Position numbers and translations under genes: made by a program. This document shows, piece by piece, positions 1-64,000 of a stretch of DNA of 64,000 nt. The notes beneath the pieces were generated by a model that made no database searches, was not told the DNA's origin, and was given only the letters and a program-made list of their open reading frames with translations. The stretch spans positions 119,166,001 to 119,230,000 of the forward strand of contig CM059431.1 in the NCBI GenBank assembly GCA_030390025.1. Reading direction: 5' to 3'. The DNA comes from Squalus acanthias (lineage: Eukaryota). How positions within the stretch are numbered: position 1 is the stretch's first letter; every line of letters starts with the position of its first letter.

Positions 1-285
1 CTTTCAAACTCAATATAAAATTCTCTCATATTATGATCAGTCTTCCCTAAAGGTCCCTTTACAACAAGGTTATCAATTAACCCTTTCTCGTTGCACAATA
101 CTAGATCTAAAATAGCCTGTTCTCTAGTTGGTTCCTCAACATACTGATCTAGAAAACTATCTTGCATACATTCCATGAATTCGTCCTCCACACTATTACT
201 GCAAATTTGGTTTCCCCAGTCTATATGTAGATTAAAGTCCCCCATGATTAGTGTATTACCCTTGTTACATGCACCTCTAATTTCC
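1..285 (-). mobile_element. CR1 LINE ORF2 fragment (AP-endonuclease C-terminal part)
   Basis: Minus strand reads IMGDFNLHIDW...FLDQYVEEPTREQAILDLVL...LGKTDHN, i.e. the GDFN and (S/T)DH APE motifs. Confidence 0.85.
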
Positions 286-773
286 ATCTAATATCCTGGA
301 TGTCTGATGCTAGTAGAATCCATCCTCGACTATTCCTTATTTTTCCTCATCATCTTCTTCTTCCTCTTTTTCAGAGAACAAAAATTTTAGTCAATAATAT
401 GATGTGCATGAATCATCAGTTTAATTTGCATAAGAAAATAAGAAAAGTCATGGATGAGAAAAGGCCATCAAAAAAGCCATTCCAATAATTTATCACTCTT
501 TGTTTAAAAAGGATTTTCCTGCTATCTATTTTAAATTACTTTTCACTGATTTCCACTTATGTCCCGTGGCCCTTCTTTCTTGGTTTACTTTGAAGTACTA
601 ATCTGATTTAACATATCTATACCATTTAAGATTTTATACACTTCAATTTCTAGACTGTAAAATTTTATAGTTCACCTCATTTTTATTTGGAATAAAATTG
701 TTTTTCTTTTCTGTCCCTTTGCTAATGCAAGGTTATCTATATTCTGGTCCAGCGACCAAGCTTGAACACAATA

Positions 774-964
774 GGGGGCAATTTCTGACTTTGCACTCCC
801 AATGGGGAGCTTCACCCACCAAGAGCATATTATCAAAATTTTGGGTGCGCACTCCCTACAGTCTTCTGACCATTGGAAGATCATGCATGGTGCCCAAATT
901 TCCAATATGCGCTCTCAGAGGGTAATGCTCCCTGTTGAGAGTGCAAAGTTGGAAAGTTACCTCC
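774..964. mobile_element. Short Harbinger-type MITE
   Basis: Imperfect ~29-bp TIRs: GGGGGCAATTTCTGACTTTGCACTCCCAA vs reverse complement GGAGGTAACTTTCCAACTTTGCACTCTCAA. Confidence 0.55.
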
Positions 965-967
965 AAT

Positions 968-1855
968 ATAGAGAGAAATTATTTCCTCTGCTGAGGGAGT
1001 CCAGAACAAGGGTCATCACCTTAAAATTAGAGTTGGTCATTCTGGCGAGATGACAGGAAACACTTCTTGACACAAAGGATAGCAGAAATCTGGAACTCTC
1101 TCCCCAAAGAGCTGTTGAGGCTAGGTCAATTGAAAATGTCAAAACTGAGATTGTTGGATTTTTGTTAACAAGGGTATTAAGAGATATGGAACCAAGACAC
1201 AGTTTTGGTCTCCTTATCTAAGGAAGGATATACTTGCCTTGGAGGCGGTGCAATGAAGGTTCACTAGATTGATTCCTAAGATGATAGGGCTGTCCTATGA
1301 TGAGAGATTGTGTAGAATGGGCCTATACTCTCTGGAGTTTAGAAGATTGAGAGGTGATCTCATTGAAACATACAAAATTCTGAAGGGGATTGACAGGGTA
1401 GATGCTGAGATGTTGTTTCCCCTGGCTGGAGTGTCTAGAACTAGTGGGCATAGTCTCAAGATAAGGGGTAGGCCATTTAAGACTGAGATGAGGAGGAATT
1501 TCTTCACTCAGAGGGTTGTGAATCTTTGGAATTCTCTGCCCCAGAGAGCTGTGAGTGCTGAGTTTTTGAGTATATTCAAAGCTGAGAAAGATAGATTTTT
1601 GGACTCTCGGGGAATCAAGGGATATGGAGATCGGGCGGGAAAGTGGAGTTGAGGTCGATGATCAGCCATGATCTTATTGAATGGCGGAGCAGGCTCAAGG
1701 GGCTGTATGGCCTACTCCTGCTCTTATTTCTTATGTTCTTATGTGCTTATGTTTCTTAATAGATTAATAGGTATATAGATTTAAGACACAGATTAACCAT
1801 AATGTAATTGAATAGCAATTGAGGGGCTGAATAGCCTACTGCTGTTCCTATGATC
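968..1855 (+). mobile_element. Old CR1 3' end interrupted by a younger CR1
   Basis: EKLFPLLRESRTR-like CR1 C-terminus at 968-1195; its 3' UTR (gaggggctgaatagcctactgctgttcctatg) resumes after 1757. Confidence 0.65.
1197..1757 (+). mobile_element. CR1 LINE 3' fragment
   Basis: ORF 1269-1652 GLYSLEFRRLRGDLIETYKI...FFTQRVVNLWNSLP; (TTCTTATG)n-type tail. Confidence 0.92.
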
Positions 1856-2289
1856 TTCCTTTGATAATATTCTTAGTGCATTCAGGCTAATGCATCGTAA
1901 AACCTTTGCTTCAAATTGAGGACATAAGTCTGCATCTCTTGAATTTGAAGAAAAGCTTTTAGAAGAATTGGCTAAATTAAGAAACACTCAAGGCACAAAT
2001 TATTTAGTACATTTATTTTCCAGTGAAGATTTTAGTTCTGCCACTAATTCCTGGATCTTGTGGAAGCTGTGAGAACTATTTGGCCCTGCATAATATATTG
2101 TCACGTTACTCTTGTAACCCATCCTCGCATTGGTACCACATCAAAACATTTAATAATAATTCAAAACAATTTACAACAGTACTCCTCATGGATATAAAAT
2201 TGCCTCAAATTTTACTGACTGGGTTGTAGAAACAATGAACATTGAGCAACAGGGAGAAAGGGAAGACAGTAAGAAAGATCGGTGTGAAA

Positions 2290-2760
2290 GCTAAAGACTT
2301 GGTCAGACAGAAGTGTTTTTTGGAGGATTTTGAAAGCAGAGAGGAGGAAAGGCACATGGATTTGAGGAGATTGTTCCAGAGGGCAGGCCTATTGTGGCTG
2401 CAAGGTTTGCAGTCGACGGTAGAACAGAGGGAGAAGGAAACAAAGAATAACCTGGAGTTGGAGTAATAGAGGATGCAGGAGGCATGTATGGCTGAAGAGA
2501 TTGATGAGGTGTGGTGGCACAAGACAGGTTTATGATTTTAGCTGGGGTGTGATTAGGAACTGGATGGAAGGATCAGGGGAACAGTTGGTGAGCTTCATAG
2601 ACAACACAGTGTAATGAAGGCTGGGTAGAAACAGTCTTGTGTGGAATGGATAGGATTTCAGTAAGGAAAAGGACACGAGGGAGGACTGGAGATTTAAGGG
2701 AGTAGGAAAGGGGAAAAGACAGAAGGCAGAGGCAACTGTGCGGATGGCCATAATTTTGGC
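2290..2760 (-). mobile_element. Degenerate L2-type LINE 3' fragment
   Basis: Minus-strand ..PALWNNL.. and resemblance to the L2 3' end at 24350-25565. Confidence 0.5.
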
Positions 2761-3548
2761 GCAATAAAATACATGAGTACCTCAGCAAATTCACTGGAGA
2801 AAGTCCCGATGGTAATAGTAAACATTCCAGGATCAGTTTTTATTGAGGCTATGTATTTCGAGTTGAGTTTACTGTGTATAAAGTTGCAATACTTTCAGCA
2901 TTGATAATTACTGGTTCTATCATGCTAACAGCATAACCTAAACATTAATCAAAGTAATATCAATACGAGCTCTCAACATCCACCTCACTCTGAACATTCA
3001 GCCATAAAGTGCAATCCTTTTGAACTGAGGTGATTTGGTTTGGCAGTGCAAGGATAAGGCTTACCCAACACAAAAGTGCTACTGAGTTGATATACAAAAA
3101 TGATAACTGAATCTTTTTGATACATGTGTAAAAATCCTGACAAGGTGATTTAAGATCCCCAATTTCTAAATTCAAATATTGATACATTTACAAGGTGACA
3201 TTTTTATAGGATTCATATTGTCTGTCGTAAACCTTGCATAAATTAAATGTTCTCAACGATTTGCACGGAAACATGTGGAAATTGTTTTGTATGGAAGACT
3301 GCTGCCTTTTAAATAGCTGCAGTCCTCATTCTATATAAATGCAAATCTACCTGCTGCAATGAAATGGAATTCATTAGTTTTCCTCATACCTGTGGCCATG
3401 ATCTTATTACACAAGTTGTATCACAGGATGTTATTAGTATGCAAAAATGACAGACCCATCAGAGAAATAAAACAAAAAACAATGTGACTGTTTTAAAATT
3501 ACCTATTTTTCATTTGCATATTGGTTCTCAAATGGTTTAATACCTTTG

Positions 3549-4882
3549 GGGGGAGAAATTCAGTGGGTTTGCATCCCCCAGGGGGCGATAACAGGGCGCT
3601 AGCGACTTACCGCCCAGGCGCGGCTAGATGAATGACTTCCGTTAACTTGGCCGGGAGGGTTGTGGCGGTGGTAATACTTTGTGCCATGATCTCCTGCGCC
3701 TAGAGATCGTGACGTCATTGCCGTGCACATCGCCCCGGATCCAAACTTCGGTTCCGCCCCCTGCAGCATCGCTGAGCGAAAACACCGACAGCTGCAGGAG
3801 GCGTTGTTCGGGAGGCCGGGCGCTTCGGGGGCAGAAGTTAAAGGGGAGGGTTTTTTTTATTCGTTTATGGGATGTGGGCGTTGCTGGAAAGACCAGGATT
3901 TATTGCCCATCCCTAGTTGCCCTTGAGAAGGTGGTGGTGAGCTGCCTTCTTGAACCGCTGCAGTCCTGTGTGGTGAAGGTACTCCCGCAGTGCTGTTAGG
4001 GAGGGAGTTGCAGGATTTTGACCCAACGACGATGAAGGAATGGCAATATACTTCCAAGTCAGGATGGTGTGTGACTTGGAGGAGAACTTGGAGGTGGTGG
4101 TGTTCCCATGCGCCTGCTGCCCTTGTCCTTCTAGGTGGAAGAGGTCGCGGGTTTGGGAGGTGCTGCAGAAGAAGCCTTGGCGAGTTGCTGCAGTGCATCT
4201 TGTAGATGGTGCACACTGCAATCGTGGTACGCAGGTGGTGGAGGGAGTGAATGTTTAAGGTGGTGGATGGGGTGCCAATCAAGCGGGCTGCTTTGTCCTG
4301 GATGGTGTCGAACTTCTTGAGTGTTGTTGGAGCTGCACTCATCCAGGCAAGTGGAGAGTATTCCATCACACGCCTTACTTGTGCCTTGTAGATGGTGGAA
4401 AGGCTTTGGGGAGTCAGGAGGTGAGACACTCGCCGCAGAATACCGAGGTTGCCGAGGTAAGTAGGAAAATTTCTAAAAAAAAATGTGCAATTTTTTTCAT
4501 TTCTCCTGGGCTGCGATCGATTAGACAAGCACTCTGCTGGAGTGCATGGGGCTGATCGGGCCGAATCACGGCTGCCATCGGGCACCAGCTAACTGGTCCC
4601 AATGCCGAGCCTGCAGCGATGGGCCTTCCCTTTAAGGGAAGGAAGGAGCTTTGGATCGTGGCAGCGCTGCATGGGAAATTGTGCAGTGCTGCACCACTAC
4701 CGCCCCGCCTGCGTCCTTTAGCACCCCAGGATGGAAGTGGAGCGCTTATTTAGCACTCCACTTCCTTCCTGGAGCGCTAAACCCAATTTCGTGAAAGTTG
4801 GGAATCATTAGCGCCTGGCGCTAACTTTCCCAGCTTTCAAAAGTTACCGCCTTCAAACGGGGCGATAATGAATTTCTCCCCC
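3549..4882 (+). mobile_element. Harbinger-type MITE (family A) carrying a LINE insertion
   Basis: Perfect 13-bp TIR GGGGGAGAAATTC; TTG on both flanks; collinear with the uninterrupted copy 15755-16513. Confidence 0.88.
3850..4444 (-). mobile_element. 3' fragment of a poly(A)-tailed CR1-group (L2/Crack-like) LINE
   Basis: LGILRRVSHLLTPQSLSTIYKAQVR..MEYSPLAW; same family as 44885-46558 and 60855-63058; A-tail at ~3850. Confidence 0.85.
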
Positions 4883-6089
4883 TTGTTCTTAATTAAAATG
4901 TTGCTTAATAGTTGCAGAAGATAAAACGATCAAAGCTCAGTCGTAATGAGTATTGAAATGCTGTATAAAATAACTCTCCTAAAATAAGGCTGGCCAGAGC
5001 TGTATAGCTCATATTTAATTTATTATTTTAATATAATATTAATATGGAAATTGTACAGTCTAGCATGACGCATTGTTCATTATTGTAACCTTCCTGAGTA
5101 GTTCTTGGCAGCTGTTTAGTAAAAGGGTGTATCCCCTGTAGGAAATTTACCACCATCACTAACTGAGATCCAGCACAGGCTGATGAGGTAACATCTCTCT
5201 CTAATGATCTAATTTGCTGCGTAAATAAGGAATGGCTCAGACTTGGTTAGTTTTGATTTAGTTCTCAATTTGAAAATTAATCAACAGTATAAAACGGCTC
5301 TCAAGTTTTGGCTCAATTAGCACTAATTCAGCAGTCTCACAGCCAAAGCAGGGAGCAATAGAAATATATATAAGAAAATCATTATGTTAGAGTTGAGGTA
5401 ACTCTTTTGTGGTTGGCGTTTATGTCCAATTTAAAAATAATGGAGAGGCAACGGTAACATTTAAAAAAATATATTTTTTGAGGGTCTCCCTGCACTATGC
5501 ATCTTACTACAGCTGCATGGGTCTCTGCTATGATCACCATCCATGCTACCCTGGAATCAAGAGATGAAATATAAAGTTACCATGCTGCTTGCTTTTCTGC
5601 TCCTCCTTGTGATTGAATGCTTAACTTTCGGGCAGTGTTCCATTGCTAGAGAACATGCAATGCAGCTAAGTTTAAGGTCCAATACAAAGGACCAGAGGGT
5701 AGATAAGCTTATGGCTGAAAAACGGGCACAATGCATACAAACTTCTACCCAACTGTCTTTCTGTTTGTTTCAAACATGTATTCTTCACCTTGTCACATTT
5801 TTAAACTACACAAATAGCATCATACTTCTCATACTGAATAATTTTAAAATTACTTAAATCTAATTTTTATCCAAGTTAGATATTTAGCCCTGAAAGTCTT
5901 CTCGAGTGCTTTTAGGGCAGATTTGGTGTGCAACAGAACTTCTGCCCAGCCCATGGGAGCATTCTTCAGGAAATTGCAGGCAGATAGTCAAAGATTCTTG
6001 TCAATTCAATTTGTCCAATCGAGAAGTCAACATTAAATTCTTGGGACTCATCCATTAGGGTATAGCCATTCAGGTTTTGCTAAGATTAT

Positions 6090-7481
6090 GGCTGGAATTT
6101 TCCTTACCTAGGCGGGTCCGGTGCGGCCGGTGTCTGTGGCAGGTAGCAACCCCACTGCTGGCTCTCCATCCCGCTGTACAAAATGGACTTACCTTAATGG
6201 GGCCGATGAAGCCCGCCCAGCTTATTACCCGGCCCAATTAGGTGGAGCGGGTCTGGTGACATCATTCGTGACGTGTTTCAAGCCGGGATCCTTCATGGGA
6301 CCCTGGCCATATTACATTTTAAGTTTAATCTAACATAGTGGGTGTTGAATCTTTACTATACAATAATATAATAAAAGAGACATATGAGTGACAAAGAAAC
6401 ACTTAAATAACATTATCATTAAGTAATATGACTCCATCTACAAATATAATCAGGAACATAATTAAAAAAGTACATTAATTGGGAAGTTATTGGTGTTTTA
6501 GTCACAAATCTATAGACTTTTGTATCAGTAACTGATACAAATAAAAGATGTGTGTGTATAGATAAGGCATAAAATTAAGCAGATTTTAAATATAATAGTA
6601 AAGGGGTGGATTTACAATCTTATGCAAGTTCAGCAGAAGAGCTGCGGAATCCCTGGCAAACAGTGTAAGTGGTGCTTACAATGTGTTTCTGGGATTTCTG
6701 CAGCTCTTCCATTGAAGTTAACAATGGACAAGTGCGAGAACCTCTGCAGAAATTCACCCTAAAATCTCAGACTGAAAAATTAAATTAGTCATATTCAGGG
6801 ACTGAAAGCAAATTGAACCAGTAGAATGAGTGATGAGAATGAAATTGTTATGGTTGATGACTTGATTTAACATGTAACTAAACAAGCACAGTATACTGTG
6901 AGAAAAACCTGACCAGAAACATCACAAAAATGTATTTAAATGGTATATGTCATTTTTTATAGAGCAGATCAATTCACTGCAATTACTGTTGAGTTGGAAG
7001 GCAACAACCAAGAATGGCCAGTGAAAAATGTATTTCCCTCACCATTTACATCCCTTCAAGAATTTCTGAATTAACATTTACTAGTAGCTTTTTAAGTAAA
7101 ACAGAATCTCCATCAATCTGTTAGCTGATGTAATCAACATGTTTTTATTTTGGTTTGTTTTCCATGCTGTCAAGTAATCAGCTGGAGCTCGACTTAGGTT
7201 GACAGACATGGTTCCCGAGCTGTGTGAATCCCGTGGCTATGCAGGGAAATTTAAAAAGTAGGGGTAAAAAGGCCCTTAAGTGCCTGTAAAGTACCTCATA
7301 ATGATCTCAATTGGGTCCCCTGCCGCTGCAGATCGGGTCAGCTCCATGATGACAGATGCGCCTGTGGGAAAGGCATGTGGGAGCAAGTTGACAGAGGGTT
7401 CCTGACCCGTTGTAAAAAAAACAACTTTCCCACCCAACCAGCCACCGATTGTGCCCGCTACCACCATGGAAAATTCAGCCC
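6090..7481. mobile_element. Harbinger-related ends (possibly one degenerate element)
   Basis: GGCTGGAATTTTCC at 6090 and GGAAAATTCAGCCC ending at 7481; 7170-7481 resembles the right end of element 48232-52502. Confidence 0.45.
6603..6760. repeat. Palindromic MITE-like hairpin repeat
   Basis: Internal stem gaagagctgcggaatccc...gggatttctgcagctcttc; related short palindromes at ~40575-40715 and ~47480-47625. Confidence 0.5.
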
Positions 7482-7747
7482 TTTGGCTCTATCGGGCGGT
7501 ATACTGGTGGATGAAAGCAAAAATGGGATGGGGAGGCCTACAGCAACCACTACTCAAAATGTTCCTGCCCCCAGGAGAGATTTCAGCCAATGACCTTTGA
7601 CCACCCCATTGCATTTAAATAACAATAGGGGCAGGGTTAAGGAAACTGGACAACTTTCTTGCCTCCCCAGTTGAAGTGTGGCCAACCCCAAGAAGAGTGG
7701 TGGCAGCATAAATTGGGCCAATGGTGGGAAGCCCACTGATGGCCCTG

Positions 7748-7920
7748 TTGTCAGCCTTGGCTCAGTAGTACAACTCTCAATTCTGAATCAGAAGTGTCTG
7801 GGTTCAAGCCCCATTCCAGAGGGATGAACACACAATCCAGGCAGATACTTCAGTGCAGTACTGAGGGAGTGCTGCACTATTGGAAGTGCTGTCTTTCAGG
7901 TAATGTAAAAGATCCTGTGG
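7748..7920 (+). mobile_element. DeuSINE (SacSINE1-like) 5' part
   Basis: tRNA-like head (tggctcagtag; ggttcaagccc) followed by cagtgcagtactgagggagtgctgcact. Confidence 0.65.
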
Positions 7921-7984
7921 AACTGAGGTTTCAAAGGTTGCTGGATAAATGTAGGTTCTTTCCTTCTTATTGCAGGGAGAGGGC

Positions 7985-8170
7985 TTGGTAGTGGGTGTAC
8001 AATTGTTCAGATTGCCCCTAGACTACAGGTTATTGTCCTGATAGTGAATTAGTGATTCTTGTTGGAAAGTGTGCATGTGTGGACAGTGGGTGAGGATAGG
8101 AATGGGCTGGGCTCTGATGGCCCCAGGGCTCACTGACTATGCTCAGGCATGAATTATAAACTTGGCCAAG
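7985..8170 (+). repeat. Unclassified ancient SINE-like repeat (related pieces at ~9600-9850, ~11130-11290, ~11345-11600)
   Basis: Shared motif gtgtggacagtgggtgaggataggaatgggctggg seen in both orientations. Confidence 0.4.
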
Positions 8171-8666
8171 GCATGGAAGGGCAGCCAGTGCCTCTGGAAC
8201 CAGACCCGAGCATGAGGCTCTCTTTCTCTGTTCTGCTCCTAAACCTGGGCCAAAGATCCCAACAGCTATGGCACAGCATTCTTACAAAACTTAAGCAAAG
8301 CCTTTGGGGCACTCCTGCCCCCTTTAATGGCTCCTTGCCTCTTCCTGGCACTCCAGCGGGTGTCCCGCTATAGCACCACTGAGCCTTCCCCGCTGGCTGT
8401 GGCAGGCCTCTTCTGTGTGGTGGAGATCTTGCTGTGAGCTATAAAATGGCCCAATCCAGGAAAATGGGTCAGGTTCGGTCAGCAAACAGACTGCAACAAA
8501 ACTGAACCAGATGAAGAACCCCGCCCATACTTGTCAAATTTATAGATTAGAAATTACTGTTGGTGATGGACGACTTACCCATTTGTATGGCATTCCTCTG
8601 TCTTCTATTTCAACAGGGGTACTTAATTACGTGTCAACCTATTTATTTTAAATCGGTTAATGTCGA

Positions 8667-8775
8667 CATTTCCTACACTGCAACAGTGACTACACTTCAA
8701 AAGTATTTCATTGGTTGTAAAGCGCTTTGGGACACCCTGAGGTCGTGAAAGGTGCTATATAAATGCAAATCGTCC
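8667..8775 (+). mobile_element. DeuSINE 3' tail
   Basis: acttcaaaagtatttcattggttgtaaagcgctttgggac...gtgaaaggtgctatataaatgcaa; reverse complement of the tail at ~27890. Confidence 0.65.
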
Positions 8776-9985
8776 TTTTATTCAAATAGCGGTCAGAGGA
8801 ATGTCATATGAATGTGTTAAGAATTCATTCCCTTATATCGCTAACAGTAATTTGCAGCCATATTTATGCAACCTAATCTCCTTCTACCATTGTAGATTTA
8901 TTTCATAAGTAATTATATTTTTGGATTTGCTTTTCACAAACGATGATTTTCTTTTTTGCCTTTTAATTTGTCGATGGCTCTGCACGCACACCTGCACGCA
9001 AATGAAAATGTTGTGGAATACATCTGGGTTAGACTTGTGGATGTGTGGTCAAAATTATAAGGATGAAATTAAATTTGAAGCTGTAATTACTAAGAGTCCA
9101 GATGTAGCACACTCCAGAAAAATTGACATTTTTCACTGGCAGCTTGCTTGTTCCATTCATTCTAATGAGATAGACTGCAGTTGATTTCACAAAATTGAAC
9201 GTTAAAATCGAACAACTGTAAGTTCTGATGTCTTTTTAAATTCATGACTAAACTGATTTTTTTTTGTCACGACTAGTCGCACAGAATGAAGAGTCACACT
9301 GGGCTAGAAGAACACAGGAAAGATTTCATCTGTTTGCTTTTGTAGCAGAAGTATAAATGTATAAAATTCACATTTATGCATTTTTCACAAAATTAAAACA
9401 GAGGAAGTGTTGCCTCAGTATCCTTACTGCTCCTTGATCTGGACTGAATCCAGCACAGACAGATTGGATGAAAGTTTGTTCTTGCTGGCAGCTCCGAGGG
9501 TACTAATTGATATTAATGTTGGTAGATTTTGTTTACTCCCCTCCTCTCGTGAAGATGGTAACTCATGGTGGGTTATGATTCAACAACCTCAGGCTGACTT
9601 TAAATGTCTTGGCCAGGTTCCATTGTTCATGTGTGAGCCGAGACACTGATCCCTGGAAGCACCAGGGTCCAACTCATGCGCAACCTCACCCACTGTCCAC
9701 ACATACACACTCACTAGCACAAATCACTAATTAGCTATCAGGCCATAAACATTTGTCTCGGGGCACTTTGGAGAATTGTACACCCCTATTAGTGACTTAT
9801 ATGAGTATAGAACAGACCAAAGATTGAACCTTCCTGGTCTGTATGGCTCCACTACACCCTGCTTTTATTTTTCACCAACCAGTTACCGCTCCTCTTATCC
9901 TGAGGGCATTGGGTCTTAATAGTTTACAGTTCCATAGGTGATGGGTGTCCTCCAACCTTTTCCAAGTAACCACTATTCATGTATT

Positions 9986-11100
9986 GTGAAGGAATAAGCC
10001 ATATAACCTATTCAGAAAAATACACCATCTTATAAAAGAAATCTGGCCTTATTAAAACATGACAAACTGGGTTTGGAAATTTACAAACCTAACTATGAAA
10101 TAGCTGTGAAAGCATTCTGGCTAGTGAGATAAGGCAGTTGTTGACCCTGAATAAATAACCTTATTGAAACAGAAGGTGAAGGGCTCCGACAGGCTGACGT
10201 TTGGGAACAAAAACAATGGTTCACCATGGATAAGGTGTTCTAATTTACACTTTGTAAAGAAGCACATAAAGTAAGGAACATCTGCCCTCGTAAAGATGAC
10301 ATCAAGCAAGGAACACCTGCCGTCACACCGTTTTTTACATGGTAAACTTAGAACACCTAGAGATGAGACACGAGTCTGGCTGAAGTGGCAGTAAGAGGTG
10401 CAGAAATAGGCAGAAAAATGACTAGAGATAATTAGCTTGCATCAGCAGAAAACCTTAAAGGACATATCACTGGAAAAGGGTATAAATATTGAACTCTCAA
10501 ATGGGATAGTAGACTCGCTTTAATTGAGCAAAGCAATTCTCGGCTTCAGAGGCGGCTCTGTAAGTCTCCAACTCTTTGTACCTCGGGGATCAAAGGTGTT
10601 TGATTTTGGTGGATATCCTGTAGAACACTTAGAACTGTAAAACTGTAGTGAAGTTAAGATTTAAAAGTAAGATTCTCTGATAATAAGATTGTAAGTTTTC
10701 TCTTTTTGGAACTGTTAATGTTGCGATTGACTCACCAACTGCAAATTAAATGTCGGTTGTTTAATAAATCTATATATTTTTAGAATTGTCTTACATATGA
10801 CTTCTGTATCAAAAACTCACAAACTCAATCTCTGTACACTCTTTGGTGAGGAGTTGCAGAATTCTGAGGTAGTTTTCCGGACCCTCATAATATCCGGAAT
10901 GTTACAGTCTAGCTAAACTTATTAAAAGTGCTATCTGGAGGACGGTAACATTCTCGGTTGTTCCTTTTCTTTAGGGAGAATAGTCCGGACCTTTAGTCCC
11001 AATTAAGCATCTTTAGGATTCAGCTAACTCAAACTTTAGTTGAAAGTGAACGTCTTGAGAAATACGCCTGATCCGGGGTAACCCTAAAGCGGCTAGGACT
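9986..11100 (+). mobile_element. Possible solo/partial LTR
   Basis: TG start, short internal repeats, TATAAA at ~10481, AATAAA at ~10763, ...TGTACA then TGG at ~10843; no partner LTR or TSD seen. Confidence 0.35.
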
Positions 11101-12061
11101 AGTAATTATCCCTTCAGTATAAGCTCTGATAGTGAAAGCTGGTGGGCAATTTGACTGAAGAGGAGCATCATAGCTGAACCCAATCCTATCCTCACCCAAT
11201 ATTGACATATGTTCACTTCCAGCTGGTGTTGATGAGTAATGATCAGGATAATTAGTCTTTCCATTCCTTGACCCTGAAGCATGGACACTTCTTGTACTAA
11301 AATGGGAAACAAAAAATCTTCATACCTTGGTGAGCAATGCACCATTTGGTGTTATGCTGAGCCATTCAGAACAGCAAGATCCCAGTTTTGATCTTTGGCC
11401 TGCTCTGTTAGATGATGTCAGCCAGGGAAACAGTGAGACCTATTGGAAAGTGTATGTGTGTGATTGTGTGTATCGACATTGGGTGAGGACAGAATTGGGA
11501 TTGGCTGCAAAGAATGTCATAGTCTAGGAGGTTGGCAAAAGTCACTATTCAAGCTCACATATGAAAAATGGTCTCTTGGGTCAGATACCACCTTGTTGAA
11601 ACATACCCCAGGATAAAACACATTCTTCAGCAGACAGCTGAAGGAAAGTGTTCTGTCTTCTCCTAGATTAGTGCAAAAAAAAATCAATTCCCCCACAAAA
11701 AGATTTCTAAACACTTCTTTGAACTTTAGTCTTTTGTAGTTATATTACTAGCAACAGGAGAATGTCAAGCGAAAAATATTACATATATAAAATTTGCTTT
11801 ATATACAGAATGAAAAGTAAGTGTTAATTTTAACCCACCATGTTGACAGGAATGGGACGGGCATCATTTAAATCGCTCGAATTGATTTACTGCCCCATTC
11901 CCCCTGCCATTTTAACTACTCATTTCATTTAGATGGCTGAGGTGCCTCCCAGAAGCAGGTGCTTCACAAATACATGCAAATTAGGGTCCTATGAAGTAAT
12001 TAGGACCCCAATGATATTTTAACTGTGTGGGACAGAAGCCCCGCTCCTAAGCCAACCCGTT

Positions 12062-12655
12062 GCAGGAATACGAAAACAAGGAAGTGATGCTAAACCTTTA
12101 CAAATCACTGGTTAGGCCTCAGCTGGAGTATTGTGTACAATTCTGGGTGCCACACTTCAGGAAGGATGTCAAGGTCTTGGAGAGGGTTCAGAGGAGGTTT
12201 ACCAGGATGAGGAACGTGAATTATGTGAAGAGATTGGAGAAGCTGGGATTGCTCTCGTAAGAACAGAAAAGGTTAAGGGGAGACCTAATGGAGGTATTCA
12301 CAATTATGAGGGGTTTTGATAGAGCAACTAGGGAGAAACTATTTTCTCTGGCAAGTGGGTCGGTAACCAGAGGTCATAGATTTAAAATAATTGGCAAAAG
12401 AACTAGAGGGGAATTGAGGAGAAATGTTTTCACACAGAGGGTTGTTAAGATCTGGAACGTACTACCTGCAAGTATGGTGGAACCAGATTCCATAGTAACT
12501 TTCAAAAGGCAATTGGACATGTATTTGAAGAGGACTAATTTGCAGTGTTATGAGGAAATAGCTGAGGCGTGGGACTAAATTGAAGAGCTCTTTGAAAGAG
12601 ACAGCACAGGCACGATGGGCAGAATGGCACCGTTATGTGCTGTAAGATTCTATTT
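12062..12655 (+). mobile_element. CR1 LINE 3' fragment
   Basis: LYKSLVRPQLEYCVQFW...FTQRVVKIWNVLP. Confidence 0.9.
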
Positions 12656-13687
12656 CAATGATTGGCTTCAGGCACCAACTACCTGACTCACTGGAAGCAC
12701 TATTTAAAGGTATTCTGTGCTATTGTGCTAAGCAGATTTCCAATTGATTTTTGAACTTCCAGGTTGCTTGTTTCTGTCTTTTTGCCTTGTTCACCCTGAT
12801 TAAGCTCTCACAGCTTATCATGGATGCTATTTTTGGTTCAATGCTTTGAATAGAAGAACAGTTGACAGAAGAAGAGGAGTATCAGCAGCTCAGCAACCAG
12901 TACAAGTAGCAGATGAGGCGGGCTACTCATAGAAGTCCTTACCCAGCTGCCAGAGTCTATAGGCCAAGAGTCAGTTGCCTGGATATGACTGAGAAGCACA
13001 GCATTAGGAAACTGCACTTCACCAGATAATGAAGACTCGGAAGCTGCTATAAAAAAGACACTGCGCACCAAAGTGCCAAATGTGATAAATTTGATTCCTT
13101 TAATGTCAAACATAATAATTTCATGAATTAATTTCTCACCCAATTGTCAACTTATAATACCTTCTGAAAAGATTGTTTACTAACTACCATAGCTATGAAG
13201 TTCTCTCCTAGTGGCTTCAACAAAGACTGCTGTTCCTCATATTGGGACCCTTGAGCTGCTCGTGGCCCATGACTTCTGGGTGGTTGGACATGTGTAGGCC
13301 CCGCTGTAGACTGCAGCACTTTGGTTGCTTCCGAGGCAGTCTGGCGCTATGGTGTGTATTGGTTGAGGAGGAGGTGAGGGAACAGACATGTTGATATCCT
13401 GAGAGAGGACAACACTGCCACTCCCATGAGGCTGAGGCTCATCAGCCCCACTGATCTGTGGGAGAGCACACTGCAGGAGATGAGTGCCGCTTTGAAAGCC
13501 TCTATCTATTTCTCCCGCCAGCCTCTCCAAGGTGGAGCCTGGAGTTTGGATAGCAGCTGTTTGAACTTCCACCAAAGCTGCAAAACGTGCGAACATAGAC
13601 TCCTATTGTGAGGAGTATGTTTGTGCTGCAATAGTTACATGCATAATGCTATTTTGATTGCAGTGAAGGCAGCAAGCAAGTGCTGAG

Positions 13688-13790
13688 ATAAAAACAGAAA
13701 ATGCTGGAAATACCCAGCAGGTCAGGCAACATCTGTGTTGAGAAAAACAGAGTTAACATTTCAGTTCGATGACCTTTCGTCAGTTCTGAG
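13688..13790 (-). repeat. Penelope-like terminal repeat with hammerhead core
   Basis: Minus strand CTGACGA-AAGGTCATCGAACT-GAAATGTTAAC; copies at 36390, 44752, 46560, 48165. Confidence 0.6.
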
Positions 13791-14849
13791 GGTGATGTTC
13801 CTGCAGCTGACTATCTCAGCCACTTCTCTCTTCAGGACTGGTGATTGCTCAATTTTGGAATCTTCCTGCTATTGGTGGGAAAGAGAACTTCCCTCCTCAC
13901 CCTCACCTCTTTGACCAGGACCTCCAAGGAGGCTTCAGTAAACCTGAGGCCTTTAAGAGGTGCATTCCCACTTTAAGCCTCTGGAAATGGGAGGACCTCC
14001 TGTCTCGATGTGATTGGGTGAGAAACACGGCAGTCAAATTAGCCCTGGCTTAAAATGCAAGCCAGAGAGTGTATTTCGCATTTGCCTCACCCAACCAAAA
14101 CCCTCTCGGAGTTAAAATCGACCCCAAGGTCTTGATTAGCTTATTGATTCTGTTAATGTTGTATCTTATCTAAACATACAAAGTCTCCTGATTCATTATT
14201 TTTCAAAGGGAGAGTGATGTTTTACAAAATTAGACCTTTAATGCTCGATGCCAAAAACCAATCAGTGGATATTTTACTGAACTAATGCTGTAACAGGGTT
14301 ATTTAAACTGACTGCTATACAATTCGCAAGCCCTAATTAGACACCATGTAAATTTGCTTTGTTATGTCAATGCATGTCTACTTCCAACTATTTGCAATAC
14401 TCTACTTTTCTGTTGCATAAAACATTAAATCAGCGTTAAATAATTTCTATTATTGGTGAACTTTATCATCAAATGTATTCTGACAATTAAAAAATGCATA
14501 TAGAACCTGCTGTATCTGAATCATGTTATAAACTTTTTCATAACTTGGATCAGAACAAATGAACATTCGACTATAATTTATATAGGATGCTAAGTTCCTT
14601 AAAAACCCATAGCAGAAAAAACTTGATTACACCTGTGTGCCAATCCTTTGATAATATTACTACACAGTAACGATGTCTATCTTTGATAAAATCAAATCAG
14701 TATTGGGCATAAATGTCATTGGCAATAATAAAAGCGGATGAAAAGCTGATGAACCTAAATGTTAAATGTCATTCCTCAATAAAGCTCTCAGAACGCAACG
14801 TCAATGCTAACATTTAGGAATTATAAGAGGTGTGTGCATCTATAATATT

Positions 14850-15613
14850 GGCCCTGAAAATCCGTTCCCTATGGGTGTGTACGCGCTGTGTACTCACCCG
14901 TAGGGCCAACGGAAGTGCCGGTTTCGCGCATGCACTGCGGATGCGCTGGAAACCGGAACTTCCGTTCTCTTGAAGGAAGGGGTTCACAGGTGAACCGCGT
15001 GTGCCGGAGAGGCAGCGCATAAGCATCGAACTTCCGTTTTTTTCTCAGTTGATGCAGTGCGGGTAAGTCCCTAGCATCTGCGCGTGGAAAAAGCAGGCGC
15101 AAGGCCTGCTTTTAACAAGGTAAGAGGTGAAGAAAGTAAAAGTAAAACATTTTTTCCACAGGTTTATCATTTTAAAATACTTTAAAGAAAGGTAAGTTTA
15201 TTTTTAGCCCCGTTAAAAACATCAATTATTTTTTTCAAAAATTTAAATTTTTGTTTAAAGTAGTTAATTTATGTAATTTATAGTTATTTTAAAAATGTGA
15301 TGTTTTTTAAAAAAATTATTTGAAGTTTTACTTAGGTTTTGGGGCCGATCTCTATTCATAGATTTGACAGGTCTTCCTGTCAAATCTATGAATGGAGATT
15401 CCCTGCTCCGATTGGCTCCCCATGGCCCACGTGATCCCAGGGACGCTGCGAACTAACTTTGCCCCTGGGATACGCGAGCACTGCGCACCGGCAGCTGGAG
15501 GAGGCCCAGGAATGGAATTCTGCACGGGCCAAGAGCATAACGGTAGGCGTGCTTCTGAAGTGCAGGTCGGGGGCTTGCGCCCGCAGGAAGCCTCCGACCG
15601 GAATTTCTGGGCC
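14850..15613 (+). mobile_element. Harbinger-type MITE (family B)
   Basis: TIR GGCCCTGAAAATCCG vs GGCCCAGAAATTCCG; ATT on both flanks; GC-rich ends with AT-rich core; homologous to 26688-27452. Confidence 0.85.
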
Positions 15614-15754
15614 ATTTTAAAACTATATTATGTTCCACAGTTCCTATACTCGCTACCCTTGTTTCCTGTGTTATGATTTATGAGTAACACTCCTTGGATT
15701 AAAGGATTTATAATGGTAAAACCCAATGTTAACATTTAAAATGAGATAACTGTA

Positions 15755-16513
15755 GGGGGAGAAATTTGATGGGTTATCGCCTCCCATTAGCACCCCCGGG
15801 GGGCGATAACGGGGCGCGAATGAATTACAGCCCGGGCGCGGCGAGATGAACGATTCCCGCAAACTTGGCCGGGAGGTTTGCGGCGGCGGTAACACTTTGC
15901 GCCACGATCTCCTGCGCCCGGAGATCGTGACGTCATTGCCGTGCGCATCGCCCCCATAGCGCCCCGGACCCGAACTTCGGTTCCGCCCCCTGCAGCATCG
16001 CCGGGCGATGACACCGACAGCTGCAGGAGGCGTTGTTCGGGAGGCCGGGCGCTTCGGGAGCAGAAGTTAAAGGGGAGGTTGCCAAGGCAAGTAGCCACAT
16101 TTCTGAAATTTGTTTTGCAATTCTTTTCAATTTTCCTCAGCCGCGATCAATCAGCCTGGCACTCTGCTGGAGTGCATGGGGCTGATCGGGCCTGATTGTG
16201 GCTGCTGTCGGGGACCAGCTAACTAGTCCCAATGCAGAGCCTGCAGCGATGGCCCTTCCCTTTAAGGGAGGAAAGGAGCCTCGGATCACGGAAGCGCTGC
16301 ACGGGACATTGTGCAGCGCTGCACCACTACCGCACCGCCTGCGTCCTTTAGCGCGCCAGGAAGGAAGTGGAGCGCTTGATTTAGCGCTCCACTTCGTCCC
16401 TGGAATGCTAAACCCAATTTTGTGAAAGCTGGGAATCATTAGCGCCGGCTGCTAAGTTTCCCAACTTTCAAAAGTTACCGCCTCCAAACAGGGCGATAAT
16501 GAATTTCTCCCCC
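15755..16513 (+). mobile_element. Harbinger-type MITE (family A), uninterrupted
   Basis: TIR GGGGGAGAAATT; near-identical to 3549-4882 without the LINE; CpG-rich. Confidence 0.88.
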
Positions 16514-16628
16514 ATGTGTCAATATCTGCCTCTCATACTGTAATTGCAGATTTCACGACACTAGGTGACGCTATTGCGCCTCCCTGATGGTGCAATTTTC
16601 CTTCGCTACCTTTTCTACAACACAGAAT

Positions 16629-17170
16629 GGGGTAAATTTGTGTCTGGGCCCATTTTCGCGCCTGAACTGAGAAGCCGGAGGATCACCAGGAATTGGTCCT
16701 CGGGCCTCATCTACATATTCGGGATGAGCTACCAGCGCCTGTCGTGCTGCCTTACCAGCAGTGGTTCTCAAGTAATTCCCGGGTTGGGATTGGAGCAAGC
16801 TACAAGTGGGGTGATCGCGATGACTATGGAGTTGGGGGAGCACCCCTGGCTCCACGGTAAGTTTTTTTGAAAGTGGAGAAAAACTTACCTTTTTTTAGCG
16901 GCCGCAGAGGCAGCTGAAGAATTCTGAGCGGGACAGGCCCGACACCTGCTCCACTCATCTTAAACTGATTTCAGCAAAGGTCCTTCAACAGGCATTAGGT
17001 CCTTCATTTATATATCCAAGGGGCCTAATGATTTTCTTAGGAGGACGTCTAAAATCGGACCTGACAAATGCCTGTGCAGATTGGGCTCAGGCCATTCCAC
17101 TGCTAAATTGGTATGGGTGCTCCCATTTTGCACCCAAAAAGCAGGCGTAACACATCCAGATTTTTACCCC
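16629..17170. mobile_element. Harbinger-type MITE
   Basis: GGGGTAAA...TTTACCCC termini with AAT on both flanks. Confidence 0.65.
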
Positions 17171-17254
17171 AATAACTTTATAGCTGGGAGTCACTTCGAG
17201 TCACTTCCGCTTCTGCCACTTGTGCTCTGTTTTAGATTCCACTTCTTCTCTGTC

Positions 17255-17475
17255 ATATGTGAAGAAGGAGCTGAGAAGCAAGAGCGAGCAGTAAGCAGCA
17301 TGGCAAGTGAGTCAGGGAGAAAAGCGCAGCTTAAAGAATGTAGCTAGCAGGAGCAGGATTGGGATCTAGGGCTGGTGAAGCAATGGGCTCCAATCTTAAA
17401 ACAGGACCGATGTGGGAAAGCCAGTGGTTCGAAATGGCAGCAGGACCTAAAGTGGTGTCAAAGAGGTAGAGTGAA
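17255..17475 (+). repeat. Unclassified interspersed repeat (inverted copy at ~20640-20835)
   Basis: Both copies translate ERAVSSMA(S/N)ESGRKAQLKECS. Confidence 0.75.
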
Positions 17476-17538
17476 GATTTGTTGGATAAAGGGAGTGAAA
17501 TTACCTACTTATTGGAAAACATCCGACTGAAAGACAAC

Positions 17539-19373
17539 GGCCGGAATTTTGCTGGCACTCAGAGGACTGGTTTGGAGGCGGGTCTGCTATCAAAATAGCA
17601 AAGATTGACAGCGGGTAGGAAACCTGCTGTCAACCCGCCTCCACGTGAGTCTCCCAGGTGTCGGGTCTGTCTGCGCAGAACTGACGCGACACCAAGCGGC
17701 GGGGGATACAATTGAGTTCATTAAATTACTTGTTAAGATCCAATTTAATGGTACTGTGAGGCTTCCTTCCAATTTTACGTGCTCCCCCACGGGTTACCCG
17801 CTGCTCAGGGAACACGCCAGCTCAAGCTGCCGTGAGTTGAGTCTGCTCTGATGTTTCTGATAAGCTGACAGCTGCAGAAGTGGTGTAAACGATGCCGTGT
17901 CACAGATGGTCAGTTTCAGAGCGCAGAAACTGTTGTTTACTGCATTTGTAATACATATAGAGATTTCTTTAGCTTGCAAGTGTTTAGAGGCAACTGTATA
18001 TCCAGTGCCACCTCATTGGAACAACCTCTCTCACCATTGACAGATCGCTTCTGTCATCTCACCTGCAGCTGACAGCTATTGCAGCAACATCGGTGCACTT
18101 GAAAAAATCAGACCTTGGTGCTCTGAATCATTCCACGATCAGCCCCAACACCAATATCACCAGGCACACCAACATCACCAACAACATCACCAACCTTCTC
18201 CGCCATCACCTGATGCTGCACAGGACAGAGAGCATCAGCACCTGATAACATTGCTGCCCGGGAGGCCAGCGATGGCATCACCATGGCCAGATTTACTTCA
18301 CTTGACGCTGTACATCCTGGCTGCTACATGATGCACCAGGTTGACACCATCCCACACCAGCACCGTGAAGCATCCCTTTAATGTCCAAGCCATTCCGTGC
18401 ACACTCATCACTATAGCGAGGGCAGGGGGAGGGGGGGGTGGGGGTGGGTGTGGGGCGGGGGGGCGGGGGGGGGAAGTTATGTCTCAGCATTCACTGGAAC
18501 TCAGTAAGACACTTCTTAATGTGCGCACAGATCTGTCCAATAAGGGGCAGTGTTGGAAAAATAGATTTCACTGTCTGACAACACATTACCAGAAACTTCA
18601 CATGAACATTGGCTAAACCTCTCAAGTGCCTACCCTTGTGTGTTGTTAGTTCATATGCTTGCAGTACGATGAGGGTGAGTGTGACGGGTGGCTAGTGAGA
18701 TGGGGAAGTGATAATGTAGATAGAGAGGGATGGGTGGAGGTGCAAGGTAAGTTGGTGTGAGTAAGGATGTGCAGGAGAAGGGTATGGAAGGCAGAGTGAT
18801 GGGGATGTGTTGAGTCGCACAGCAGGATGAGGTTGAGTGTGGCTTTGCAGTAACGTTTCATGATCCACTGAGATCATTGAAAGGTTGGCACCACTGCAGC
18901 CAGGGACCCCTGACGACATCCCTGCTTTTGCCCTCCTGTGCAATCTGCAACCAGGCTGCGTTGGTGTCCTGGGGAGGTCTCTTCTGCCCTTGGAAAGGAA
19001 GAGATCCTCCCTGCGTGCTGTGACTCCCTCCATAAGCATATGGAGGGAGTCATTAGAGAGCCTGGGTGCAAGCGTCCATCTTTGTGCAGTGCTTGTCAAT
19101 GTTTGCAGGACCTCAATGCTGTCAAACACTGACAGAACAACAGTCAAACTCAATTTGGCTGTGGTCCCTTTAAGGAAACCGGCTGCTGACGCGTCATCAA
19201 ATGACATCATCAGACCCGCTTCCTGTTAATTGGCCGGGAAGCCCGTAGGGCGGGCTTAACAAGGCCAATCGAGGGAAATCCCTTTGACAGAGCGGCTGCA
19301 GCCAGGATCGTGACTGGAACCCAGAAACCAGCTCTGCCGTCACCATCCCGACACCGCTGATAAAATTGCGGCC
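17539..19373. mobile_element. Non-autonomous Harbinger with internal deletions in both genes
   Basis: TIR GGCCGGAATTTT/GGCCGCAATTTT; flanks AAC/AAT; transposase start fused to its end (+, ~18110-18300); Myb exon 1 APRLSNDSLHMLMEGV (-, ~18860-19080). Confidence 0.8.
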
Positions 19374-19851
19374 AATGAGATTGTGCAAATGAGAGAAGAT
19401 GAAGCACAACGAGCTAGCTTCCTATACAATGCAGTCCTCTCCTATGTACAGGGTTCTTCTCTTAGCACTCACTGTATAAGGAAATGAAATGTTACAGCAA
19501 ACAAACTGAAATGTGGGCAACTAGTAAAGAGAGCCAGATGTTTTCCAGATTTCAGATTACAAAGTGGTGCATAATTGAAGGTGGGATGAGAATGATGCAT
19601 TTCAGGAAGAAAATAAAGCCTTGATGTAGATAAAATCAAGCTGCAGGGATATAAGGACACTGACAAATGATACTTGTTATACAATTTATACACACAGAAG
19701 GGCTTCTAAATGAGATATCTTAAGGAGCAAAACTGAAATTTTGAGGGCATGGACACTATAAAACCACGTCTGAGAAAAGGTCACACGTCTGAAAAATTGT
19801 CTTTCAGAATATTTCTTAATTCGATTGACGATTGTAAATATGATTTTTTTG

Positions 19852-20287
19852 TAATTGGGCCTATACTCTCTGGAGTTTAGAAGAATGAGAGGTGATCTCA
19901 TTGAATCATATAAGATTCTCAGGGGGATTGACAGGGTAGATGCTGAGAGGTTGTTTCCCCTGGCCGGAGAGTCTAGAACTAGGGGGCATAGTCTCAGGAT
20001 AAGGGGTCGGCCATTCAAGACTGAGATGAGGAGGAATATCTTCACTCAGAGGGTTGTGAATCTTTGGAATTCTCTACCCCAAAGGGCTGTGGATGCTGAG
20101 TTATTGAGCATATTCAAGGCAGTGATAGATGGATTTTTGGACTCTAGGGGAATCAAGGATATGGGGATCGGGCGGGAAAGTGGAGTTGAGGTCAAAGATC
20201 AGCCATGATTTTATTAAATGGGGGAGCAGGCTCGAAGGGCTGTATGGCCGACTCCTGCTCCTAATTCTTATTTTCTTATGTTCTTAT
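19852..20287 (+). mobile_element. CR1 LINE 3' fragment
   Basis: GLYSLEFRRMRGDLIESYKIL...NLWNSLPQRAV; TTCTTATG tail. Confidence 0.92.
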
Positions 20288-20310
20288 CTGGCCCACCTTA
20301 GGCCCACTCC

Positions 20311-20593
20311 CATACATAGAAACATAGAAACATATAAACTAGGAGCAGGAGTAGGCCATTCGGCCCGTCGAGCCTGCTCCACCATTCAATACGATCATGG
20401 CTGATCATCCAAATCCAGTACCCTGTCCCTGCTTTCTCACACAGAATCCCCATCGAGCCTGCACCGACACATATCCCACCCTATCCCCGTAACCCCACGT
20501 ATTTAATTCCCCCTAACATATCCCATCCTATCCCCGTAACCCCACATATTTAATCCCCCCCTAACACTAAGGGTCAATTTATCATAGCCAAAT
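20311..20593 (-). mobile_element. HE1-like V-SINE, 5'-truncated
   Basis: Reverse complement of the 3' half of the SINE at 22640; (CATAGAAA)n tail. Confidence 0.88.
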
Positions 20594-21270
20594 ACGATCC
20601 CACATCCCTTCACGCCTCTGTCCTGCTAATGTCCTACTCACTGTACCTCTTTGACACCACTTTAGGTCCTGCTGCCACTTAGAACCACTGGCTTTCCTAC
20701 ATCGATCCTAGTGTCTCAACCCCTAGATCCCAATCCTGCTCCTGCCAGCTACATTCTTTAAGCTGCGCTTTTCTCCCTGACTCATTTGCCATGCTGCTTA
20801 CCGCTCGCTCTCCCTTCTCAACTCCTTCTTCAGATGCCATGGCACCTAAGACCGATAGGAGTATTAAAGGCATACAGCTCCCAGCATCAGGCACAGCTAA
20901 ATAGCAATCTGAAGAAAGAGGGGTGAGCTAATAGGAAGATAACTGGGGAAGTAATACAAAATTAGAGTATAGGAGAAGATAGAGGTCGTGGGAGGCCAGA
21001 TGATGGGAAAGCAGACTTAGAAAAAGGATGGAGACCACAGGGCGTTGGCAGTAAGTAGGTACATTGGAAGCAATGTGCACAGCTGAAGCAATACAGAATC
21101 TAAAAAGAGCTGCTAAAGCCTGCAAACCACATTTTCTCCAAATCCACCCACACACAATCCAACCTGCAACCCTCAACAGCTCTGTTCCCTGCCATGCCAT
21201 CCTCTACCTCACATCTGAAAGTGAATAAGAACAAAATGTGAGAGAAAGTCTCCAGAGAAACAAGCAGGAA

Positions 21271-21670
21271 GCGGGGGTACGGTAGCATAGTGGTTATGTT
21301 ACTGAACTAGTAATCCAGAAGCCTGGACTAATTATCCAAAGTCATGTAGTTCAAATCCCATGGCAGCTGGGGAATTTAAATTCAGTTAATAAATAAATCT
21401 GGAATTAAAAAGCTACTATCAGTAATAGTACCATGAGACTACCAGATTGTCATAAAAACCCATCTGGTTACTAATGTCCTTTAGGGAAGGGAATCTGCCA
21501 CCTTTACCCTGATCTGGCCTATATGTGATTCCAGACCCACAGCAATGTAGTTGACTCTTAACTGCCCTCTGAAATGATGGCTCACCACCACCTTCTCAAG
21601 GGCAATTAGGGATGGGCAATAAATGCTAGCTTTGCCTGTGACACCCACATCCCATGAACAAATAAATCTA
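21271..21670 (+). mobile_element. tRNA-derived SINE with tail shared with the poly(A) LINE family
   Basis: A-box ggtagcatagtgg, B-box gttcaaatccc; 3' ctcaccaccaccttctcaagggcaattagggatgggcaataaat matches the LINE end. Confidence 0.75.
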
Positions 21671-21819
21671 AAAACAAGAGATTAAAGAGCAATATGGACA
21701 GGTAAGAGACAGAACATATTCTCTGATGTCGGTGAGTAATACAGTGGGAGGACCGTTAGTATCGCACATTTTAAAGTATGCAGTGTACATTATATTAACT
21801 GGTACTAGTGAAGAAGTTT

Positions 21820-22060
21820 GAAAGAGTTGTGAATCTTTGGAATTCTCTATTCCAGAGGGCTGTGGATGCTCAGTCGTTGAGTATATTCAAGGCTGAGATC
21901 GATAGATTTTTGGGCACAAAGGGAAACAAGGGACATGGGGATAGGGCAGGAAAGTGGAGCTGTGGTAGAAAATCAGCCATGACCTTATTGAATGGCGGAG
22001 CAGGCTTGAGGGGCCGTATGGCCTACTCCTGCTCCTATATCTGATGTTCTTATGTTCTTA
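21820..22060 (+). mobile_element. CR1 LINE 3' end
   Basis: RVVNLWNSLFQRAVDAQSLSIFKAEIDRFL plus tail. Confidence 0.88.
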
Positions 22061-22139
22061 AAATCAATTGAGTAGTTCTGATGTCATGAATGTCAAGAGA
22101 GACCCTTGATTTAGAATTCTTTCCACAGCAATCCTTTTA

Positions 22140-22290
22140 CAGAGTATTTACAGCACAGAAACAGGCCATTCGGCCCAACAGGTGCATGCTCCACATGGGC
22201 CTCCTCCTACTTTTCTTCATCTAACCCCATCAAGATATCCTTCTATTCTTTTCTCCCTCATTATCTAGTTTCCCCTTAAGTACATCTATG
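22140..22290 (-). mobile_element. CR1 3' UTR fragment (second subfamily)
   Basis: Reverse complement of the tails at 23930-24095 and ~37830-37975. Confidence 0.7.
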
Positions 22291-22639
22291 ACTTTGTTCT
22301 ATAAGTTATTAGAAACAGAAATTCAACGGAAAGTGTTTTATTTCCATTTGAGGGCAGCAGGTTTTAAATTAAAAATTCTAAATTTAGTGATGCCTCACAC
22401 ATGATTCACTCAACAATTTGGCAATTAAATAACCTCTTTTCTTGAAGAAAATATTGCATATTCCACTATATACAGCTATTAGTAATAATTACTGTAGCTA
22501 CAGGAGATGCTTTTGTAAATCAATCATGCAGACAGATATCTTTGTGAAGTATATAATGTGTGCTTAAGAGACAGGTGTTACAGTGACAATTGTATTATTG
22601 AGTGACTCATGGGTTAATTTTAGCAAAGTAACTTATTAA

Positions 22640-23066
22640 GGGCAACACGGTGGCATAGTGGTTAGCACTGGTGCCTCACAGCGCCAGGGACCCGGGTTCG
22701 AATCTGACCTCGGGTGACTGTCTGTGTGGAGTTTGCACATTCTCCCCGTGTCTGCGTGGGTTTCCTCCGGGTGCTCCGGTTTCCTCCCACAGTCCAAAAA
22801 TGTGTGGGTTAGGTTGATTTGGCTATGATAAATTGACCCTTAGTGTTAGGGGGGATTAAATATGTGGGGTTATGGGGATAGGATGGGATATGTTAGGGGG
22901 AATTAAATACGTGGGGTTACGGGGGTAGGGTGGGATATGTGTACTGTGGGGATTAAAGCAGGGACAGGGTACTGGATTTGGATGATCAGCCATGATCGTA
23001 TTGAATGGCGGAGCAGGCTCGACGGGCCGAATGGCCTACTCCTGCTCCTAGATTCTATGTTTCTAT
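22640..23066 (+). mobile_element. HE1-like V-SINE, full length
   Basis: tRNA head (GGTGGCATAGTGG, GGTTCGAATC), V-domain (tgtgtggagtttgcacattctccccgtgtctgcgtgggtttcctccgggtgctccggtttcctccc), CR1-derived tail. Confidence 0.92.
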
Positions 23067-23929
23067 CTAATGTTTATAGTTACCACTTGTATATTTGATC
23101 AAACAATTAATTACATCATGTGAAGCTCCATCTTTTATTGCTTTCCTGCAACAATATATTATGCTCAGCAACGATAATGTAAAGTACATGTGTCTAATGG
23201 AGAATTAGCAAATGAAAGTAATGGAAGAGGATGGCTGCAGTAAATGTTTCTAGCTCATTGTCACTGTAGGTAGATTTCTAACACAAACTAAGTCGTTAGG
23301 GCAAAGGACTAGACAACACTCACATTTCTGTAATGTTGTCAATGATTACTACCTAACACTTGATTCCGTAGGCAGTGTTTGGATATTAACCACTGCAGCT
23401 GGAAATTAAATTTACTGAATTATTTAGTTTCATACAATATTCATTCAGTACTGCCCTTGGCGCTACGCTTTTAATATTTCATATTTCACACTATGCAGCA
23501 TTGCATGCTATTCAAGATTAATGCAATATGAAATGTAAGGAAACATTTACAGAATGGGAGCTTTCACAGGAATGCTGATGTGCCACTAGGTAAATCTGTG
23601 AGATCGGCCGGCCTGGGTACAGAGTGCTTCAACTGAAATGGCAATGTATGGCGCCTCTGAGGAAATTCATTTGTATGACGGTTTTGAGTAAATTTTCAGA
23701 GTTCTTGCAGGCGGTGTATTACCTTGCGCTCTGTGAATGCAGATTGGAAGATTGCGAGTCCGTTGCCTGCAAATTTCCGATGTGCACTTGTAACATGAGG
23801 TGCCTCACAGTGTGCGACGATTCGGAAAACCTACCCTTACGTGTGTGTGTGTGTGTCTGTCTGTGCATGCATCTTTGTACAACAGACCATGTGAGATAAT
23901 GAGTAAATAATTTATCAACTAGTTACTAA

Positions 23930-24095
23930 CTGTTGATGCATTTAAGGGGAAGCTAGGTAAGTACATGAGGGAGAAAGGAATAGAAGGATATGCTGATAGA
24001 GTGAGATGTAGTAAGTTGGCTCGTGTGGAGCATAAACACCAGCATAGACCAGTTGGGCTGAATGGCCTGTTTCTGTGCTGTAAATTCTATGTAAA
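23930..24095 (+). mobile_element. CR1 3' end fragment
   Basis: gatgcatttaaggggaagctaggtaag...gggctgaatggcctgtttctgtgctg. Confidence 0.75.
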
Positions 24096-24349
24096 TTAAT
24101 ATCTACTATGGAGAAAATGTATATCTCATAGTTTCCAGTGTCTATCTGCCTTTCTATTCATCTATCAAAAATGTTAGTATCTGTAATGACTGACTCTAGG
24201 TTCACATCAAAACTTCTGATTGGTTCAGCACTTCTATTCTGAAAAATAACTAATCACAGGTAAAAAAAACTCCCCTTCCTTTTCTGATTGGTTGCTTATC
24301 ACAGTAGAAATGCTGAATCAACCAGATTCAAGGAAAAAAGGTTTTTCTC

Positions 24350-25565
24350 CCTTTCACAAACTCCACTCCCTAGCCACCGACTCCACCCCTCTCTCTGGCA
24401 ACTGTCTGAGGCTGAACCAGACCATGCGCAACCTTGGTGTCACATTTGACTCCGAGATGAGCTTCCGGCCACATATCCGCTCCAACAAGAAAAGCGCCTA
24501 CTTCCACCTCCGTAATACTGCCCATCTCCGCCCCTGCCTCAGCTCATCTGCTGCTGAAACCCTCAACCATGCCTTTGTTATCTTGACTATTCCAATGCTC
24601 TCCTGGCCGGCCTCCCATCTTCCACCTACATAAACTTGAGCTCATCGAAAACTCTGCTGCCCATATCCTATCTCACACCAAGTCCCGTTCACACGTCACC
24701 CCTCTGCTCACTGACCTATCTGGCCTCCTGCTCCGGCAATGCCTCAATTTTAAAATTCTCATCCTTGTTTTCAAATCCCTCCATGGCCTTGGCCCTCCCT
24801 ATCTCTGTAACTTTCTCCAGCCCTACAAGCCTTCGAGAGATCTGCACTCCTACAATTCTGGCTTCTTGTGCATCCCTGATTTTATTCACGCTACCCTTGG
24901 TGACTGTGCTTTCAGCTGTCTAGGCCTTAAGCTCTGGAATTCCACCCCCCCCCAAACCTCTCCGCCTCTCTACCTCTCTCTCCTCCTTTAAAATGCTCCG
25001 TGGGTAACACGGTGGCATAGTGGTTAGCACTGGTGTCTCACAGCGCCAGGGACCCGGGTTCGAATCTGACCTCGGGTGACTGTCTGTGTGGAGTTTGCAC
25101 ATTCTCCCCGTGTCTGCGTGGGTTTCCTCCGGGTGCTCCGGTTTCCTCCCACAGTCCAAAAATGTGCGGGTTAGGTTGATTTGGCTATGATAAATTGACC
25201 CTTAGTGTTAGGGGGGGATTAAATATGTGGGGATAGGATAGGATATGTTAGGGGGAATTAAATACGTGGGGTTACGGGGGTAGGGTGGGATATGTGTACT
25301 GTGGGGATTAAAGCAGGGACAGGGTACTGGATTTGGATGATCAGCCATGATCGTATTGAATGGTGGAGCAGGCTCGACGGGCCGAATGGCCTACTCCTGC
25401 TCCTAGATTCTATGTTTCTATGTTTCTATGTTAAGACCTACCTCTTTAACCAAGCTCTTTGTCATCTGTCATAATATCTCCTTATGTGGCTCGGTATCCA
25501 ATTTCATTTGATAATGCTCCTGGAAAGTTTTACTACAGTAAAGGCGCTGTATAAATACAAGTTGT
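24350..25565 (+). mobile_element. L2 LINE 3' fragment interrupted by a SINE
   Basis: RNLGVTFDSEMSFRPHI...AYFHLRN...LRPCLS..AETLNHAFV; L2-type tail aaaggcgctgtataaatacaagttgttg. Confidence 0.85.
25002..25430 (+). mobile_element. HE1-like V-SINE, full length
   Basis: Near-identical to 22640-23066. Confidence 0.92.
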
Positions 25566-26687
25566 TGCTGTTGTTGTTTCAATCACCATGACCGTTTCCA
25601 GCTCCACAGTGATCCAGAAAATGTCGAAAAGAAACAAACCAGTCCTAACTTACATCCTCAGGTGACTTACCAGCTCTTTTCCTTGTATCGCTCTGCTTTC
25701 TTTATCTACTATTCTTCTCAAGCACTCCCAATTGCAACCTTGCTGCTCTTATTCTGCATTCCCCAGGCTTTCATCATGCAGGACAAACATTGGCAGTTGC
25801 CTTTCACTTGGCTTCCTGCACTCCGTTCACTCCTGGACGTCACCCTGCTGCATTTTTCCTGCTTATCTTGTATTCCTGCTCACTCTTTGCATGGCAAGAA
25901 ATGCCGTAGGATATGTATTAGTTACATCGAACCATACTGACAGCAGTTGAGGGTTGTAGTGATAAATCAAAGATTTCAGAAGTTAGAAAATACAATATTG
26001 GGGGAGAATTCGTACTTTTGAAAATTGAGGTCCAAATCTCATCTTTATTTTAAAGCCAGCAAATAGACATGCTAATTAGATCAATTTTCTAATTTATGCA
26101 TTCATTCTATAGGATTGTGCTAGCCTTACTGGAACAAACCTAGCCAATCAGGGTTTGCCTGCAGTAATGTTCCTTTTGAGCCTCTGAGTTGGTTTGCAGC
26201 CATTTAATACAGCCATAATTCAGTTCCAGAGAGTGGGAATTTAAGCAAAGCTATGAATTTTTACAGCCCCATTCATTAACATGGCTAATTCTGCATTTTG
26301 AAAGATTGATTTATAGAGGTAGAAACATTTGAACCAAAGTATTTGCTCTTCTGTGTGTAATCATCCTCTGAGTTTTTAAATCAGAAACAAAGGTTAAATG
26401 GTAAATCAAGTTTTAGAAGTTGTGCGCTTTGTAGTTTGTATCACAAATTATATTTAAATTAGTGTCTTGGTTAGCTCTGGCCCTCTCTGTACATCTAATA
26501 ATTATTAAAATAACCAAACATTTGAAATTGTGCATTTTCCATGAGAGAGAGTGAAATATAAAGCAGTGCAAAAAGCTTTTGAACCATTCACAGCTCATCT
26601 GTTTAAAGTGTTTGTGGGTGGAGCGCTGCTCAGCTGTGTAAAAGCTCTGATGATATCAGCTGTGTAAAAGCTCTGATGATATTTAAC

Positions 26688-27452
26688 GGGCCAGAAATTC
26701 GGCTCTTGTCGGGTGAGTACGCGCTGTGTACTCACCCGTAAGGCCACCTGAAGTGCCGGTTTCCTGCATGCACTGCGCATGCGTGGGAAACCGGAACTTC
26801 TATTCCCCTGAAGGGAGGGGTTCAGAAGTCGAACGTGTGCGCGGGAGAGGCAGCGCGCACGCAGCAAACTTCCTTTTTTTTTTCAGGTTTCTCCGGGAGG
26901 GTAAGTATGGAGAAGCTGCACATTTAAAAAGGAGGCGCAAGGCCTGTTTTTAACAAGGTAAGTGGTTAATTAATTACAATTTAAACATTTTTTCAACAGG
27001 TTTATCTTTTTTAGATACTTTAAAGAAAGGTAAGTTTATTTTTAGCACCGTTAAAAAGTATAATTAATTTTTTCAAAAATTTTAATTTTTGTTTAAAGTA
27101 GTTAATTTATGTAACTTATAGTTATTTTAAAAATGTGATGTTTTTTTAAAAATTTATTTGAAGTTTAAGTGTGGTTTTGGGGCCGATCTCTATTCATAGA
27201 TTTGACAGGTCTTCCTGTCAAATCTATGAATGAAAATGCCCTGTTAGGATTGGCTCTCCATGGCCCACATGATCCCAGGGGACGCTTCGAACTAACTGTG
27301 CCCCCGGGATACGCAAGCACTGCACACCGGCAGCTGGAGGAGGCCCAGGACCCGAAGTCCACACGGGCCCAAAGCACAACTGCAAGCGCGGTAGGCAAGT
27401 ACACGCGCGATGCTTGCACCCGCAGGAAGCCGGAAAGCTGAATTTCTGGCCC
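26688..27452 (+). mobile_element. Harbinger-type MITE (family B)
   Basis: Perfect 13-bp TIR GGGCCAGAAATTC; homologous to 14850-15613; flanks AAC/ATA do not match. Confidence 0.85.
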
Positions 27453-27844
27453 ATAGTGTTAGGTGCTTGGTCGCTGAGGGGACCTTACAATCCTGGGCCA
27501 ACCTTCTCCACCAATGTCGGCACTGAACCAGCTAATGTAACAATTGCAGCAAAATCCAAGTTGAATAGATATTGGCCCTGAATTTCCTCGCTATCAGTTA
27601 TGCCCTTGTTGTGTCATTCACCAGCAGAGTTGCACACAAGTTTCCTGGGATAATTTAAGTTAATTATTTTTGATGCAGCAACAGCACAACTTGAGAGCAA
27701 GTGCTTTTGCTGGCAATTTTCACCAAATCACTGGGTGGCATCTCTCAACCACAGCATCAGTCCCAATTGGCACCATGCCGAAATAGGTGCCCGCTGTGCC
27801 CAGGCAACCGGCAGAAGAAGCACAACTGCGTTATCTGAAGAATT

Positions 27845-28205
27845 GTGCGAGTACCTTCACCATATGGACTGCAGTGGTTCAAGAAAGGAAGACTTGATTT
27901 ATGTAGCTCCTGTCATGACCTCAGTACGTTCCAAAGCACTTCACAGCCAATGAAGCACTTTTGATTTGTTGTTGTTGTTGTTGTATTGTAGGAAATGCGG
28001 CAGTCAATTCGCAGCAAGGTCCCACAAAGAGCAATGAAATAAATGACCAGATCATCTGTTTCAGCTGTTGTTTGAGGGATAAATATTGGCCAGTACCCCA
28101 GGAGAATTCCCCCTGTTCACCACCACCTTTGCAAGGCCAAAAGGGATGGGCAATAAACGCTGGTCTTGCCAGCGATGCCCATATCCCAAGAATGAAAAAA
28201 AAAAA
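27845..28205 (+). mobile_element. LINE-type 3' tail split by a minus-strand DeuSINE fragment (~27886-28115)
   Basis: gagtaccttcaccatatggactgcagtggttcaagaa|DeuSINE|caccaccacc...gggatgggcaataaa...A-tail. Confidence 0.7.
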
Positions 28206-28534
28206 GACCTCCAAGTCCTCTTCCACGTGGTACAGGACATAAGCATCACACTCCTCAGTCTTTCTTTCACTAAGCTGGGCACCAACATTAGTCATGCCGC
28301 CTGCAAAGAATTGACACTGGCACTGACTCCCAACTCCTTTCACACTCAGAACTGATGTCTTAATGTCAGGACGACTGATCTACAGTGCAGAAACAAATTA
28401 AAACACTTCATGAGGGCAAGCAAAACTAGCAAGTCTCACTCTGCCTTTCCTCCCTCCCCAACCTGGACACCACCATACTCTTCACCCTATTAAAGCAACA
28501 CTCACACTACTAATCCTTCACATTATACTCTAGG

Positions 28535-28840
28535 CAAAGTAGAGCAGAGAAGGTTGAGAGGAAATTTGATAGAGGTGTTCAAAATCATGAGGGGTCTAGG
28601 CAAGCCGATAGAGAGAAACTGTTCCAGTTGGTGGAAGGGTTGAGAACCAGAGGACACAGATTTAAGGTGATGATTGGCAGAAGAACCAAAGGCGACATGA
28701 GGAAAAACTGTTTTACACAGCGAGTGATTAGGATCTGGAATGCACTGCCTGAAAGGGTGGTGGAAGCAGATTCAATCGTGGCTTTCAAAAGGGGAATTGG
28801 AAAAGTACCTGAAGGAAAAAAAATTGCAGGGCTACGGGGT
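28535..28840 (+). mobile_element. CR1 LINE 3' fragment
   Basis: RTRGHRFKV...KNCFTQRVIRIWNALPE. Confidence 0.85.
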
Positions 28841-28844
28841 GCAC

Positions 28845-29380
28845 TTGATCAGTCGATGAAGACGTCCTGCAGAATCTGACATCTGATGTCCCTTGCGGCA
28901 GCGACTGCGGTCACAACCTGAGTAGCATTGCAGATGAACTGGATGTCCTGGTAATGGAATTTCTGTCTACTCACATACATCGGCGGCTGCTCAGTTGGTA
29001 CCTTCATTGCCACATGAGTGCCGTTGTGGCACCCTGCACCCTGGGGAACTCAGTTCTCCTGTAGAAGTCCCTGGCTCTGTGCCTCTGCAGCCTAGGAGTG
29101 ATGCACGTGTCGAAGAATTCAGCTGCTTTATGAAAGAGGGCAGCCTTGACAGCTCTTTGGCTAATGTTGCACAGATGCCTTGTGGCAGGCTGGAAGGATG
29201 CAAAGCTGTAAAAGTTGAGGGCTGCAGTCACTTTAATTGCCACGGACAAAGCAGTTGTGATAGTGCAATGAGTGCAAAGATTTTCATGATGAAGTTGACA
29301 GAGATGCTCAATGGCATCCTTGGATGTGTTGTGAAAGGGCCAGTGTGGCCTTACACATGCTAGGAAGGGGAACACCTAGT
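28845..29380 (-). pseudogene. Harbinger (HARBI1-like) transposase remnant
   Basis: ALSVAIKVTAALNFY..ASFQ...LCNISQ matches [24 protein letters not shown] of the copy at 51.6 kb. Confidence 0.7.
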
Positions 29381-30496
29381 GGCCTGCTGTCCTCAGTCTC
29401 GCTGCCTGATTCTCCTGGCCTGGAAGCACTGCTGCGGAAACTGCGCCTCCATTATAATGGTATAGAGTGGTATGCCTATGGGGAAAGCTTTCTCTTGCCT
29501 GAAGATGATCCGACTATAAGTATAGAGGTGGGGGAAGTCGTGAGTTTCAAAATTTTGCCTTGAACAGTGAAGCTATCTAAATGAACACTGAAAATTTGAC
29601 AGGAAAAGGTTTTGTGCTGTGAAAAAGATCAAGGAAACTTAATTTTAGCACAACAATGGCGTAAATATATGCAAATGTGCTAAAATTTAAATTTCCTCAG
29701 TCTTTTTGGCGCAGTAATGGTGTAGCAATGTTCTAAGTGCTGAAGACAACGAATAAATTTGGGGTCATTGTGTTAATTAGTCTAGTTGCTCTATCAGTGA
29801 ATTACGTCCAGTTCAGTGAATGAGCTCATTCCTACCTGGTTATTTTAATTTCCACCAACAGAAAACTGACACATCTTTCCCTAAAAGTTCATTAATAACT
29901 TCTTAACAGGCTGCAACAAACAGCAGGAGATTTAAAAATAAAATTGTTGTGAATTACGCTCTTTTTGCGGGGGGGGGGGTGGGCGGAGGAGGAAGGAAAG
30001 CAGGGAGGATTGCAGAAAAGGAAAAAGCTGGAGGTTTCAACTTATCCCTTGCTTTTCCACCCACTTTAGCATGTCTTTCCCATTATTGCATCTAAATGTC
30101 AACAGGAAAAGGCCCCCATTATAATCAAATTGAATCGGCAGGACATTATTGCACATTTGAGGCCACTTTTATAACTTAATAGTGTTGATTAATATTATTG
30201 CTTGAATTTGAATCTTACTTCTATTATTATAGCTTTAGCCTCAAATTTAATTTAAGTATAATATAAATGTTACAGAGGTTGGTGCCAGGTTATGAAATGG
30301 AAAAGAACAGATTCTGCACATCCAAACTCCTCAGCAATAGTCAATAATGAGAATGCGCTCCACAATTAAAGCATCATCATTTGCAATGCGTGGTATTCCA
30401 TGTCCATGATTTTGTGTGCAAAAATTACTCAAAAATGTTCTTTTCAGTTTTTCAGAGCACAAATCCTATCTTTATTCTATTGCCATTCTGACCGGG

Positions 30497-31865
30497 TGTT
30501 ACAATAAATGAAGAATAGCAATTGTAGGCCCCAGGCCGATGAGATCTTGCTGAGCTAGTTAGGTTGTTTAGGCTAGTGTGCTTTTTGCTTAGGGTGGAAA
30601 ATTAGCAGGTGGCTGTGACAAGTTAATAAGCCTGATGGTCATCAATCTGCAGGGTTGGCCAGGCCAGAGAAGCTAATGTGTTTTTTTAAATTACAAAAAC
30701 ATTTCTATGTCACGTCTCAATGTATACTTTTAAATAACATATCTCTTGAGCAACGTCTAGCTGTGCAGTTTTGATAGCAAGTGTCCCTGCACCGCTTGAA
30801 CCTTATTGTGGTGAAAAGTGAATATGTAACCATGATACCCTGGTGGGCTTGCTGAACAAAAGGAAAGTGGTAGCTATATTTAACATGAGAGTTCAAAGGT
30901 TCGAGGTACAGTCATTTCATGGTCACTATTGTGCAAAGGCGGCTGTTTGATTTGTGTAAACAAATTACCTATATAAGGTGCACATAACCACCCGATTGTT
31001 AGAACGGGCTTAAGAGACGACTGCGCAGTGAAGCCATTGTATCTTGATTACTGGAGTGGTAGCTATAACCTTTTACTTTGTATTTTGTAGTGCTACTCTG
31101 TATTTTATAGGGCTATTAATAAAATATATTAAAGGCAATTGATGCTGTGAGCTTGTTTATCTAGTGTTCATAACCTCAAGACTCTTAGGGGGAAAAATTG
31201 GGTGGTGCCCATTTTGGGGCGCTAACGTTGCTGGGTCGCTAATTATAGCGCCCCGAAAAAGTTAGCGCCCCTCTGCTGTAAATTCAGTAGTAGCACCCCA
31301 AGCAGAAGGTGGGGCGCTACTGGAAAGCGTTCCACGTCCTGCTTGGGGCGCTACTACTGAATTTCACGGCGCTACGTGCAGAGGCGCCACGCACGGCGGC
31401 ACATAGCGTCGTGTCATTATGGGCCTCTTCCCCTGATTAAAGGGGAGGGGCCTAGCGCTGCGCGCACTGGGGCCCTACCGGACCACCGGAGAGCGGGGTG
31501 CCGTGAAAACAGCCCGGCACTCAAGAGGCGTGCCGGGCTGAGCGATGGCGGCCGGCACCCAGCATAAAAAAGTGAAAGGGGGCAGGTGCTGGCAGTTGGC
31601 TAAAATAAAAAAGGCCGCCCGACACCCGCCCTTTAAGTAGCGCCGCCACGGCTGCAAAAACGTCCAGCGATAGGTCAGAGGACGTAAGGGAAGTTTGCGG
31701 CTGGGGCGCAAGTGGGGCGCTGCACACAGCGATGACGTCATCGCCACCGGCGCAGCGGCATGGGGCGCTACCAGCTACCGCCGTCACTAAGCTCCCACTA
31801 AATTTCGGCGGGGCGCTAACGAGAGGCGCAAACCAAACCAATTTTCCCCCTTATTATTAGCGTCA
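30497..31865 (+). mobile_element. Possible LTR upstream of the Gag element (interrupted by a MITE)
   Basis: TG start, TATATAA at ~30970, AATAAA at ~31118, ...CGTCA-A-TGG after removing the MITE; no recognisable PBS or 3' partner. Confidence 0.3.
31188..31850. mobile_element. Harbinger-type MITE
   Basis: TIR GGGGGAAAA(A)TTGG; canonical TTA TSD; repeated GGGGCGCTA motifs in both orientations. Confidence 0.88.
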
Positions 31866-32513
31866 ATGGTAATAAATAGTAAGCTGTTTAATTTGGTATT
31901 TATCCAAAATATAAACAAAAATAAATAAGTTGTAAGTGCTTTCAGGATGGAACTTTTAACTTTGGTAGGGGCACAAAACAAGTGCTGTCAGATTGGCCGC
32001 CCGTTATATACCCCACCCCATTTTCCTTTACATTTGCTTCAATGGCGGCCAATCTGATATTGTTTGTGTTACACCCCCTACCAAAGCTGAAAGTGCTTGT
32101 GCTTGTGTAAAATTCGCAATTATCGCGATTCGAAATAACGAGATAAAGCAGATTTGTTTCATCAGTTTTATTTAAACGAAATGCTGTCATGATTAAACAG
32201 GACACAGAAGCCTGTAAAATGGCCGCCGAGCATCGTGGCAGAAGCTTCCAGAATACAGTGGGCAGACAAGATGGCGTTCGAATAAACATTTCAGTATAAG
32301 ATTGGATAATACACAGCCAACACTGATAAAGACAGGATGCAACCTGTCTGCATTCGACACAATAGCAAAGATATAAGTGCTGGAATCATTTTCCATGCAC
32401 AAGTAAGGACCATTGTAATGGGCAATCGAAGGCCCATCCAGACACAGCAATACACATATCAGTATTCGAGGAGGCCCCAAAACCAGTCAGGGAGACTCCT
32501 AGCTGGTTCGACA

Positions 32514-34396
32514 ATGGGGAAAACATTAACGGATAGTTGGCCAGTTTCAGGTGCTACCAATACCCATTAAAGGAAAGAATCGCCCCATGCTGGGAGTTTT
32601 GTGCACCAGAGCAAGCAATAGTATTAGGCAACGAGAGTAATGTTTTAGACCCTGGTGTGAATGGGCGAAATGTGATGGATGAGAGGATAGCCGACTATGT
32701 GTTTGGGAAGGTTAACTTAACCAAAAGGTGGATAAGTGACCTGCTGATGGATAAGCGTCCGCTAGACGCCGCCATCAAATGGACAGGCAGTAAAGAACAT
32801 AAGAAGTCGGTAGAGAAAGCGGTCTGGCTGAGGTGCTACAAGAAGCAAGTCCAACTTTCGGACCAGGCCATTGCAGCACAGGCAGCTCAGATCAGGGAAT
32901 TGGGAGTTGAGATGGAGGAAAAGGTCACGGGAGGACAGAAACTCATTGCATCCTTGAATGCTTTACATCAGGAACGCCAGATAGTAGCCAACCACCATGA
33001 GACTAAAATTGATTACCTAGAGTGTCAGGTCACGGAATCAAAGTTAAACGAGGGTAGGATTAGAGAACGGTGTATCCGCCTAGCTAACCAGATAAAAGCC
33101 CAAGAAGAAAGCTTGCTGGGAGTTAGGGCGGCATACAAGATGGCCCTCGAGGATAGGCATGAGGGAGCTGACCACAGTGTTTGCCAGAAGGAGATAGGGA
33201 ACCTAAGAGAGGCCCTGAATAAGGCAAACGGCATGGTGTGCCTCATCAGCCCGTCAGCACACCAGCCACAGGTGAGTAGGTAATTCCCAAAATCCCTACC
33301 AGACAAAGCAGAGGAGGTATTTGCCACTGCACCCTCCGCGCCACCCAGCTATTCGGCAACCTGGGTAAGGAAGGAAGTGGTGGAAATAGAAGAGGAGGTC
33401 CCCGAGGTAGGACAATCCCCAGAGGTAGTGTCAAAGCCGGGACCGTTGTGTCCGCTCACAGGTCACAAGAGGGGCCCAAACGGAGCCAATGGGGAGGACG
33501 GGGATGTCCTGAACCAGCTTGTGTTGCCTCACAGCTCACACCAGTTGAGAGCGATGATTAGTCATGTACGGAAGCTGTCTGAGTCAGACGACCCTTCCGT
33601 ACACTTCAGGGAGGTAGAACAGACCGCAGCAATTAATGGCTGCGACGATGTGGAAAAGACTAAAATGTTGCTGTTCTCGTTAGATAGCTCGATCCTTCAG
33701 TGTCTCTCAGACGAGAGCAAGAGGGGAAATAATACCTATGAGGAGTTAAGGGACGAGGTCCTAGAAGTGTTGGGGGCGGATGACGAAGGTCCGTTCGTTA
33801 GATTGGGTCAGACAGTTGAGATGGAGGGAGAACCCCCGAAGGTTTTCGCCGACAGGCTGTGGCCAGTATACTAGCGTAGCTGCCCAGGCGCGCCAGCGCG
33901 CGACGATCTGGATGGTGTCGGTTTAACTCATTGGCTCAGGTGTTTTGTAGCCAACAGTTTGCCAGCCATCAGGGAGCAGGCCAAAGCGTGGCTTGATCCC
34001 ACTAACCCCGCCACAACAGAGGAGTCGGTCCTAAATCGACTCACCATAGGGTATCGGAACACTAGGAGCATGGGAGCGCGTCCCCTTAAGGTGCATGAGG
34101 CACGGCCCGCAGCCCCGGCTCAAAAGGAGTGGCATCAGGAGGGAAACCGCGCCCCACAGGCCAGTGGTGCTTGTTACGGGTGCGGAAAGACAGGTCACTG
34201 GCGTAAAAACTGCAGGAATCCCTGGAAGGATTCCAGGGAAAAAGCTCCCGCAGTCCGAACCCAAGCGCCTGTCTCTGAGAAAGGAGCTGGTGTGCCTATC
34301 CATCCCGATGCGATAGAATCAATGTTGGGAGCCATGCGGTCTCTTATGATTTCGCACGGGGAGGTAGCAACAGCCCCATACAACCCAGACTTCTGA
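32514..34396 (+). pseudogene. gag: Gag polyprotein pseudogene (coiled coil, PSAPPSY late domain, capsid-like region, CCHC knuckle)
   Basis: ORFs 32537, 33377 and 33959 share one frame, separated by single stops (33281, 33872); CYGCGKTGHWRKNC at 34172-34213; ATG 32514 joins via a 1-nt frameshift. Confidence 0.8.
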
Positions 34397-35290
34397 CTGG
34401 AACCGGTGCAGCCTGCCTACCTGTGTCCCCTTGAAAGACGCGCACAGGAGGGGGTCTCCTGTAAGGAGGCCAGGTTAAAAGAGCAGGCCTTACGGGAGGA
34501 GAACGCCCGCTTAATGGGGAAAATAGATGGGCTGGAAGGGCAGCTTAGAGCCATGGTAGCAGAGTTGCCCAAACTAAAACAGGATAGAAATCTGCAGCCT
34601 CCAGCAGGTGAGATTTCACAGAAACAAGCAGGGGTGGTGGCCTGTCTTAGGGGAGGGGCCAGACCTGCGAGTGGGGACTCTCAGCCCCAAGCAGGACAGC
34701 AGGGCACACAGACCGGTAAAGCAGCCTGCGTGAGGGGAGAGGACATTCTAGGAAAGTGTAAGATCTTTTCTTGGGGTTGGGATTCCGATGAGGGAGAGCT
34801 CGAGGAGCTCGACCAAGATAGTGACCCGATCGGAGAGGTGCTGAGATCGGAGGACGAAAGGTTCGTCCTCGACTCAAGCTTAGGGGAGATAGGGATTGCG
34901 AGTGGAGATCCACACAGGGTGGAATCAGAAACTGCAGGTCCCGAGCCCAGGGGGGCGGAGCTAGGGGAGACGGAGCCAGCGGCTGTGGTAGGACCACAGG
35001 TCGTGACGGTGGAAGTCTCGGAACCCGGTCCGTCAGCCCTGGAAGTCTTGCCCTTGGGGGAGGTAGGGATTGCGAGTGGAGGACCACATACTGGGCCAAG
35101 TAGGGTGGTACCAGAAACTGCAAATCCCGAGTTCAGGGAGGCGGAGCCAGGGGAGACGGAGCCAGCGGCTGTGGTAGGACCACAGGCCGTGACGGTGGAA
35201 GTCTCGGTACCCGGTCCGTCGGCCCTGGAAACCTTGTCCAATGTAGCCCTCCGTAGGTCAGTTCGGACACCCCAGCCCAGGAAGGCGTAG
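34397..35290 (+). CDS. ORF in frame with gag: coiled coil, acidic/Pro-rich duplicated segment, integrase-tail-like LRRSVR end
   Basis: 294-aa ORF directly after TGA 34394; no protease DTG/DSG, RT YxDD or integrase core seen. Confidence 0.5.
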   Translation: MEPVQPAYLCPLERRAQEGVSCKEARLKEQALREENARLMGKIDGLEGQLRAMVAELPKLKQDRNLQPPAGEISQKQAGVVACLRGGARPASGDSQPQAGQQGTQTGKAACVRGEDILGKCKIFSWGWDSDEGELEELDQDSDPIGEVLRSEDERFVLDSSLGEIGIASGDPHRVESETAGPEPRGAELGETEPAAVVGPQVVTVEVSEPGPSALEVLPLGEVGIASGGPHTGPSRVVPETANPEFREAEPGETEPAAVVGPQAVTVEVSVPGPSALETLSNVALRRSVRTPQPRKA

Positions 35291-36389
35291 TCAAGTCCCC
35301 CATACGCCCCCAGGCGTAAGTTCAAGGTCAAGGCAGCCCAGGGAGATCCCAGTCCCAGCGCAGCAGCGACAGGCTGCGGCAGATCAAAGGAAGGGGTCAG
35401 GAGAGAAGGTGGTAGGTGTGATAGAAGAGTGAACAATTGTGACTTTCTTTTCTTTCCTTCCTAATCTACTTATTTTAAATTATATTTATTTATATTTAAA
35501 TGGTGTCCACGAGTTAAAGGACACAAAATTTAGACTAACCTTAAGGTATAGCTTTAAACTATATTGTTTTACGATCACTGACTAAGGCAGTTCTCCTAAC
35601 AGAATAAAGTACAAGAAATTATTCCAGTTTCCCACACAGTAATAAATTATAAAAAATAGAGATCACTGTATAGCAAAATGCCCCTATTACAAATAACATA
35701 ATAAATAGTAACCTTCCATATTCCTCTATTTGATAGGTATATTTACCTTGAGTTACAGAGAGGCACAATGTATGTATACAATTACAAAAATATGTAGATG
35801 GATAGATGGACAGATTGATAGATAGACGGACAGAGAATTAGAAATGCACCTTATCCCCAGCATGGCAACCTGGTACTGTGTTGCACTGCCACTCACCTTT
35901 GACTGAGTAACTTTCCAATTACTTGCTGACCCTTGGCCTTCTCTTTTTTCAGGTTCATCTCATGACTCAAGCCATGCTGCACAAGAGATGGAGGGAGACC
36001 AGCCTTGTCGAAAGTGCACCATCACTCGCTCCATCCTTACCAAGCACCAGCACAGAAATCTGCACACCAGATAAGATCGAGTCAGAGGGGTCTACACAAA
36101 ATGTATCACTCAACACTAGTGAGCAGCAGCTGCAATAGTGGAAAGTACAGATGGGAGACAATTAAGTGAGGGCAAGCTTGGACAGAGATGCAGACTTCAA
36201 CAGCTCAACCTTTGAAGGAGAGATCTTCTATGTGCACCAGAAATTTCTTGAGGTATCGGGCTGCCTGCCTAAGACCTGCTGAAACATGTCTGACATTATG
36301 AAGGATTCCGGTTCTAGCTTGTGTGTTGTACTGGCACAAGGTCTCGACACTCTATAGTCTGCCATGGAGTGTATGCATAAATAAAAAAA

Positions 36390-36475
36390 ATAAAATGCTG
36401 GAAGCACTCAGCAGGTCAGGCAGTATCAGTGGAGAAAAGTTAATGTTTTATGTCGATGACCCTTTGTCAGAATAG
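36390..36475 (-). repeat. Penelope-like terminal repeat, degenerate
   Basis: aaaatgctggaagcactcagcaggtcaggcag...gtcgatgaccctttgtcagaa. Confidence 0.55.
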
Positions 36476-36544
36476 GAAGATGGTATAAATGAACAACTTA
36501 TAGCATCCAGCATTAGCATCGTTGATTGAAGTTCAAACTGGTGC

Positions 36545-36700
36545 CAATGGGATTGACTCTTAAATGCCCTCTGAAATGGCCTAGCAACCCACTCAGTTGT
36601 ATTCTACCTACCTACCACCACCTTCTCGAAGGCAATTAGGAGGGATGGGCAATAAATTGTTGGCAACATCCAAATTCCCGTGAATGATAAAAAAAAAATG
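36545..36700 (+). mobile_element. 3' fragment of the SINE family at 21271
   Basis: ttgactcttaaatgccctctgaaatgg...gggatgggcaataaat...A-tail. Confidence 0.65.
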
Positions 36701-37084
36701 TAGGCTCTGGTCTCCACCTCCTCCACCGCCTTCAACAGAGTGGGGGAACGCAATGATATGGGCTTCAATTGTGTCACACAGATCAGTGAGAGTGCTGAGC
36801 CGCCGCCCCATGGGAGTGGCAGTGGCATAATGGCACTAGCACATGTTGCCTTCTCCCATGATGAGAGCATGCCTGCCCCCGGTCATCTCCTCAACCAGTT
36901 TCCACCATGGTGCCAGGAAGCACACTGGGTTGCCCCGGTTATAGTGAGATGATGCATGCTGCAGTCTGCAGCCAAGCCTTGGCTCCTAGAAGTCATTGAC
37001 CATGAGCACCTCAGAAGCCCTCACCTGAGCATCAGCAGTCTTCTATGTCCCATGCTGAAGCCAATGGGGGAGCACTTCTAGTGG

Positions 37085-37975
37085 TAGCAGATAAAGAGAG
37101 AAGAAATGAAATAAAGGCAACAGGAAGAAGGTGATAAAATATAGGAAGACATTAATAAGCTTGCAGAATGGGCGTGTAAATGGCAAATGAATTTCAATAT
37201 AGATAAGTGTGAGGTGGTGGATTTTGGTGGGTAGAATAAGGAGGCCACATACTGCTTGGATAATAAGAGGCTGAATGGCCTAGAGGAGCAAAGGGGTACA
37301 GATACACAAATCACTAAAAGTAGTGACGAAGGTTAATAAGGCCATAAAAAATGCAAACCAAGTACTGGGGTTCATTTCTAGAAGGATAGAACTGAAAATC
37401 AAAGAAGTTATGTTAAACTTGTATTGAACCTTGGTTAGACCACACTTGGGGGACTGTGTACAGTTCTGGTCACCATATTATAAAAAGGATATAGAGGCAT
37501 TGAGGAAGGTGAAAAAAAAGATTCACAAGGATGATACCAGAACTGAGAGGATATACTTATCAGGAAAGTTTGAACAGGATGGGCCTCTTTTCTCCAGAAA
37601 AGGGAAGGGTGAGGGGTGACCTGATAGAGGTCTTTAAGATAATGAAAGGGTTTGATAGGGTAGATGTAAAGAAAATGTTTCCACTTGTGGGGGAGTCCAA
37701 AACTAGAGGTCATAAGTATAAGATAGTCACTAATAAAGCCAATAGGGAATTCAGGAGAAACTTCTTTCCCCAAAGAGTGGTAAGAATGTGGAATGTGCTA
37801 CTACAGGGAATAGTTGAGGCAAATAGCATAGATGCAATTAAGGGGAAGCTAGGTAAGCACGTGAGGGAGAAAGAAACAGCTGATAGGGTTAGATGAAGTA
37901 GGGTGGAAGGAGACTCCTGTGGAGCATAAACACCAGCATAGACCAGTTGGGCTGAATGGCCTGTTTCTGTGCTGA
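37085..37975 (+). mobile_element. CR1 LINE 3' fragment
   Basis: VRPHLGDCVQFWSPY; RGDLIEVFKIMKGFD; FFPQRVVRMWNVL. Confidence 0.9.
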
Positions 37976-38364
37976 CCCTCAATCTAACTCAATGTAAGGC
38001 ACAGTGAGCTGAAAGCTGGATACTTAATATTTCTTTTGACATTTGTTAACACGATTAAACTGCGACATGTCTTCATTTGATGTTGTCTGCCGAGTGTTTC
38101 TGTAGTAGCTGTGGATTGCGGCATGTATATGAATGATGGTCAATGAGACAGCAGTTCTTCATTGGAGGGTAGATAGACTAGCATGACCTTCTGGTCAGGA
38201 AGTGGATGATATGGTGGGAGTTGGGAGAAGGAGCAATGGAGGTTACTGAATTGCTGGTGTACAGCTCTGGCTGCAGATTGATGTTGCTGACAGCCTTCTG
38301 CTGCTGCATCCTCCAGCTCATCAGTTTTCTTATTTTGATGTTGTGAATGATCTTCTTCATCTGT

Positions 38365-39188
38365 GGGAAAATGTGAGGTTATCCACTTTGGTAGGAAGAA
38401 TAGAAAAGCAAAATATTATTTAAATGGAGAGAGACTACAGATTGCTGCGGTACAGAAGGATTTGGGTGTCCTCGTACACGAAACACAAAAAGTTAGCATG
38501 CAGGTACAGCAAGTAATTAGGAAGGCAAATGGAATGTTGGCCTTTATTGCAAGGGGGATTGAGTATAAAAGTAGGGAAGTCTTGCTAGAACTGTACAGGG
38601 CATTGGTGAGACCACACCTAGAGTACTGCGTACAGTTTTGGTCATCTTATTTAAGGAGGGATATACTTGCATTGGCGGGTGTTCAGCGAAGGTTCACTAG
38701 GTTGATTCCTGAGATGAAAGGGTTGTCTTATGAGGAAAGGTTGAGCAGGTTGGGCCTATACTCATTGGCGTTTAGAAGAATGAGAGGTGATCTTATTGAA
38801 ACATATAATATTCTGAGGGGGGCTTGACAGGGTAGATGCAGAGAGGATGTTTCCCCTTGTGGGGGAATCTAGAACTAGGGGGCATAGTTTAAGGATAAGG
38901 CATCGCCCATTTTAGATGGAGATGAGGAGGAATTTCTTCTCTCAGAGGGTTGTGAATCTTTCGAATTCTCTACCCCAGAGAGCTGTGGAGGCTGAGTCAG
39001 TGAATATATTCAAGGCGGAGATAGACAGATTTTTGAAAAACAGGAGAATCAAGGATTATGGGGAGCGGGCAGGAAAGTGGAGTTGAGGCCAAGATCAGAT
39101 CAGCCATGATCTTATTAAATGGAGGAGCAGGCTCGAGGGACCAAATGGCCTACTCCTGCTCCTATTTCTTATGTTCATATGTTCTTAT
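38365..39188 (+). mobile_element. CR1 LINE 3' fragment
   Basis: KCEVIHFGRKN...LYRALVRPHLEYCVQFWS; tail present. Confidence 0.92.
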
Positions 39189-41296
39189 TGCCAACAGCAG
39201 CTCTTCCCCAATGCAGGGCAAATTTAAGCAGGGGGTATCTTCAACACTCTTCCTGGGCTGTACTTTAGGAAACCCCCAGATACATCCAGGGATTATTAAA
39301 AAGCTGTACTGGGCAGAATTCCTGAAGTAGCTCAAACACTCCCTCAAACACACTGCTTTGATATAGCAGATGCAGGCGGAAGATTCATCCTCTCCCTCCC
39401 CACCCCAATCAGAATTTCCTCCACAATTTACACAGGGCGGAATCCCAGCAGAACTGGATTCCTCTCCAAATGTTGGCCTTGGTTGCAAAACATACCACAT
39501 TTGGGCCCTCTCCTGCACCTGGAATTTCAGGGCCTGCTGAATTTTAAGATTGGCAACTGAAACAGCACCTTCTCCCCATTGTGGTTGTGTGCCCAATAAC
39601 AGGATGCAGCACACACCCAGTGCATACCCACTGCATGCAGCACACTTGTACTTGGAAATGGGGGCGGGGGGGGGTTCAGTTGCAATCTGGCAGAATGATA
39701 GCGATGCACTCTGCATGCAGATTACTTGGACACAGTGGGCAGAGGAAAACCAACCCTATGAAGTTATAAAATTGTTTGGTTGTCTTTGCATATATGAATT
39801 ATCAAACAGCTTCTGGAGTGAAACAATCACTAGTGGGATTAGAATAAAGTACTTCAGGTCTGTAAGAAATGTCAAATGATAGCTGTGCCATTTACAGAAA
39901 AGTAAAAGCTACTACTGCTGTGAGCTGAGACACAAACGTGTATGTCATTATCGTTGGCTTTCGAATTTGTTGGATAGCTTGGAAATTATCTTCATGGGAA
40001 ATTCTTGCGTGAAATTTTGAATTGTCAGATATTTCTAATTTTAATAATTCCTCAAAGTGTGAGGGATGAGAGCCTGCTGAATACAATTTATCTTCCTTCT
40101 TCAAACACTTCAAAAAAAAACAAAGATCATTTCAACAAAACAACACAATTGTGTTCTTTAAATAGGATTTGTACTTGGCATCTAAGAGGAAGCTGTCAGC
40201 CTAGAATAGGCTTTCTAAAGAAGCTTAGCTTTTAAAAGGACTAATTATTTTGGATTCATACTGGAAAAGAGAAAAGGGAAAGTGAATGCTTTTCAGCACA
40301 GTGCAATTTATCTGTCTTATCTACTTCAATCCCATCATATCTTAAGCATTTATAAACAGCCAGTACCACTTCTGATTTAGAGGATATGAGGGGACGATTT
40401 CCTCTTTGTGCAGTGTGTAGTATAATTATAAATGTATTCTTTACAAATAGTCTTTACACAAAGCTCACTGAAGAAATCTTACCCCATGGTTGCAAATTTT
40501 AAAAGTTACAGCACATGGAAGGCTCAAGAAGAGAAGCACTGAATTACAATTAGGTTAAGATAAATTAAAATTAGGGGGGTAGAATATCCTTGGGGGTTCT
40601 CTAATCTCCCGCCATAACTTTGGTGGAAGATTGGCGGAAACCACAGAGTAAGATTGGAAATGCTGCTTATGCACCAAGGCTACAATGGACGATTGGGAGA
40701 ACCTCCGTGAAAATTTCAGACACGATTCCATCTTATAATATGGGAGAAGAATTGCTCTATTCATTATATGCAGCAATATTGTAAGTATAAGAATTGTGTC
40801 CCCCTTTATTATGTGGACCTCCTAGGTATGCAATGGAGGGGCTTCCTTCAGCCCATATGTGAAGCCCAGGAGTAAGTTGTGAGATGGAACTGTAGCAAAA
40901 GGGTAAATAGTTGAAAGGAGGGAGGGTTGGAACTCAGAACTTTGGAAGGAAAGTCAGCCTCACAGTGGGTTTTTCTAAAGCCCCTCACATGAGAACCTAG
41001 AATAAGCAGTTGGTGATGAGTGAGCCTGGTATGCAGCAGTGGACTTGAGCGTTTAGAACATCAAAGTGGGCGGCTGTTTTCAAGGCACCCTATGTAGGTC
41101 CTCCCACCACAATGAAGGCAGATCTCCATCATATGGCTTGTATTCTTCCCAGTCAATGCTCCAGAAAATAGGATGGTCCTAACTGGACAAGCAGAAGGAG
41201 CTTATCAATACTCTGTACTATTAACCTGTGTTGTTCCCCGCACAGTTGGGCAACCCCAAACCTTTCCCAACCTGTGCCTGAGTTTTCTAGAGTTAT

Positions 41297-41733
41297 GGGC
41301 AACACGGTGGCATAGTGGTTAGCACTGGTGCCTCACAGCGCCAGAGACCCGGGTTCGAATCTGACCTCGGGTGACTGTCTGTGTGGAGTTTGCACATTCT
41401 CCCCGTGTCTGCGTGGGTTTCCTCCGGGTGCTCCGGTTTCCTCCCACAGTCCAAAAATGTGTGGGTTAGGTTGATTTGGCTATGATAAATTGACCCTTAG
41501 TGTTAGGGGGGATTAAATATGTAGGGTTATGGGGGATAGGATGGGATATGTTAGGGGGAATTAAATACGTGGGGTTACGGGGGTAGGGTGGGATATGTGT
41601 ACTGTGGGGATTAAAGCAGGGACAGGGTACTGGATTTGGATGATCAGCCATGATCGTATTGAATGGCGGAGCAGGCTCGACGGGCCGAATGGCCTACTCC
41701 TGCTCCTAGATTCTATGTTTCTATGTTTCTATG
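41297..41733 (+). mobile_element. HE1-like V-SINE, full length
   Basis: Near-identical to 22640-23066. Confidence 0.92.
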
Positions 41734-43116
41734 CAAGTGGAGTGTGTCTCTAATATGGAGAGAGTGCATTCCATAGCCCAATCAGTATTCCCGCACTCTC
41801 TTTCTCTATCCCAGTCTATATTCTCCCTCACTGTCTCTTTCTCCCCCCCAGTCTGTATTTTCACCGCACCTCTTATGAGTGCACCAGCCAGGCCACTAGT
41901 CCGACTGGCAATGGATCTATTTGGCCACTGATTGGCGAGAATGCAGGTTGTATGGTTACAATCAGATATTGGAAATGCTGAGTTAGTCCCCTCCACTCTA
42001 ACAGCCAAGGTGTCTATGACCACAGTCATAGCTGCTATTTCGGTCTTCTTCTGTTGTGGGGAGCTTGGCTGCAGATTATCCTTCCCCATTCTCCAGAGAT
42101 GCCATGTTCTGCTTGCACCTGGATTTGATGCTCGGCAGAAATTCTTTTTTTAAATACTGGACTTATGAAGTTTGGGCCTATGGCTCATCCGCTGATTGCA
42201 GGCATCCCTCTGGAATACAAAGGCTGCCTTTTCCTCTGCGGCTCTAAGTTCTTTCTTGTCACATGCTAAGTGCATCACAATGTGATCATGCCTCATTCAG
42301 AGGGGCTAATCTCTCTCAGGAGGGCAACTCTGAGCCAGAGTTTGCAAAGGTGAGATGGGTGAAGTTGGGCTGAAGCTGCGGGCACTGGGAGGGCACAAAA
42401 ATCGGTAGCATGACACATGAAAATTGATCCCTTGTTCTGTTACATCCTATCCATGCGTTCCTTCCCTTTCTATCCACCGGTCCATGAGAGCCCAGGAAGT
42501 TCCATTGACCACTTGCTGCAACTCCTCTGCTGCAGTGGGGCCCTCACACAAGAAGTCACCAGCGCCTGCCTTAGCATCTTGTCATTCCATCTAATTCTGG
42601 CAAGCACCAGCACAGCGCCATTCACCGTGGGGGATTTAGAAAGTCAGCTAGAGGGTAGCACACTGGATGATACACAGAGCACAAATGATTAGAAGCCAGT
42701 GAAGGAGGAGCAGGAAGCATCTCCATCCACAGCTAGAGAGACCAGGGATCCTTATCTCCAGGACCCACCGAAGAAAAGCATTCTTTTTGAGCATGAGAGT
42801 TTGTCAGAGTCATTGGGGGTGTATGCCAAGTAGCTTCTGACACTGGCCATCAGGGGAACCATCACACCTCTATTTTTAGGTGGACAGCAAAGCTTCTTTC
42901 CAACAGCACTGTAGTTCAAAGGCTTTCTAACTCTTCTGATTACAACATGTGCTGTCAATTCCCCTCACAAGTCTTAGCTACATGCAGCATTTTTAAAAAT
43001 TCTTTCTTTCCTTAAAATGTGTTCTCCTGGTACATCTAAAATGGAGCTACCTAATGTTATTTGGGAGAAATCCTCCACATGCTAGACTTCACCTAGTGTA
43101 CTCAATCTTATTTCAG

Positions 43117-43640
43117 GAGAAATTAGTGCCTAATGCTCGGGAAAGACTGATGATGGCAGGTGGCATAAATGATATAAAAGAGCCAACTTGCTAAGAGGAG
43201 AAGGCCGTCAAGCTGCTGGGCAGACACTTTAGCAGTGGGAGATAACAAGATCAATGGGCCTGTGCAAGCTACAAAGTTAATGGGGGCAAATCTTAATAGT
43301 CACTAGGAGAAATTCTGACCTTTCACTATCTCCTCAATTTCTCTGGGTGCTGCACACTTACTCTTAGCTCATGTCCGCTTTTCTTACTGATCCATCATAG
43401 CAACTGGGACAAAGGTGGATGGCCTCAAGGATGAAGATGATGATGAGGAGGAGGGCAGTAATTTCTTCCTCATAGATTATGATGATGAGGAGGAAGATGA
43501 TGATGGTGAAGAAAACCCAGAGTTTCTAGAACCACATCCTGTCCCATCGACCTCAGTCAAACCTCTCTCTAATTCATCCCTTGCATCACAATCCCGTCCA
43601 GCAGCTCAAATACTTTCACCTGGGGAATGTAGATAGCGTA
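43117..43640 (+). pseudogene. Old Harbinger Myb-gene exons 2-3 remnant
   Basis: tttcag|EKLVPNARERLMMAGG... parallels EKRAHNKRERERTRGG; acidic next exon at ~43400. Confidence 0.5.
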
Positions 43641-43859
43641 AGTGAGGAAGTGACACGGGGTGACTCAGACAGCATGAGGAAGCTCAGTTTTTCGTAGGGC
43701 TCATAACTTCTTGAAAGGTGTGGTGGGGCAAAGTTGAACGGTTAATTACTGAGGCTCTAAGCTAATTTCAGCATTGAGAGATTGGAGTTGTCAGGAAGGC
43801 TGTGGATATATCGTGATAGTAGTGGTGACAAGGGTGGATCTTTAATCAGATGAGAAAGC

Positions 43860-44720
43860 ATCATTAATTTTCTGCCTCTGAATCTACCTTGGAGTAATGC
43901 TCTGAGTTTCCATTCCATGCTCCTCTGACTCTAAAGCAACTGGAGGCACCTTTTTTGGCATCTCCATTTCCAGCCCTTTCTGAATCGCAAAGTTGTGAAG
44001 GGAACAACAAATAACCAGAATGTGGGGGACTCACACAGCATATTGCAGTGCCCCTTCTGATCTGTCCAAGGCAGTGAAGCCTACCCTTCAGGTCCCCTTT
44101 ACAGTTTTCTATATCCAACTTGAGCTGATAAATGGCCCTCATTGTTGCAACGTTCTCCTTGTGTTCAATGTCCACAGCAGCAAGGGTTAATCCATACCAC
44201 TCAAAAACCATTAAGAACTTTGAATTGATTAAAGGCTAGAATTCCTCAGCACACAGATATGATGGTAACAGCTGGGTGTAAATTTGGCCTTCACATGAAG
44301 AACTCTTTGCAGCTGGTAACAGACAAATTGTAACTTAAAAAAGTGGTATCCTTTTCTGTTGAGAAATTGTAAAGGGTTAACTGTTGGAGCTCTTGGGACC
44401 ATATGAATATCATCAATGGCACCCAGACTTAGGGGTAACGTGCAACAGGATAAAACTATATGGCCCTATCACACAGTTGCTTTGGAGTCATCTCAAAGCA
44501 AATTAATTCACAGCTATTCTGAAGATTATATCTGTGATTTAGTCGAATGCATGCCCAGCAGGCACCACCTGGGATATTGCACAGGTCCCCCGTTGCAGCT
44601 TGAAAGACATCTGGGGAGAAAAAATTGATAATTGTGCTGACTTTGACAGTCACTGGCATAGTATTCCAACTGATGATCTGGGCTGATGATCTTTCAGAAG
44701 CTGACAAGAGTTCATCTCGA
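43860..44720 (-). pseudogene. Old Harbinger transposase remnant
   Basis: Minus-strand GAIDDIHM...FLNRKGYH and CL(G)DRS..ALQY-like segments; convergent with the Myb remnant. Confidence 0.6.
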
Positions 44721-44751
44721 AAAGCTATATACGGCGGCTGCTGTAAATCTG

Positions 44752-46630
44752 AAAGAAAAGCAGAAAATGCTGGAATTATACAGCGGGTCAGGCAGCATCT
44801 GTGGAGAGAGAGAAACAGAGATAACGTTTCAGGTCGATGACCTTTCATCGTTCTGACAAAAGGTCATCGATCTGAAACGTTAACTTTTTAAAAATTCGTT
44901 CCTGGGATGTGAGCGTCGCTGGCAAGGCCAGCATTTATTGCCCATCCCTAATTGCCCTCGAGAAGGTGGTGGTGAGTCGCCTTCTTGAACCGCTGCAGTC
45001 CGTGTGGTGAAGGTACTCCCACCGTGCTGTTAGGGAGGGAGTTCCAGGATTTTGACCCAGCGACTATGAAGGAATGGCGATATATTTCCAAATCAGAAAG
45101 GTGTGTGACTTGGAGGGGAACTTGGAGATGATGGTGTTTCCATGCGCCTGCTGCCCTTGTCCTTCTAGGTGGTAGAGGTCGTAGGTTTGGGAGGTGCTGT
45201 CTAAGAAGCCTTTGTGAGTTGCTGCAGTGCATCTTGTACATGGTACACCCTGCAGACACGGTGCGCCGGTGGTGGAGGGATTGAATGTTTAAGGTGCTGG
45301 ATGTGGTGTCAATCAAGCGGGCTGCTTTGTCCTGGATGTTGTCAAGTTTCTTGAGTGTTGTTGGAGCTGCACTCATCCAGGCATGTGGAGAGTATTCCAT
45401 CACACTCCTGACTTGTTCCTTGTAGATGGTGGAAAGGCTTTGGGGAGTCAGGAGGTGAGACACTCGCTGCAGAATACCCAGCCTCTGACCTGCTCTTGCA
45501 GCCACAGTATTTATGCAGCTGGTCCAGTTAAGTTTCTGGTCAACGGTGATCCCCAGGATGTTGATGGTGGGGGATTTGGCGATGGTAATGCCATTGAATT
45601 GAAGGGGTGGTGGCTAGACTCTCGCTTGTTGGAGACAGTCATTGCCTGGCACTTATGCAGCACGATTGTTACTTGCCACTTATCAGCCCAAGCCTGAATG
45701 TCGTCCAGGTCTTGGTGAATGCGGGCATGGACTGCTTCATTATCTGAGGAGTAGCGAATGGAACTGAATACTGTGCAATTATCAGCAAACATTCCCACTT
45801 CTGACCTTATGATGGAGCGAAGTTCATTGATGAAGCAGCTGAAGATGGTTGGGCCTAGGACGCTGCCCTGAGGAACTCCTGCAGCGTTGTCCTGGAGCTG
45901 AGATGATTGGCTTCCAACAACCACAACCATCTTTCTTTGTACTAGGTATGACTCCAGCCAGTGGAGAGTTTTCCCCCCCGATTCCCATTGACTTCAATAT
46001 TACTCGTGCTCCTTGATGCCACACTCAGTCAAATGCTGCCTTGATGTCAAGGGCAGTCACTCTCACCTTACCTCTTGAATTCAGCTCTTTTGTCCATGTT
46101 TGTACCAAGGCTGTGATGAGGTCAGGAGCCAAGTGGTCCTGGTGGAACCCTAACTGAGCATTGGTGAGTAGGTTATTGGTGAGTAAGTGCTGCTTGATAG
46201 CACTGTCAATGACACCTTCCATCATTTTGCTGATGATTGAGACTAGACTGATAGGGTGGTAACTGGCCGGATTGGATTTGTCCTGCTTTTTGTGGACAGG
46301 ACATACCTGGGCAGTTTTCAACATTGATGGGTAGATGCCAGTGTTGTAGCTGTACTGGAACAGTTGGCTAGAGGCATGGCTAGTTCTGGAGCACAAGTCT
46401 TCAGCACGACAGCCGGGATGTTGTCGGGGTTTTAGCCTTTGCTGTATCCAGTGCGCTCAGCCATTTTTTCTTGATATCTTGTGGAGTGAATCGAATTGGC
46501 TGAAAGCTGGCTTCTGTGATGCTTCATCCACTCGGCACTTCTGGATGAAGATGGCTGAAAACTCTGTTTCTCTCTCCACAGATGCAGCCTGACCTGCTGA
46601 GTATTTCCAGCATTTTCTGTTTTTTTATTA
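44752..46630. repeat. Palindromic Penelope-like relic split by a LINE
   Basis: 44752-44850 is inversely repeated by 44851-44884 plus 46560-46630. Confidence 0.65.
44885..46558 (-). mobile_element. CR1-group (L2/Crack-like) LINE, RT region to 3' end, frameshifted
   Basis: YHPISLVSIISK, ALDIKAAFD, GVPQGSVLGP, FADN. Confidence 0.92.
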
Positions 46631-48414
46631 AGAGTTCATCTATGTCCTTTCTAGTGAAACTTATTCTTCTTACACAATACTCCTACATACTCTTTGCATG
46701 TGCTAATATCTGGTTTGATTCATCCTCCTTAACTGCGGTTACACACTCCTTAGCTCCATTCTGATTTCCCCCTCCATTATTAATATAAGATCAACCCCCA
46801 TAGAGAGACCCATGCGTCTAAGTTTAAAAAAAAAAGATTTCTCAGACATAGCACTTGTAACTGGAGGTATCCTCAGAACTCCCTTCACCTAAGTGGCATA
46901 CAATGCAGCACTTCTGCCAGGATCAGCTGATTCTAGCAACTCCGTTGCTTCTGTAATGAGTGTTAGCTGCACTGGTTGATAAAACTAGAAACATCAACCA
47001 ATAATTTGCATATTATTTAAATGACTTTGCATTTGAAGGGTCAAGTGGAGTAAATGGTCCCCCAACCTTACTGGGAAATATGGCGAACCGAAAACATGGC
47101 AGAAACCCGGCGGAAACCATTTTCTCCCCAAATTGTGGCTGTGAAAAAGCCATTTTTCCATAATTACACATCTGGGTCCCTATAGTTAACAAATAAATTC
47201 AGGACCTTTGTTTTTTCAATATCTTGGTTGAAGCGGAATGAATGAGGACAGAAAAATAAAAGCATTTGGGCAATGATCTATAATGATCCAATAATAACCT
47301 AATTTTATCACTTAAGTTTTGATTATCTTCATAATTTTTCTATTTGCTTAACACTGGACTCCTACTCTAGCCCTGTCCTCATAGGTCATACTGCAAAGAT
47401 GTTACAGCAAATGTCTTTTACAGAAAGGATGTTTTATAGGTTTTTCTTATAAAAAGCAATCAATAATCAACATATATTCACTAGAAGTTTCCTCAAGGGT
47501 TCTCCTGATTGGTTGCTGTAACTTTGGTGGAAGATTGGAGGAAATCCTGTTAACATGGTGAATGAGGGGGTTCCCGCCAAAGTTACAGTGGCCGATCGGG
47601 AGTAACCCCAAGGAAGATCCCAGCAATAATGTCAGAGTTGGCAGAGAGTGATTGTCATGGTAATAATTAACATCCCAGCATGTTTTATTAGGAGACAGAG
47701 GGATGATGAAAGCATGATACAGAGGCTAAATGATTTATCTAGTTTGCTATCCTCTATTTCAGCATAAAACGCCATAAGTGGATAAGCATCCTTTCAAGAA
47801 TTCAAGCTTTTAATGCGTAAAACATGAAATGAGAACAGCCATTCGACCCATTGAGCTTGCTCCTTCCACACTCTATTTTAAAGTGGATGCTACTCCACCC
47901 TTGTAATCTTCTGAAGGAATGTTTTGCATCAGTACTCCGAGATCCCCAAAGGTGATCATAGAAACTCCAGTTTATCTATCCAGAAATATCTCTTATTCAG
48001 GCCTGATCAACTATCCTCCACAGATACCACTCTTTCCTGAGCACAGAAACACATTGTGGGCCAGCCAGTGTTTGATTGTTTCAATCATTACTGATCCCTA
48101 TAGTTTTCAAACCCATTCCCATCTGATATTTGAAGGAATTAAACAACACAGCTTCAACTGTAATAAAAACTGAAAATTCTGGAAACACTCGTAGGTCAGG
48201 CAGCACTTGTGGAGAGAGAAGCCGAGTTGATGGGCGGAATTTTCATTATCAGGGTGATTCGGGTGTGGGCAGTCGGCATAGCAGCTCAGAACCCTGTTCT
48301 TGTTTTCATTCCGCTCCTAAGAGCGACTTTCCCTTAATGGCGCCTATTAAGGCATGCCTGCGCCTGCTGGGCCCTATTAAATGGTGCGGGTCTGATGGCA
48401 TCATCGATGACTCA

Positions 48415-50455
48415 TTTCCAGGCTGTGCCCAGGTTCTTAGATGACTCCCTACATATACTTGTAGAGGGAGTCAGAGCATACAAGGAGGTCCTCTTCCCTG
48501 CTGATGGGCGGAAGAGACCTCCATGGGAGACTAAAAGAGCCTGGCTGCAAATTGCAGAGGAGGTGAACAGCAGGGATGTGGTGAGGAGGACCTGGATGCA
48601 GTGCAGGAAGCATCAGGACAGTGGGGGGTTGCTCCTGATGCTTCCTGCACTGCATCCAGGTCCTCATCACCACATCCCTAAGCGCACCCAGCACCAGCGC
48701 AGATACGCACACCTCAGTGGGTCCTACGTGAGATAGAATAGTGTTGTCACCTGGTGTCTCACAAGTCACAAGTGGGCAAGAGGAGATGGTGAAGACAGGG
48801 ACAGCAGTGGGGACTCCTCGCTGGAGGGTGCAGGACGCTCCCAGCTCTGCTCAGCTGCATGCAAATGCTGAGCCTCGGGGGCAAAGCCACACTCACCGTC
48901 ATCCTGCTGTGCCTGTCACCACATCCCCATCAATCTGCCTTCCCAAGCCTGCTCCTGCAAATCATTGCTCATACCAACATACCTTACACGTCCACGCATC
49001 CCTCTCGCTCTATCTACATACTCACATCCCCCGCTGACTAACCACCCCTCACACTCACCCTCATCTAATGCAATCATACCAACTAACAACATAAAGGAGG
49101 CCACTTTGCATTGGCACTTTGGCATTGGTGCCACACTCCCTCATAGTCAACATCTACAGATGTAACCCACACATTCCTTACACTCATGCCATCACTCTCA
49201 CTCAAACATCTCTTCTTTTCCTCCTTGTAGGAGAAGAGAGCCCACAATAAGAGGGAGAGGGAGAGAACCAGAGGTGGCCCTCCATCATTCGCAAAGTTGA
49301 CAGCAGAAGAGGATGTCACCCTGGAGGTCTCAGGAGTTGCAGAGCAGCTGACAGTCACATGGCATACAGCAGTCACTCATATGGGGACTGATGTCAGCAG
49401 CCAGTGAATGTTCATCATGTGCATAATGGTATCGTTACCCATTCTTGATAGTACATTTCTAAATCATCTCTTTACTCTCCCACAGGTTCATCAGGAGCAC
49501 CCCCCACTGTCCAGGCAGAAGAGGAAGACACCTCCTCAGAGGAGCCTGCAGCCTCAGAGGGCGCACCGTCACCAGACCTAAGTGCACCCAGCACCAGCGC
49601 AGATACACACACCTTGGTGGGGCCTACGTGAGATAGAGTAGTGTTGTCACCTGGTGTCTCACAACTCACAAGTGAGCAAGAGGAGATGGTGGAGACAGGG
49701 ACAGCAGTGGAGACTCCTCGCCAGAGGGCGCAGGATGCTCCCAGCTCTGCTCAGCTGCATGCAGACGCTGAGCCTCGGGGACCATCCAGAAAGAGGACGA
49801 TCCTGGAGATGCAGGAAGAAGTGCAGGAGGCTTTGACAGGTTTTGCGACTGCGATGTCTGGAAATGTGCAGAGAATGGAGGAGTCCATCTCCAACATGAG
49901 AACCACCGTGTCACAGGCAATGGCGATTGTAGGCTCTTCCATGGAAAGGATGGCAACCTGCATGGAGCAGCTAATGCGCCACTCACAGGAGCACATGGTC
50001 TCTATGGAGAATAGATGGCAGAGGCCCATAGACCTCCTCTCTGCGAGGGTTGTCAAATTTGACTTGGTTCCTCATGGCCCCACTGCTGTGCAGCAAAGTG
50101 CTCTCCAGCTCCTTGCTAGCAGGGAAGTGCGTGTGGCCCATGAGAGGGATGATGGTGAGAGGGGACATGGAAGTGGGGGCTCCTCTCAAAGCGCACACAC
50201 TTCTCCCCTGTTGTCTCCCCCTCAGTCAGAGCCCCAGATGCCTCATTGGATCGCGATGGCCGAGTCTCCCCCTGCACAGTCGCAAGAGGAGCAAACTTTG
50301 GCGGGGCCATCAGAGGCTCCAAACCCAGAGGACGTCCGCCAAAAGTGTCTATGCAGTCGCAGCAGGGAAGTGAGCAGCCTGCCTCTACCTCTGCTGACAC
50401 CACAGGGGTTGCGCCTCTTGGAAGCGCACGGAAACGAAAAATGACACACAAGTAG
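48415..50455 (+). pseudogene. Harbinger Myb/SANT-like DNA-binding protein, 3 exons, rearranged
   Basis: PRFLDDSLHILVEGV...AWLQIAEEVNS...RTWMQCRK; exon 2 at 49231 (ttgtag|EKRAHN); exon 3 at 49486; C-terminal PRGRPPK and RKRK. Confidence 0.85.
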
Positions 50456-50767
50456 ATGCAGAAGGGTAAGCACTTGGGTGTATAAAGAACTGTTTCTTTT
50501 AAGGTTCCCTTACTCTTATGTCATATATAAAACTATTTATTTTCACCACTTTCCAGTCATGCCCATTTTTGTCTGATACTTTTGGAAGTGGCCTAGTGAG
50601 TTGGAGTGAATGGTGAGACATAACGTTACCTCCAGCAATGGGGGTCAGTGTGAAAGGAATGTTTTGGTCATTGTAGGGATGCTTTATGGTGTTGTTGGCA
50701 GGGGGGGCGGGGGGGGAGGGTGTACCTGGCAAATCATGTGGCGGCCATATGGGTGTAATGCAGAAAG

Positions 50768-51988
50768 TTAAATAAATCTGGCCATGATGAGGCCATCCCT
50801 GGCCTCCCGGGCAGCAATGTGCTCGGGTGCTGCTGGCATCTGGACCTCAGGTACCTCCTGCTCCTCCTCTTCTTCCAGCTGATGCTAATGCTCCTCCTTC
50901 ACCTCTGAGGCTGTGTGCTCAGTGCCTTGCTCCTCATGCAGCGTTAATCCTCGCTGCTGCGCTATGTTGTGCAGGGCACAGCAGACGACAGGGATTCTGG
51001 ATACCATGGCTGGTGCATACTGAGGGGCTCCTCCAGATCTGTCAAGGCATCTGAAGTGCATTTTCAGCATGCCTATTGTTTGCTCTATGACACATCTGGT
51101 GGCTTTCATGATATCTCTCCTCAGCCTCAGTACATGGTCTCCTCAAGGGTGTCATGAGCCACGTCTTCAGAGGATAGCCCTTGTAACCAAGCAGCCAGTT
51201 GGTAAGTCTGTTTGGCGGTGCGAAGAGCTGAGGGAGAGTGGACTGGCGCAGGACAAAAGAGTCATGACAGCTGCCAGGGTATTTGGCACACGCAGTCATA
51301 ATCATCTTTTTATGGTTGCAGATGAGCTGCACATTGAGGGAGTGGAACCCTTGTGGTTGACAAAGACTCCTGAGTTATGATAGGGTGCGCTGATGGCCAC
51401 ATGTGTGCAGTCGATGATGCCCTGCACCCGTGGGAAGCCAGCCAGAGCAGCAAAGCCGAGCGCCCGCTGAGTAACACTGGCTTCATCAGTGTCAAAATTG
51501 ATATAATTGGCTGACTTGTCAAACATGGCATCGGTGACCTGTGTGATACATCTATGGGCAACCGACTGTGAGATCCTACAAATGTCTGCTGCAGATCCCT
51601 GGCAGTACTCTGAGGCGAAGAAGTTGAAGGCACTGGTGACTTTGACAGCCACTGGTAAGGCGTGTCCATCAGGTCCTCTGGGCTGCAGGTCTTGCTCCAG
51701 CAAACTGTAAATGTCTGCGACAACCTGGCGCAATGGCCTGTGCCTCCTTTGGCACTGCTGCTCAGTCATGTTGAGGAAGCTTATCCTCTGCCTATATACC
51801 CTGTGTTGGGGGTATCGCCTCTGGCGCGGTGCAGCCCTGCGCTGATGCCCTCTGTCCTGTGGAGCATCAGGTCGTTGAGGAGAAGGTTGTTGGTGCTGCT
51901 GCTGCTGGTGTGCCTGCTGCTGCCCGTGTTGGGGCTCATCCTGGTCCTATTCTGAGGACCAGGGTGAGACAGTATAAAAGGCGTCCAT
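50768..51988 (-). pseudogene. HARBI1-like DDE transposase, frameshifted
   Basis: [31 protein letters not shown] (expected GDxGY, D>Y), [26 protein letters not shown] across shifted frames. Confidence 0.92.
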
Positions 51989-53529
51989 GCTGATGTAATA
52001 GATGGCAGGTCAAGTAGAGATCAGAGGACCAATCTGGCAATGGAGTGATAGATAGTAGCAATGCGGTGAGAGTGACTTCGAATCTGCAGAAAAGATTTGC
52101 AAAGTGTAGTCACCTAAATCTGTGCTCAAAATGCACTCAGCAGGAGCCTTTCCCTTAGGCAAGTAAACAGATGTCATGTGGCAGTATTTTTTGTGCTTTC
52201 CATGCTCTGCAGTAATGACCTCGATCAATGGCCACTGAACTTCCACCTCAGCTTGACAGACATGGATCCCGAGCTGCGTGATTCCCGTGGTTAGGCAGTG
52301 AAATTGAAAAGGTCTGATTAAAAGCACTGTTATGGGTCTGACAACAAGGTAGTAATCAAATAAATTAGGTTGCCCGCCTCTGCTGTTTGGGTCCGTGCCA
52401 CACTGGCAAATGTGCCCGAGTTAAAGACGCTCCCATTTATTGCGAATTTTACTCCCGGCCCATCTCCAATCCCACCTGCACGGCACCATAAAAATTCCGG
52501 CCAACATTTCAGGTCTTAGGACCCTGATTTAAATATAGTAAAGAGGCTCCCGCGAGAGCGTGGCTGCCCAAATTGAGGCCAACTCCAAAAATGTATTGAG
52601 GAGTCTTGGGCGGCAAGTGAGCAGTAGATTTTCTTTACATTTTCGTCTCACTGCTGCCTCATTTATGCTGAAAAATGGGGCGATTGTGAGATGAAAAATC
52701 ACTCCATTGTCTACTGGCTTTGGCCAATCAGATTGCTGCTTTTGTTCCATCTATTAATGTATTTTGTTTGTACATCTTGGTGTAATCTTATACGTAAGTT
52801 ATGCAACAACATTGTAGACAGAAATTTTTAAGCCTATGATACAATTTTATAAAATTTAACAGGCTAACTTCAGGTGAAAATTCGGCTGAAAAATGTACGA
52901 TAAAACTAAACAGTAGCCATCTTTTAGCCAACAACTTATGTGAACATGGAAAATAAACATTACTGATCTTCAACAAGCAAAAGTACAACACTTATCCAAT
53001 GTTACTGGTTTGTAATCAAGAATTGTTTTCATTGCAAGATGATATCCCATTGAGAAATGTGCACTATATATGCACAGATGTCATAACACTCAATGTTTTC
53101 TCCTAGATGTCACTTGGAGGGTAACATCTGGATTGTATTCCAGTGGCTGTCATCATCTATGCTCTAGGCAAGGCAAGATGTTAATTAATTTCTCCAAGGA
53201 ATAGACATGAATTAACCTCAAAAGGGAAATTAAAGCAATATATGCAGATTAGAAATCTGTGGTACAAAAGCAATTGAATCCCACTCCATAATTATGCTAC
53301 GATGACAAAATAATAATTGCATAATAATAGTTTACTAGTGTAATTGATCTGCTTTTGGGGATAATGTCAAGATTTCTTTCACCTGTCTGTGGAAGTTAAA
53401 GAGTGGCGACTGATGCAAGCAGAAATAAATTAACTCAAAGAGGTTCTGATGATGTTGTGAAGTAGGATAGGACTTCTCTTGCTGTTCATAGCCAGAGGCT
53501 TTGCTGCCCCTATTAGAACAAAGATGATT

Positions 53530-54255
53530 GCCCAGATTTTACGGTGCGCGTACGCTGTCGGACCCTTCAGAACGGCCCCGCAAGCTCCGGGTTTCCACAC
53601 GCGCTGCGCACGCGCGAAAACCCGGAACTTACGATCTGTCAAGTTTCGCTTGGACAGGTCCACCGCATCCGCTACAAAATCACTTTCGCTGGTACAGAGT
53701 TGGGTTATTTGCCCAACTACTGCCCAGCGAATGCCCACAAAATCCTTACGCCTGCTAAAAGGAGGCGTAAGGCCTTCTTTTACCAGCGTTAGAGTTAAAA
53801 TAAATGTTAAAATACATTTTTTTAAATGATTTAAACATACACATACATATAAAATTAGTTTAGGTACATTTTGGCCCATTTTAAAATGTTTAAATTCATT
53901 TTTCAAAAAATAAATTTTTTATTTTAAATGCTTAATTAAAAGGGTCTTTTAATTAATTTTGAACATGGGATCATTTATTTTTATTTAAGTGGTGTGAATT
54001 CTTACTTATTTGGGGATTTCTATTATGCTTATGAGGATTCTGTATATAAATGGAATCCCCATAAGCATCATAGGAATCCCCCTTTTTGATTGGTTGGCCT
54101 GCCCCACGTGATCCCTGGGATGCTTATGAGCTGCCTGCGCCGCTGGAATCCGTGGGCCTTGACGCAGGCATATGCCTACAGGCCCAGGACACGAATGGCT
54201 CGATTTTCCCAGCCCCGAGGAGGCGGGTTTGGAGGCGTGCGAGTTGTTAAAATCG
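53530..54255 (+). mobile_element. MITE related to family B
   Basis: GC-rich ends with AT core; gattggttggcctgccccacgtgatccctggg shared with the copies at 15.4 and 27.2 kb; right TIR unclear. Confidence 0.6.
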
Positions 54256-54698
54256 CTAAAACTGGCGGGCGGGCCCGTTCCCGCCTCCATCCCGCCTCCG
54301 AGCAATTTTCCCAAGTGCGTGTTTTCTGACCCGCTTTCCATCCCGCCTCCAAGAGGTGGGATAGGTCCTTAAGGCCCTTAACAACCACTTAATTGCCTCT
54401 ATAATCCCATTTTGAGAGGCCTTTCCGATTTTAACACATTTCCCCCATCCTACACGCCTCCTCTGGAACACGGCAGGTAATCCTGGCGGCCTCACTAGTG
54501 GATTGCTTACGAACAGCTGCAGCTCCACCATTACAAAGGAGTTTTCACCAATGATCATTTGCAGGTGGCAGATCTTTGTTGTTTCAGGTCTGGGGGAACT
54601 TTTAGCAGGCATACTCAGTGTTGTGGAAGTTTGGAGCCTGACACCCATCTCCAGTGTGACCTCCTGGGAAACCCCTCTCCCCACCTTGACTAAGCGCT

Positions 54699-56671
54699 TA
54701 GAAACATAGAAGATAGGAGCAGGAGTAGGCCATTCGGCCCCTCGAGCCTGCTCCGCCATTCGATGAGATCATGGCTGATCATCCAAACTCAGTACCCTGT
54801 ACCTGCCTTCTCCCCATATCCCTTGATACCTTTAGCTTTAAGAAATATATCTAACTCATTCATGAATATATTTAATGACTTGGCCTCAACTACCTTCTGT
54901 GGTAGAGAATTCCACAGGTTCACCAATCTCTGGGTGAAGAAATTCCTCCTCATTTCTGTCCTAAATGGCTTACCTCTTATCCTTAGATTATGACCCCTGG
55001 TTCTGGACTCTCCGACCATCGGGAACATTCTTCCTGCATCTAGTTTGTCCAGACCTGTCAGAATTTTATATGTTTCGATGAGATCCCCTCTCATTCTTCT
55101 ATACTCCAGCGAGTATAAGCCCAATCGACCCAATCTCTCCTCATATGTCATTCCTGCCATCCCAGGTATCAGCCTTGTGAATCTTCGCTGAACTCCCTCC
55201 ATGGCAAGACCATCCTTCCTCAGATAAGGCGACCAAAACTGCACACAATACTCAAGGTGTGGTCTCACCAAAGCCCTGTACAACTGCAGCAGGACATCCC
55301 TGTTCCTATACTCAAACCCTTTCGCTATGAAGGCCAACATACCATTTGCCTTCTTCACCGCCTGCTGCACCTGCATGCTTACCTTCAGCGACTGGTGCAC
55401 AAGGACACCCAGGTCTCGTTGCACTTCCCCTTCTCCCAATCTATTGCCATTCAGATAATAGTCTGCCTTTCTGTTTTTGACACCAAAGTGGATAACCTCG
55501 CATTTATCCACATTATATTGCATCTGCGACGCTTCTGCCCACTCACCCAACCTGTCCAAATCATCCTGGAGTTTCTTGGTATCCTCCTTGCAGCACACAC
55601 TCCCACCCAGCTTTGTGTCATCTGCAAACTTGGAGATATTACATTTAGTTCCCTTATCTAGATCATTAATGTATATTGTGAATAGCTGGGGTCCAAGGAC
55701 TGATCCCTGCGGTACCCCACTAGTCACTGCTTGCCACTCGGAAAAAGACCCATTAATTCCTACTCTTTGCTTTCTGTCCGCCAACCAGTTCTCTATCCAA
55801 GTCAATACCTTGCCCCCAATCCCATGTGCCTTAACTTTACACGCTAATCTCTTATGCGGGACCTTATCGAAAGCCTTTTGAAAGTCCAAATACACCACAT
55901 CTACTGGTTCTCCCTTATCTATTTTCCCAGTTACATCCTCAAAAAATTCCATTAGATTAGTCAAGCACGATTAGACCTTTTGTAAATCCATGTTGACTTT
56001 GTCCGATCCTGTAACTGTTTTTCAAGTGCTCAGCTATGACATCCTTTATAATGGACTCTAGCATTTTTCCCACTACCGATGTCACGCGATGTCTGTAATT
56101 CCCCGCTTTCTCTCTACCACCCTTTTTGAATAGTGGGGTAACATTAGCTACCCTCCAATCCATGGGTACAGTTCCAGTTTCCATCGAATGTTGGAAGATG
56201 ATCAGCAATGCATCTACTATTTCTAGGGCCACTTCCTTAAGTACCCTAGGATGTAGATTATCAGGCCCTGGGGAATTATCGGCCTTCAATTCCGTCAATT
56301 TCCCTAACACCATTTCCCTGCAAATACTGATTTCTTTCAGTTCCTCCCTTTCATCAGACCGTATGTTCTCCAACATCTCTGGGAGGTTATTTGTTTCCTC
56401 CTTTATGAAGACAGAACCAAAATATGCATTTAATTGGTCTGCCATTTCTCTGTTCCCCATTATAACTTCCCCCGCTTCTGACTGCAAGGGACCTACACTT
56501 GATTTCACTAATCTTTTTCTCTTCACATATCTATAAAAACTCTTAGTCAGTTTTTATGTTCCCTCCAATCTTACTTTCATATTCTATTTTCCCCTTCTTA
56601 ATTAATCCCTTTGTCCTCCTTTGTTTAATCCTAAACTGCTCCCAATCCTCAGGGTTACCACTTTTTCTGGC
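54699..56671 (-). mobile_element. CR1 LINE, 5'-truncated, nearly intact RT region
   Basis: ORFs 55957-56526 and 54789-55964: LDFQKAFDKVPH, GVPQGSVLGP, FADDTK; frameshift between them. Confidence 0.95.
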
Positions 56672-57263
56672 TTCCTCAACTGAGGCATATACCAGAAGCA
56701 TGGCAAACATTTAATTCCTTTCCTCCTGGACATCAGATTCGGATGAAGACCAGCCGCGGCAGCAGCAGAACCATGAGCAACAGCAGCACCAACAGCAGGA
56801 GCATCAACAGGAGCACTAAGCTGCTAGTCACCCCTGAAGATGCACAGGCCAGAAGGCGCCAGAGTGCCACCATATTGCTGCCTGGGATGCAAGGGATGCA
56901 CTCATGTTGGTCACATTTGCTTAGCCTGCACAATCAAACAGTTTAGCCTCGCACCTTCTTACCAGAGCATCGACAATGGACAAGAACTTACGGATTCCTC
57001 TCACTCTGACCATCAAACTGACAATTGCAAGTCGCCCTTAGCCCTCAATTTAGAAGTCCCATTAGCAAAATGACACACACCACAACTGCAACAGTTTGCC
57101 ATCAGAATTTTTTATGACAATAAGCAACTGATGGCTTCTCAAAATTAAACACACATTACACCCAAGTGACAACCCTTTTGACTACTTGTGCATTATCTTC
57201 CTCTTACGCATGCTCCTACGTGGTGCTTCCCCTGTGGCTTCAGCAGATGTGGAGGCCCCTTGC

Positions 57264-59169
57264 TCACTTTCTTGCTGCTCCTGTCTCGACACCTTTGGTG
57301 GCCGTCCTCTGGGGTTGCGAACCTATGAGGACTTGGCAACAGTCTGCTGCTCCTGCGGACTGTGCAGGGGTTGAGACGCTGATCTCAGTTGGGTGGGGAC
57401 TCTGGTGGGGCTCTGACCGAGGGCTCTGCAGTGGCATGGTCGTGTGAGCGCTTGGAGAGGAGCCCCCACTTCCTTGTTGTATGCCACCAACATCCCTCTC
57501 ATGGGTCAGCCCCACTTCAGAGCTAGCAAGTGGCTGGACAGCACCTTGCTGCACTGCAGGGGGGCCATGAGGACCCGTTTCTGCACTGGAAGTCCTACTC
57601 CAGAAGACTTGCATGAAGGTCTGGTTTGTTTGCTCAATAGCTGACCATCGCTCCTCAAGAGATGTCAGTCTATTCTGAAAAATTACCGTGTTTTCCATAC
57701 CCTGGCGACTAAGCTCCTCCATGGACTTAGCCATCCTCTCCTCTACCGTCGCCATCCTCTCCTCTACGGCAGCTAGCCTTACCATGGAGGTAGCCATCCT
57801 TTCCACGGAGGTTGCCATCCTTTCCGCGGTGATGCGTTCATGCGCCAATGCCTCCACAAAGGCTCTGCTCATGTTCGCGATGGACTCCTCCATTCGCTCC
57901 ACACTCGCAGAGACGCTGGAGACAAAACCTGCCAGAGACTCCTGCACCTGTTCCTGGAGTTCAAGCACTGCTCTCCTTCTGGATGGACCCGGAGGCACAG
58001 GGTCGACATGCAGCTGAGCCGAGCTGGCAGAGTCCTGTGCCCTCCGACGAGGACTCTCCACTGCTGTCCCTGTCTCCACCATCTGCTGATGCTCACTTGT
58101 GAGCTGTGATACACCAGGTGACAATACTACTCTATCTCGCGAAGGTCCCACTGAGGTGTGAGTGTCTGTGCTGGTGCTGCGTGCTATGAATTCTGCTGAC
58201 GCTGCGCCCTCAGAAGTTGCAGCTTCCTCTGAGGAGTCTGGAAGCTCAGGCTCTTCCTCCTGGACAGTGGGTACGGGGGCTCTCGATGGTCCTGTGGGGG
58301 AGTAAAGGAAAGAGTTAGAGATGTGAGGTCAAGGTTACACGAAGATTGAAAAGTGCAGATGATCATAAGTCAATCTGTTAGAGCATCAGATTCATTATCA
58401 GTGACTCATGCAATGCCAATGAGAGAGATGCCAAACTATTCTGTCACCAGCTTTCTGTGATGCGCCCATCTGTCCGTCCCCCACTTGGGAATCCTCCTCG
58501 ATTCTGGCGATCTCCAGGGCCACCTCCTCCCAGGGGGTGAGCTGGGCTACTGAGGGTGGCCCTCCTCCTGTCATGGCTCTTTCATTCTTATTGTGGGCTC
58601 TCTTTTCCTGCAATGAGGGACACAAGTGGAGTTTGAGTGAGAATGAAGGAGTGAGTGTAGAGAATCCATAGCATAGATGCTTAGAAGGATACAAAGGACC
58701 CTCCCTGTGTGCTGAAAGTTGTTGTTGTCATGGCATCACAGTGATAGGGAGTGTGAGGGCTGCATGGTCGAATAGTTAAGTGAACGTGACCGTAGAGAGA
58801 GAGGGAATGGGTAAGGGTGCAGGCATATAAGTGTCAAGTGGCATGTGGAAGAAGAGGTTGGCAAAGCAGAGTGCTGGTGAGGAGAGGCGATGGGGATCAG
58901 ATTGAGGGTGATGGGAAAGTCATACTCACTTTTCCTGTTCGGAGAAGCTCATGAAACCTCTTCCTGCATTGCAGCCAGGTTCTGCGGCTCAGCGAGATGC
59001 AGCTGACCTCCTGGGCCACTTGCAGCCACACAGCTTTTGTCTGCTGGGGTGGCTTTTTTCTCCCTGAGGAAGGGAACAGCAGCTGCTTCCTGGATCTCGC
59101 TCCCTCCACCAGAGCTTGGAGGGAGGGCTCATCAAAGCGTGGAGCACACTTTGGCCTACTGCTGGACAT
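57264..59169 (-). CDS. Harbinger Myb/SANT-like coiled-coil protein, spliced ORF of 475 aa
   Basis: Exons 59169-58930, 58607-58448, 58291-57264 with GT-AG sites and matching phases (0, 1); no stop before 57266; tail appears frameshifted. Confidence 0.75.
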
Positions 59170-59509
59170 AGTTGATGAAGAAGGCGAAGACAGCAATGGC
59201 CATAAAGGTTGCAGTCTCCAGAAGAAGCAAGGCCTTAAATCCAGCTGCATTGATGACATCATTGGAGGCGACTTTCTGTCTGAAAAGACTCATTGGGCCA
59301 GGGGTTCCCACACACAGGAAATCAATTGGCCAATTAGGGGAAAATCCCACTTTTTCAGCACTTCAATTAGGAGTCGGGGTCCTGGCACGATTTCCACCTG
59401 ACACGCTCCAGCCCGCCCACACTGACAAAATCCAGCACGAAGAGTCTGAAGCTCTGGAGACACCAGGTAAGTTTGTATTTTTTTTTTGGTTCAGAGGCGT
59501 ATGCAAGCC

Positions 59510-60410
59510 TTGGACCACAATTTCCGGGCCGACATTTTTTTCTACTGAAAATGCACAGTAGCCAAAAATCCCGTTTACCCTCCTCAAAATTCACCTTTCT
59601 GAGAAATTTCAGCACACTGACAATTTACAAGCCTCTAAATCTGAACCGGCCAATCGGTTCACGGAAATCAGAGGAGATTGACCAAAATCTGTTAAAACTA
59701 TAGATAAGGGAGTAGAGTTTCCGCTTTGAGCGCAATCGCCGATTCCGGTGCAAATTGCATCCAAATTGCGCCCATTTTGAAAAGTGTTTTTTCTTCCTGA
59801 GTTTCTGCTCAAAATCATTTGCATATCGCCGATCGTAAAATCTGCCATGAACCAGCGCAATCGGCCAACGTTTTAAAACTTAATTTAAAAAAAAATGTTC
59901 TTTCAAAAAATATTCCTTGCTATATTTAAAAATGGTAACTTGGTAAAGTTTGATTCATGCAGCTGAAAATAGTTTATCACAAAAAAAAGCATTTTTAGTC
60001 ACAGTGTCAATCCACCACTTGAGTTACCCAATGTTAAATTACTTAAATGACTTTTTAAAAATATCCAAAACTATTTTCTAACTATATTGGTGTACAGTAG
60101 TCAGTTCCTTAGTAATTTTTTTAAAATTACATTCAAAACCTTTAAAATTAGTGTTCATGCGCCCAAAAGATCCAGCTTAATTCTTGAAGACTCCTCGAAG
60201 GCCTGCAAATGAGCGTAATAAGCAGAAAATCTCAACGGTAATGAATCCAACTGGGGGCATGTACAGTTTTGTGGGTGGGAACTGTTTCGAGCGCAATTTA
60301 AAAAAAATAGCATGGAAACTCGATTTGCACTGAACGCAATTTGCGTTTAAAATTCCACGATCTTTTGCGCCGATTTCGGGCGAATTGTGCCAAAAAAAAT
60401 GCCCAACTGA
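59510..60410. mobile_element. Probable non-autonomous DNA element
   Basis: CpG-rich ends with AT-rich core, as in the other MITEs; TIRs not clear. Confidence 0.35.
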
Positions 60411-60854
60411 GCCAGGGTCTGTACATCTAATAGAGTCTTTTTATTCATTCTATAGGTCCAGGAATAGACTCACCCCCAAACAATATTTGTTTGCTGGAAA
60501 ATGAGGGAGGGAAAGTAACAACTGACAAAACTGAAAACTACCACTAGTCAGGAAAAATGGGACAAGCTTTTATTGACTGCTTCACCAGGCATTCCCATAT
60601 GATCAGGGACTCTAGATTGGTATTACAGTTTCAAGTGAACCAGAGAATTGTTAGTGGATCAGAACTCTTAAACATAGAGAAGGGCTGAGCAGGTTAGGGT
60701 AAAATGTAATCCTAAAATTTGTCATTTGTATACTGTTTGGAGTTAACTGTGGGTTGTCAAAAGCTTTGGGAGTATTTACTTCTTGGTTTACTAATAATTT
60801 TGGTAGTTTTCAGTCTTTGGGCTAAAATGTAGGCTCTCTCTCCCGCACAATGGG

Positions 60855-63058
60855 AGCAGCATGCTATAGACAGAGCTAAGTAATCCCACAACCAACAGAT
60901 CAGATAAAAGCACTGCAGTCCTGCCACATCTAGTCGTGAATGGTGGTGGACAATTAAACAACTAATGGGTGGAGGAGGCTCCATGAACATCCCCATCCTC
61001 AATGATAGCAGAGCCCAGCATATGAGAGCAAAAGACAAGGCTGAAGCATTTGCAATCATCTTCAGCCAGAGGTGCCGAGAGCAGAAGCCAGTCTTAAGCC
61101 AATTCAATTCACTCCACGTGATATCAAGAAATGGCTCAGTGCACTGGATACAGCAAAGGCTATGGGCTCCAGAATTAGCTGCGCCTCTAGCCAAGCTGTT
61201 CCGCTACAGCTACAACACTGCCATCTACATGACAAAGTGGAAAATTGCCTAGGTATGTCCTGTCCACAAAATAAACCAGGACAATTCCAATCTAATTACT
61301 ACCCCATCAGTCTACTCTCAATCATCAGCAAAGTGATGGAAGGTGTCGTCGACAGTGCTATCAAGTGGCACTTACTCACCAATAACCTGCTCACTGATGC
61401 TCAGTTTGGGTACCGCCAGGACCACTCGACTCCAGACCTCATTACAGCCTTGGTTCAAACATGGACAAAAGAGCTGAATTCCAGAGGTGAGGTGAGAGTG
61501 ACTGTCCTTGACATCAAGGTAGTATTTGACCGACTGTGGCATCAAGGAACGCTAGTAAAACTGAAGTCAATGGGAATCAGGGGGAAAACTCTCCACTGGC
61601 TGGAGTTATACCTAGCACAAAGGAAGATGGTTGTGGTAGTTGGAGCCCAATCATCTCAACCCCATGACATCGCTGCAGGAGTTCCTCAGGGCAGTGTCCT
61701 AGGTCCAACCATTTTCAGCTGCTTCATCAATGACCTTTCCTCCATCATAAGTGCAGAAGTGGGGATGTTCACTGATGATTGCACAGTATTCAGTTCCATT
61801 CCCAACTCTTCAGATAATGAAGCAGTTCATGCCTGCATGCAACAAGACCTGGACAACGTTCAGGCTTGGACTGATAAGTGGCAAGTAACAGTCATGCCAC
61901 ACAAGTGCCAGGCAATGACCATTTCCAACAAGAGGTAGTGTAACCACCTCCCCATGACATTAATTTGCATTACCATCATCAAATCCACCACCATCAACAT
62001 CCTGGGGGTTGCTGTTAACCAGAAACTTAACTGGAGCAGCCACATAAATACTGTGGCAACAAGAGTAGGTCAGAGGCTGGGTATTTTCCGGCGGGTTCGA
62101 ATCTGACCTCGGGTAACTGTCTGTGTGGAGTTTGCACATTCTCCCCGTGTCTGCGTGGGTTTCCTCCGGGTGCTCCGGTTTCCTCCCACAGTCCAAAAAT
62201 GTGCGGGTTAGGTTGATTTGGTTATGATAAATTGACCCTTAGTGTTAGGGGGGGATTAAATATGTGGGGTTATGGGGATAGGATGGGATATGTTAGGGGG
62301 AATTAAATACGTGGGGTTACGGGGATAGGGTGGGATCGGTGCAGGCTCGATGTGGGGATTCTGTGTGAGAGGGTAGGGACAGGGTACTGGATTTGGATGA
62401 TCAGCCATGATCGTATTGAATGGTGGCGCAGGCTCGACGGGCCGAATGGCCTACTCCTGCTCCTAGTTTCTATGTTTCTATGTTTCTATCTCTTGACTCC
62501 CCAAATTCTTTCCACCACCTACAAGGCACAAGTTAGGAGTGTGATGGAATATTCTCAACTTGCCTGGATGAGTGCAGTTCCAACAACACTCAAGAAACTC
62601 AACACCATCCAGAACAAAGCAGCCCGCTTGATTGGCACCCCATCCAACACATTAAACATTCACTCTCTCCACCACTGGTGCACCATGGCTGCAGTGTGTA
62701 CCATCTACAAGATGCACTGCAGCAACTTGCCAAGGCTTCATCGACAGCACCTCCTCAACCCGAATGACCTCTGCCACCTAGAAGGACAAGGGCAGCAGAC
62801 GCATGGCAACACCATCACCTCCAAGTTCCCCTCCAAGTCACACACCATCCTGACTTGGAAATATATCGCTGTTTCTTCATCGTCACTGGGTCAAAATCCT
62901 GGAACTCCCTACCTAACAACACTGTGGGAGTACCTTCACCACGCGGACTGCAGCGGTTCAAGAAGGTGGCTCACCACCACCTTAAAGGAGCAGTTAGGAA
63001 TGGGCAATAAATGCTGGCCTTGCCAGTGATGTCCATATCCCATAAATGAATAAAAAAA
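60855..63058 (+). mobile_element. CR1-group (L2/Crack-like) LINE, RT region to A-tail, interrupted by a SINE
   Basis: YYPISLLSIISK, LDIKVVFD, GVPQGSVLGP, FTDD; tail gaataaaaaaa. Confidence 0.92.
62092..62489 (+). mobile_element. HE1-like V-SINE, 5'-truncated variant
   Basis: Starts at the B-box; V-domain and CR1 tail present. Confidence 0.9.
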
Positions 63059-63789
63059 GGACAACCAATGAAAAGGAAGAAGCATTCATCTTTTTGATCA
63101 GCGTTGAAGTATAATTAGAAGGCAGCGAAGCAAAGCCAGATATTTATTTTAAAAATGCTGTAGAATTGGGTAATCCAGAGTGAAGAAAGCGAGCTTTACA
63201 AGGGAGGAAATGTAAGACTTTCTGTAAGCACTCAGAGATTCATGGCCACAAGCACCCTCAGAAGCACTTGATGCATGAGGACTGAGAAGAGGTAGCTGAA
63301 AGGCAATATCTGTTAGCCTCCACATGTGTCTGACTCACTTGGTTGGCCTTTTCAAAGCACAGCCCAAGGAGCTCTAGCACCATGTGAATCTCAGCAGGCT
63401 GCCAGTGAAAGCTTGCAGCCAACCAGCATACATACTTCTTCCACTAAGAAATCAATTTGAAGAAGTTGTAGGCTAGGTTTTAGACATCACACACAATCTA
63501 CCAGCACAATGGGGAAGCACTGTGGGCAAAGCATTTTGACATCATTCACAAAGCACTCAAATTAATTAAATAAATTTGATGTACTTGATTTATACATTGT
63601 CTTTGTTACTGTACAGAATAATGCAGCACTATAACAAACAATGGGTAGTGATGACACTGTTGCTAAAGGTATTTTGAACCACTTTTATGGTACATGTGGG
63701 CAGCTCATGAATTTAGCTAAAAATATCTTGTAGAAGCATCTTGCACACCAGTCTTCCAGATTACTCTGATATTTTAGGAACTACCACTT

Positions 63790-64000
63790 TATTTCCATTG
63801 TCTCCCTCCTGTGCTGGCTCGCTTTCTGGATTCTTTTCTTCCTCTTCGATGGTTTAGGACTCTTTGAACAGCAAAGTTATGGAGAATGCAACGCGCAGCA
63901 ATGGCCCAATGGCTTGTTAGACTCACCGTGGCAAAATCCTAGACTGATCGGAATCTCAGTAAAGTTCCTCAGCTTTGCAAATATTGCTGAAGCTTCTTGC
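63790..64000 (-). pseudogene. C-terminal remnant of a divergent Harbinger-like transposase
   Basis: WAIAARCILHNFAVQR resembles the family's CCxLHN motif; followed by a charged tail. Confidence 0.45.

Follow-up and report, generated by a model that had tools for sequence, protein, structure and literature searches.

A probable dead endogenous retrovirus copy in Squalus acanthias from a pol-deleted sub-family with a predicted coiled-coil, non-myristoylated Gag

In gamma- and epsilonretroviruses such as MLV the linker of Gag contains late domains of the PPPY and PSAP types, where P(S/T)AP binds TSG101 and PPxY binds NEDD4-family ligases, and MGxxxS/T is the consensus for myristoylation. Foamy viruses have a PSAP late domain, no Gag myristoylation and Env-dependent budding, and their Gag contains GR boxes and no Cys-His knuckle, with Pol made from its own mRNA; a 2023 paper in J Virol on endogenous foamy viruses of cartilaginous fishes may already describe elements related to those reported here. 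The available part of a recent preprint describes an N-terminal coiled coil in foamy virus Gag and, in zebrafish, the lokiretrovirus-related Bik-1 of BHIKHARI, a high-copy and recently active pol-less LTR element with a single ORF and no env, whose 617-aa Gag has an N-terminal coiled coil, then a retroviral CA, and a C-terminal glycine-rich patch (bioRxiv 10.1101/2024.03.25.586437). Lokiretroviruses themselves, as the accessible text of PMC7947760 presents them, have a tether in addition to RNase H, and their Env combines an RxKR site with a coiled coil and TM. Lokiretroviral RTs constitute the sister clade of the remaining retroviruses. In the published surveys consulted here, the ERVs of cartilaginous fishes are described chiefly through RT/Pol, and PMC11089739 states that most belong to clade III.

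We analysed 64,000 nt of the S. acanthias genome (GenBank assembly GCA_030390025.1, contig CM059431.1, forward-strand positions 119,166,001 to 119,230,000; hereafter the window, with positions numbered from its first letter). Positions 32106–35400 are very probably a dead ERV copy, 5'-deleted and 3'-truncated, from a pol-deleted sub-family in this cartilaginous fish (Table 1), and the same high confidence covers our best explanation as a whole, within which the anatomy, the family structure, the fold and the selection acting on gag and on env are shown, whereas late-domain function, dependence on Env and trans-complementation are inferred. A single gag frame runs from 32537 to the TGA and is broken by two premature stops, and the gag ATG and codons 1–10 have been deleted. 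The first-pass annotation, which described one frame of about 627 codons, was right that the frame is single and that the copy is dead with two stops, but the ATG at 32514 with which it began lies in another frame, and the one frameshift it proposed turned out, by comparison with other copies, to be two deletions, at 32609/32610 and at about 32632/32633. These took LTR positions about 505–1270, the LTR end, the primer-binding site (PBS) and the first ten gag codons: other copies have about 790 nt ahead of the scrap that lies between the deletions, and about 77 nt behind it (the LTR end CA, PBS, gag ATG and first codons). The LTR is joined to gag in the window copy because of these two deletions. 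A search of the window found no flanking LTR pair, the copy having a partial 5' LTR only and no 3' LTR, and the element breaks off at about 35400.

Table 1. Features of the ERV copy in the window, with the evidence for each.
Feature	Position	Strand	Evidence
5' LTR, first 504 of 1,347 nt, begins TG	32106..32609	+	Aligned to both LTRs of the complete copy
Short LTR-internal ORF MGKTLTDSWPVSGATNTH (then stop), outside gag	32514..32570	+	Frame differs from gag
LTR scrap between two deletions, near LTR position 1270–1294	32610..32632	+	Comparison with other copies
gag, codon 11 to native TGA	32633..34396	+	At least 40 copies match it with 93–96% DNA identity
Predicted N-terminal coiled coil, Gag residues 72–185	32816..33157	+	Homodimer model; parallel in-register contacts, 3–4 residue spacing
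Premature stop TAA	33281..33283	+	Open in sister copies
PSAPPSY, overlapping P(S/T)AP and PPxY	33332..33352	+	In the Pro-rich linker that joins the coiled coil to the capsid
Capsid (CA), N- and C-terminal domains	33533..34078	+	AlphaFold2 (mean pLDDT 82) and VIA-align
Premature stop TAG, within CA	33872..33874	+	Open in sister copies
Single CCHC zinc knuckle (nucleocapsid)	34172..34213	+	Pfam zf-CCHC, 17.9–18.6 bits, below the cut-off of 20.8
Native gag stop TGA, pol remnant next in same frame	34394..34396	+	Sister-copy junctions
pol remnant (ORF X)	34397..35400	+	Mapped on pol of the autonomous form

That the locus might instead be a gag gene domesticated by the host is suggested by a skate homologue annotated as a gene with isoforms, and by the developmental roles reported for Bik Gag proteins in the available part of bioRxiv 10.1101/2024.03.25.586437. 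We consider this extremely improbable for a copy that lacks a start codon, is interrupted by two premature stops and is one among thousands of LTR-flanked copies.

The extent of the LTR was established from sister copies, in which it is 1,347 nt long with TG...CA ends. The two LTRs of a complete copy (L002rc 120–1466 and L021rc 2619–3964) share 99.1% identity, the 504 nt retained in the window match positions 1–504 of both, and the alignments with most of 19 other copies start at 32104–32106. The ATG at 32514, which opens the sequence MGKTLT, lies at about LTR position 409 and its frame closes after 18 codons at the TAA at 32568–32570; an identical short ORF is found in the 3' LTR of copy L021, downstream of env, and in 19/19 other copies this ATG is separated from gag by about 870 nt that contain the LTR end and PBS. 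The true Gag start is of the ATG GCG ACC type (Met-Ala-Thr) and directly follows the LTR...CA and GAAA in all 19 LTR-intact copies, with codon 2 specifying Ala in 16 and Met, Pro or Val in the remaining three. The first-pass annotation had read MGKTLT as a myristoylation start and had looked to Gly2 across the genomic copies to decide the matter: Gly2 is found in none of the 19 copies and in none of 12 homologues. N-myristoylation of Gag is refuted: the start is Met-Ala, and MGKTLT is LTR sequence. An ATG and an MGxxxT pattern do exist at 32514, but given the different frame, the 18-codon ORF, its LTR location and 3' twin, and the distance to gag in every other copy, it is scarcely credible that Gag starts here, N-myristoylated and one frameshift away from a functional form. 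The main lesson is a negative one, as the apparent myristoylation start is an artefact of the fusion of LTR and gag by deletions.

The gag gene of the intact pol-less form has 599 codons, and the rest of the protein agrees with the first-pass description of a long heptad-type coiled coil, a capsid-like helical region and one CCHC knuckle. A homodimer model predicts a long parallel coiled coil at the Gag N-terminus with a median score of 0.36 compared with 0.00 for the best of three controls, although one of the three runs also scored 0.00; the runs had at least 1% of contacts in common and a partner pLDDT of at least 55. The mark applied to this score is reached by 21/30 microbial proteins solved as one-chain pairs and 0/23 solved as single chains, and for eukaryotes by 17/29 and 0/30, respectively. 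The AlphaFold2 model of CA has the retroviral two-domain fold and is best matched by MLV using VIA-align (Z 11.7, rmsd 2.2 Å over 85 residues for the MLV CA-CTD; Z 11.2, rmsd 12.8 Å over 177 residues for the MLV CA), with retroelement capsids filling the first 35/35 rows. Foldseek returned no match for this model at E values up to 0.001 (best 2e-3), and its top rows were all retroviral or Arc capsids. The sub-threshold zf-CCHC (17.9 versus 20.8 bits) was the only Pfam result for Gag, with no Gag_MA or Gag_p30 and no Retrotrans_gag at E values up to 1, and HIV-1 NC was the top PDB sequence match (E 0.023). Homologues include a skate protein that is 58% identical across 100% of the query, and the named relatives are chondrichthyan apart from one Xenopus protein.

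We recovered the pol- and env-bearing relatives that the first-pass annotation had proposed looking for, in the form of sister copies with env and autonomous copies with pol. When intact, the pol-less form measures about 8.6 kb and runs from an LTR and a PBS that overlaps the gag ATG, through gag with its TGA, a pol remnant in the same frame, env and a purine-rich tract, to a second LTR, whereas the autonomous parent form is about 12 kb and has PR-RT-tether-RNase H-IN where the pol-less form has the remnant. The TGA is present in 18/19 junctions (the window and 17 of the 18 sister copies that the search motif picked up; it missed one other copy), and in 5/5 autonomous copies it reads TGA CTA G and is followed by protease. 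In the window the frame past this TGA, which the first-pass annotation did not mention, is open to 35290; the remnant, ORF X, consists of the first 12 or so codons of pro, about 290 nt of unassigned sequence (34360–34653) and the 3'-terminal part of the pol ORF (34654–35400), the last of these with a 186-nt tandem repeat at 34916–35239. Genomic marker matches numbered 2,924 for gag, 2,213 for RT and 1,703 for the pol-less junction (0 for each reversed control), and eight motif-bearing copies taken blind to structure included six with pol, one pol-less and one truncated. It should be noted that our sample of 19 copies is skewed to the pol-less form as the search query had included the pol remnant. 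In one copy checked for a target-site duplication, the flanks have only 3 nt (AGT) in common.

The pol of autonomous members (L039 and L042) contains RVP, RVT_1, RT_RNaseH_2, RNase_H, Integrase_H2C2 and rve domains in the retrovirus-type order of PR, RT, a degenerate 'tether' RNase H, a second RNase H and IN, and because of this PR-RT-tether-RNase H-IN arrangement we assign the family to the retroviruses. The best PDB matches of PR-RT-RH are XMRV/MLV (1.8e-71) and PFV (3.4e-65), followed by Ty3 (4e-42) and HIV-2 (2e-16). Retrovirus-type features are also present in the LTRs of sister copies (TG...CA ends, with a PBS following the 5' LTR and a purine tract ahead of the 3' LTR) and in Gag (two-domain CA fold and CCHC nucleocapsid). 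A member of the Ty3/Gypsy group (Metaviridae) with an acquired env would account for the remote HMM and Atlas neighbours of Gag, which carry Retrotrans_gag, Ty3_capsid or PNMA, and for the integrase with H2C2 and Tf2-1-type SH3 domains, but not for the dual RNase H (RT_RNaseH_2, then PF00075) with a retroviral protease match, an RT-RH that fits MLV and PFV 25–30 orders of magnitude better than Ty3, or MLV as the top CA structural match. Neither the single RNase H after RT nor the Retrotrans_gag-type Gag of the Metaviridae was found, and we regard this origin as highly unlikely. The evidence thus supports the claim in the first-pass annotation that this Gag is unlike that of ordinary Ty3/Gypsy elements, and it would belong to an enveloped retrovirus-type element, given the sister copies with env and the pol of the autonomous members.

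Within the pol-less sub-family, dN/dS points clearly to purifying selection on both genes that remain. The ratio is 0.31 for gag (11 copies, 55 pairs) compared with 1.12 and 1.16 in shifted frames, and 0.19 for the first 330 codons of env (8 copies, 28 pairs) compared with 1.51 and 1.67, where the samples are of open-frame copies only (leaving out 8/19 for gag and 11/19 for env) and the pairs are not independent. ORF X shows no frame-specific constraint (0.79 in frame versus 0.76 and 0.65 shifted). Recombination with autonomous genomes could bring selected variation into the pol-less copies. Like ETn, a non-autonomous ERV moved in trans by MusD, the deletion derivative here outnumbers or rivals its parent (1,703 versus 2,213 marker matches), but it differs in that purifying selection acts on its gag and env, both still open, and only the enzymes are lost.

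The env gene of the intact pol-less form has 783 codons, and in sister copies its sequence features include a signal peptide, a furin-type cleavage site (RQRR), helices with heptads and a membrane anchor at the C-terminus, with a long C-terminal subunit of about 400 aa between the cleavage site and the anchor. The AlphaFold2 model, built from a 12-row alignment, has a pLDDT of 32. Pfam gave no match for env, PDB searches with both the single sequence and a profile gave none at E values up to 1 and up to 10, and no gamma-type TM signature was detected. PF00523 was not matched at E values up to 1 (P0002), nor at E values up to 0.01 by the env pieces of L036, and the leads from the Atlas were weak (Baculo_F and Fusion_gly clusters, score 0.75).

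Within the retroviruses, the family may belong to a loki, foamy or epsilon-like lineage. A chondrichthyan branch of the lokiretroviruses would be in keeping with the tether, RNase H and Env described for that group, the weak Atlas leads, the one Xenopus relative and, by description, with Bik-1, which the element here resembles as a high-copy, recently active, pol-less LTR element of a fish genome with a Gag of about 600 aa in which a modelled coiled coil precedes a retroviral CA; in contrast to Bik-1, the element here retains an env under selection, and its NC carries a CCHC knuckle. Against this, the published lokiretrovirus example matches PF00523 at 2.2e-7, the hosts given in the available part of PMC7947760 are five vertebrate classes without Chondrichthyes, and PR-RT-RH aligns end-to-end with MLV and PFV (1e-71 to 1e-65), as a class I or III ERV would likewise, and we therefore consider a loki-like placement possible but rather unlikely. 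The foamy viruses have a similar coiled-coil N-terminus and an F-like Env with a long C-terminal subunit (as far as the accessible text of PMC11468914 describes it). A distant relative in the same genome matches foamy RT better than MLV RT (4e-43 versus 2e-31), with PFV as its best IN match (2.4e-18); in the family itself MLV/XMRV fits better than PFV. The present family also differs from foamy viruses in the CCHC knuckle and in having pol in frame after the gag TGA in 5/5 autonomous copies, rather than GR boxes and a separate Pol mRNA. With gamma- and epsilonretroviruses it shares the in-frame gag-stop-pol read-through layout and the single knuckle, and MLV is the top PDB match for both CA structure and RT-RNase H, but here there is no Gly2, the coiled-coil N-terminus replaces an MA domain (no Gag_MA or Gag_p30 match), and Env lacks a detected gamma-type TM signature and has a far longer C-terminal subunit. 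In architecture, this Gag pairs an N-terminal coiled coil of foamy/loki type with a CCHC knuckle of orthoretrovirus type and with a read-through arrangement of gag, TGA and pol.

The PSAPPSY motif was found as the first-pass annotation had reported it, exact in 17/20 copies and within a 42-mer having about 2,924 genomic matches, and to judge from these copies it is ancestral to the family in the S. acanthias genome. We infer that it acts as a late domain. The motif recalls Ebola VP40 PTAPPEY, in which P(S/T)AP and PPxY likewise overlap with a common proline, although VP40 is a matrix protein unrelated to this Gag and the likeness is in the motif alone. It may instead be neutral in a Pro/Ser-rich linker, with budding, if any, directed by other determinants: the two closest outside homologues have NSPSY (skate) and IAPSF (the Logan protein) at the same position, any P(S/T)AP or PPxY motif is found in only 6/12 homologues at varying positions, and 17/20 is not above expectation from an overall identity of about 95%. 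We doubt this more than we favour it, as an overlapping pair occurs in about 2 per 100,000 composition-preserving shuffles (a post-hoc test), gag is under purifying selection, and motifs elsewhere in related Gags (PTAPPY before NC in L036; PPAY and PSAP in a Heterodontus protein) fit late domains that are independent of position.

We propose that the coiled coil and CA would let Gag multimerise, that NC would package RNA, and that Gag, for want of a lipid anchor, is probably brought to membranes by Env or by basic patches, in analogy with foamy viruses. PSAP would then recruit TSG101 and ESCRT, and PPSY the NEDD4-type ligases, so that particles are pinched off, and autonomous relatives would provide, in trans, the Pol that copies the pol-less genomes. 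We suggest, tentatively and as something still improbable overall, that this is the first chondrichthyan family to be characterised from a deep group of retroviruses with coiled-coil, non-myristoylated Gag and long F-like Env (the foamy/loki neighbourhood), and that its roughly 1,700 pol-less copies constitute a 'satellite retrovirus'. If true, this satellite would keep its own selected Gag and Env and borrow only enzymes from its autonomous relatives. The family adds complete Gag and Env sequences from an abundant lineage in chondrichthyans, and its pol-less sub-family, in which gag and env are under selection, offers a useful natural system for learning which retroviral genes need to act in cis.

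The window locus is a decayed copy of a genuine, well-formed retroviral Gag. The long frame claimed in the first-pass annotation was borne out, being open apart from two premature stops and continuing in the same frame for 297 further codons past its TGA, and the coiled coil, late-domain-type motif, capsid and knuckle described there were all confirmed (feature coordinates are collected in the table), with the search of the window gag frame against Pfam returning nothing besides a sub-cut-off zf-CCHC.

Coordinates of features in the window and in related copies
Feature	Position	Remark
LTR positions 1–504	32106–32609	alignment to LTR pair
LTR pair of complete copy	L002 120–1466; L021 2619–3964	both reverse strand
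MGKTLT ORF	ATG at 32514	18 codons; stop at 32568–32570
Deletion 1	32609/32610	junction; within LTR
Deletion 2	near 32632/32633	junction; ~77 nt
gag frame	32537–34396	ends in TGA 34394–34396
Premature stop TAA	33281–33283	window gag frame
PSAPPSY	33332–33352	encoded in window gag frame
Premature stop TAG	33872–33874	window gag frame
CCHC knuckle, single	34172–34213	Pfam zf-CCHC 17.9 bits, under 20.8 cut-off
Same frame past TGA	to 35290	297 codons
ORF X part 2	34360–34653	~290 nt
ORF X part 3	34654–35400	matches L045 5600–6346
Repeat (families D2, D3)	22636–23075; 24998–25430; 41293–41733	~440 nt, three times; 91–99% identical
LINE-like open frames	37513–37896; 38351–38827	CR1-type
gag/pol junction, example	L039 1902–1908	autonomous copy

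The MGKTLT sequence, which had been proposed as a myristoylated Gag start, is an artefact, as it lies in a different frame from gag and inside an LTR. A search of the window's own 3.7 Gb genome found many copies with 93–96% identity (based on 40 scored out of 7,237 first-look candidates); most of them match the window over its LTR segment and resume at 32633 with ~850–880 additional bases between. The LTR pair of a complete copy (TG...CA) is 99.1% identical over 1,347 nt and places MGKTLT at about LTR position 409, and in L021 the same short ORF recurs past env, within the 3' LTR. What had been read as one frameshift is really an LTR-to-gag fusion caused by two deletions, the second of which took gag codons 1–10 together with the primer-binding site and the end of the LTR. 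In all 19 other copies the LTR ends in ...CCCCTTACA, followed by GAAA and then ATG GCG ACC..., with the primer-binding site TGG overlapping the gag ATG. Sixteen of these copies have Ala as codon 2, and the other three have one each of Met, Pro and Val; the N terminus is MATAARGW in P0003, the open 599-aa Gag of one copy, and MATT in the skate homologue. Myristoylation is refuted because Gly2 is absent from 19/19 copies and from 12/12 homologues examined, some of whose starts are gene-model predictions. We note that the overlap (A-TGG-CGACC...) leaves L002–L020 with next to no leader, and that two primer-binding site versions occur, TGGCGACCGCGGCACGAGG and, in 3/19 copies, TGGCGACCACGAAGGGAC, for which the tRNA may be tRNA-Arg.

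The N-terminal region of Gag was modelled by folding residues 66–215 as two copies in three runs alongside three controls; the runs agreed in at least 1% of contacts, with a partner pLDDT of at least 55. The resulting model pairs two helices in parallel and in register, touching every 3–4 residues from 72 to 185, with a median score of 0.36 (0.00 in one of the three runs) vs 0.00 for the best control; in calibration, the score mark was reached by 21/30 microbial proteins solved as same-chain pairs and 0/23 solved as single chains, and by 17/29 and 0/30 eukaryote proteins, respectively. The model supports, but does not prove, a dimeric coiled coil. The capsid model (residues 270–560, 26 aligned relatives) had a mean pLDDT of 82, and the top Foldseek rows were the HTLV-1, MLV and HIV capsids and Arc at E ~2e-3, with no row at E ≤1e-3. 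VIA-align against 48,161 chains placed retroelement capsids in the first 35/35 rows, led by the MLV CA-CTD (Z 11.7, rmsd 2.2 Å, 85 aligned) and mature MLV CA (Z 11.2, rmsd 12.8 Å, 177 aligned).

Searching 1.84 billion representatives with a Gag profile yielded 148 proteins at E ≤1e-3, 27 at ≤1e-10 and 7 at ≤1e-30, with the remote neighbours carrying Retrotrans_gag, PNMA, SCAN or Gag_p30 domains; ten clusters looked up provided named relatives from Scyliorhinus torazame (three), Heterodontus francisci (one) and Xenopus tropicalis (one). The nearest outside homologue is a skate protein with 58% identity over its whole length. The skate Gag homologue P0004 (Rhinoraja longicauda LOC144598870 isoform X2; 588 aa, full-length and open) is annotated as a gene with isoforms and may represent either a recent ERV insertion or a gag co-opted by the host.

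PSAPPSY is unchanged in 17/20 copies, counting the window, with PTAPPSY, PSAPLSY and PSTPPSY found once each, and the 42-mer around it has 2,924 genomic matches at ≤3 mismatches (none for the reversed control). An overlapping P(S/T)AP/PPxY pair arises in ~1–2 per 100,000 shuffles of the protein or linker in what was a post hoc test. Against a conserved function, the skate and Logan proteins have NSPSY and IAPSF at the same place, and only 6/12 homologues contain a P(S/T)AP or PPxY at all, its position varying among them. Such patchy, shifting motifs fit neutral turnover and position-independent late domains alike, and we therefore regard late-domain function for PSAPPSY, judged from sequence, as likely but unproven. 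A late-domain-type motif also occurs elsewhere in the Gag of L036, a more distant ERV, where PTAPPY directly precedes the CCHC knuckle.

Downstream of gag, sister copies have a 783-codon env with a signal peptide, RQRR at about residue 329, a C-terminal membrane span, and long helices after the RQRR site and before the anchor; alignment to these copies found no env or 3' LTR in the window copy, whose match ends at ~35400. Our initial 19-copy sample was skewed to the pol-less form as the query contained the pol-replacing segment. When eight copies were picked by the PSAPPSY 42-mer alone, six had PR-RT-RNase H-IN between gag and env, one was pol-less and one truncated. The autonomous pol contains RVP, RVT_1, RT_RNaseH_2, RNase_H, Integrase_H2C2 and rve domains, in which the tether plus second RNase H is a retroviral arrangement, and its PR-RT-RH matches XMRV/MLV (1.8e-71), PFV (3.4e-65), Ty3 (4e-42) and HIV-2 (2e-16). 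It lies in the gag frame after the TGA, with the junction ...CAA TGA CTA G preceding the protease in 5/5 autonomous copies (L039, L041, L042, L043 and L045). As a stop context, UGA CUAG is strongly prone to read-through; in the pol-less copies the context is TGA CTG G.

ORF X, the pol remnant after the window gag stop, consists of ~12 initial codons of pro, a second part having no DNA match in six autonomous copies, and the 3' tail of the pol ORF with 96% identity to L045. The second part encodes a heptad-like stretch, and its 40-mer is duplicated 69 nt apart in some genomic copies. Marker counts were 2,213 for an RT 42-mer and 1,703 for the pol-less-specific 40-mer, some of the latter lying twice inside the same copy. 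Elsewhere, the window has a three-fold repeat and two open frames resembling, by eye in translation, the C-terminal part of CR1-type LINE reverse transcriptase; a comparable fragment splits the env of L022.

L036 (G000:C7:61759000-61768999) is another autonomous ERV of this genome and has a matching layout of coiled-coil Gag, one CCHC, in-frame stop, LIDTGS protease, RT, tether, RNase H, IN and homologous env. Its env shares 25–29% identity with the family env (E 7e-16, 2e-25) and its Gag 23% with the family Gag over CA-NC (E 1e-6). Its RT is closer to foamy virus (4e-43) than MLV (2e-31) and its IN best matches foamy (PFV IN, 2.4e-18). The family may be loki-like, foamy-like or epsilon/gamma-like. 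Lokiretroviruses are described in PMC7947760 as combining a tether RNase H with a PF00523-like Env, with Chondrichthyes not among the five vertebrate classes named in that account, and the related zebrafish Bik-1 is described as having a single 617-aa Gag ORF whose N-terminal coiled coil resembles that of foamy viruses (bioRxiv 10.1101/2024.03.25.586437). Foamy Env is described as F-like (PMC11468914), cartilaginous-fish ERV RTs as mostly clade III (PMC11089739), and shark and lamprey 'ERV-Spuma' as having Gag/Env domains undetectable in the analysis related in PMC10699275. Unlike the lokiretrovirus Env described in PMC7947760, the family env had no PF00523 match in Pfam, and since fold prediction was likewise unsuccessful, the family is filed only as a retrovirus-type ERV. 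Segments of two Pristiophorus japonicus gene models, P0007 ('Niban 1-like') and P0008 ('ZFP2-like'), are 52–54% identical to the family env over 30–39% of the query, and these are probably chimeric annotations with absorbed ERV env sequence.

Among pol-less copies, gag dN/dS was 0.31 vs 1.12 and 1.16 in the one- and two-base shifted frames (55 pairs from the 11/19 copies with open gag, the eight interrupted copies being excluded), and 0.19 vs 1.51 and 1.67 for the first 330 codons of env (28 pairs from 8/19 copies); the pairs are non-independent and choosing open copies introduces ascertainment bias. For ORF X the values were 0.79 in frame vs 0.76 and 0.65 shifted, and no frame-specific constraint was found by dN/dS. 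For gag and env, the contrast between true and shifted frames indicates that both proteins were required while the pol-less lineage spread, although the signal could instead have come from recombination with autonomous genomes. Nothing in the element falls outside known kinds of system, and its moderate interest lies in a cartilaginous-fish Gag mixing foamy and orthoretroviral design, and in a highly successful pol-less sub-family retaining selected gag and env.

What the first reader, a model, noticed from the sequence alone, without database searches (positions are those of the whole stretch)
34394..35290. In-frame UGA-C after gag leads into a non-enzymatic ORF instead of pol
Seen: TGA CTG about 60 codons after the knuckle, then ~297 open codons in the same frame. 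These contain a coiled coil, an acidic WGWDSDEGELEE patch and a terminal LRRSVR..PRK, with no PR/RT/RH/IN motifs and no 3' LTR match. Established: UGA followed by C is a leaky context, and LRRSxR occurs in Gypsy integrase tails. Inference: a Gag-only non-autonomous element that kept the readthrough junction but replaced pol, relying on a helper.
Basis: partly seen in the sequence, partly recalled or inferred. Interest (0 to 1): 0.7.

Follow-up and report, generated by a model that had tools for sequence, protein, structure and literature searches.

The report
Shark retroelement with gutted pol gene
This is a decayed copy of an abundant retrovirus-like element found in several genomes, likely of sharks: its gag gene ends in a conserved, probably leaky stop codon, and the reading frame behind it is mostly the leftover tail of a pol gene whose enzymes were deleted, so the family likely spread with a helper's enzymes.

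Summary
The TGA at 34394 and the 297 open codons behind it are real. The TGA is the family's own gag stop. Related Gags end 58-68 residues after the knuckle (60 here). No other letter reaches 20% at 34394-34404 in four runs, and distant copies keep it in the UGA-CUA-G leaky context. The downstream ORF did not replace pol. Its last 211 codons match the tail behind the integrase SH3 domain of a relative (P0022, E 1e-19), which links to a shark RNase H-integrase protein (P0044). The ORF is an 86-codon coiled-coil stub joined in frame at about 34654 to that tail. Contigs of three organisms carry the same join, and integrase-bearing kin enter there too. So it is an amplified, internally deleted, non-autonomous LTR family. 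Length changes mostly keep frame, but substitutions show no amino-acid constraint (2 of 13 synonymous). Readthrough is inferred, not measured. Closest analogues: mouse IAP IΔ1 and zebrafish BHIKHARI. Lokiretrovirus membership is open.

The parts
32104..32514 (+). putative 5' LTR and leader (starts TGT; AATAAA at 32281); both ends approximate, primer-binding site not identified
   Evidence: repeat depth rises near 32100-32170 and the unique flank contig ends at 32131; sequence; LTR identity is inferred, since there is no second copy to compare
32675..34396 (+). gag (N-terminal coiled coil, capsid, one CCHC knuckle), broken by in-frame stops at 33281 and 33872; true start may lie slightly upstream
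   Evidence: 58% and 46% identity to P0002 (skate) and P0003; model of P0002 has a long helix 68-183 and matches the MLV capsid C-terminal domain at Z 11.8, rmsd 2.8, 86 aligned; zf-CCHC
34394..34400 (+). gag stop TGA with CTG G behind it: candidate readthrough signal
   Evidence: no variant row at 34394-34404 in a complete 15-row table of four runs; relatives end 58-68 residues after the knuckle
34397..34654 (+). 86-codon stub with a predicted coiled coil; likely the start of the pol frame; origin not shown
   Evidence: weak likeness to Gag segments; no homologue found
34654..34661 (+). deletion junction shared by many copies; possible 8-nt overlap of the two sides
   Evidence: bridging contigs in X6, X13, X18; integrase-side loose ends before 34654 in X1, X13, X18; X13 record 16 leaves after 34661
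34655..35395 (+). C-terminal tail of pol behind the integrase SH3 domain; acidic, low-complexity; in-frame 186-nt duplication; TAG at 35288, with likeness to P0022 resuming beyond it
   Evidence: blastp E 1e-19 and 5e-26; tblastn 34655-35395, E 1e-22; P0022-P0044 78% over 50 aa; Pfam on P0044
35386..35419 (+). polypurine tract (27 of 31 purines) followed by TGT; the 3' LTR expected behind it is missing
   Evidence: unique flank contigs begin at 35394-35395

Best explanation
This is a decayed copy of a multi-copy LTR retroelement family whose pol lacks its enzyme domains: a short stub behind the conserved gag stop is joined in frame to the tail that follows integrase in relatives, most likely through one old internal deletion, and the family likely spread with enzymes from pol-bearing kin. 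Shown: the stop is kept across copies; the 3' two thirds of the ORF is the pol tail; the join occurs in other copies in three organisms; integrase-bearing sequences enter at the same point. Inferred: the parent made Gag-Pol by readthrough of UGA-CUR-G; a template switch at a short overlap (34654-34661) removed PR, RT, RH and IN; master copies supplied their own Gag and borrowed Pol. Readthrough would give a minor Gag-coil-acidic-tail product, most likely a tolerated relic with at most selection on frame. This copy cannot make full Gag (stops at 33281, 33872) and lost its 3' LTR.
For: P0022 matches ORF residues 87-296 (E 1e-19) and begins with a GPY/SH3-type integrase end (SH3_Tf2-1 E 0.0022, below cut-off), 78% identical over 50 aa to P0044, which has RNase_H, Integrase_H2C2 and rve above cut-off; 3 of the 32 pieces shown (508 not shown) bridge 34654 with 31 or more letters on both sides, in X6, X13, X18 (organisms B, A, G), each with 7 other letters; loose ends before 34654 (X1 5 contigs, X13 2, X18 1) mark another upstream sequence, and the single X18 contig agrees by eye with the integrase end of P0022. 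No variant at the stop; single contigs in X6, X13 and X18 keep it with only third-position differences in the next three codons. Summed depth 7,232-152,784 inside the element against 5-17 on the 5' flank in X1 (not a copy number). 20 runs of 9 studies hold part of it.
Against: No intact parent was seen, so that the stub is pol's native start is inferred; it has no homologue. No readthrough data; the window context is CUG-G, not CUA-G; no downstream RNA structure above shuffles (z -0.41, -0.66, +0.17). The 8-nt overlap rests on one contig whose onward letters I could not see. The tail homology rests on one protein (P0022) plus short contig ends. Variants under 20% are not listed.
Confidence: 0.78

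Rival explanations
1. The deleted family keeps the readthrough product under selection: a minor Gag-coiled-coil-acidic-tail protein acts in cis (assembly with helper Gag-Pol, or tethering its own RNA), as the IAP IΔ1 fusion does, or open translation protects the RNA from decay.
For: Length changes behind the stop are in frame: +3 at 34623, a 69-nt step back at 34548-34481, the 186-nt duplication, the join itself, and about +24 at 34551-34574 (by-eye estimate from two loose ends). The stop context is kept across subfamilies. The stub scores on a Gag profile (8.7 bits; 0 of 1000 shuffles and 3 of 1000 block shuffles reach it). Precedent in PMC6466679 (passage).
Against: Only 2 of 13 variant sites at 34397-34705 are synonymous (codon positions 4/6/3), though many are private to this copy. 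The two halves of the duplication differ in 10 non-synonymous and 1 synonymous codons. One X11 contig has a 1-nt loss at 34866. Some in-frame changes may predate the deletion, when the frame was pol.
Confidence: 0.27
2. One reading: pol was replaced by an unrelated non-enzymatic accessory ORF.
For: No enzyme motif; the first 86 codons have no known homologue and could be foreign or a duplicated piece of gag (LCPL and QLRAM recur; blastp E 0.005).
Against: 211 of 297 codons align with a sequence that directly follows an integrase SH3 domain.
Confidence: 0.07
3. The TGA is an ordinary hard stop or a decay mutation, and the open frame behind it is an untranslated leftover.
For: This copy has two other decay stops in gag; no stimulatory structure; no amino-acid constraint seen. 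An open 297-codon frame survives 3-5% neutral change with probability 0.31-0.14.
Against: Decay is excluded by position and conservation. A hard stop is not excluded, but frame continuity from gag into the pol tail and third-position-only differences right behind the stop favour translation in the parent.
Confidence: 0.15

Closest known systems
Mouse IAP IΔ1 subtype (PMC6466679, passage)
   Same: Non-autonomous, amplified, internal deletion that leaves one open gag-pol fusion frame; needs a helper in trans.
   Different: IΔ1 deletes part of gag too and has no stop between the parts; it is a mouse IAP element; its fusion was shown to act in cis. Here gag is whole, the fusion would need readthrough, and no function is shown.
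Zebrafish BHIKHARI Bik-1/Bik-2 (bioRxiv 10.1101/2024.03.25.586437, PMC12067270; passages)
   Same: About 600-aa Gag with N-terminal coiled coil and capsid; no enzymes; multi-copy; depends on a partner.
   Different: Bik-1 has one ORF, no pol components and a glycine-rich C-terminal patch; this Gag has a CCHC knuckle and keeps pol ends in frame. Sequence kinship to Bik was not tested.
Lokiretroviruses (PMC7947760; passages, section 5, part of the supplement)
   Same: The relative P0044 has a retroviral-type RNase H directly before integrase and is named NYNRIN-like; the paper places loki IN next to CGIN1 (that NYNRIN is CGIN1 is recalled).
   Different: No RT, tether or env in hand; five cartilaginous fish genomes were in that screen and none is starred (I read the star as marking presence).
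Type II (UGA-CUA) readthrough of alphaviruses and UGA-CUAG vertebrate genes; gag-pro readthrough of gamma- and epsilonretroviruses (PMC13517186; passages)
   Same: In-frame stop after the knuckle with pol in the same frame; distant copies carry UGA-CUA-G.
   Different: The retroviruses in the passages I saw use UAG, or UGA followed by AGA, CGA or AGU. The window copy has CUG-G and no detectable downstream structure.

Membership tests
LTR retroelement (Ortervirales-type) | Gag with capsid fold and CCHC knuckle | tested here: met
   Relative P0002: MLV CA C-terminal domain Z 11.8, rmsd 2.8, 86 aligned; Foldseek top rows all capsids but E>=0.05; zf-CCHC
LTR retroelement (Ortervirales-type) | Two LTRs, PBS, PPT | tested here: inconclusive
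   PPT plus TGT at 35386-35419; no second LTR in this copy; PBS not identified
Non-autonomous internal-deletion derivative (IΔ1-like) | Ends of pol joined, enzymes absent | tested here: met
   Tail homology and no RH/IN match; stub as the pol start is inferred
Non-autonomous internal-deletion derivative (IΔ1-like) | Same junction in many copies | tested here: met
   Bridging contigs in X6, X13, X18
Non-autonomous internal-deletion derivative (IΔ1-like) | Fusion protein acts in cis | not testable with these tools
   Needs expression and mobility data
Lokiretrovirus | RT groups with loki, sister to retroviruses; tether plus RH | not testable with these tools
   No RT or tether sequence of the family was retrieved
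Lokiretrovirus | Retroviral-type RNase H before IN; IN near CGIN1 | tested here: inconclusive
   P0044: PF00075 E 7e-14 before IN; best solved match foamy virus IN, E 8e-34; likeness to loki IN passages by eye only; no tree built
Lokiretrovirus | Paramyxovirus-F-like env | tested here: inconclusive
   None in this copy: the PPT follows the pol tail directly; the parent was not seen
BHIKHARI | Single gag ORF without pol components | tested here: not met
   Pol tail retained in frame
BHIKHARI | Gag sequence kinship to Bik-1/2 | not tested
   No Bik sequence was in hand; none of the named hits is from a ray-finned fish
Fish foamy-like ERV | Gag lacks Cys-His boxes (PMC5210030, passage) | tested here: not met
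   CCHC knuckle present
Type II readthrough signal | UGA-CUA or UGA-CGG | tested here: inconclusive
   Window has UGA-CUG-G; single contigs of distant copies have UGA-CUA-G
Type II readthrough signal | Measured readthrough | not testable with these tools
   Reporter or ribosome profiling needed

The most novel reading that the evidence does not exclude
Cartilaginous fishes carry an undescribed loki-like lineage that makes Gag-Pol by UGA-CUAG readthrough, and its abundant helper-dependent offshoot is selected to keep making a readthrough Gag with a second Gag-like coil and an acidic tail, which lets it co-assemble with or out-compete the helper's particles.
Probability: 0.22. Interest if true: 0.75.

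Novelty: new variant of a known kind. Interest (0 to 1): 0.45.

Why it matters
Internally deleted, helper-dependent LTR elements are common, so the core finding is ordinary. Three points lift it. First, the family is abundant and shared by several organisms, yet its named Gags are all 'uncharacterized', and I found no description in eight literature searches (open-licence papers only; Repbase and Dfam were not searchable). Second, a UGA-CUA-G gag-pol junction is not among the retroviral signals in the review passages I saw, and it is easy to test. Third, the Pol relative looks loki-like, a group not reported from the five cartilaginous fish genomes screened. Intact Gags in a skate also raise the co-option question shown for BHIKHARI.

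Tried and rejected
No whole genome is held, so copies could not be aligned and no true dN/dS was computed. The downstream ORF alone found no homologue among proteins of 163-520 aa; P0022 came from the full HMMER search. No related locus in viral, metagenome (two scans) or prokaryote contigs. No tRNA gene in the window. Atlas: nothing useful for the Gag N-terminus; retrotransposon Gag clusters for P0002. PDB sequence search with P0022 gave only chance hits. Foldseek gave no match at E<=0.001. No RNA holder is listed as such; X13 is only guessed to be RNA, so nothing is claimed on expression. No DNA-level match between stub and gag (best E 0.085). The minus-strand 259-codon ORF (34681-35460) was set aside as the likely shadow of the GC-rich tail; it was not searched. 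Earlier scan notes: nothing found. Rejected: TGA as a decay mutation; single-copy deletion; foamy-like ERV; plain BHIKHARI. In one search only 40 of 511 variant rows were shown, so whether other copies share the stops at 33281, 33872 and 35288 was not seen directly; that the first two are decay rests on open relatives. Supplements of the bioRxiv paper are closed, and the loki supplement was cut at 300 of 318 pages; either may bear on membership.

Full report
Observation. The frame 32537-35290 runs through gag, a TGA at 34394 and 297 further codons. The open stretch is not chance (about 1e-5; 0 of 5000 simulations). Related Gags run through both places, so this copy is decayed. The host is likely a cartilaginous fish: nearly all named relatives are from a skate and several sharks, one distant one from Xenopus. 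No genome is held.

The gag. The closest proteins are P0002 (Rhinoraja longicauda, 58%) and P0003 (46%); the full HMMER search gave 30 hits. A model of P0002 (mean pLDDT 57) has a long N-terminal helix and a C-terminal capsid domain matching MLV at Z 11.8, rmsd 2.8, 86 aligned. The six closest full-length relatives end 58-68 residues after the knuckle, the window 60 (three distant ones end at 39, 47 and 64). The TGA is therefore the normal end of gag.

Conservation of the stop. Twenty runs of nine studies and eight organism labels hold parts of the element. Summed contig depth is thousands of times higher from about 32100 to 35420 than on the flanks (the tool warns this is no copy number). On 34355-34705 the variant table for X1, X6, X13 and X18 was complete at the 20% threshold (15 rows) and has no row at 34394-34404. 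Two of the 32 pieces shown bridge the stop by the strict rule, both in X13. Single contigs of X6, X13 and X18 from a more distant subfamily keep the stop; the next three codons differ from the window only at third positions, giving UGA-CUA-G. That motif supports readthrough in alphaviruses and human genes (PMC13517186, passages). The window has CUG-G and no stable structure downstream. Readthrough is inferred.

What the downstream ORF is. P0022 matches residues 87-296 (E 1e-19) and beyond the TAG at 35288 up to 35395. Its first 50 residues are a GPY/SH3-type integrase end, 78% identical to the end of P0044 from Heptranchias perlo, which carries RNase H, the zinc-binding domain and the integrase core. 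So the acidic patch and the LRRS motif belong to pol's tail. P0044 finds nothing in the window. At 34654, loose ends in X1 (5 contigs), X13 (2) and X18 (1) show copies with another sequence upstream; the single X18 contig agrees by eye with P0022's integrase end. Three contigs (X6, X13, X18) instead bridge the join as the window does, with 7 other letters in 123. Both a pol-bearing form and the deleted form are thus present in these genomes, and the join is shared. One long X13 contig fits the stub side to 34661 and then leaves, which suggests an 8-nt overlap and a template switch (inferred from one record).

The stub. Codons 1-86 have a confident helix and no homologue. They share LCPL and QLRAM with the start of capsid (E 0.005) and score weakly on the Gag coil (8.7 bits; 0 of 1000 shuffles, 3 of 1000 block shuffles). 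It may be the native spacer before protease or a duplicated piece of gag; this is unresolved.

Is the product selected? For: the join and four length changes keep frame (+3, 69, 186 and an estimated 24). Against: one contig has a 1-nt loss; 2 of 13 variant sites behind the stop are synonymous, against 5 of 11 shown in gag (small numbers, many private to this copy, gag rows from a cut table); the duplicated halves differ in 10 non-synonymous and 1 synonymous codons. At most the frame, not the sequence, is kept.

Ends. The repeat likely starts at TGT near 32104. A purine tract (27 of 31) and TGT at 35386-35419 mark where a 3' LTR should begin, but unique sequence follows.

Mechanism. Shown: conserved stop, pol tail, shared join, pol-bearing kin, decay of this copy. 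Inferred: readthrough in the parent, deletion by template switch, spread with own Gag and borrowed Pol. Confidence 0.78. A selected readthrough product has 0.27.

Known systems. It works like IAP IΔ1 (PMC6466679, passage) and resembles BHIKHARI in Gag layout and helper dependence (bioRxiv 10.1101/2024.03.25.586437 and PMC12067270, passages), but it fails BHIKHARI's no-pol feature. Lokiretrovirus kinship is plausible from P0044 but untested without RT; the loki screen lists five cartilaginous fish genomes unstarred (PMC7947760, section 5, passages, supplement part 1 and two supplement searches). Odin and Troyka papers were seen as passages only (PMC9040795, PMC12440569) and added nothing on readthrough. 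Foamy-like ERVs lack the knuckle (PMC5210030, passage). Eight searches listed no description of this family; repeat libraries could not be searched.

Verdict. New variant of a known kind; interest 0.45.

Noticed in passing
window 31188-31850: A separate high-copy repeat with inverted ends and internal palindromes just upstream of the element; looks like a non-autonomous DNA transposon (depth block; palindromes).
   Followed up: partly
window 28514-28879, 37513-37896, 38351-38827 and repeat families D1-D5: Many LINE 3' fragments, by recall of the CR1 type common in cartilaginous fishes.
   Followed up: no
window 35363-35400: Other copies show short step-back joints and a different continuation after 35400, so the 3' region varies by tandem units and subfamily.
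   Followed up: no
P0002, P0005, P0006 (Rhinoraja longicauda): Three full-length open Gags on different contigs, annotated as genes with several isoform accessions: a recently active or co-opted relative in a skate.
   Followed up: no
window 33446-33457 and 34421-34432; 33542-33556 and 34541-34555: LCPL and QLRAM occur once at the start of capsid and once in the stub; VACLRG and AACVRG flank the deletion join. Possibly protease sites or a duplicated gag piece.
   Followed up: partly
window 34681-35460, minus strand: A 259-codon open frame opposite the pol tail.
   Followed up: no
P0017, P0019, P0024, P0028, P0029, P0034: More distant coil-capsid Gags (22-26% identity), most with a knuckle, in catshark, horn shark and Xenopus: a wider uncharacterised Gag group.
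   Followed up: no

Follow-up and report, generated by a model that had tools for sequence, protein, structure and literature searches.

Why does a Harbinger element that has lost its transposase still carry a long, open Myb gene? The locus that raises this question lies in Squalus acanthias, in a window of 64,000 nucleotides (the whole stretch of DNA that was analysed; contig CM059431.1, positions 119,166,001 to 119,230,000). Harbinger transposition needs both of the element's proteins, the Myb protein binding the ends and importing the transposase, according to the relevant passages of PMC9392472 and PMC9179366, the former citing Sinzelle et al. 2008 for end binding and import. An initial annotation, made from the sequence alone, had proposed either a Myb-only class acting in trans or early domestication, with a recent insertion as the fallback. 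We conclude that the locus is very probably a passively inherited member of a ~3.3-kb Myb-only, non-autonomous Harbinger family of sharks, and that it is decaying neutrally.

Structure of the element and its Myb gene

The copy under study (element A, 54196-59438) is bounded by 12-bp terminal inverted repeats (TIRs). The left TIR lies on the plus strand at 54196-54207 and has two mismatches against the shared consensus of the right TIR, which lies on the minus strand at 59427-59438 and beyond which summed contig depth collapses. A 3-bp target duplication, GAA, is found on the plus strand at 54193-54195 and 59439-59441, giving the insertion context ACAC-[GAA]-GAGT. The transposase-side terminal segment (54196-54699, plus strand) is split off from the rest of the element by a 5'-truncated CR1 LINE on the minus strand (54700-56669; 4-bp duplication; RVT_1, E=4e-22), which has an open stretch of 393 codons. 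The CR1 is nested in element A only, because contigs of the family join 56670 straight to sequence ending near 54699: the last ~30 nt of the terminal segment are read in loose contig ends before 56670 in 15 contigs of public run X8, one of X16 and two of X17 (runs described below). Without the CR1, element A measures ~3.3 kb. MITE-like segments with AT-rich centres adjoin both of its ends (53530-54190 and 59500-60420), and the left one weakly matches 15081-15356.

The transposase is reduced to two fused ends on the plus strand with the CR1 just upstream, as the initial annotation had described. A Q/H-rich N-terminal remnant (56700-56865) aligns to the N-terminus of the full-length transposase of a related element in the window (element B), and the last ~19 codons with the stop (56866-56924) follow across a contig-bridged junction. 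The DDE core belongs to the ~1.0 kb that is absent here; in the alignment of A with B, 1,012 nt of the element B transposase are without counterpart, and they are bounded by two 6-nt near-repeats. No Pfam transposase matched the remnant ORF of element A. Loss of an intron was rejected as the cause of the deletion, as neither strand of the missing segment begins and ends in GT-AG at the microhomology, and so was an in-frame mini-transposase, since by hand reading the two ends of the deletion place the microhomology in different codon phases. With its TIRs and 3-bp duplication, Myb/SANT gene, large internal transposase deletion and multi-copy state, element A is a solo-ORF Harbinger; the intact DDE transposase of an autonomous one is absent.

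The Myb gene has three exons on the minus strand. Exon 1 (58930-59169, 240 nt) encodes a Myb/SANT-like domain that matches PF13873, Myb_DNA-bind_5 (29.8 bits, cut-off 21.7; E=5.7e-7). It is followed by intron 1 (58608-58929, 322 nt, GTGAGT..TTGCAG), exon 2 (58448-58607, 160 nt), intron 2 (58292-58447, 156 nt, GTGACA..CCACAG) and exon 3 as read in element A (57264-58291, 1028 nt), which encodes an acidic linker, a heptad-like helix, a low-complexity region and ~31 out-of-frame codons. The donor of intron 2, GTGACA, deviates from the donor consensus GTRAGT. Repeat analysis of the window places the 21-bp tandem units that encode the heptad-like repeats (ERMA.. motif) at 57719-57825 on the minus strand; in one X8 contig the array is shorter by a net 42 nt (two units) at 57747-57791, so the number of heptad repeats varies in frame within the family. 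The joined exons (1428 nt) encode 475 amino acids plus the stop, and the Myb-domain aromatics and the GT and AG ends of both introns are kept.

In-phase joining alone says little for this model, because many other GT/GC-AG combinations also yield more than 400 codons. The three exons and their in-phase joining into 475 codons, claimed at the outset, are instead upheld by the exon coordinates together with XP_067827223.1, a RefSeq model of Heptranchias perlo (465 aa) that is colinear across both exon joins and matches the family frame end to end (39.7% over 499 columns). We treat the Myb gene of element A as a predicted spliced gene. In two runs guessed to be RNA, no joint matching either intron occurs among the 15 joints listed of 32, and three exon-intron borders are crossed unspliced by listed pieces (X16 record 15; X17 records 20 and 22); these contigs pool many copies and may be DNA.

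A full HMMER scan of 1.84 billion protein representatives with exon 3 as query gave 12 matches, and nine of the ten looked up are shark proteins (Pristiophorus, Heptranchias and Heterodontus); P0010, one of the 12, looks like a chance heptad match. Word-index protein searches returned zero matches for exon 3 and exon 1 alike, a PDB sequence search with exon 1 returned none at E up to 1, and a JGI metagenome scan gave 161 pattern matches, 0 of them confirmed. In XP_067851851.1 (P0011), a Heptranchias collagen alpha-6(VI)-like model, ~70 residues (795-865) resemble Harbinger Myb exon 3, which reflects either exonisation or a gene-model artefact.

The family and the decay of element A

Of 24 public runs listed, 20 contain this stretch; they come from 8 studies, under 7 organism codes plus one entry without a code, and none is recorded as RNA. 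Contigs of four of these 20 (X8, X16, X13 and X17) were placed on 56600-60000 at 90% likeness, and 32,123, 752, 15,782 and 913 contigs from the four runs fitted. In X8, bins 2-25, which lie inside the element, have a summed depth of 39,000-720,000, whereas the flank bin 59564-59677 has 7.28; summed depth is not copy number and serves here solely as a contrast, showing that a large repeat family stops at the TIR. The unique right flank is covered in X8 alone (59535-59790, one difference in 256 positions), and none of the listed pieces runs from the flank into the element. Shares of 0.55-0.66 in several organisms had been considered as deep conservation of one locus, a reading that was dropped as the contigs show a repeat family.

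The transposase deletion is common to many copies, under organism codes D, E and F. An X17 contig (record 17) spans the junction at 56778-56903, and junction-bridging contigs have a summed depth ~1000 times that of the flank in X8 and are also found in X13 and X17. Beside the junction, a 2-nt insertion at 56832 is carried by 7706.9 of 8101.7 units of depth in X8 and is also seen in X13 and X17, against 0 of 20.2 in X16. Loose contig ends, among the 24 listed of 1054, point to private deletions in element A near 58696 and 59230. The Myb-only class first proposed for this locus does exist in many copies, bridged as its junction is in D, E and F, but it is not a new one, since solo-ORF variants of Harbinger-Snek were already known (PMC8437027, in the part concerned with them).

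The family frame has 502 codons, and element A carries two lesions in it. A 1-bp insertion at 57359, private to element A, shifts the frame at codon 444; family contigs are without the extra base, with the omission accounting for 8631.5 of 8637.5 units of depth in X8, 154.6 of 154.6 in X16, 4486 of 4518.4 in X13 and 119.9 of 119.9 in X17 (>99% in each of the four runs). An assembly error behind this frameshift is not favoured, if weakly, by a depth in X8 of 6.0 with the base against 7.2 in the flank. The second lesion is a TAG at family codon 456 (57323-57325, minus strand), a position outside the 40 differences listed of 251. Because of the extra base the correct frame ends after 443 codons, and the rest of the 475, ~31 codons, is read in the wrong frame. 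The gene does contain 475 stop-free codons, as the initial annotation held, but with both lesions in the family frame it is not open in a meaningful sense; the frameshift that had been put near 57365 lies at 57359, and the TAG was correctly seen at 57325-57323.

What element A has lost is the conserved family tail PRGRPPK...RKRK (57182-57358, minus strand, stop at 57184-57182), which is out of frame here according to frame reading and shark models: XP_067827223.1 keeps it (PRGRPPK...RKR), and it is also conserved in XP_067860701.1. This tail may represent an AT-hook and a nuclear signal. The Myb product of element A would be tail-less at best.

Element A has 18 coding differences from the family among the 40 differences listed of 251, and all 18 were used: 13 are nonsynonymous and 5 synonymous, for a neutral expectation of 4.5 synonymous (P=0.49). 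One of the 18 sites, 57785, is polymorphic in the family, and two of the nonsynonymous private changes fall inside the Myb exon. A total of 165 places with other letters in X8 limits the divergence between element A and the family to about 5-6%. For divergences of 3-6% and the indel rates tried, 1.6-5.5 lesions are expected over 444 codons, and a run of 444 open codons has a probability of 0.004-0.21; element A is on the lucky side for open-frame length. Both lesions fall within the last 59 of the 502 codons (P=0.014, post hoc). The nested CR1 provides a control, a lenient one because it is younger than its host element. It has no reason to be selected and yet is about as open as the Myb gene, with two frameshifts in 626 codons against two lesions in 502, and the decay looks neutral.

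The initial annotation had named a dN/dS near 1 and ORF decay at the neutral expectation as results that would speak against its interpretation. The first is what the 13 nonsynonymous and 5 synonymous changes give, small as the sample is; the second holds roughly, given two lesions in 502 codons and the range of chances above. Its fallback, that recency explains the open frame, agrees with the data in the form of limited age plus chance.

We propose a two-gene, autonomous ancestor from which ~1.0 kb of transposase between short repeats was deleted, a loss visible at the junction and probably made by microhomology repair. Since both ends were kept, the proteins of other copies could move the derivative, and from known Harbinger biology it would have been mobilized in trans by their transposase and Myb protein; amplification in trans would have brought it to the high copy number that the multi-copy junction reflects. 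The Myb gene would have been carried along passively because the deletion left it untouched. Element A then inserted at GAA and decayed without selection, as recorded in its CR1, frameshift, small deletions and unbiased substitutions. Its long open frame may stem from low divergence of ~5% or less, from lesions falling by chance near the 3' end and from the choice of an open-looking copy, and a large family would contain many such open copies by chance. Supply or titration of the subunit in trans, as first suggested, is possible for intact family members.

Related elements and the shared breakpoint

Element B (48232-52502, plus strand; PF13359 and PF13873) belongs to a related Harbinger family and lies in the orientation opposite to element A. 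Both genes are present and both are broken, the transposase being full-length. At its border of exon 1 and intron 1, a second copy of 214 nt of Myb exon 3 has been inserted (48667-48880, 91% identical), adjoining a short inverted segment of exon 1. Element C (17539-19373, minus strand) is a divergent Harbinger, 54-57% identical to A in most blocks, whose transposase deletion has the breakpoint seen in A (~18236-18241 in C); Myb exons 2-3 found no match within 17539-19373. A third, more decayed Harbinger (12818-14125) has fragments of Myb exons 1 and 3, and its transposase stub breaks off elsewhere, a little way into the conserved core. Decayed Harbinger transposase fragments also lie at 29004-29375 and 43917-44863. 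A 1.4-kb TIR-flanked element at 6089-7481 has Harbinger-like ends and an AT-rich middle, with part of it a 70% match to the terminal region of B, and a gag-like retroelement remnant at 32537-35290 has four long ORFs in one frame with stops between them, a zinc knuckle and DUF7041.

The breakpoint common to A and C bears on an alternative that we consider unlikely, in which selection has maintained the Myb-only family over a long time and element A is a dead member of it. Copies expressing Myb would be moved more (cis preference) or would tune the transposition of their partners by supply or titration, and purifying selection on Myb would persist after transposase loss. Binding of the ends and import of the transposase by Myb, as related in the passages of PMC9392472 that deal with it, suit such a role, as does a family free of element A's frameshift. 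The junction aligns gap-free between A and C, with 54 of 81 nt identical, which a single old deletion could explain and simple random deletion does not predict. However, the flanks of the junction in C are closer to B (72 of 81), site patterns around the junction are B=C 19, A=B 7 and A=C 1, and in intron 1 B and C are the closest pair (81% versus 57-60%). Assuming equal rates, the grouping of C with the full-length B means that A and C underwent two separate deletions at one site. A 12/16 imperfect direct repeat underlies the junction; of 945 diagonals, 3 score higher and 25 at least as high, which makes a deletion hot spot plausible. As three sequences give no root, one old deletion shared by A and C, with a faster A branch, keeps about one chance in three.

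Selection on the Myb gene can be seen between A and B, where dN/dS is 0.26 in exon 1 (64 codons), 0.51 in the 5' part of exon 3 (155 codons) and 0.74 in its 3' part (68 codons). Such constraint argues for a selected lineage but is also expected of autonomous ancestors, and the signal may all predate the deletion; C, moreover, keeps the junction while showing no match to Myb exons 2-3. Synonymous distance between A and B also differs along the gene, at ~1.5 in exon 1 (58930-59169) versus 0.42 in exon 3 (57364-58289), which suggests mosaic ancestry or recombination between Harbinger families. In its fullest form the alternative would be an old, self-perpetuating shark Myb-only lineage with one transposase deletion shared by A and C, at least 20% diverged, in which purifying selection on Myb continued with no transposase in cis; such helpers or regulators would share the work of transposition with partners that carry a transposase. 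We hold this to be quite improbable. If Myb was indeed selected after transposase loss, such a family would be a plausible intermediate toward repeated domestication (NAIF1, MSANTD1-4).

Early domestication, in which the host would use the N-terminal 443 residues (Myb domain and helix) and tolerate or favour loss of the tail, is scarcely credible: the 443 in-frame codons, the Myb aromatics, the four GT/AG ends and the 3' clustering of lesions agree with it, but element A is not a single fixed, non-mobile locus, belongs to a high-copy family, keeps both TIRs and its target duplication, carries a private frameshift and has no purifying selection visible at its 18 sites (13 nonsynonymous to 5 synonymous, two of the former in the Myb exon), whereas the known domesticated MSANTD genes are syntenic with dN/dS below 1 in the parts of PMC9392472 that describe them.

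Comparison with known systems

Harbinger3_DR is reportedly an autonomous fish Harbinger. The autonomous fish PIF/Harbingers described in the pertinent sections of PMC9179366 share with the present elements short TIRs, a 3-bp duplication and convergent transposase and Myb/SANT genes; in contrast, the DDE core is deleted in element A, and its TIRs of 12 bp compare with the usual 25-50 bp there. According to the same sections, single-ORF Harbingers were not found in the teleosts examined, nor any Harbinger in the elephant shark; shark Harbingers are left open. Here, an abundant Myb-only Harbinger derivative is documented in sharks.

The shark Harbinger Myb-like model XP_067827223.1 is like the family in its end-to-end homology, colinear joins and tail, and unlike element A in that the tail is in frame. 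In other superfamilies, Drosophila KP and maize Ds are internal-deletion derivatives that outnumber their parent, and KP keeps a DNA-binding product. The family of element A resembles both as an internal-deletion derivative; KP is a repressor.

NAIF1 and MSANTD1-4 likewise have a Harbinger-derived Myb/SANT domain and no working transposase beside it, but in the portions of PMC9392472 devoted to them they are fixed, syntenic, expressed and under purifying selection, whereas element A is high-copy, has TIRs and shows neutral-looking changes. Caution is needed, as such copies will resemble new MSANTD genes in annotations. For the newt, Harbinger expansion and expression are reported without mention of a Myb-only class in the passages concerned of PMC5741667. 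A search of mostly open-access literature found no publication on this shark family, and the sea krait work alone on solo-ORF Harbingers.

That work is the nearest parallel. The solo-ORF variants of Harbinger-Snek in Laticauda, with 452 intact copies in L. colubrina and 6 in L. laticaudata, are multi-copy, encode the DNA-binding protein only, are attributed to large deletions and are thought to be non-autonomous (PMC8437027, as far as its account of these variants goes), all as in the family described here. Host and family differ, however. The shark breakpoint maps to microhomology, a divergent element has it too, and element A is not intact.
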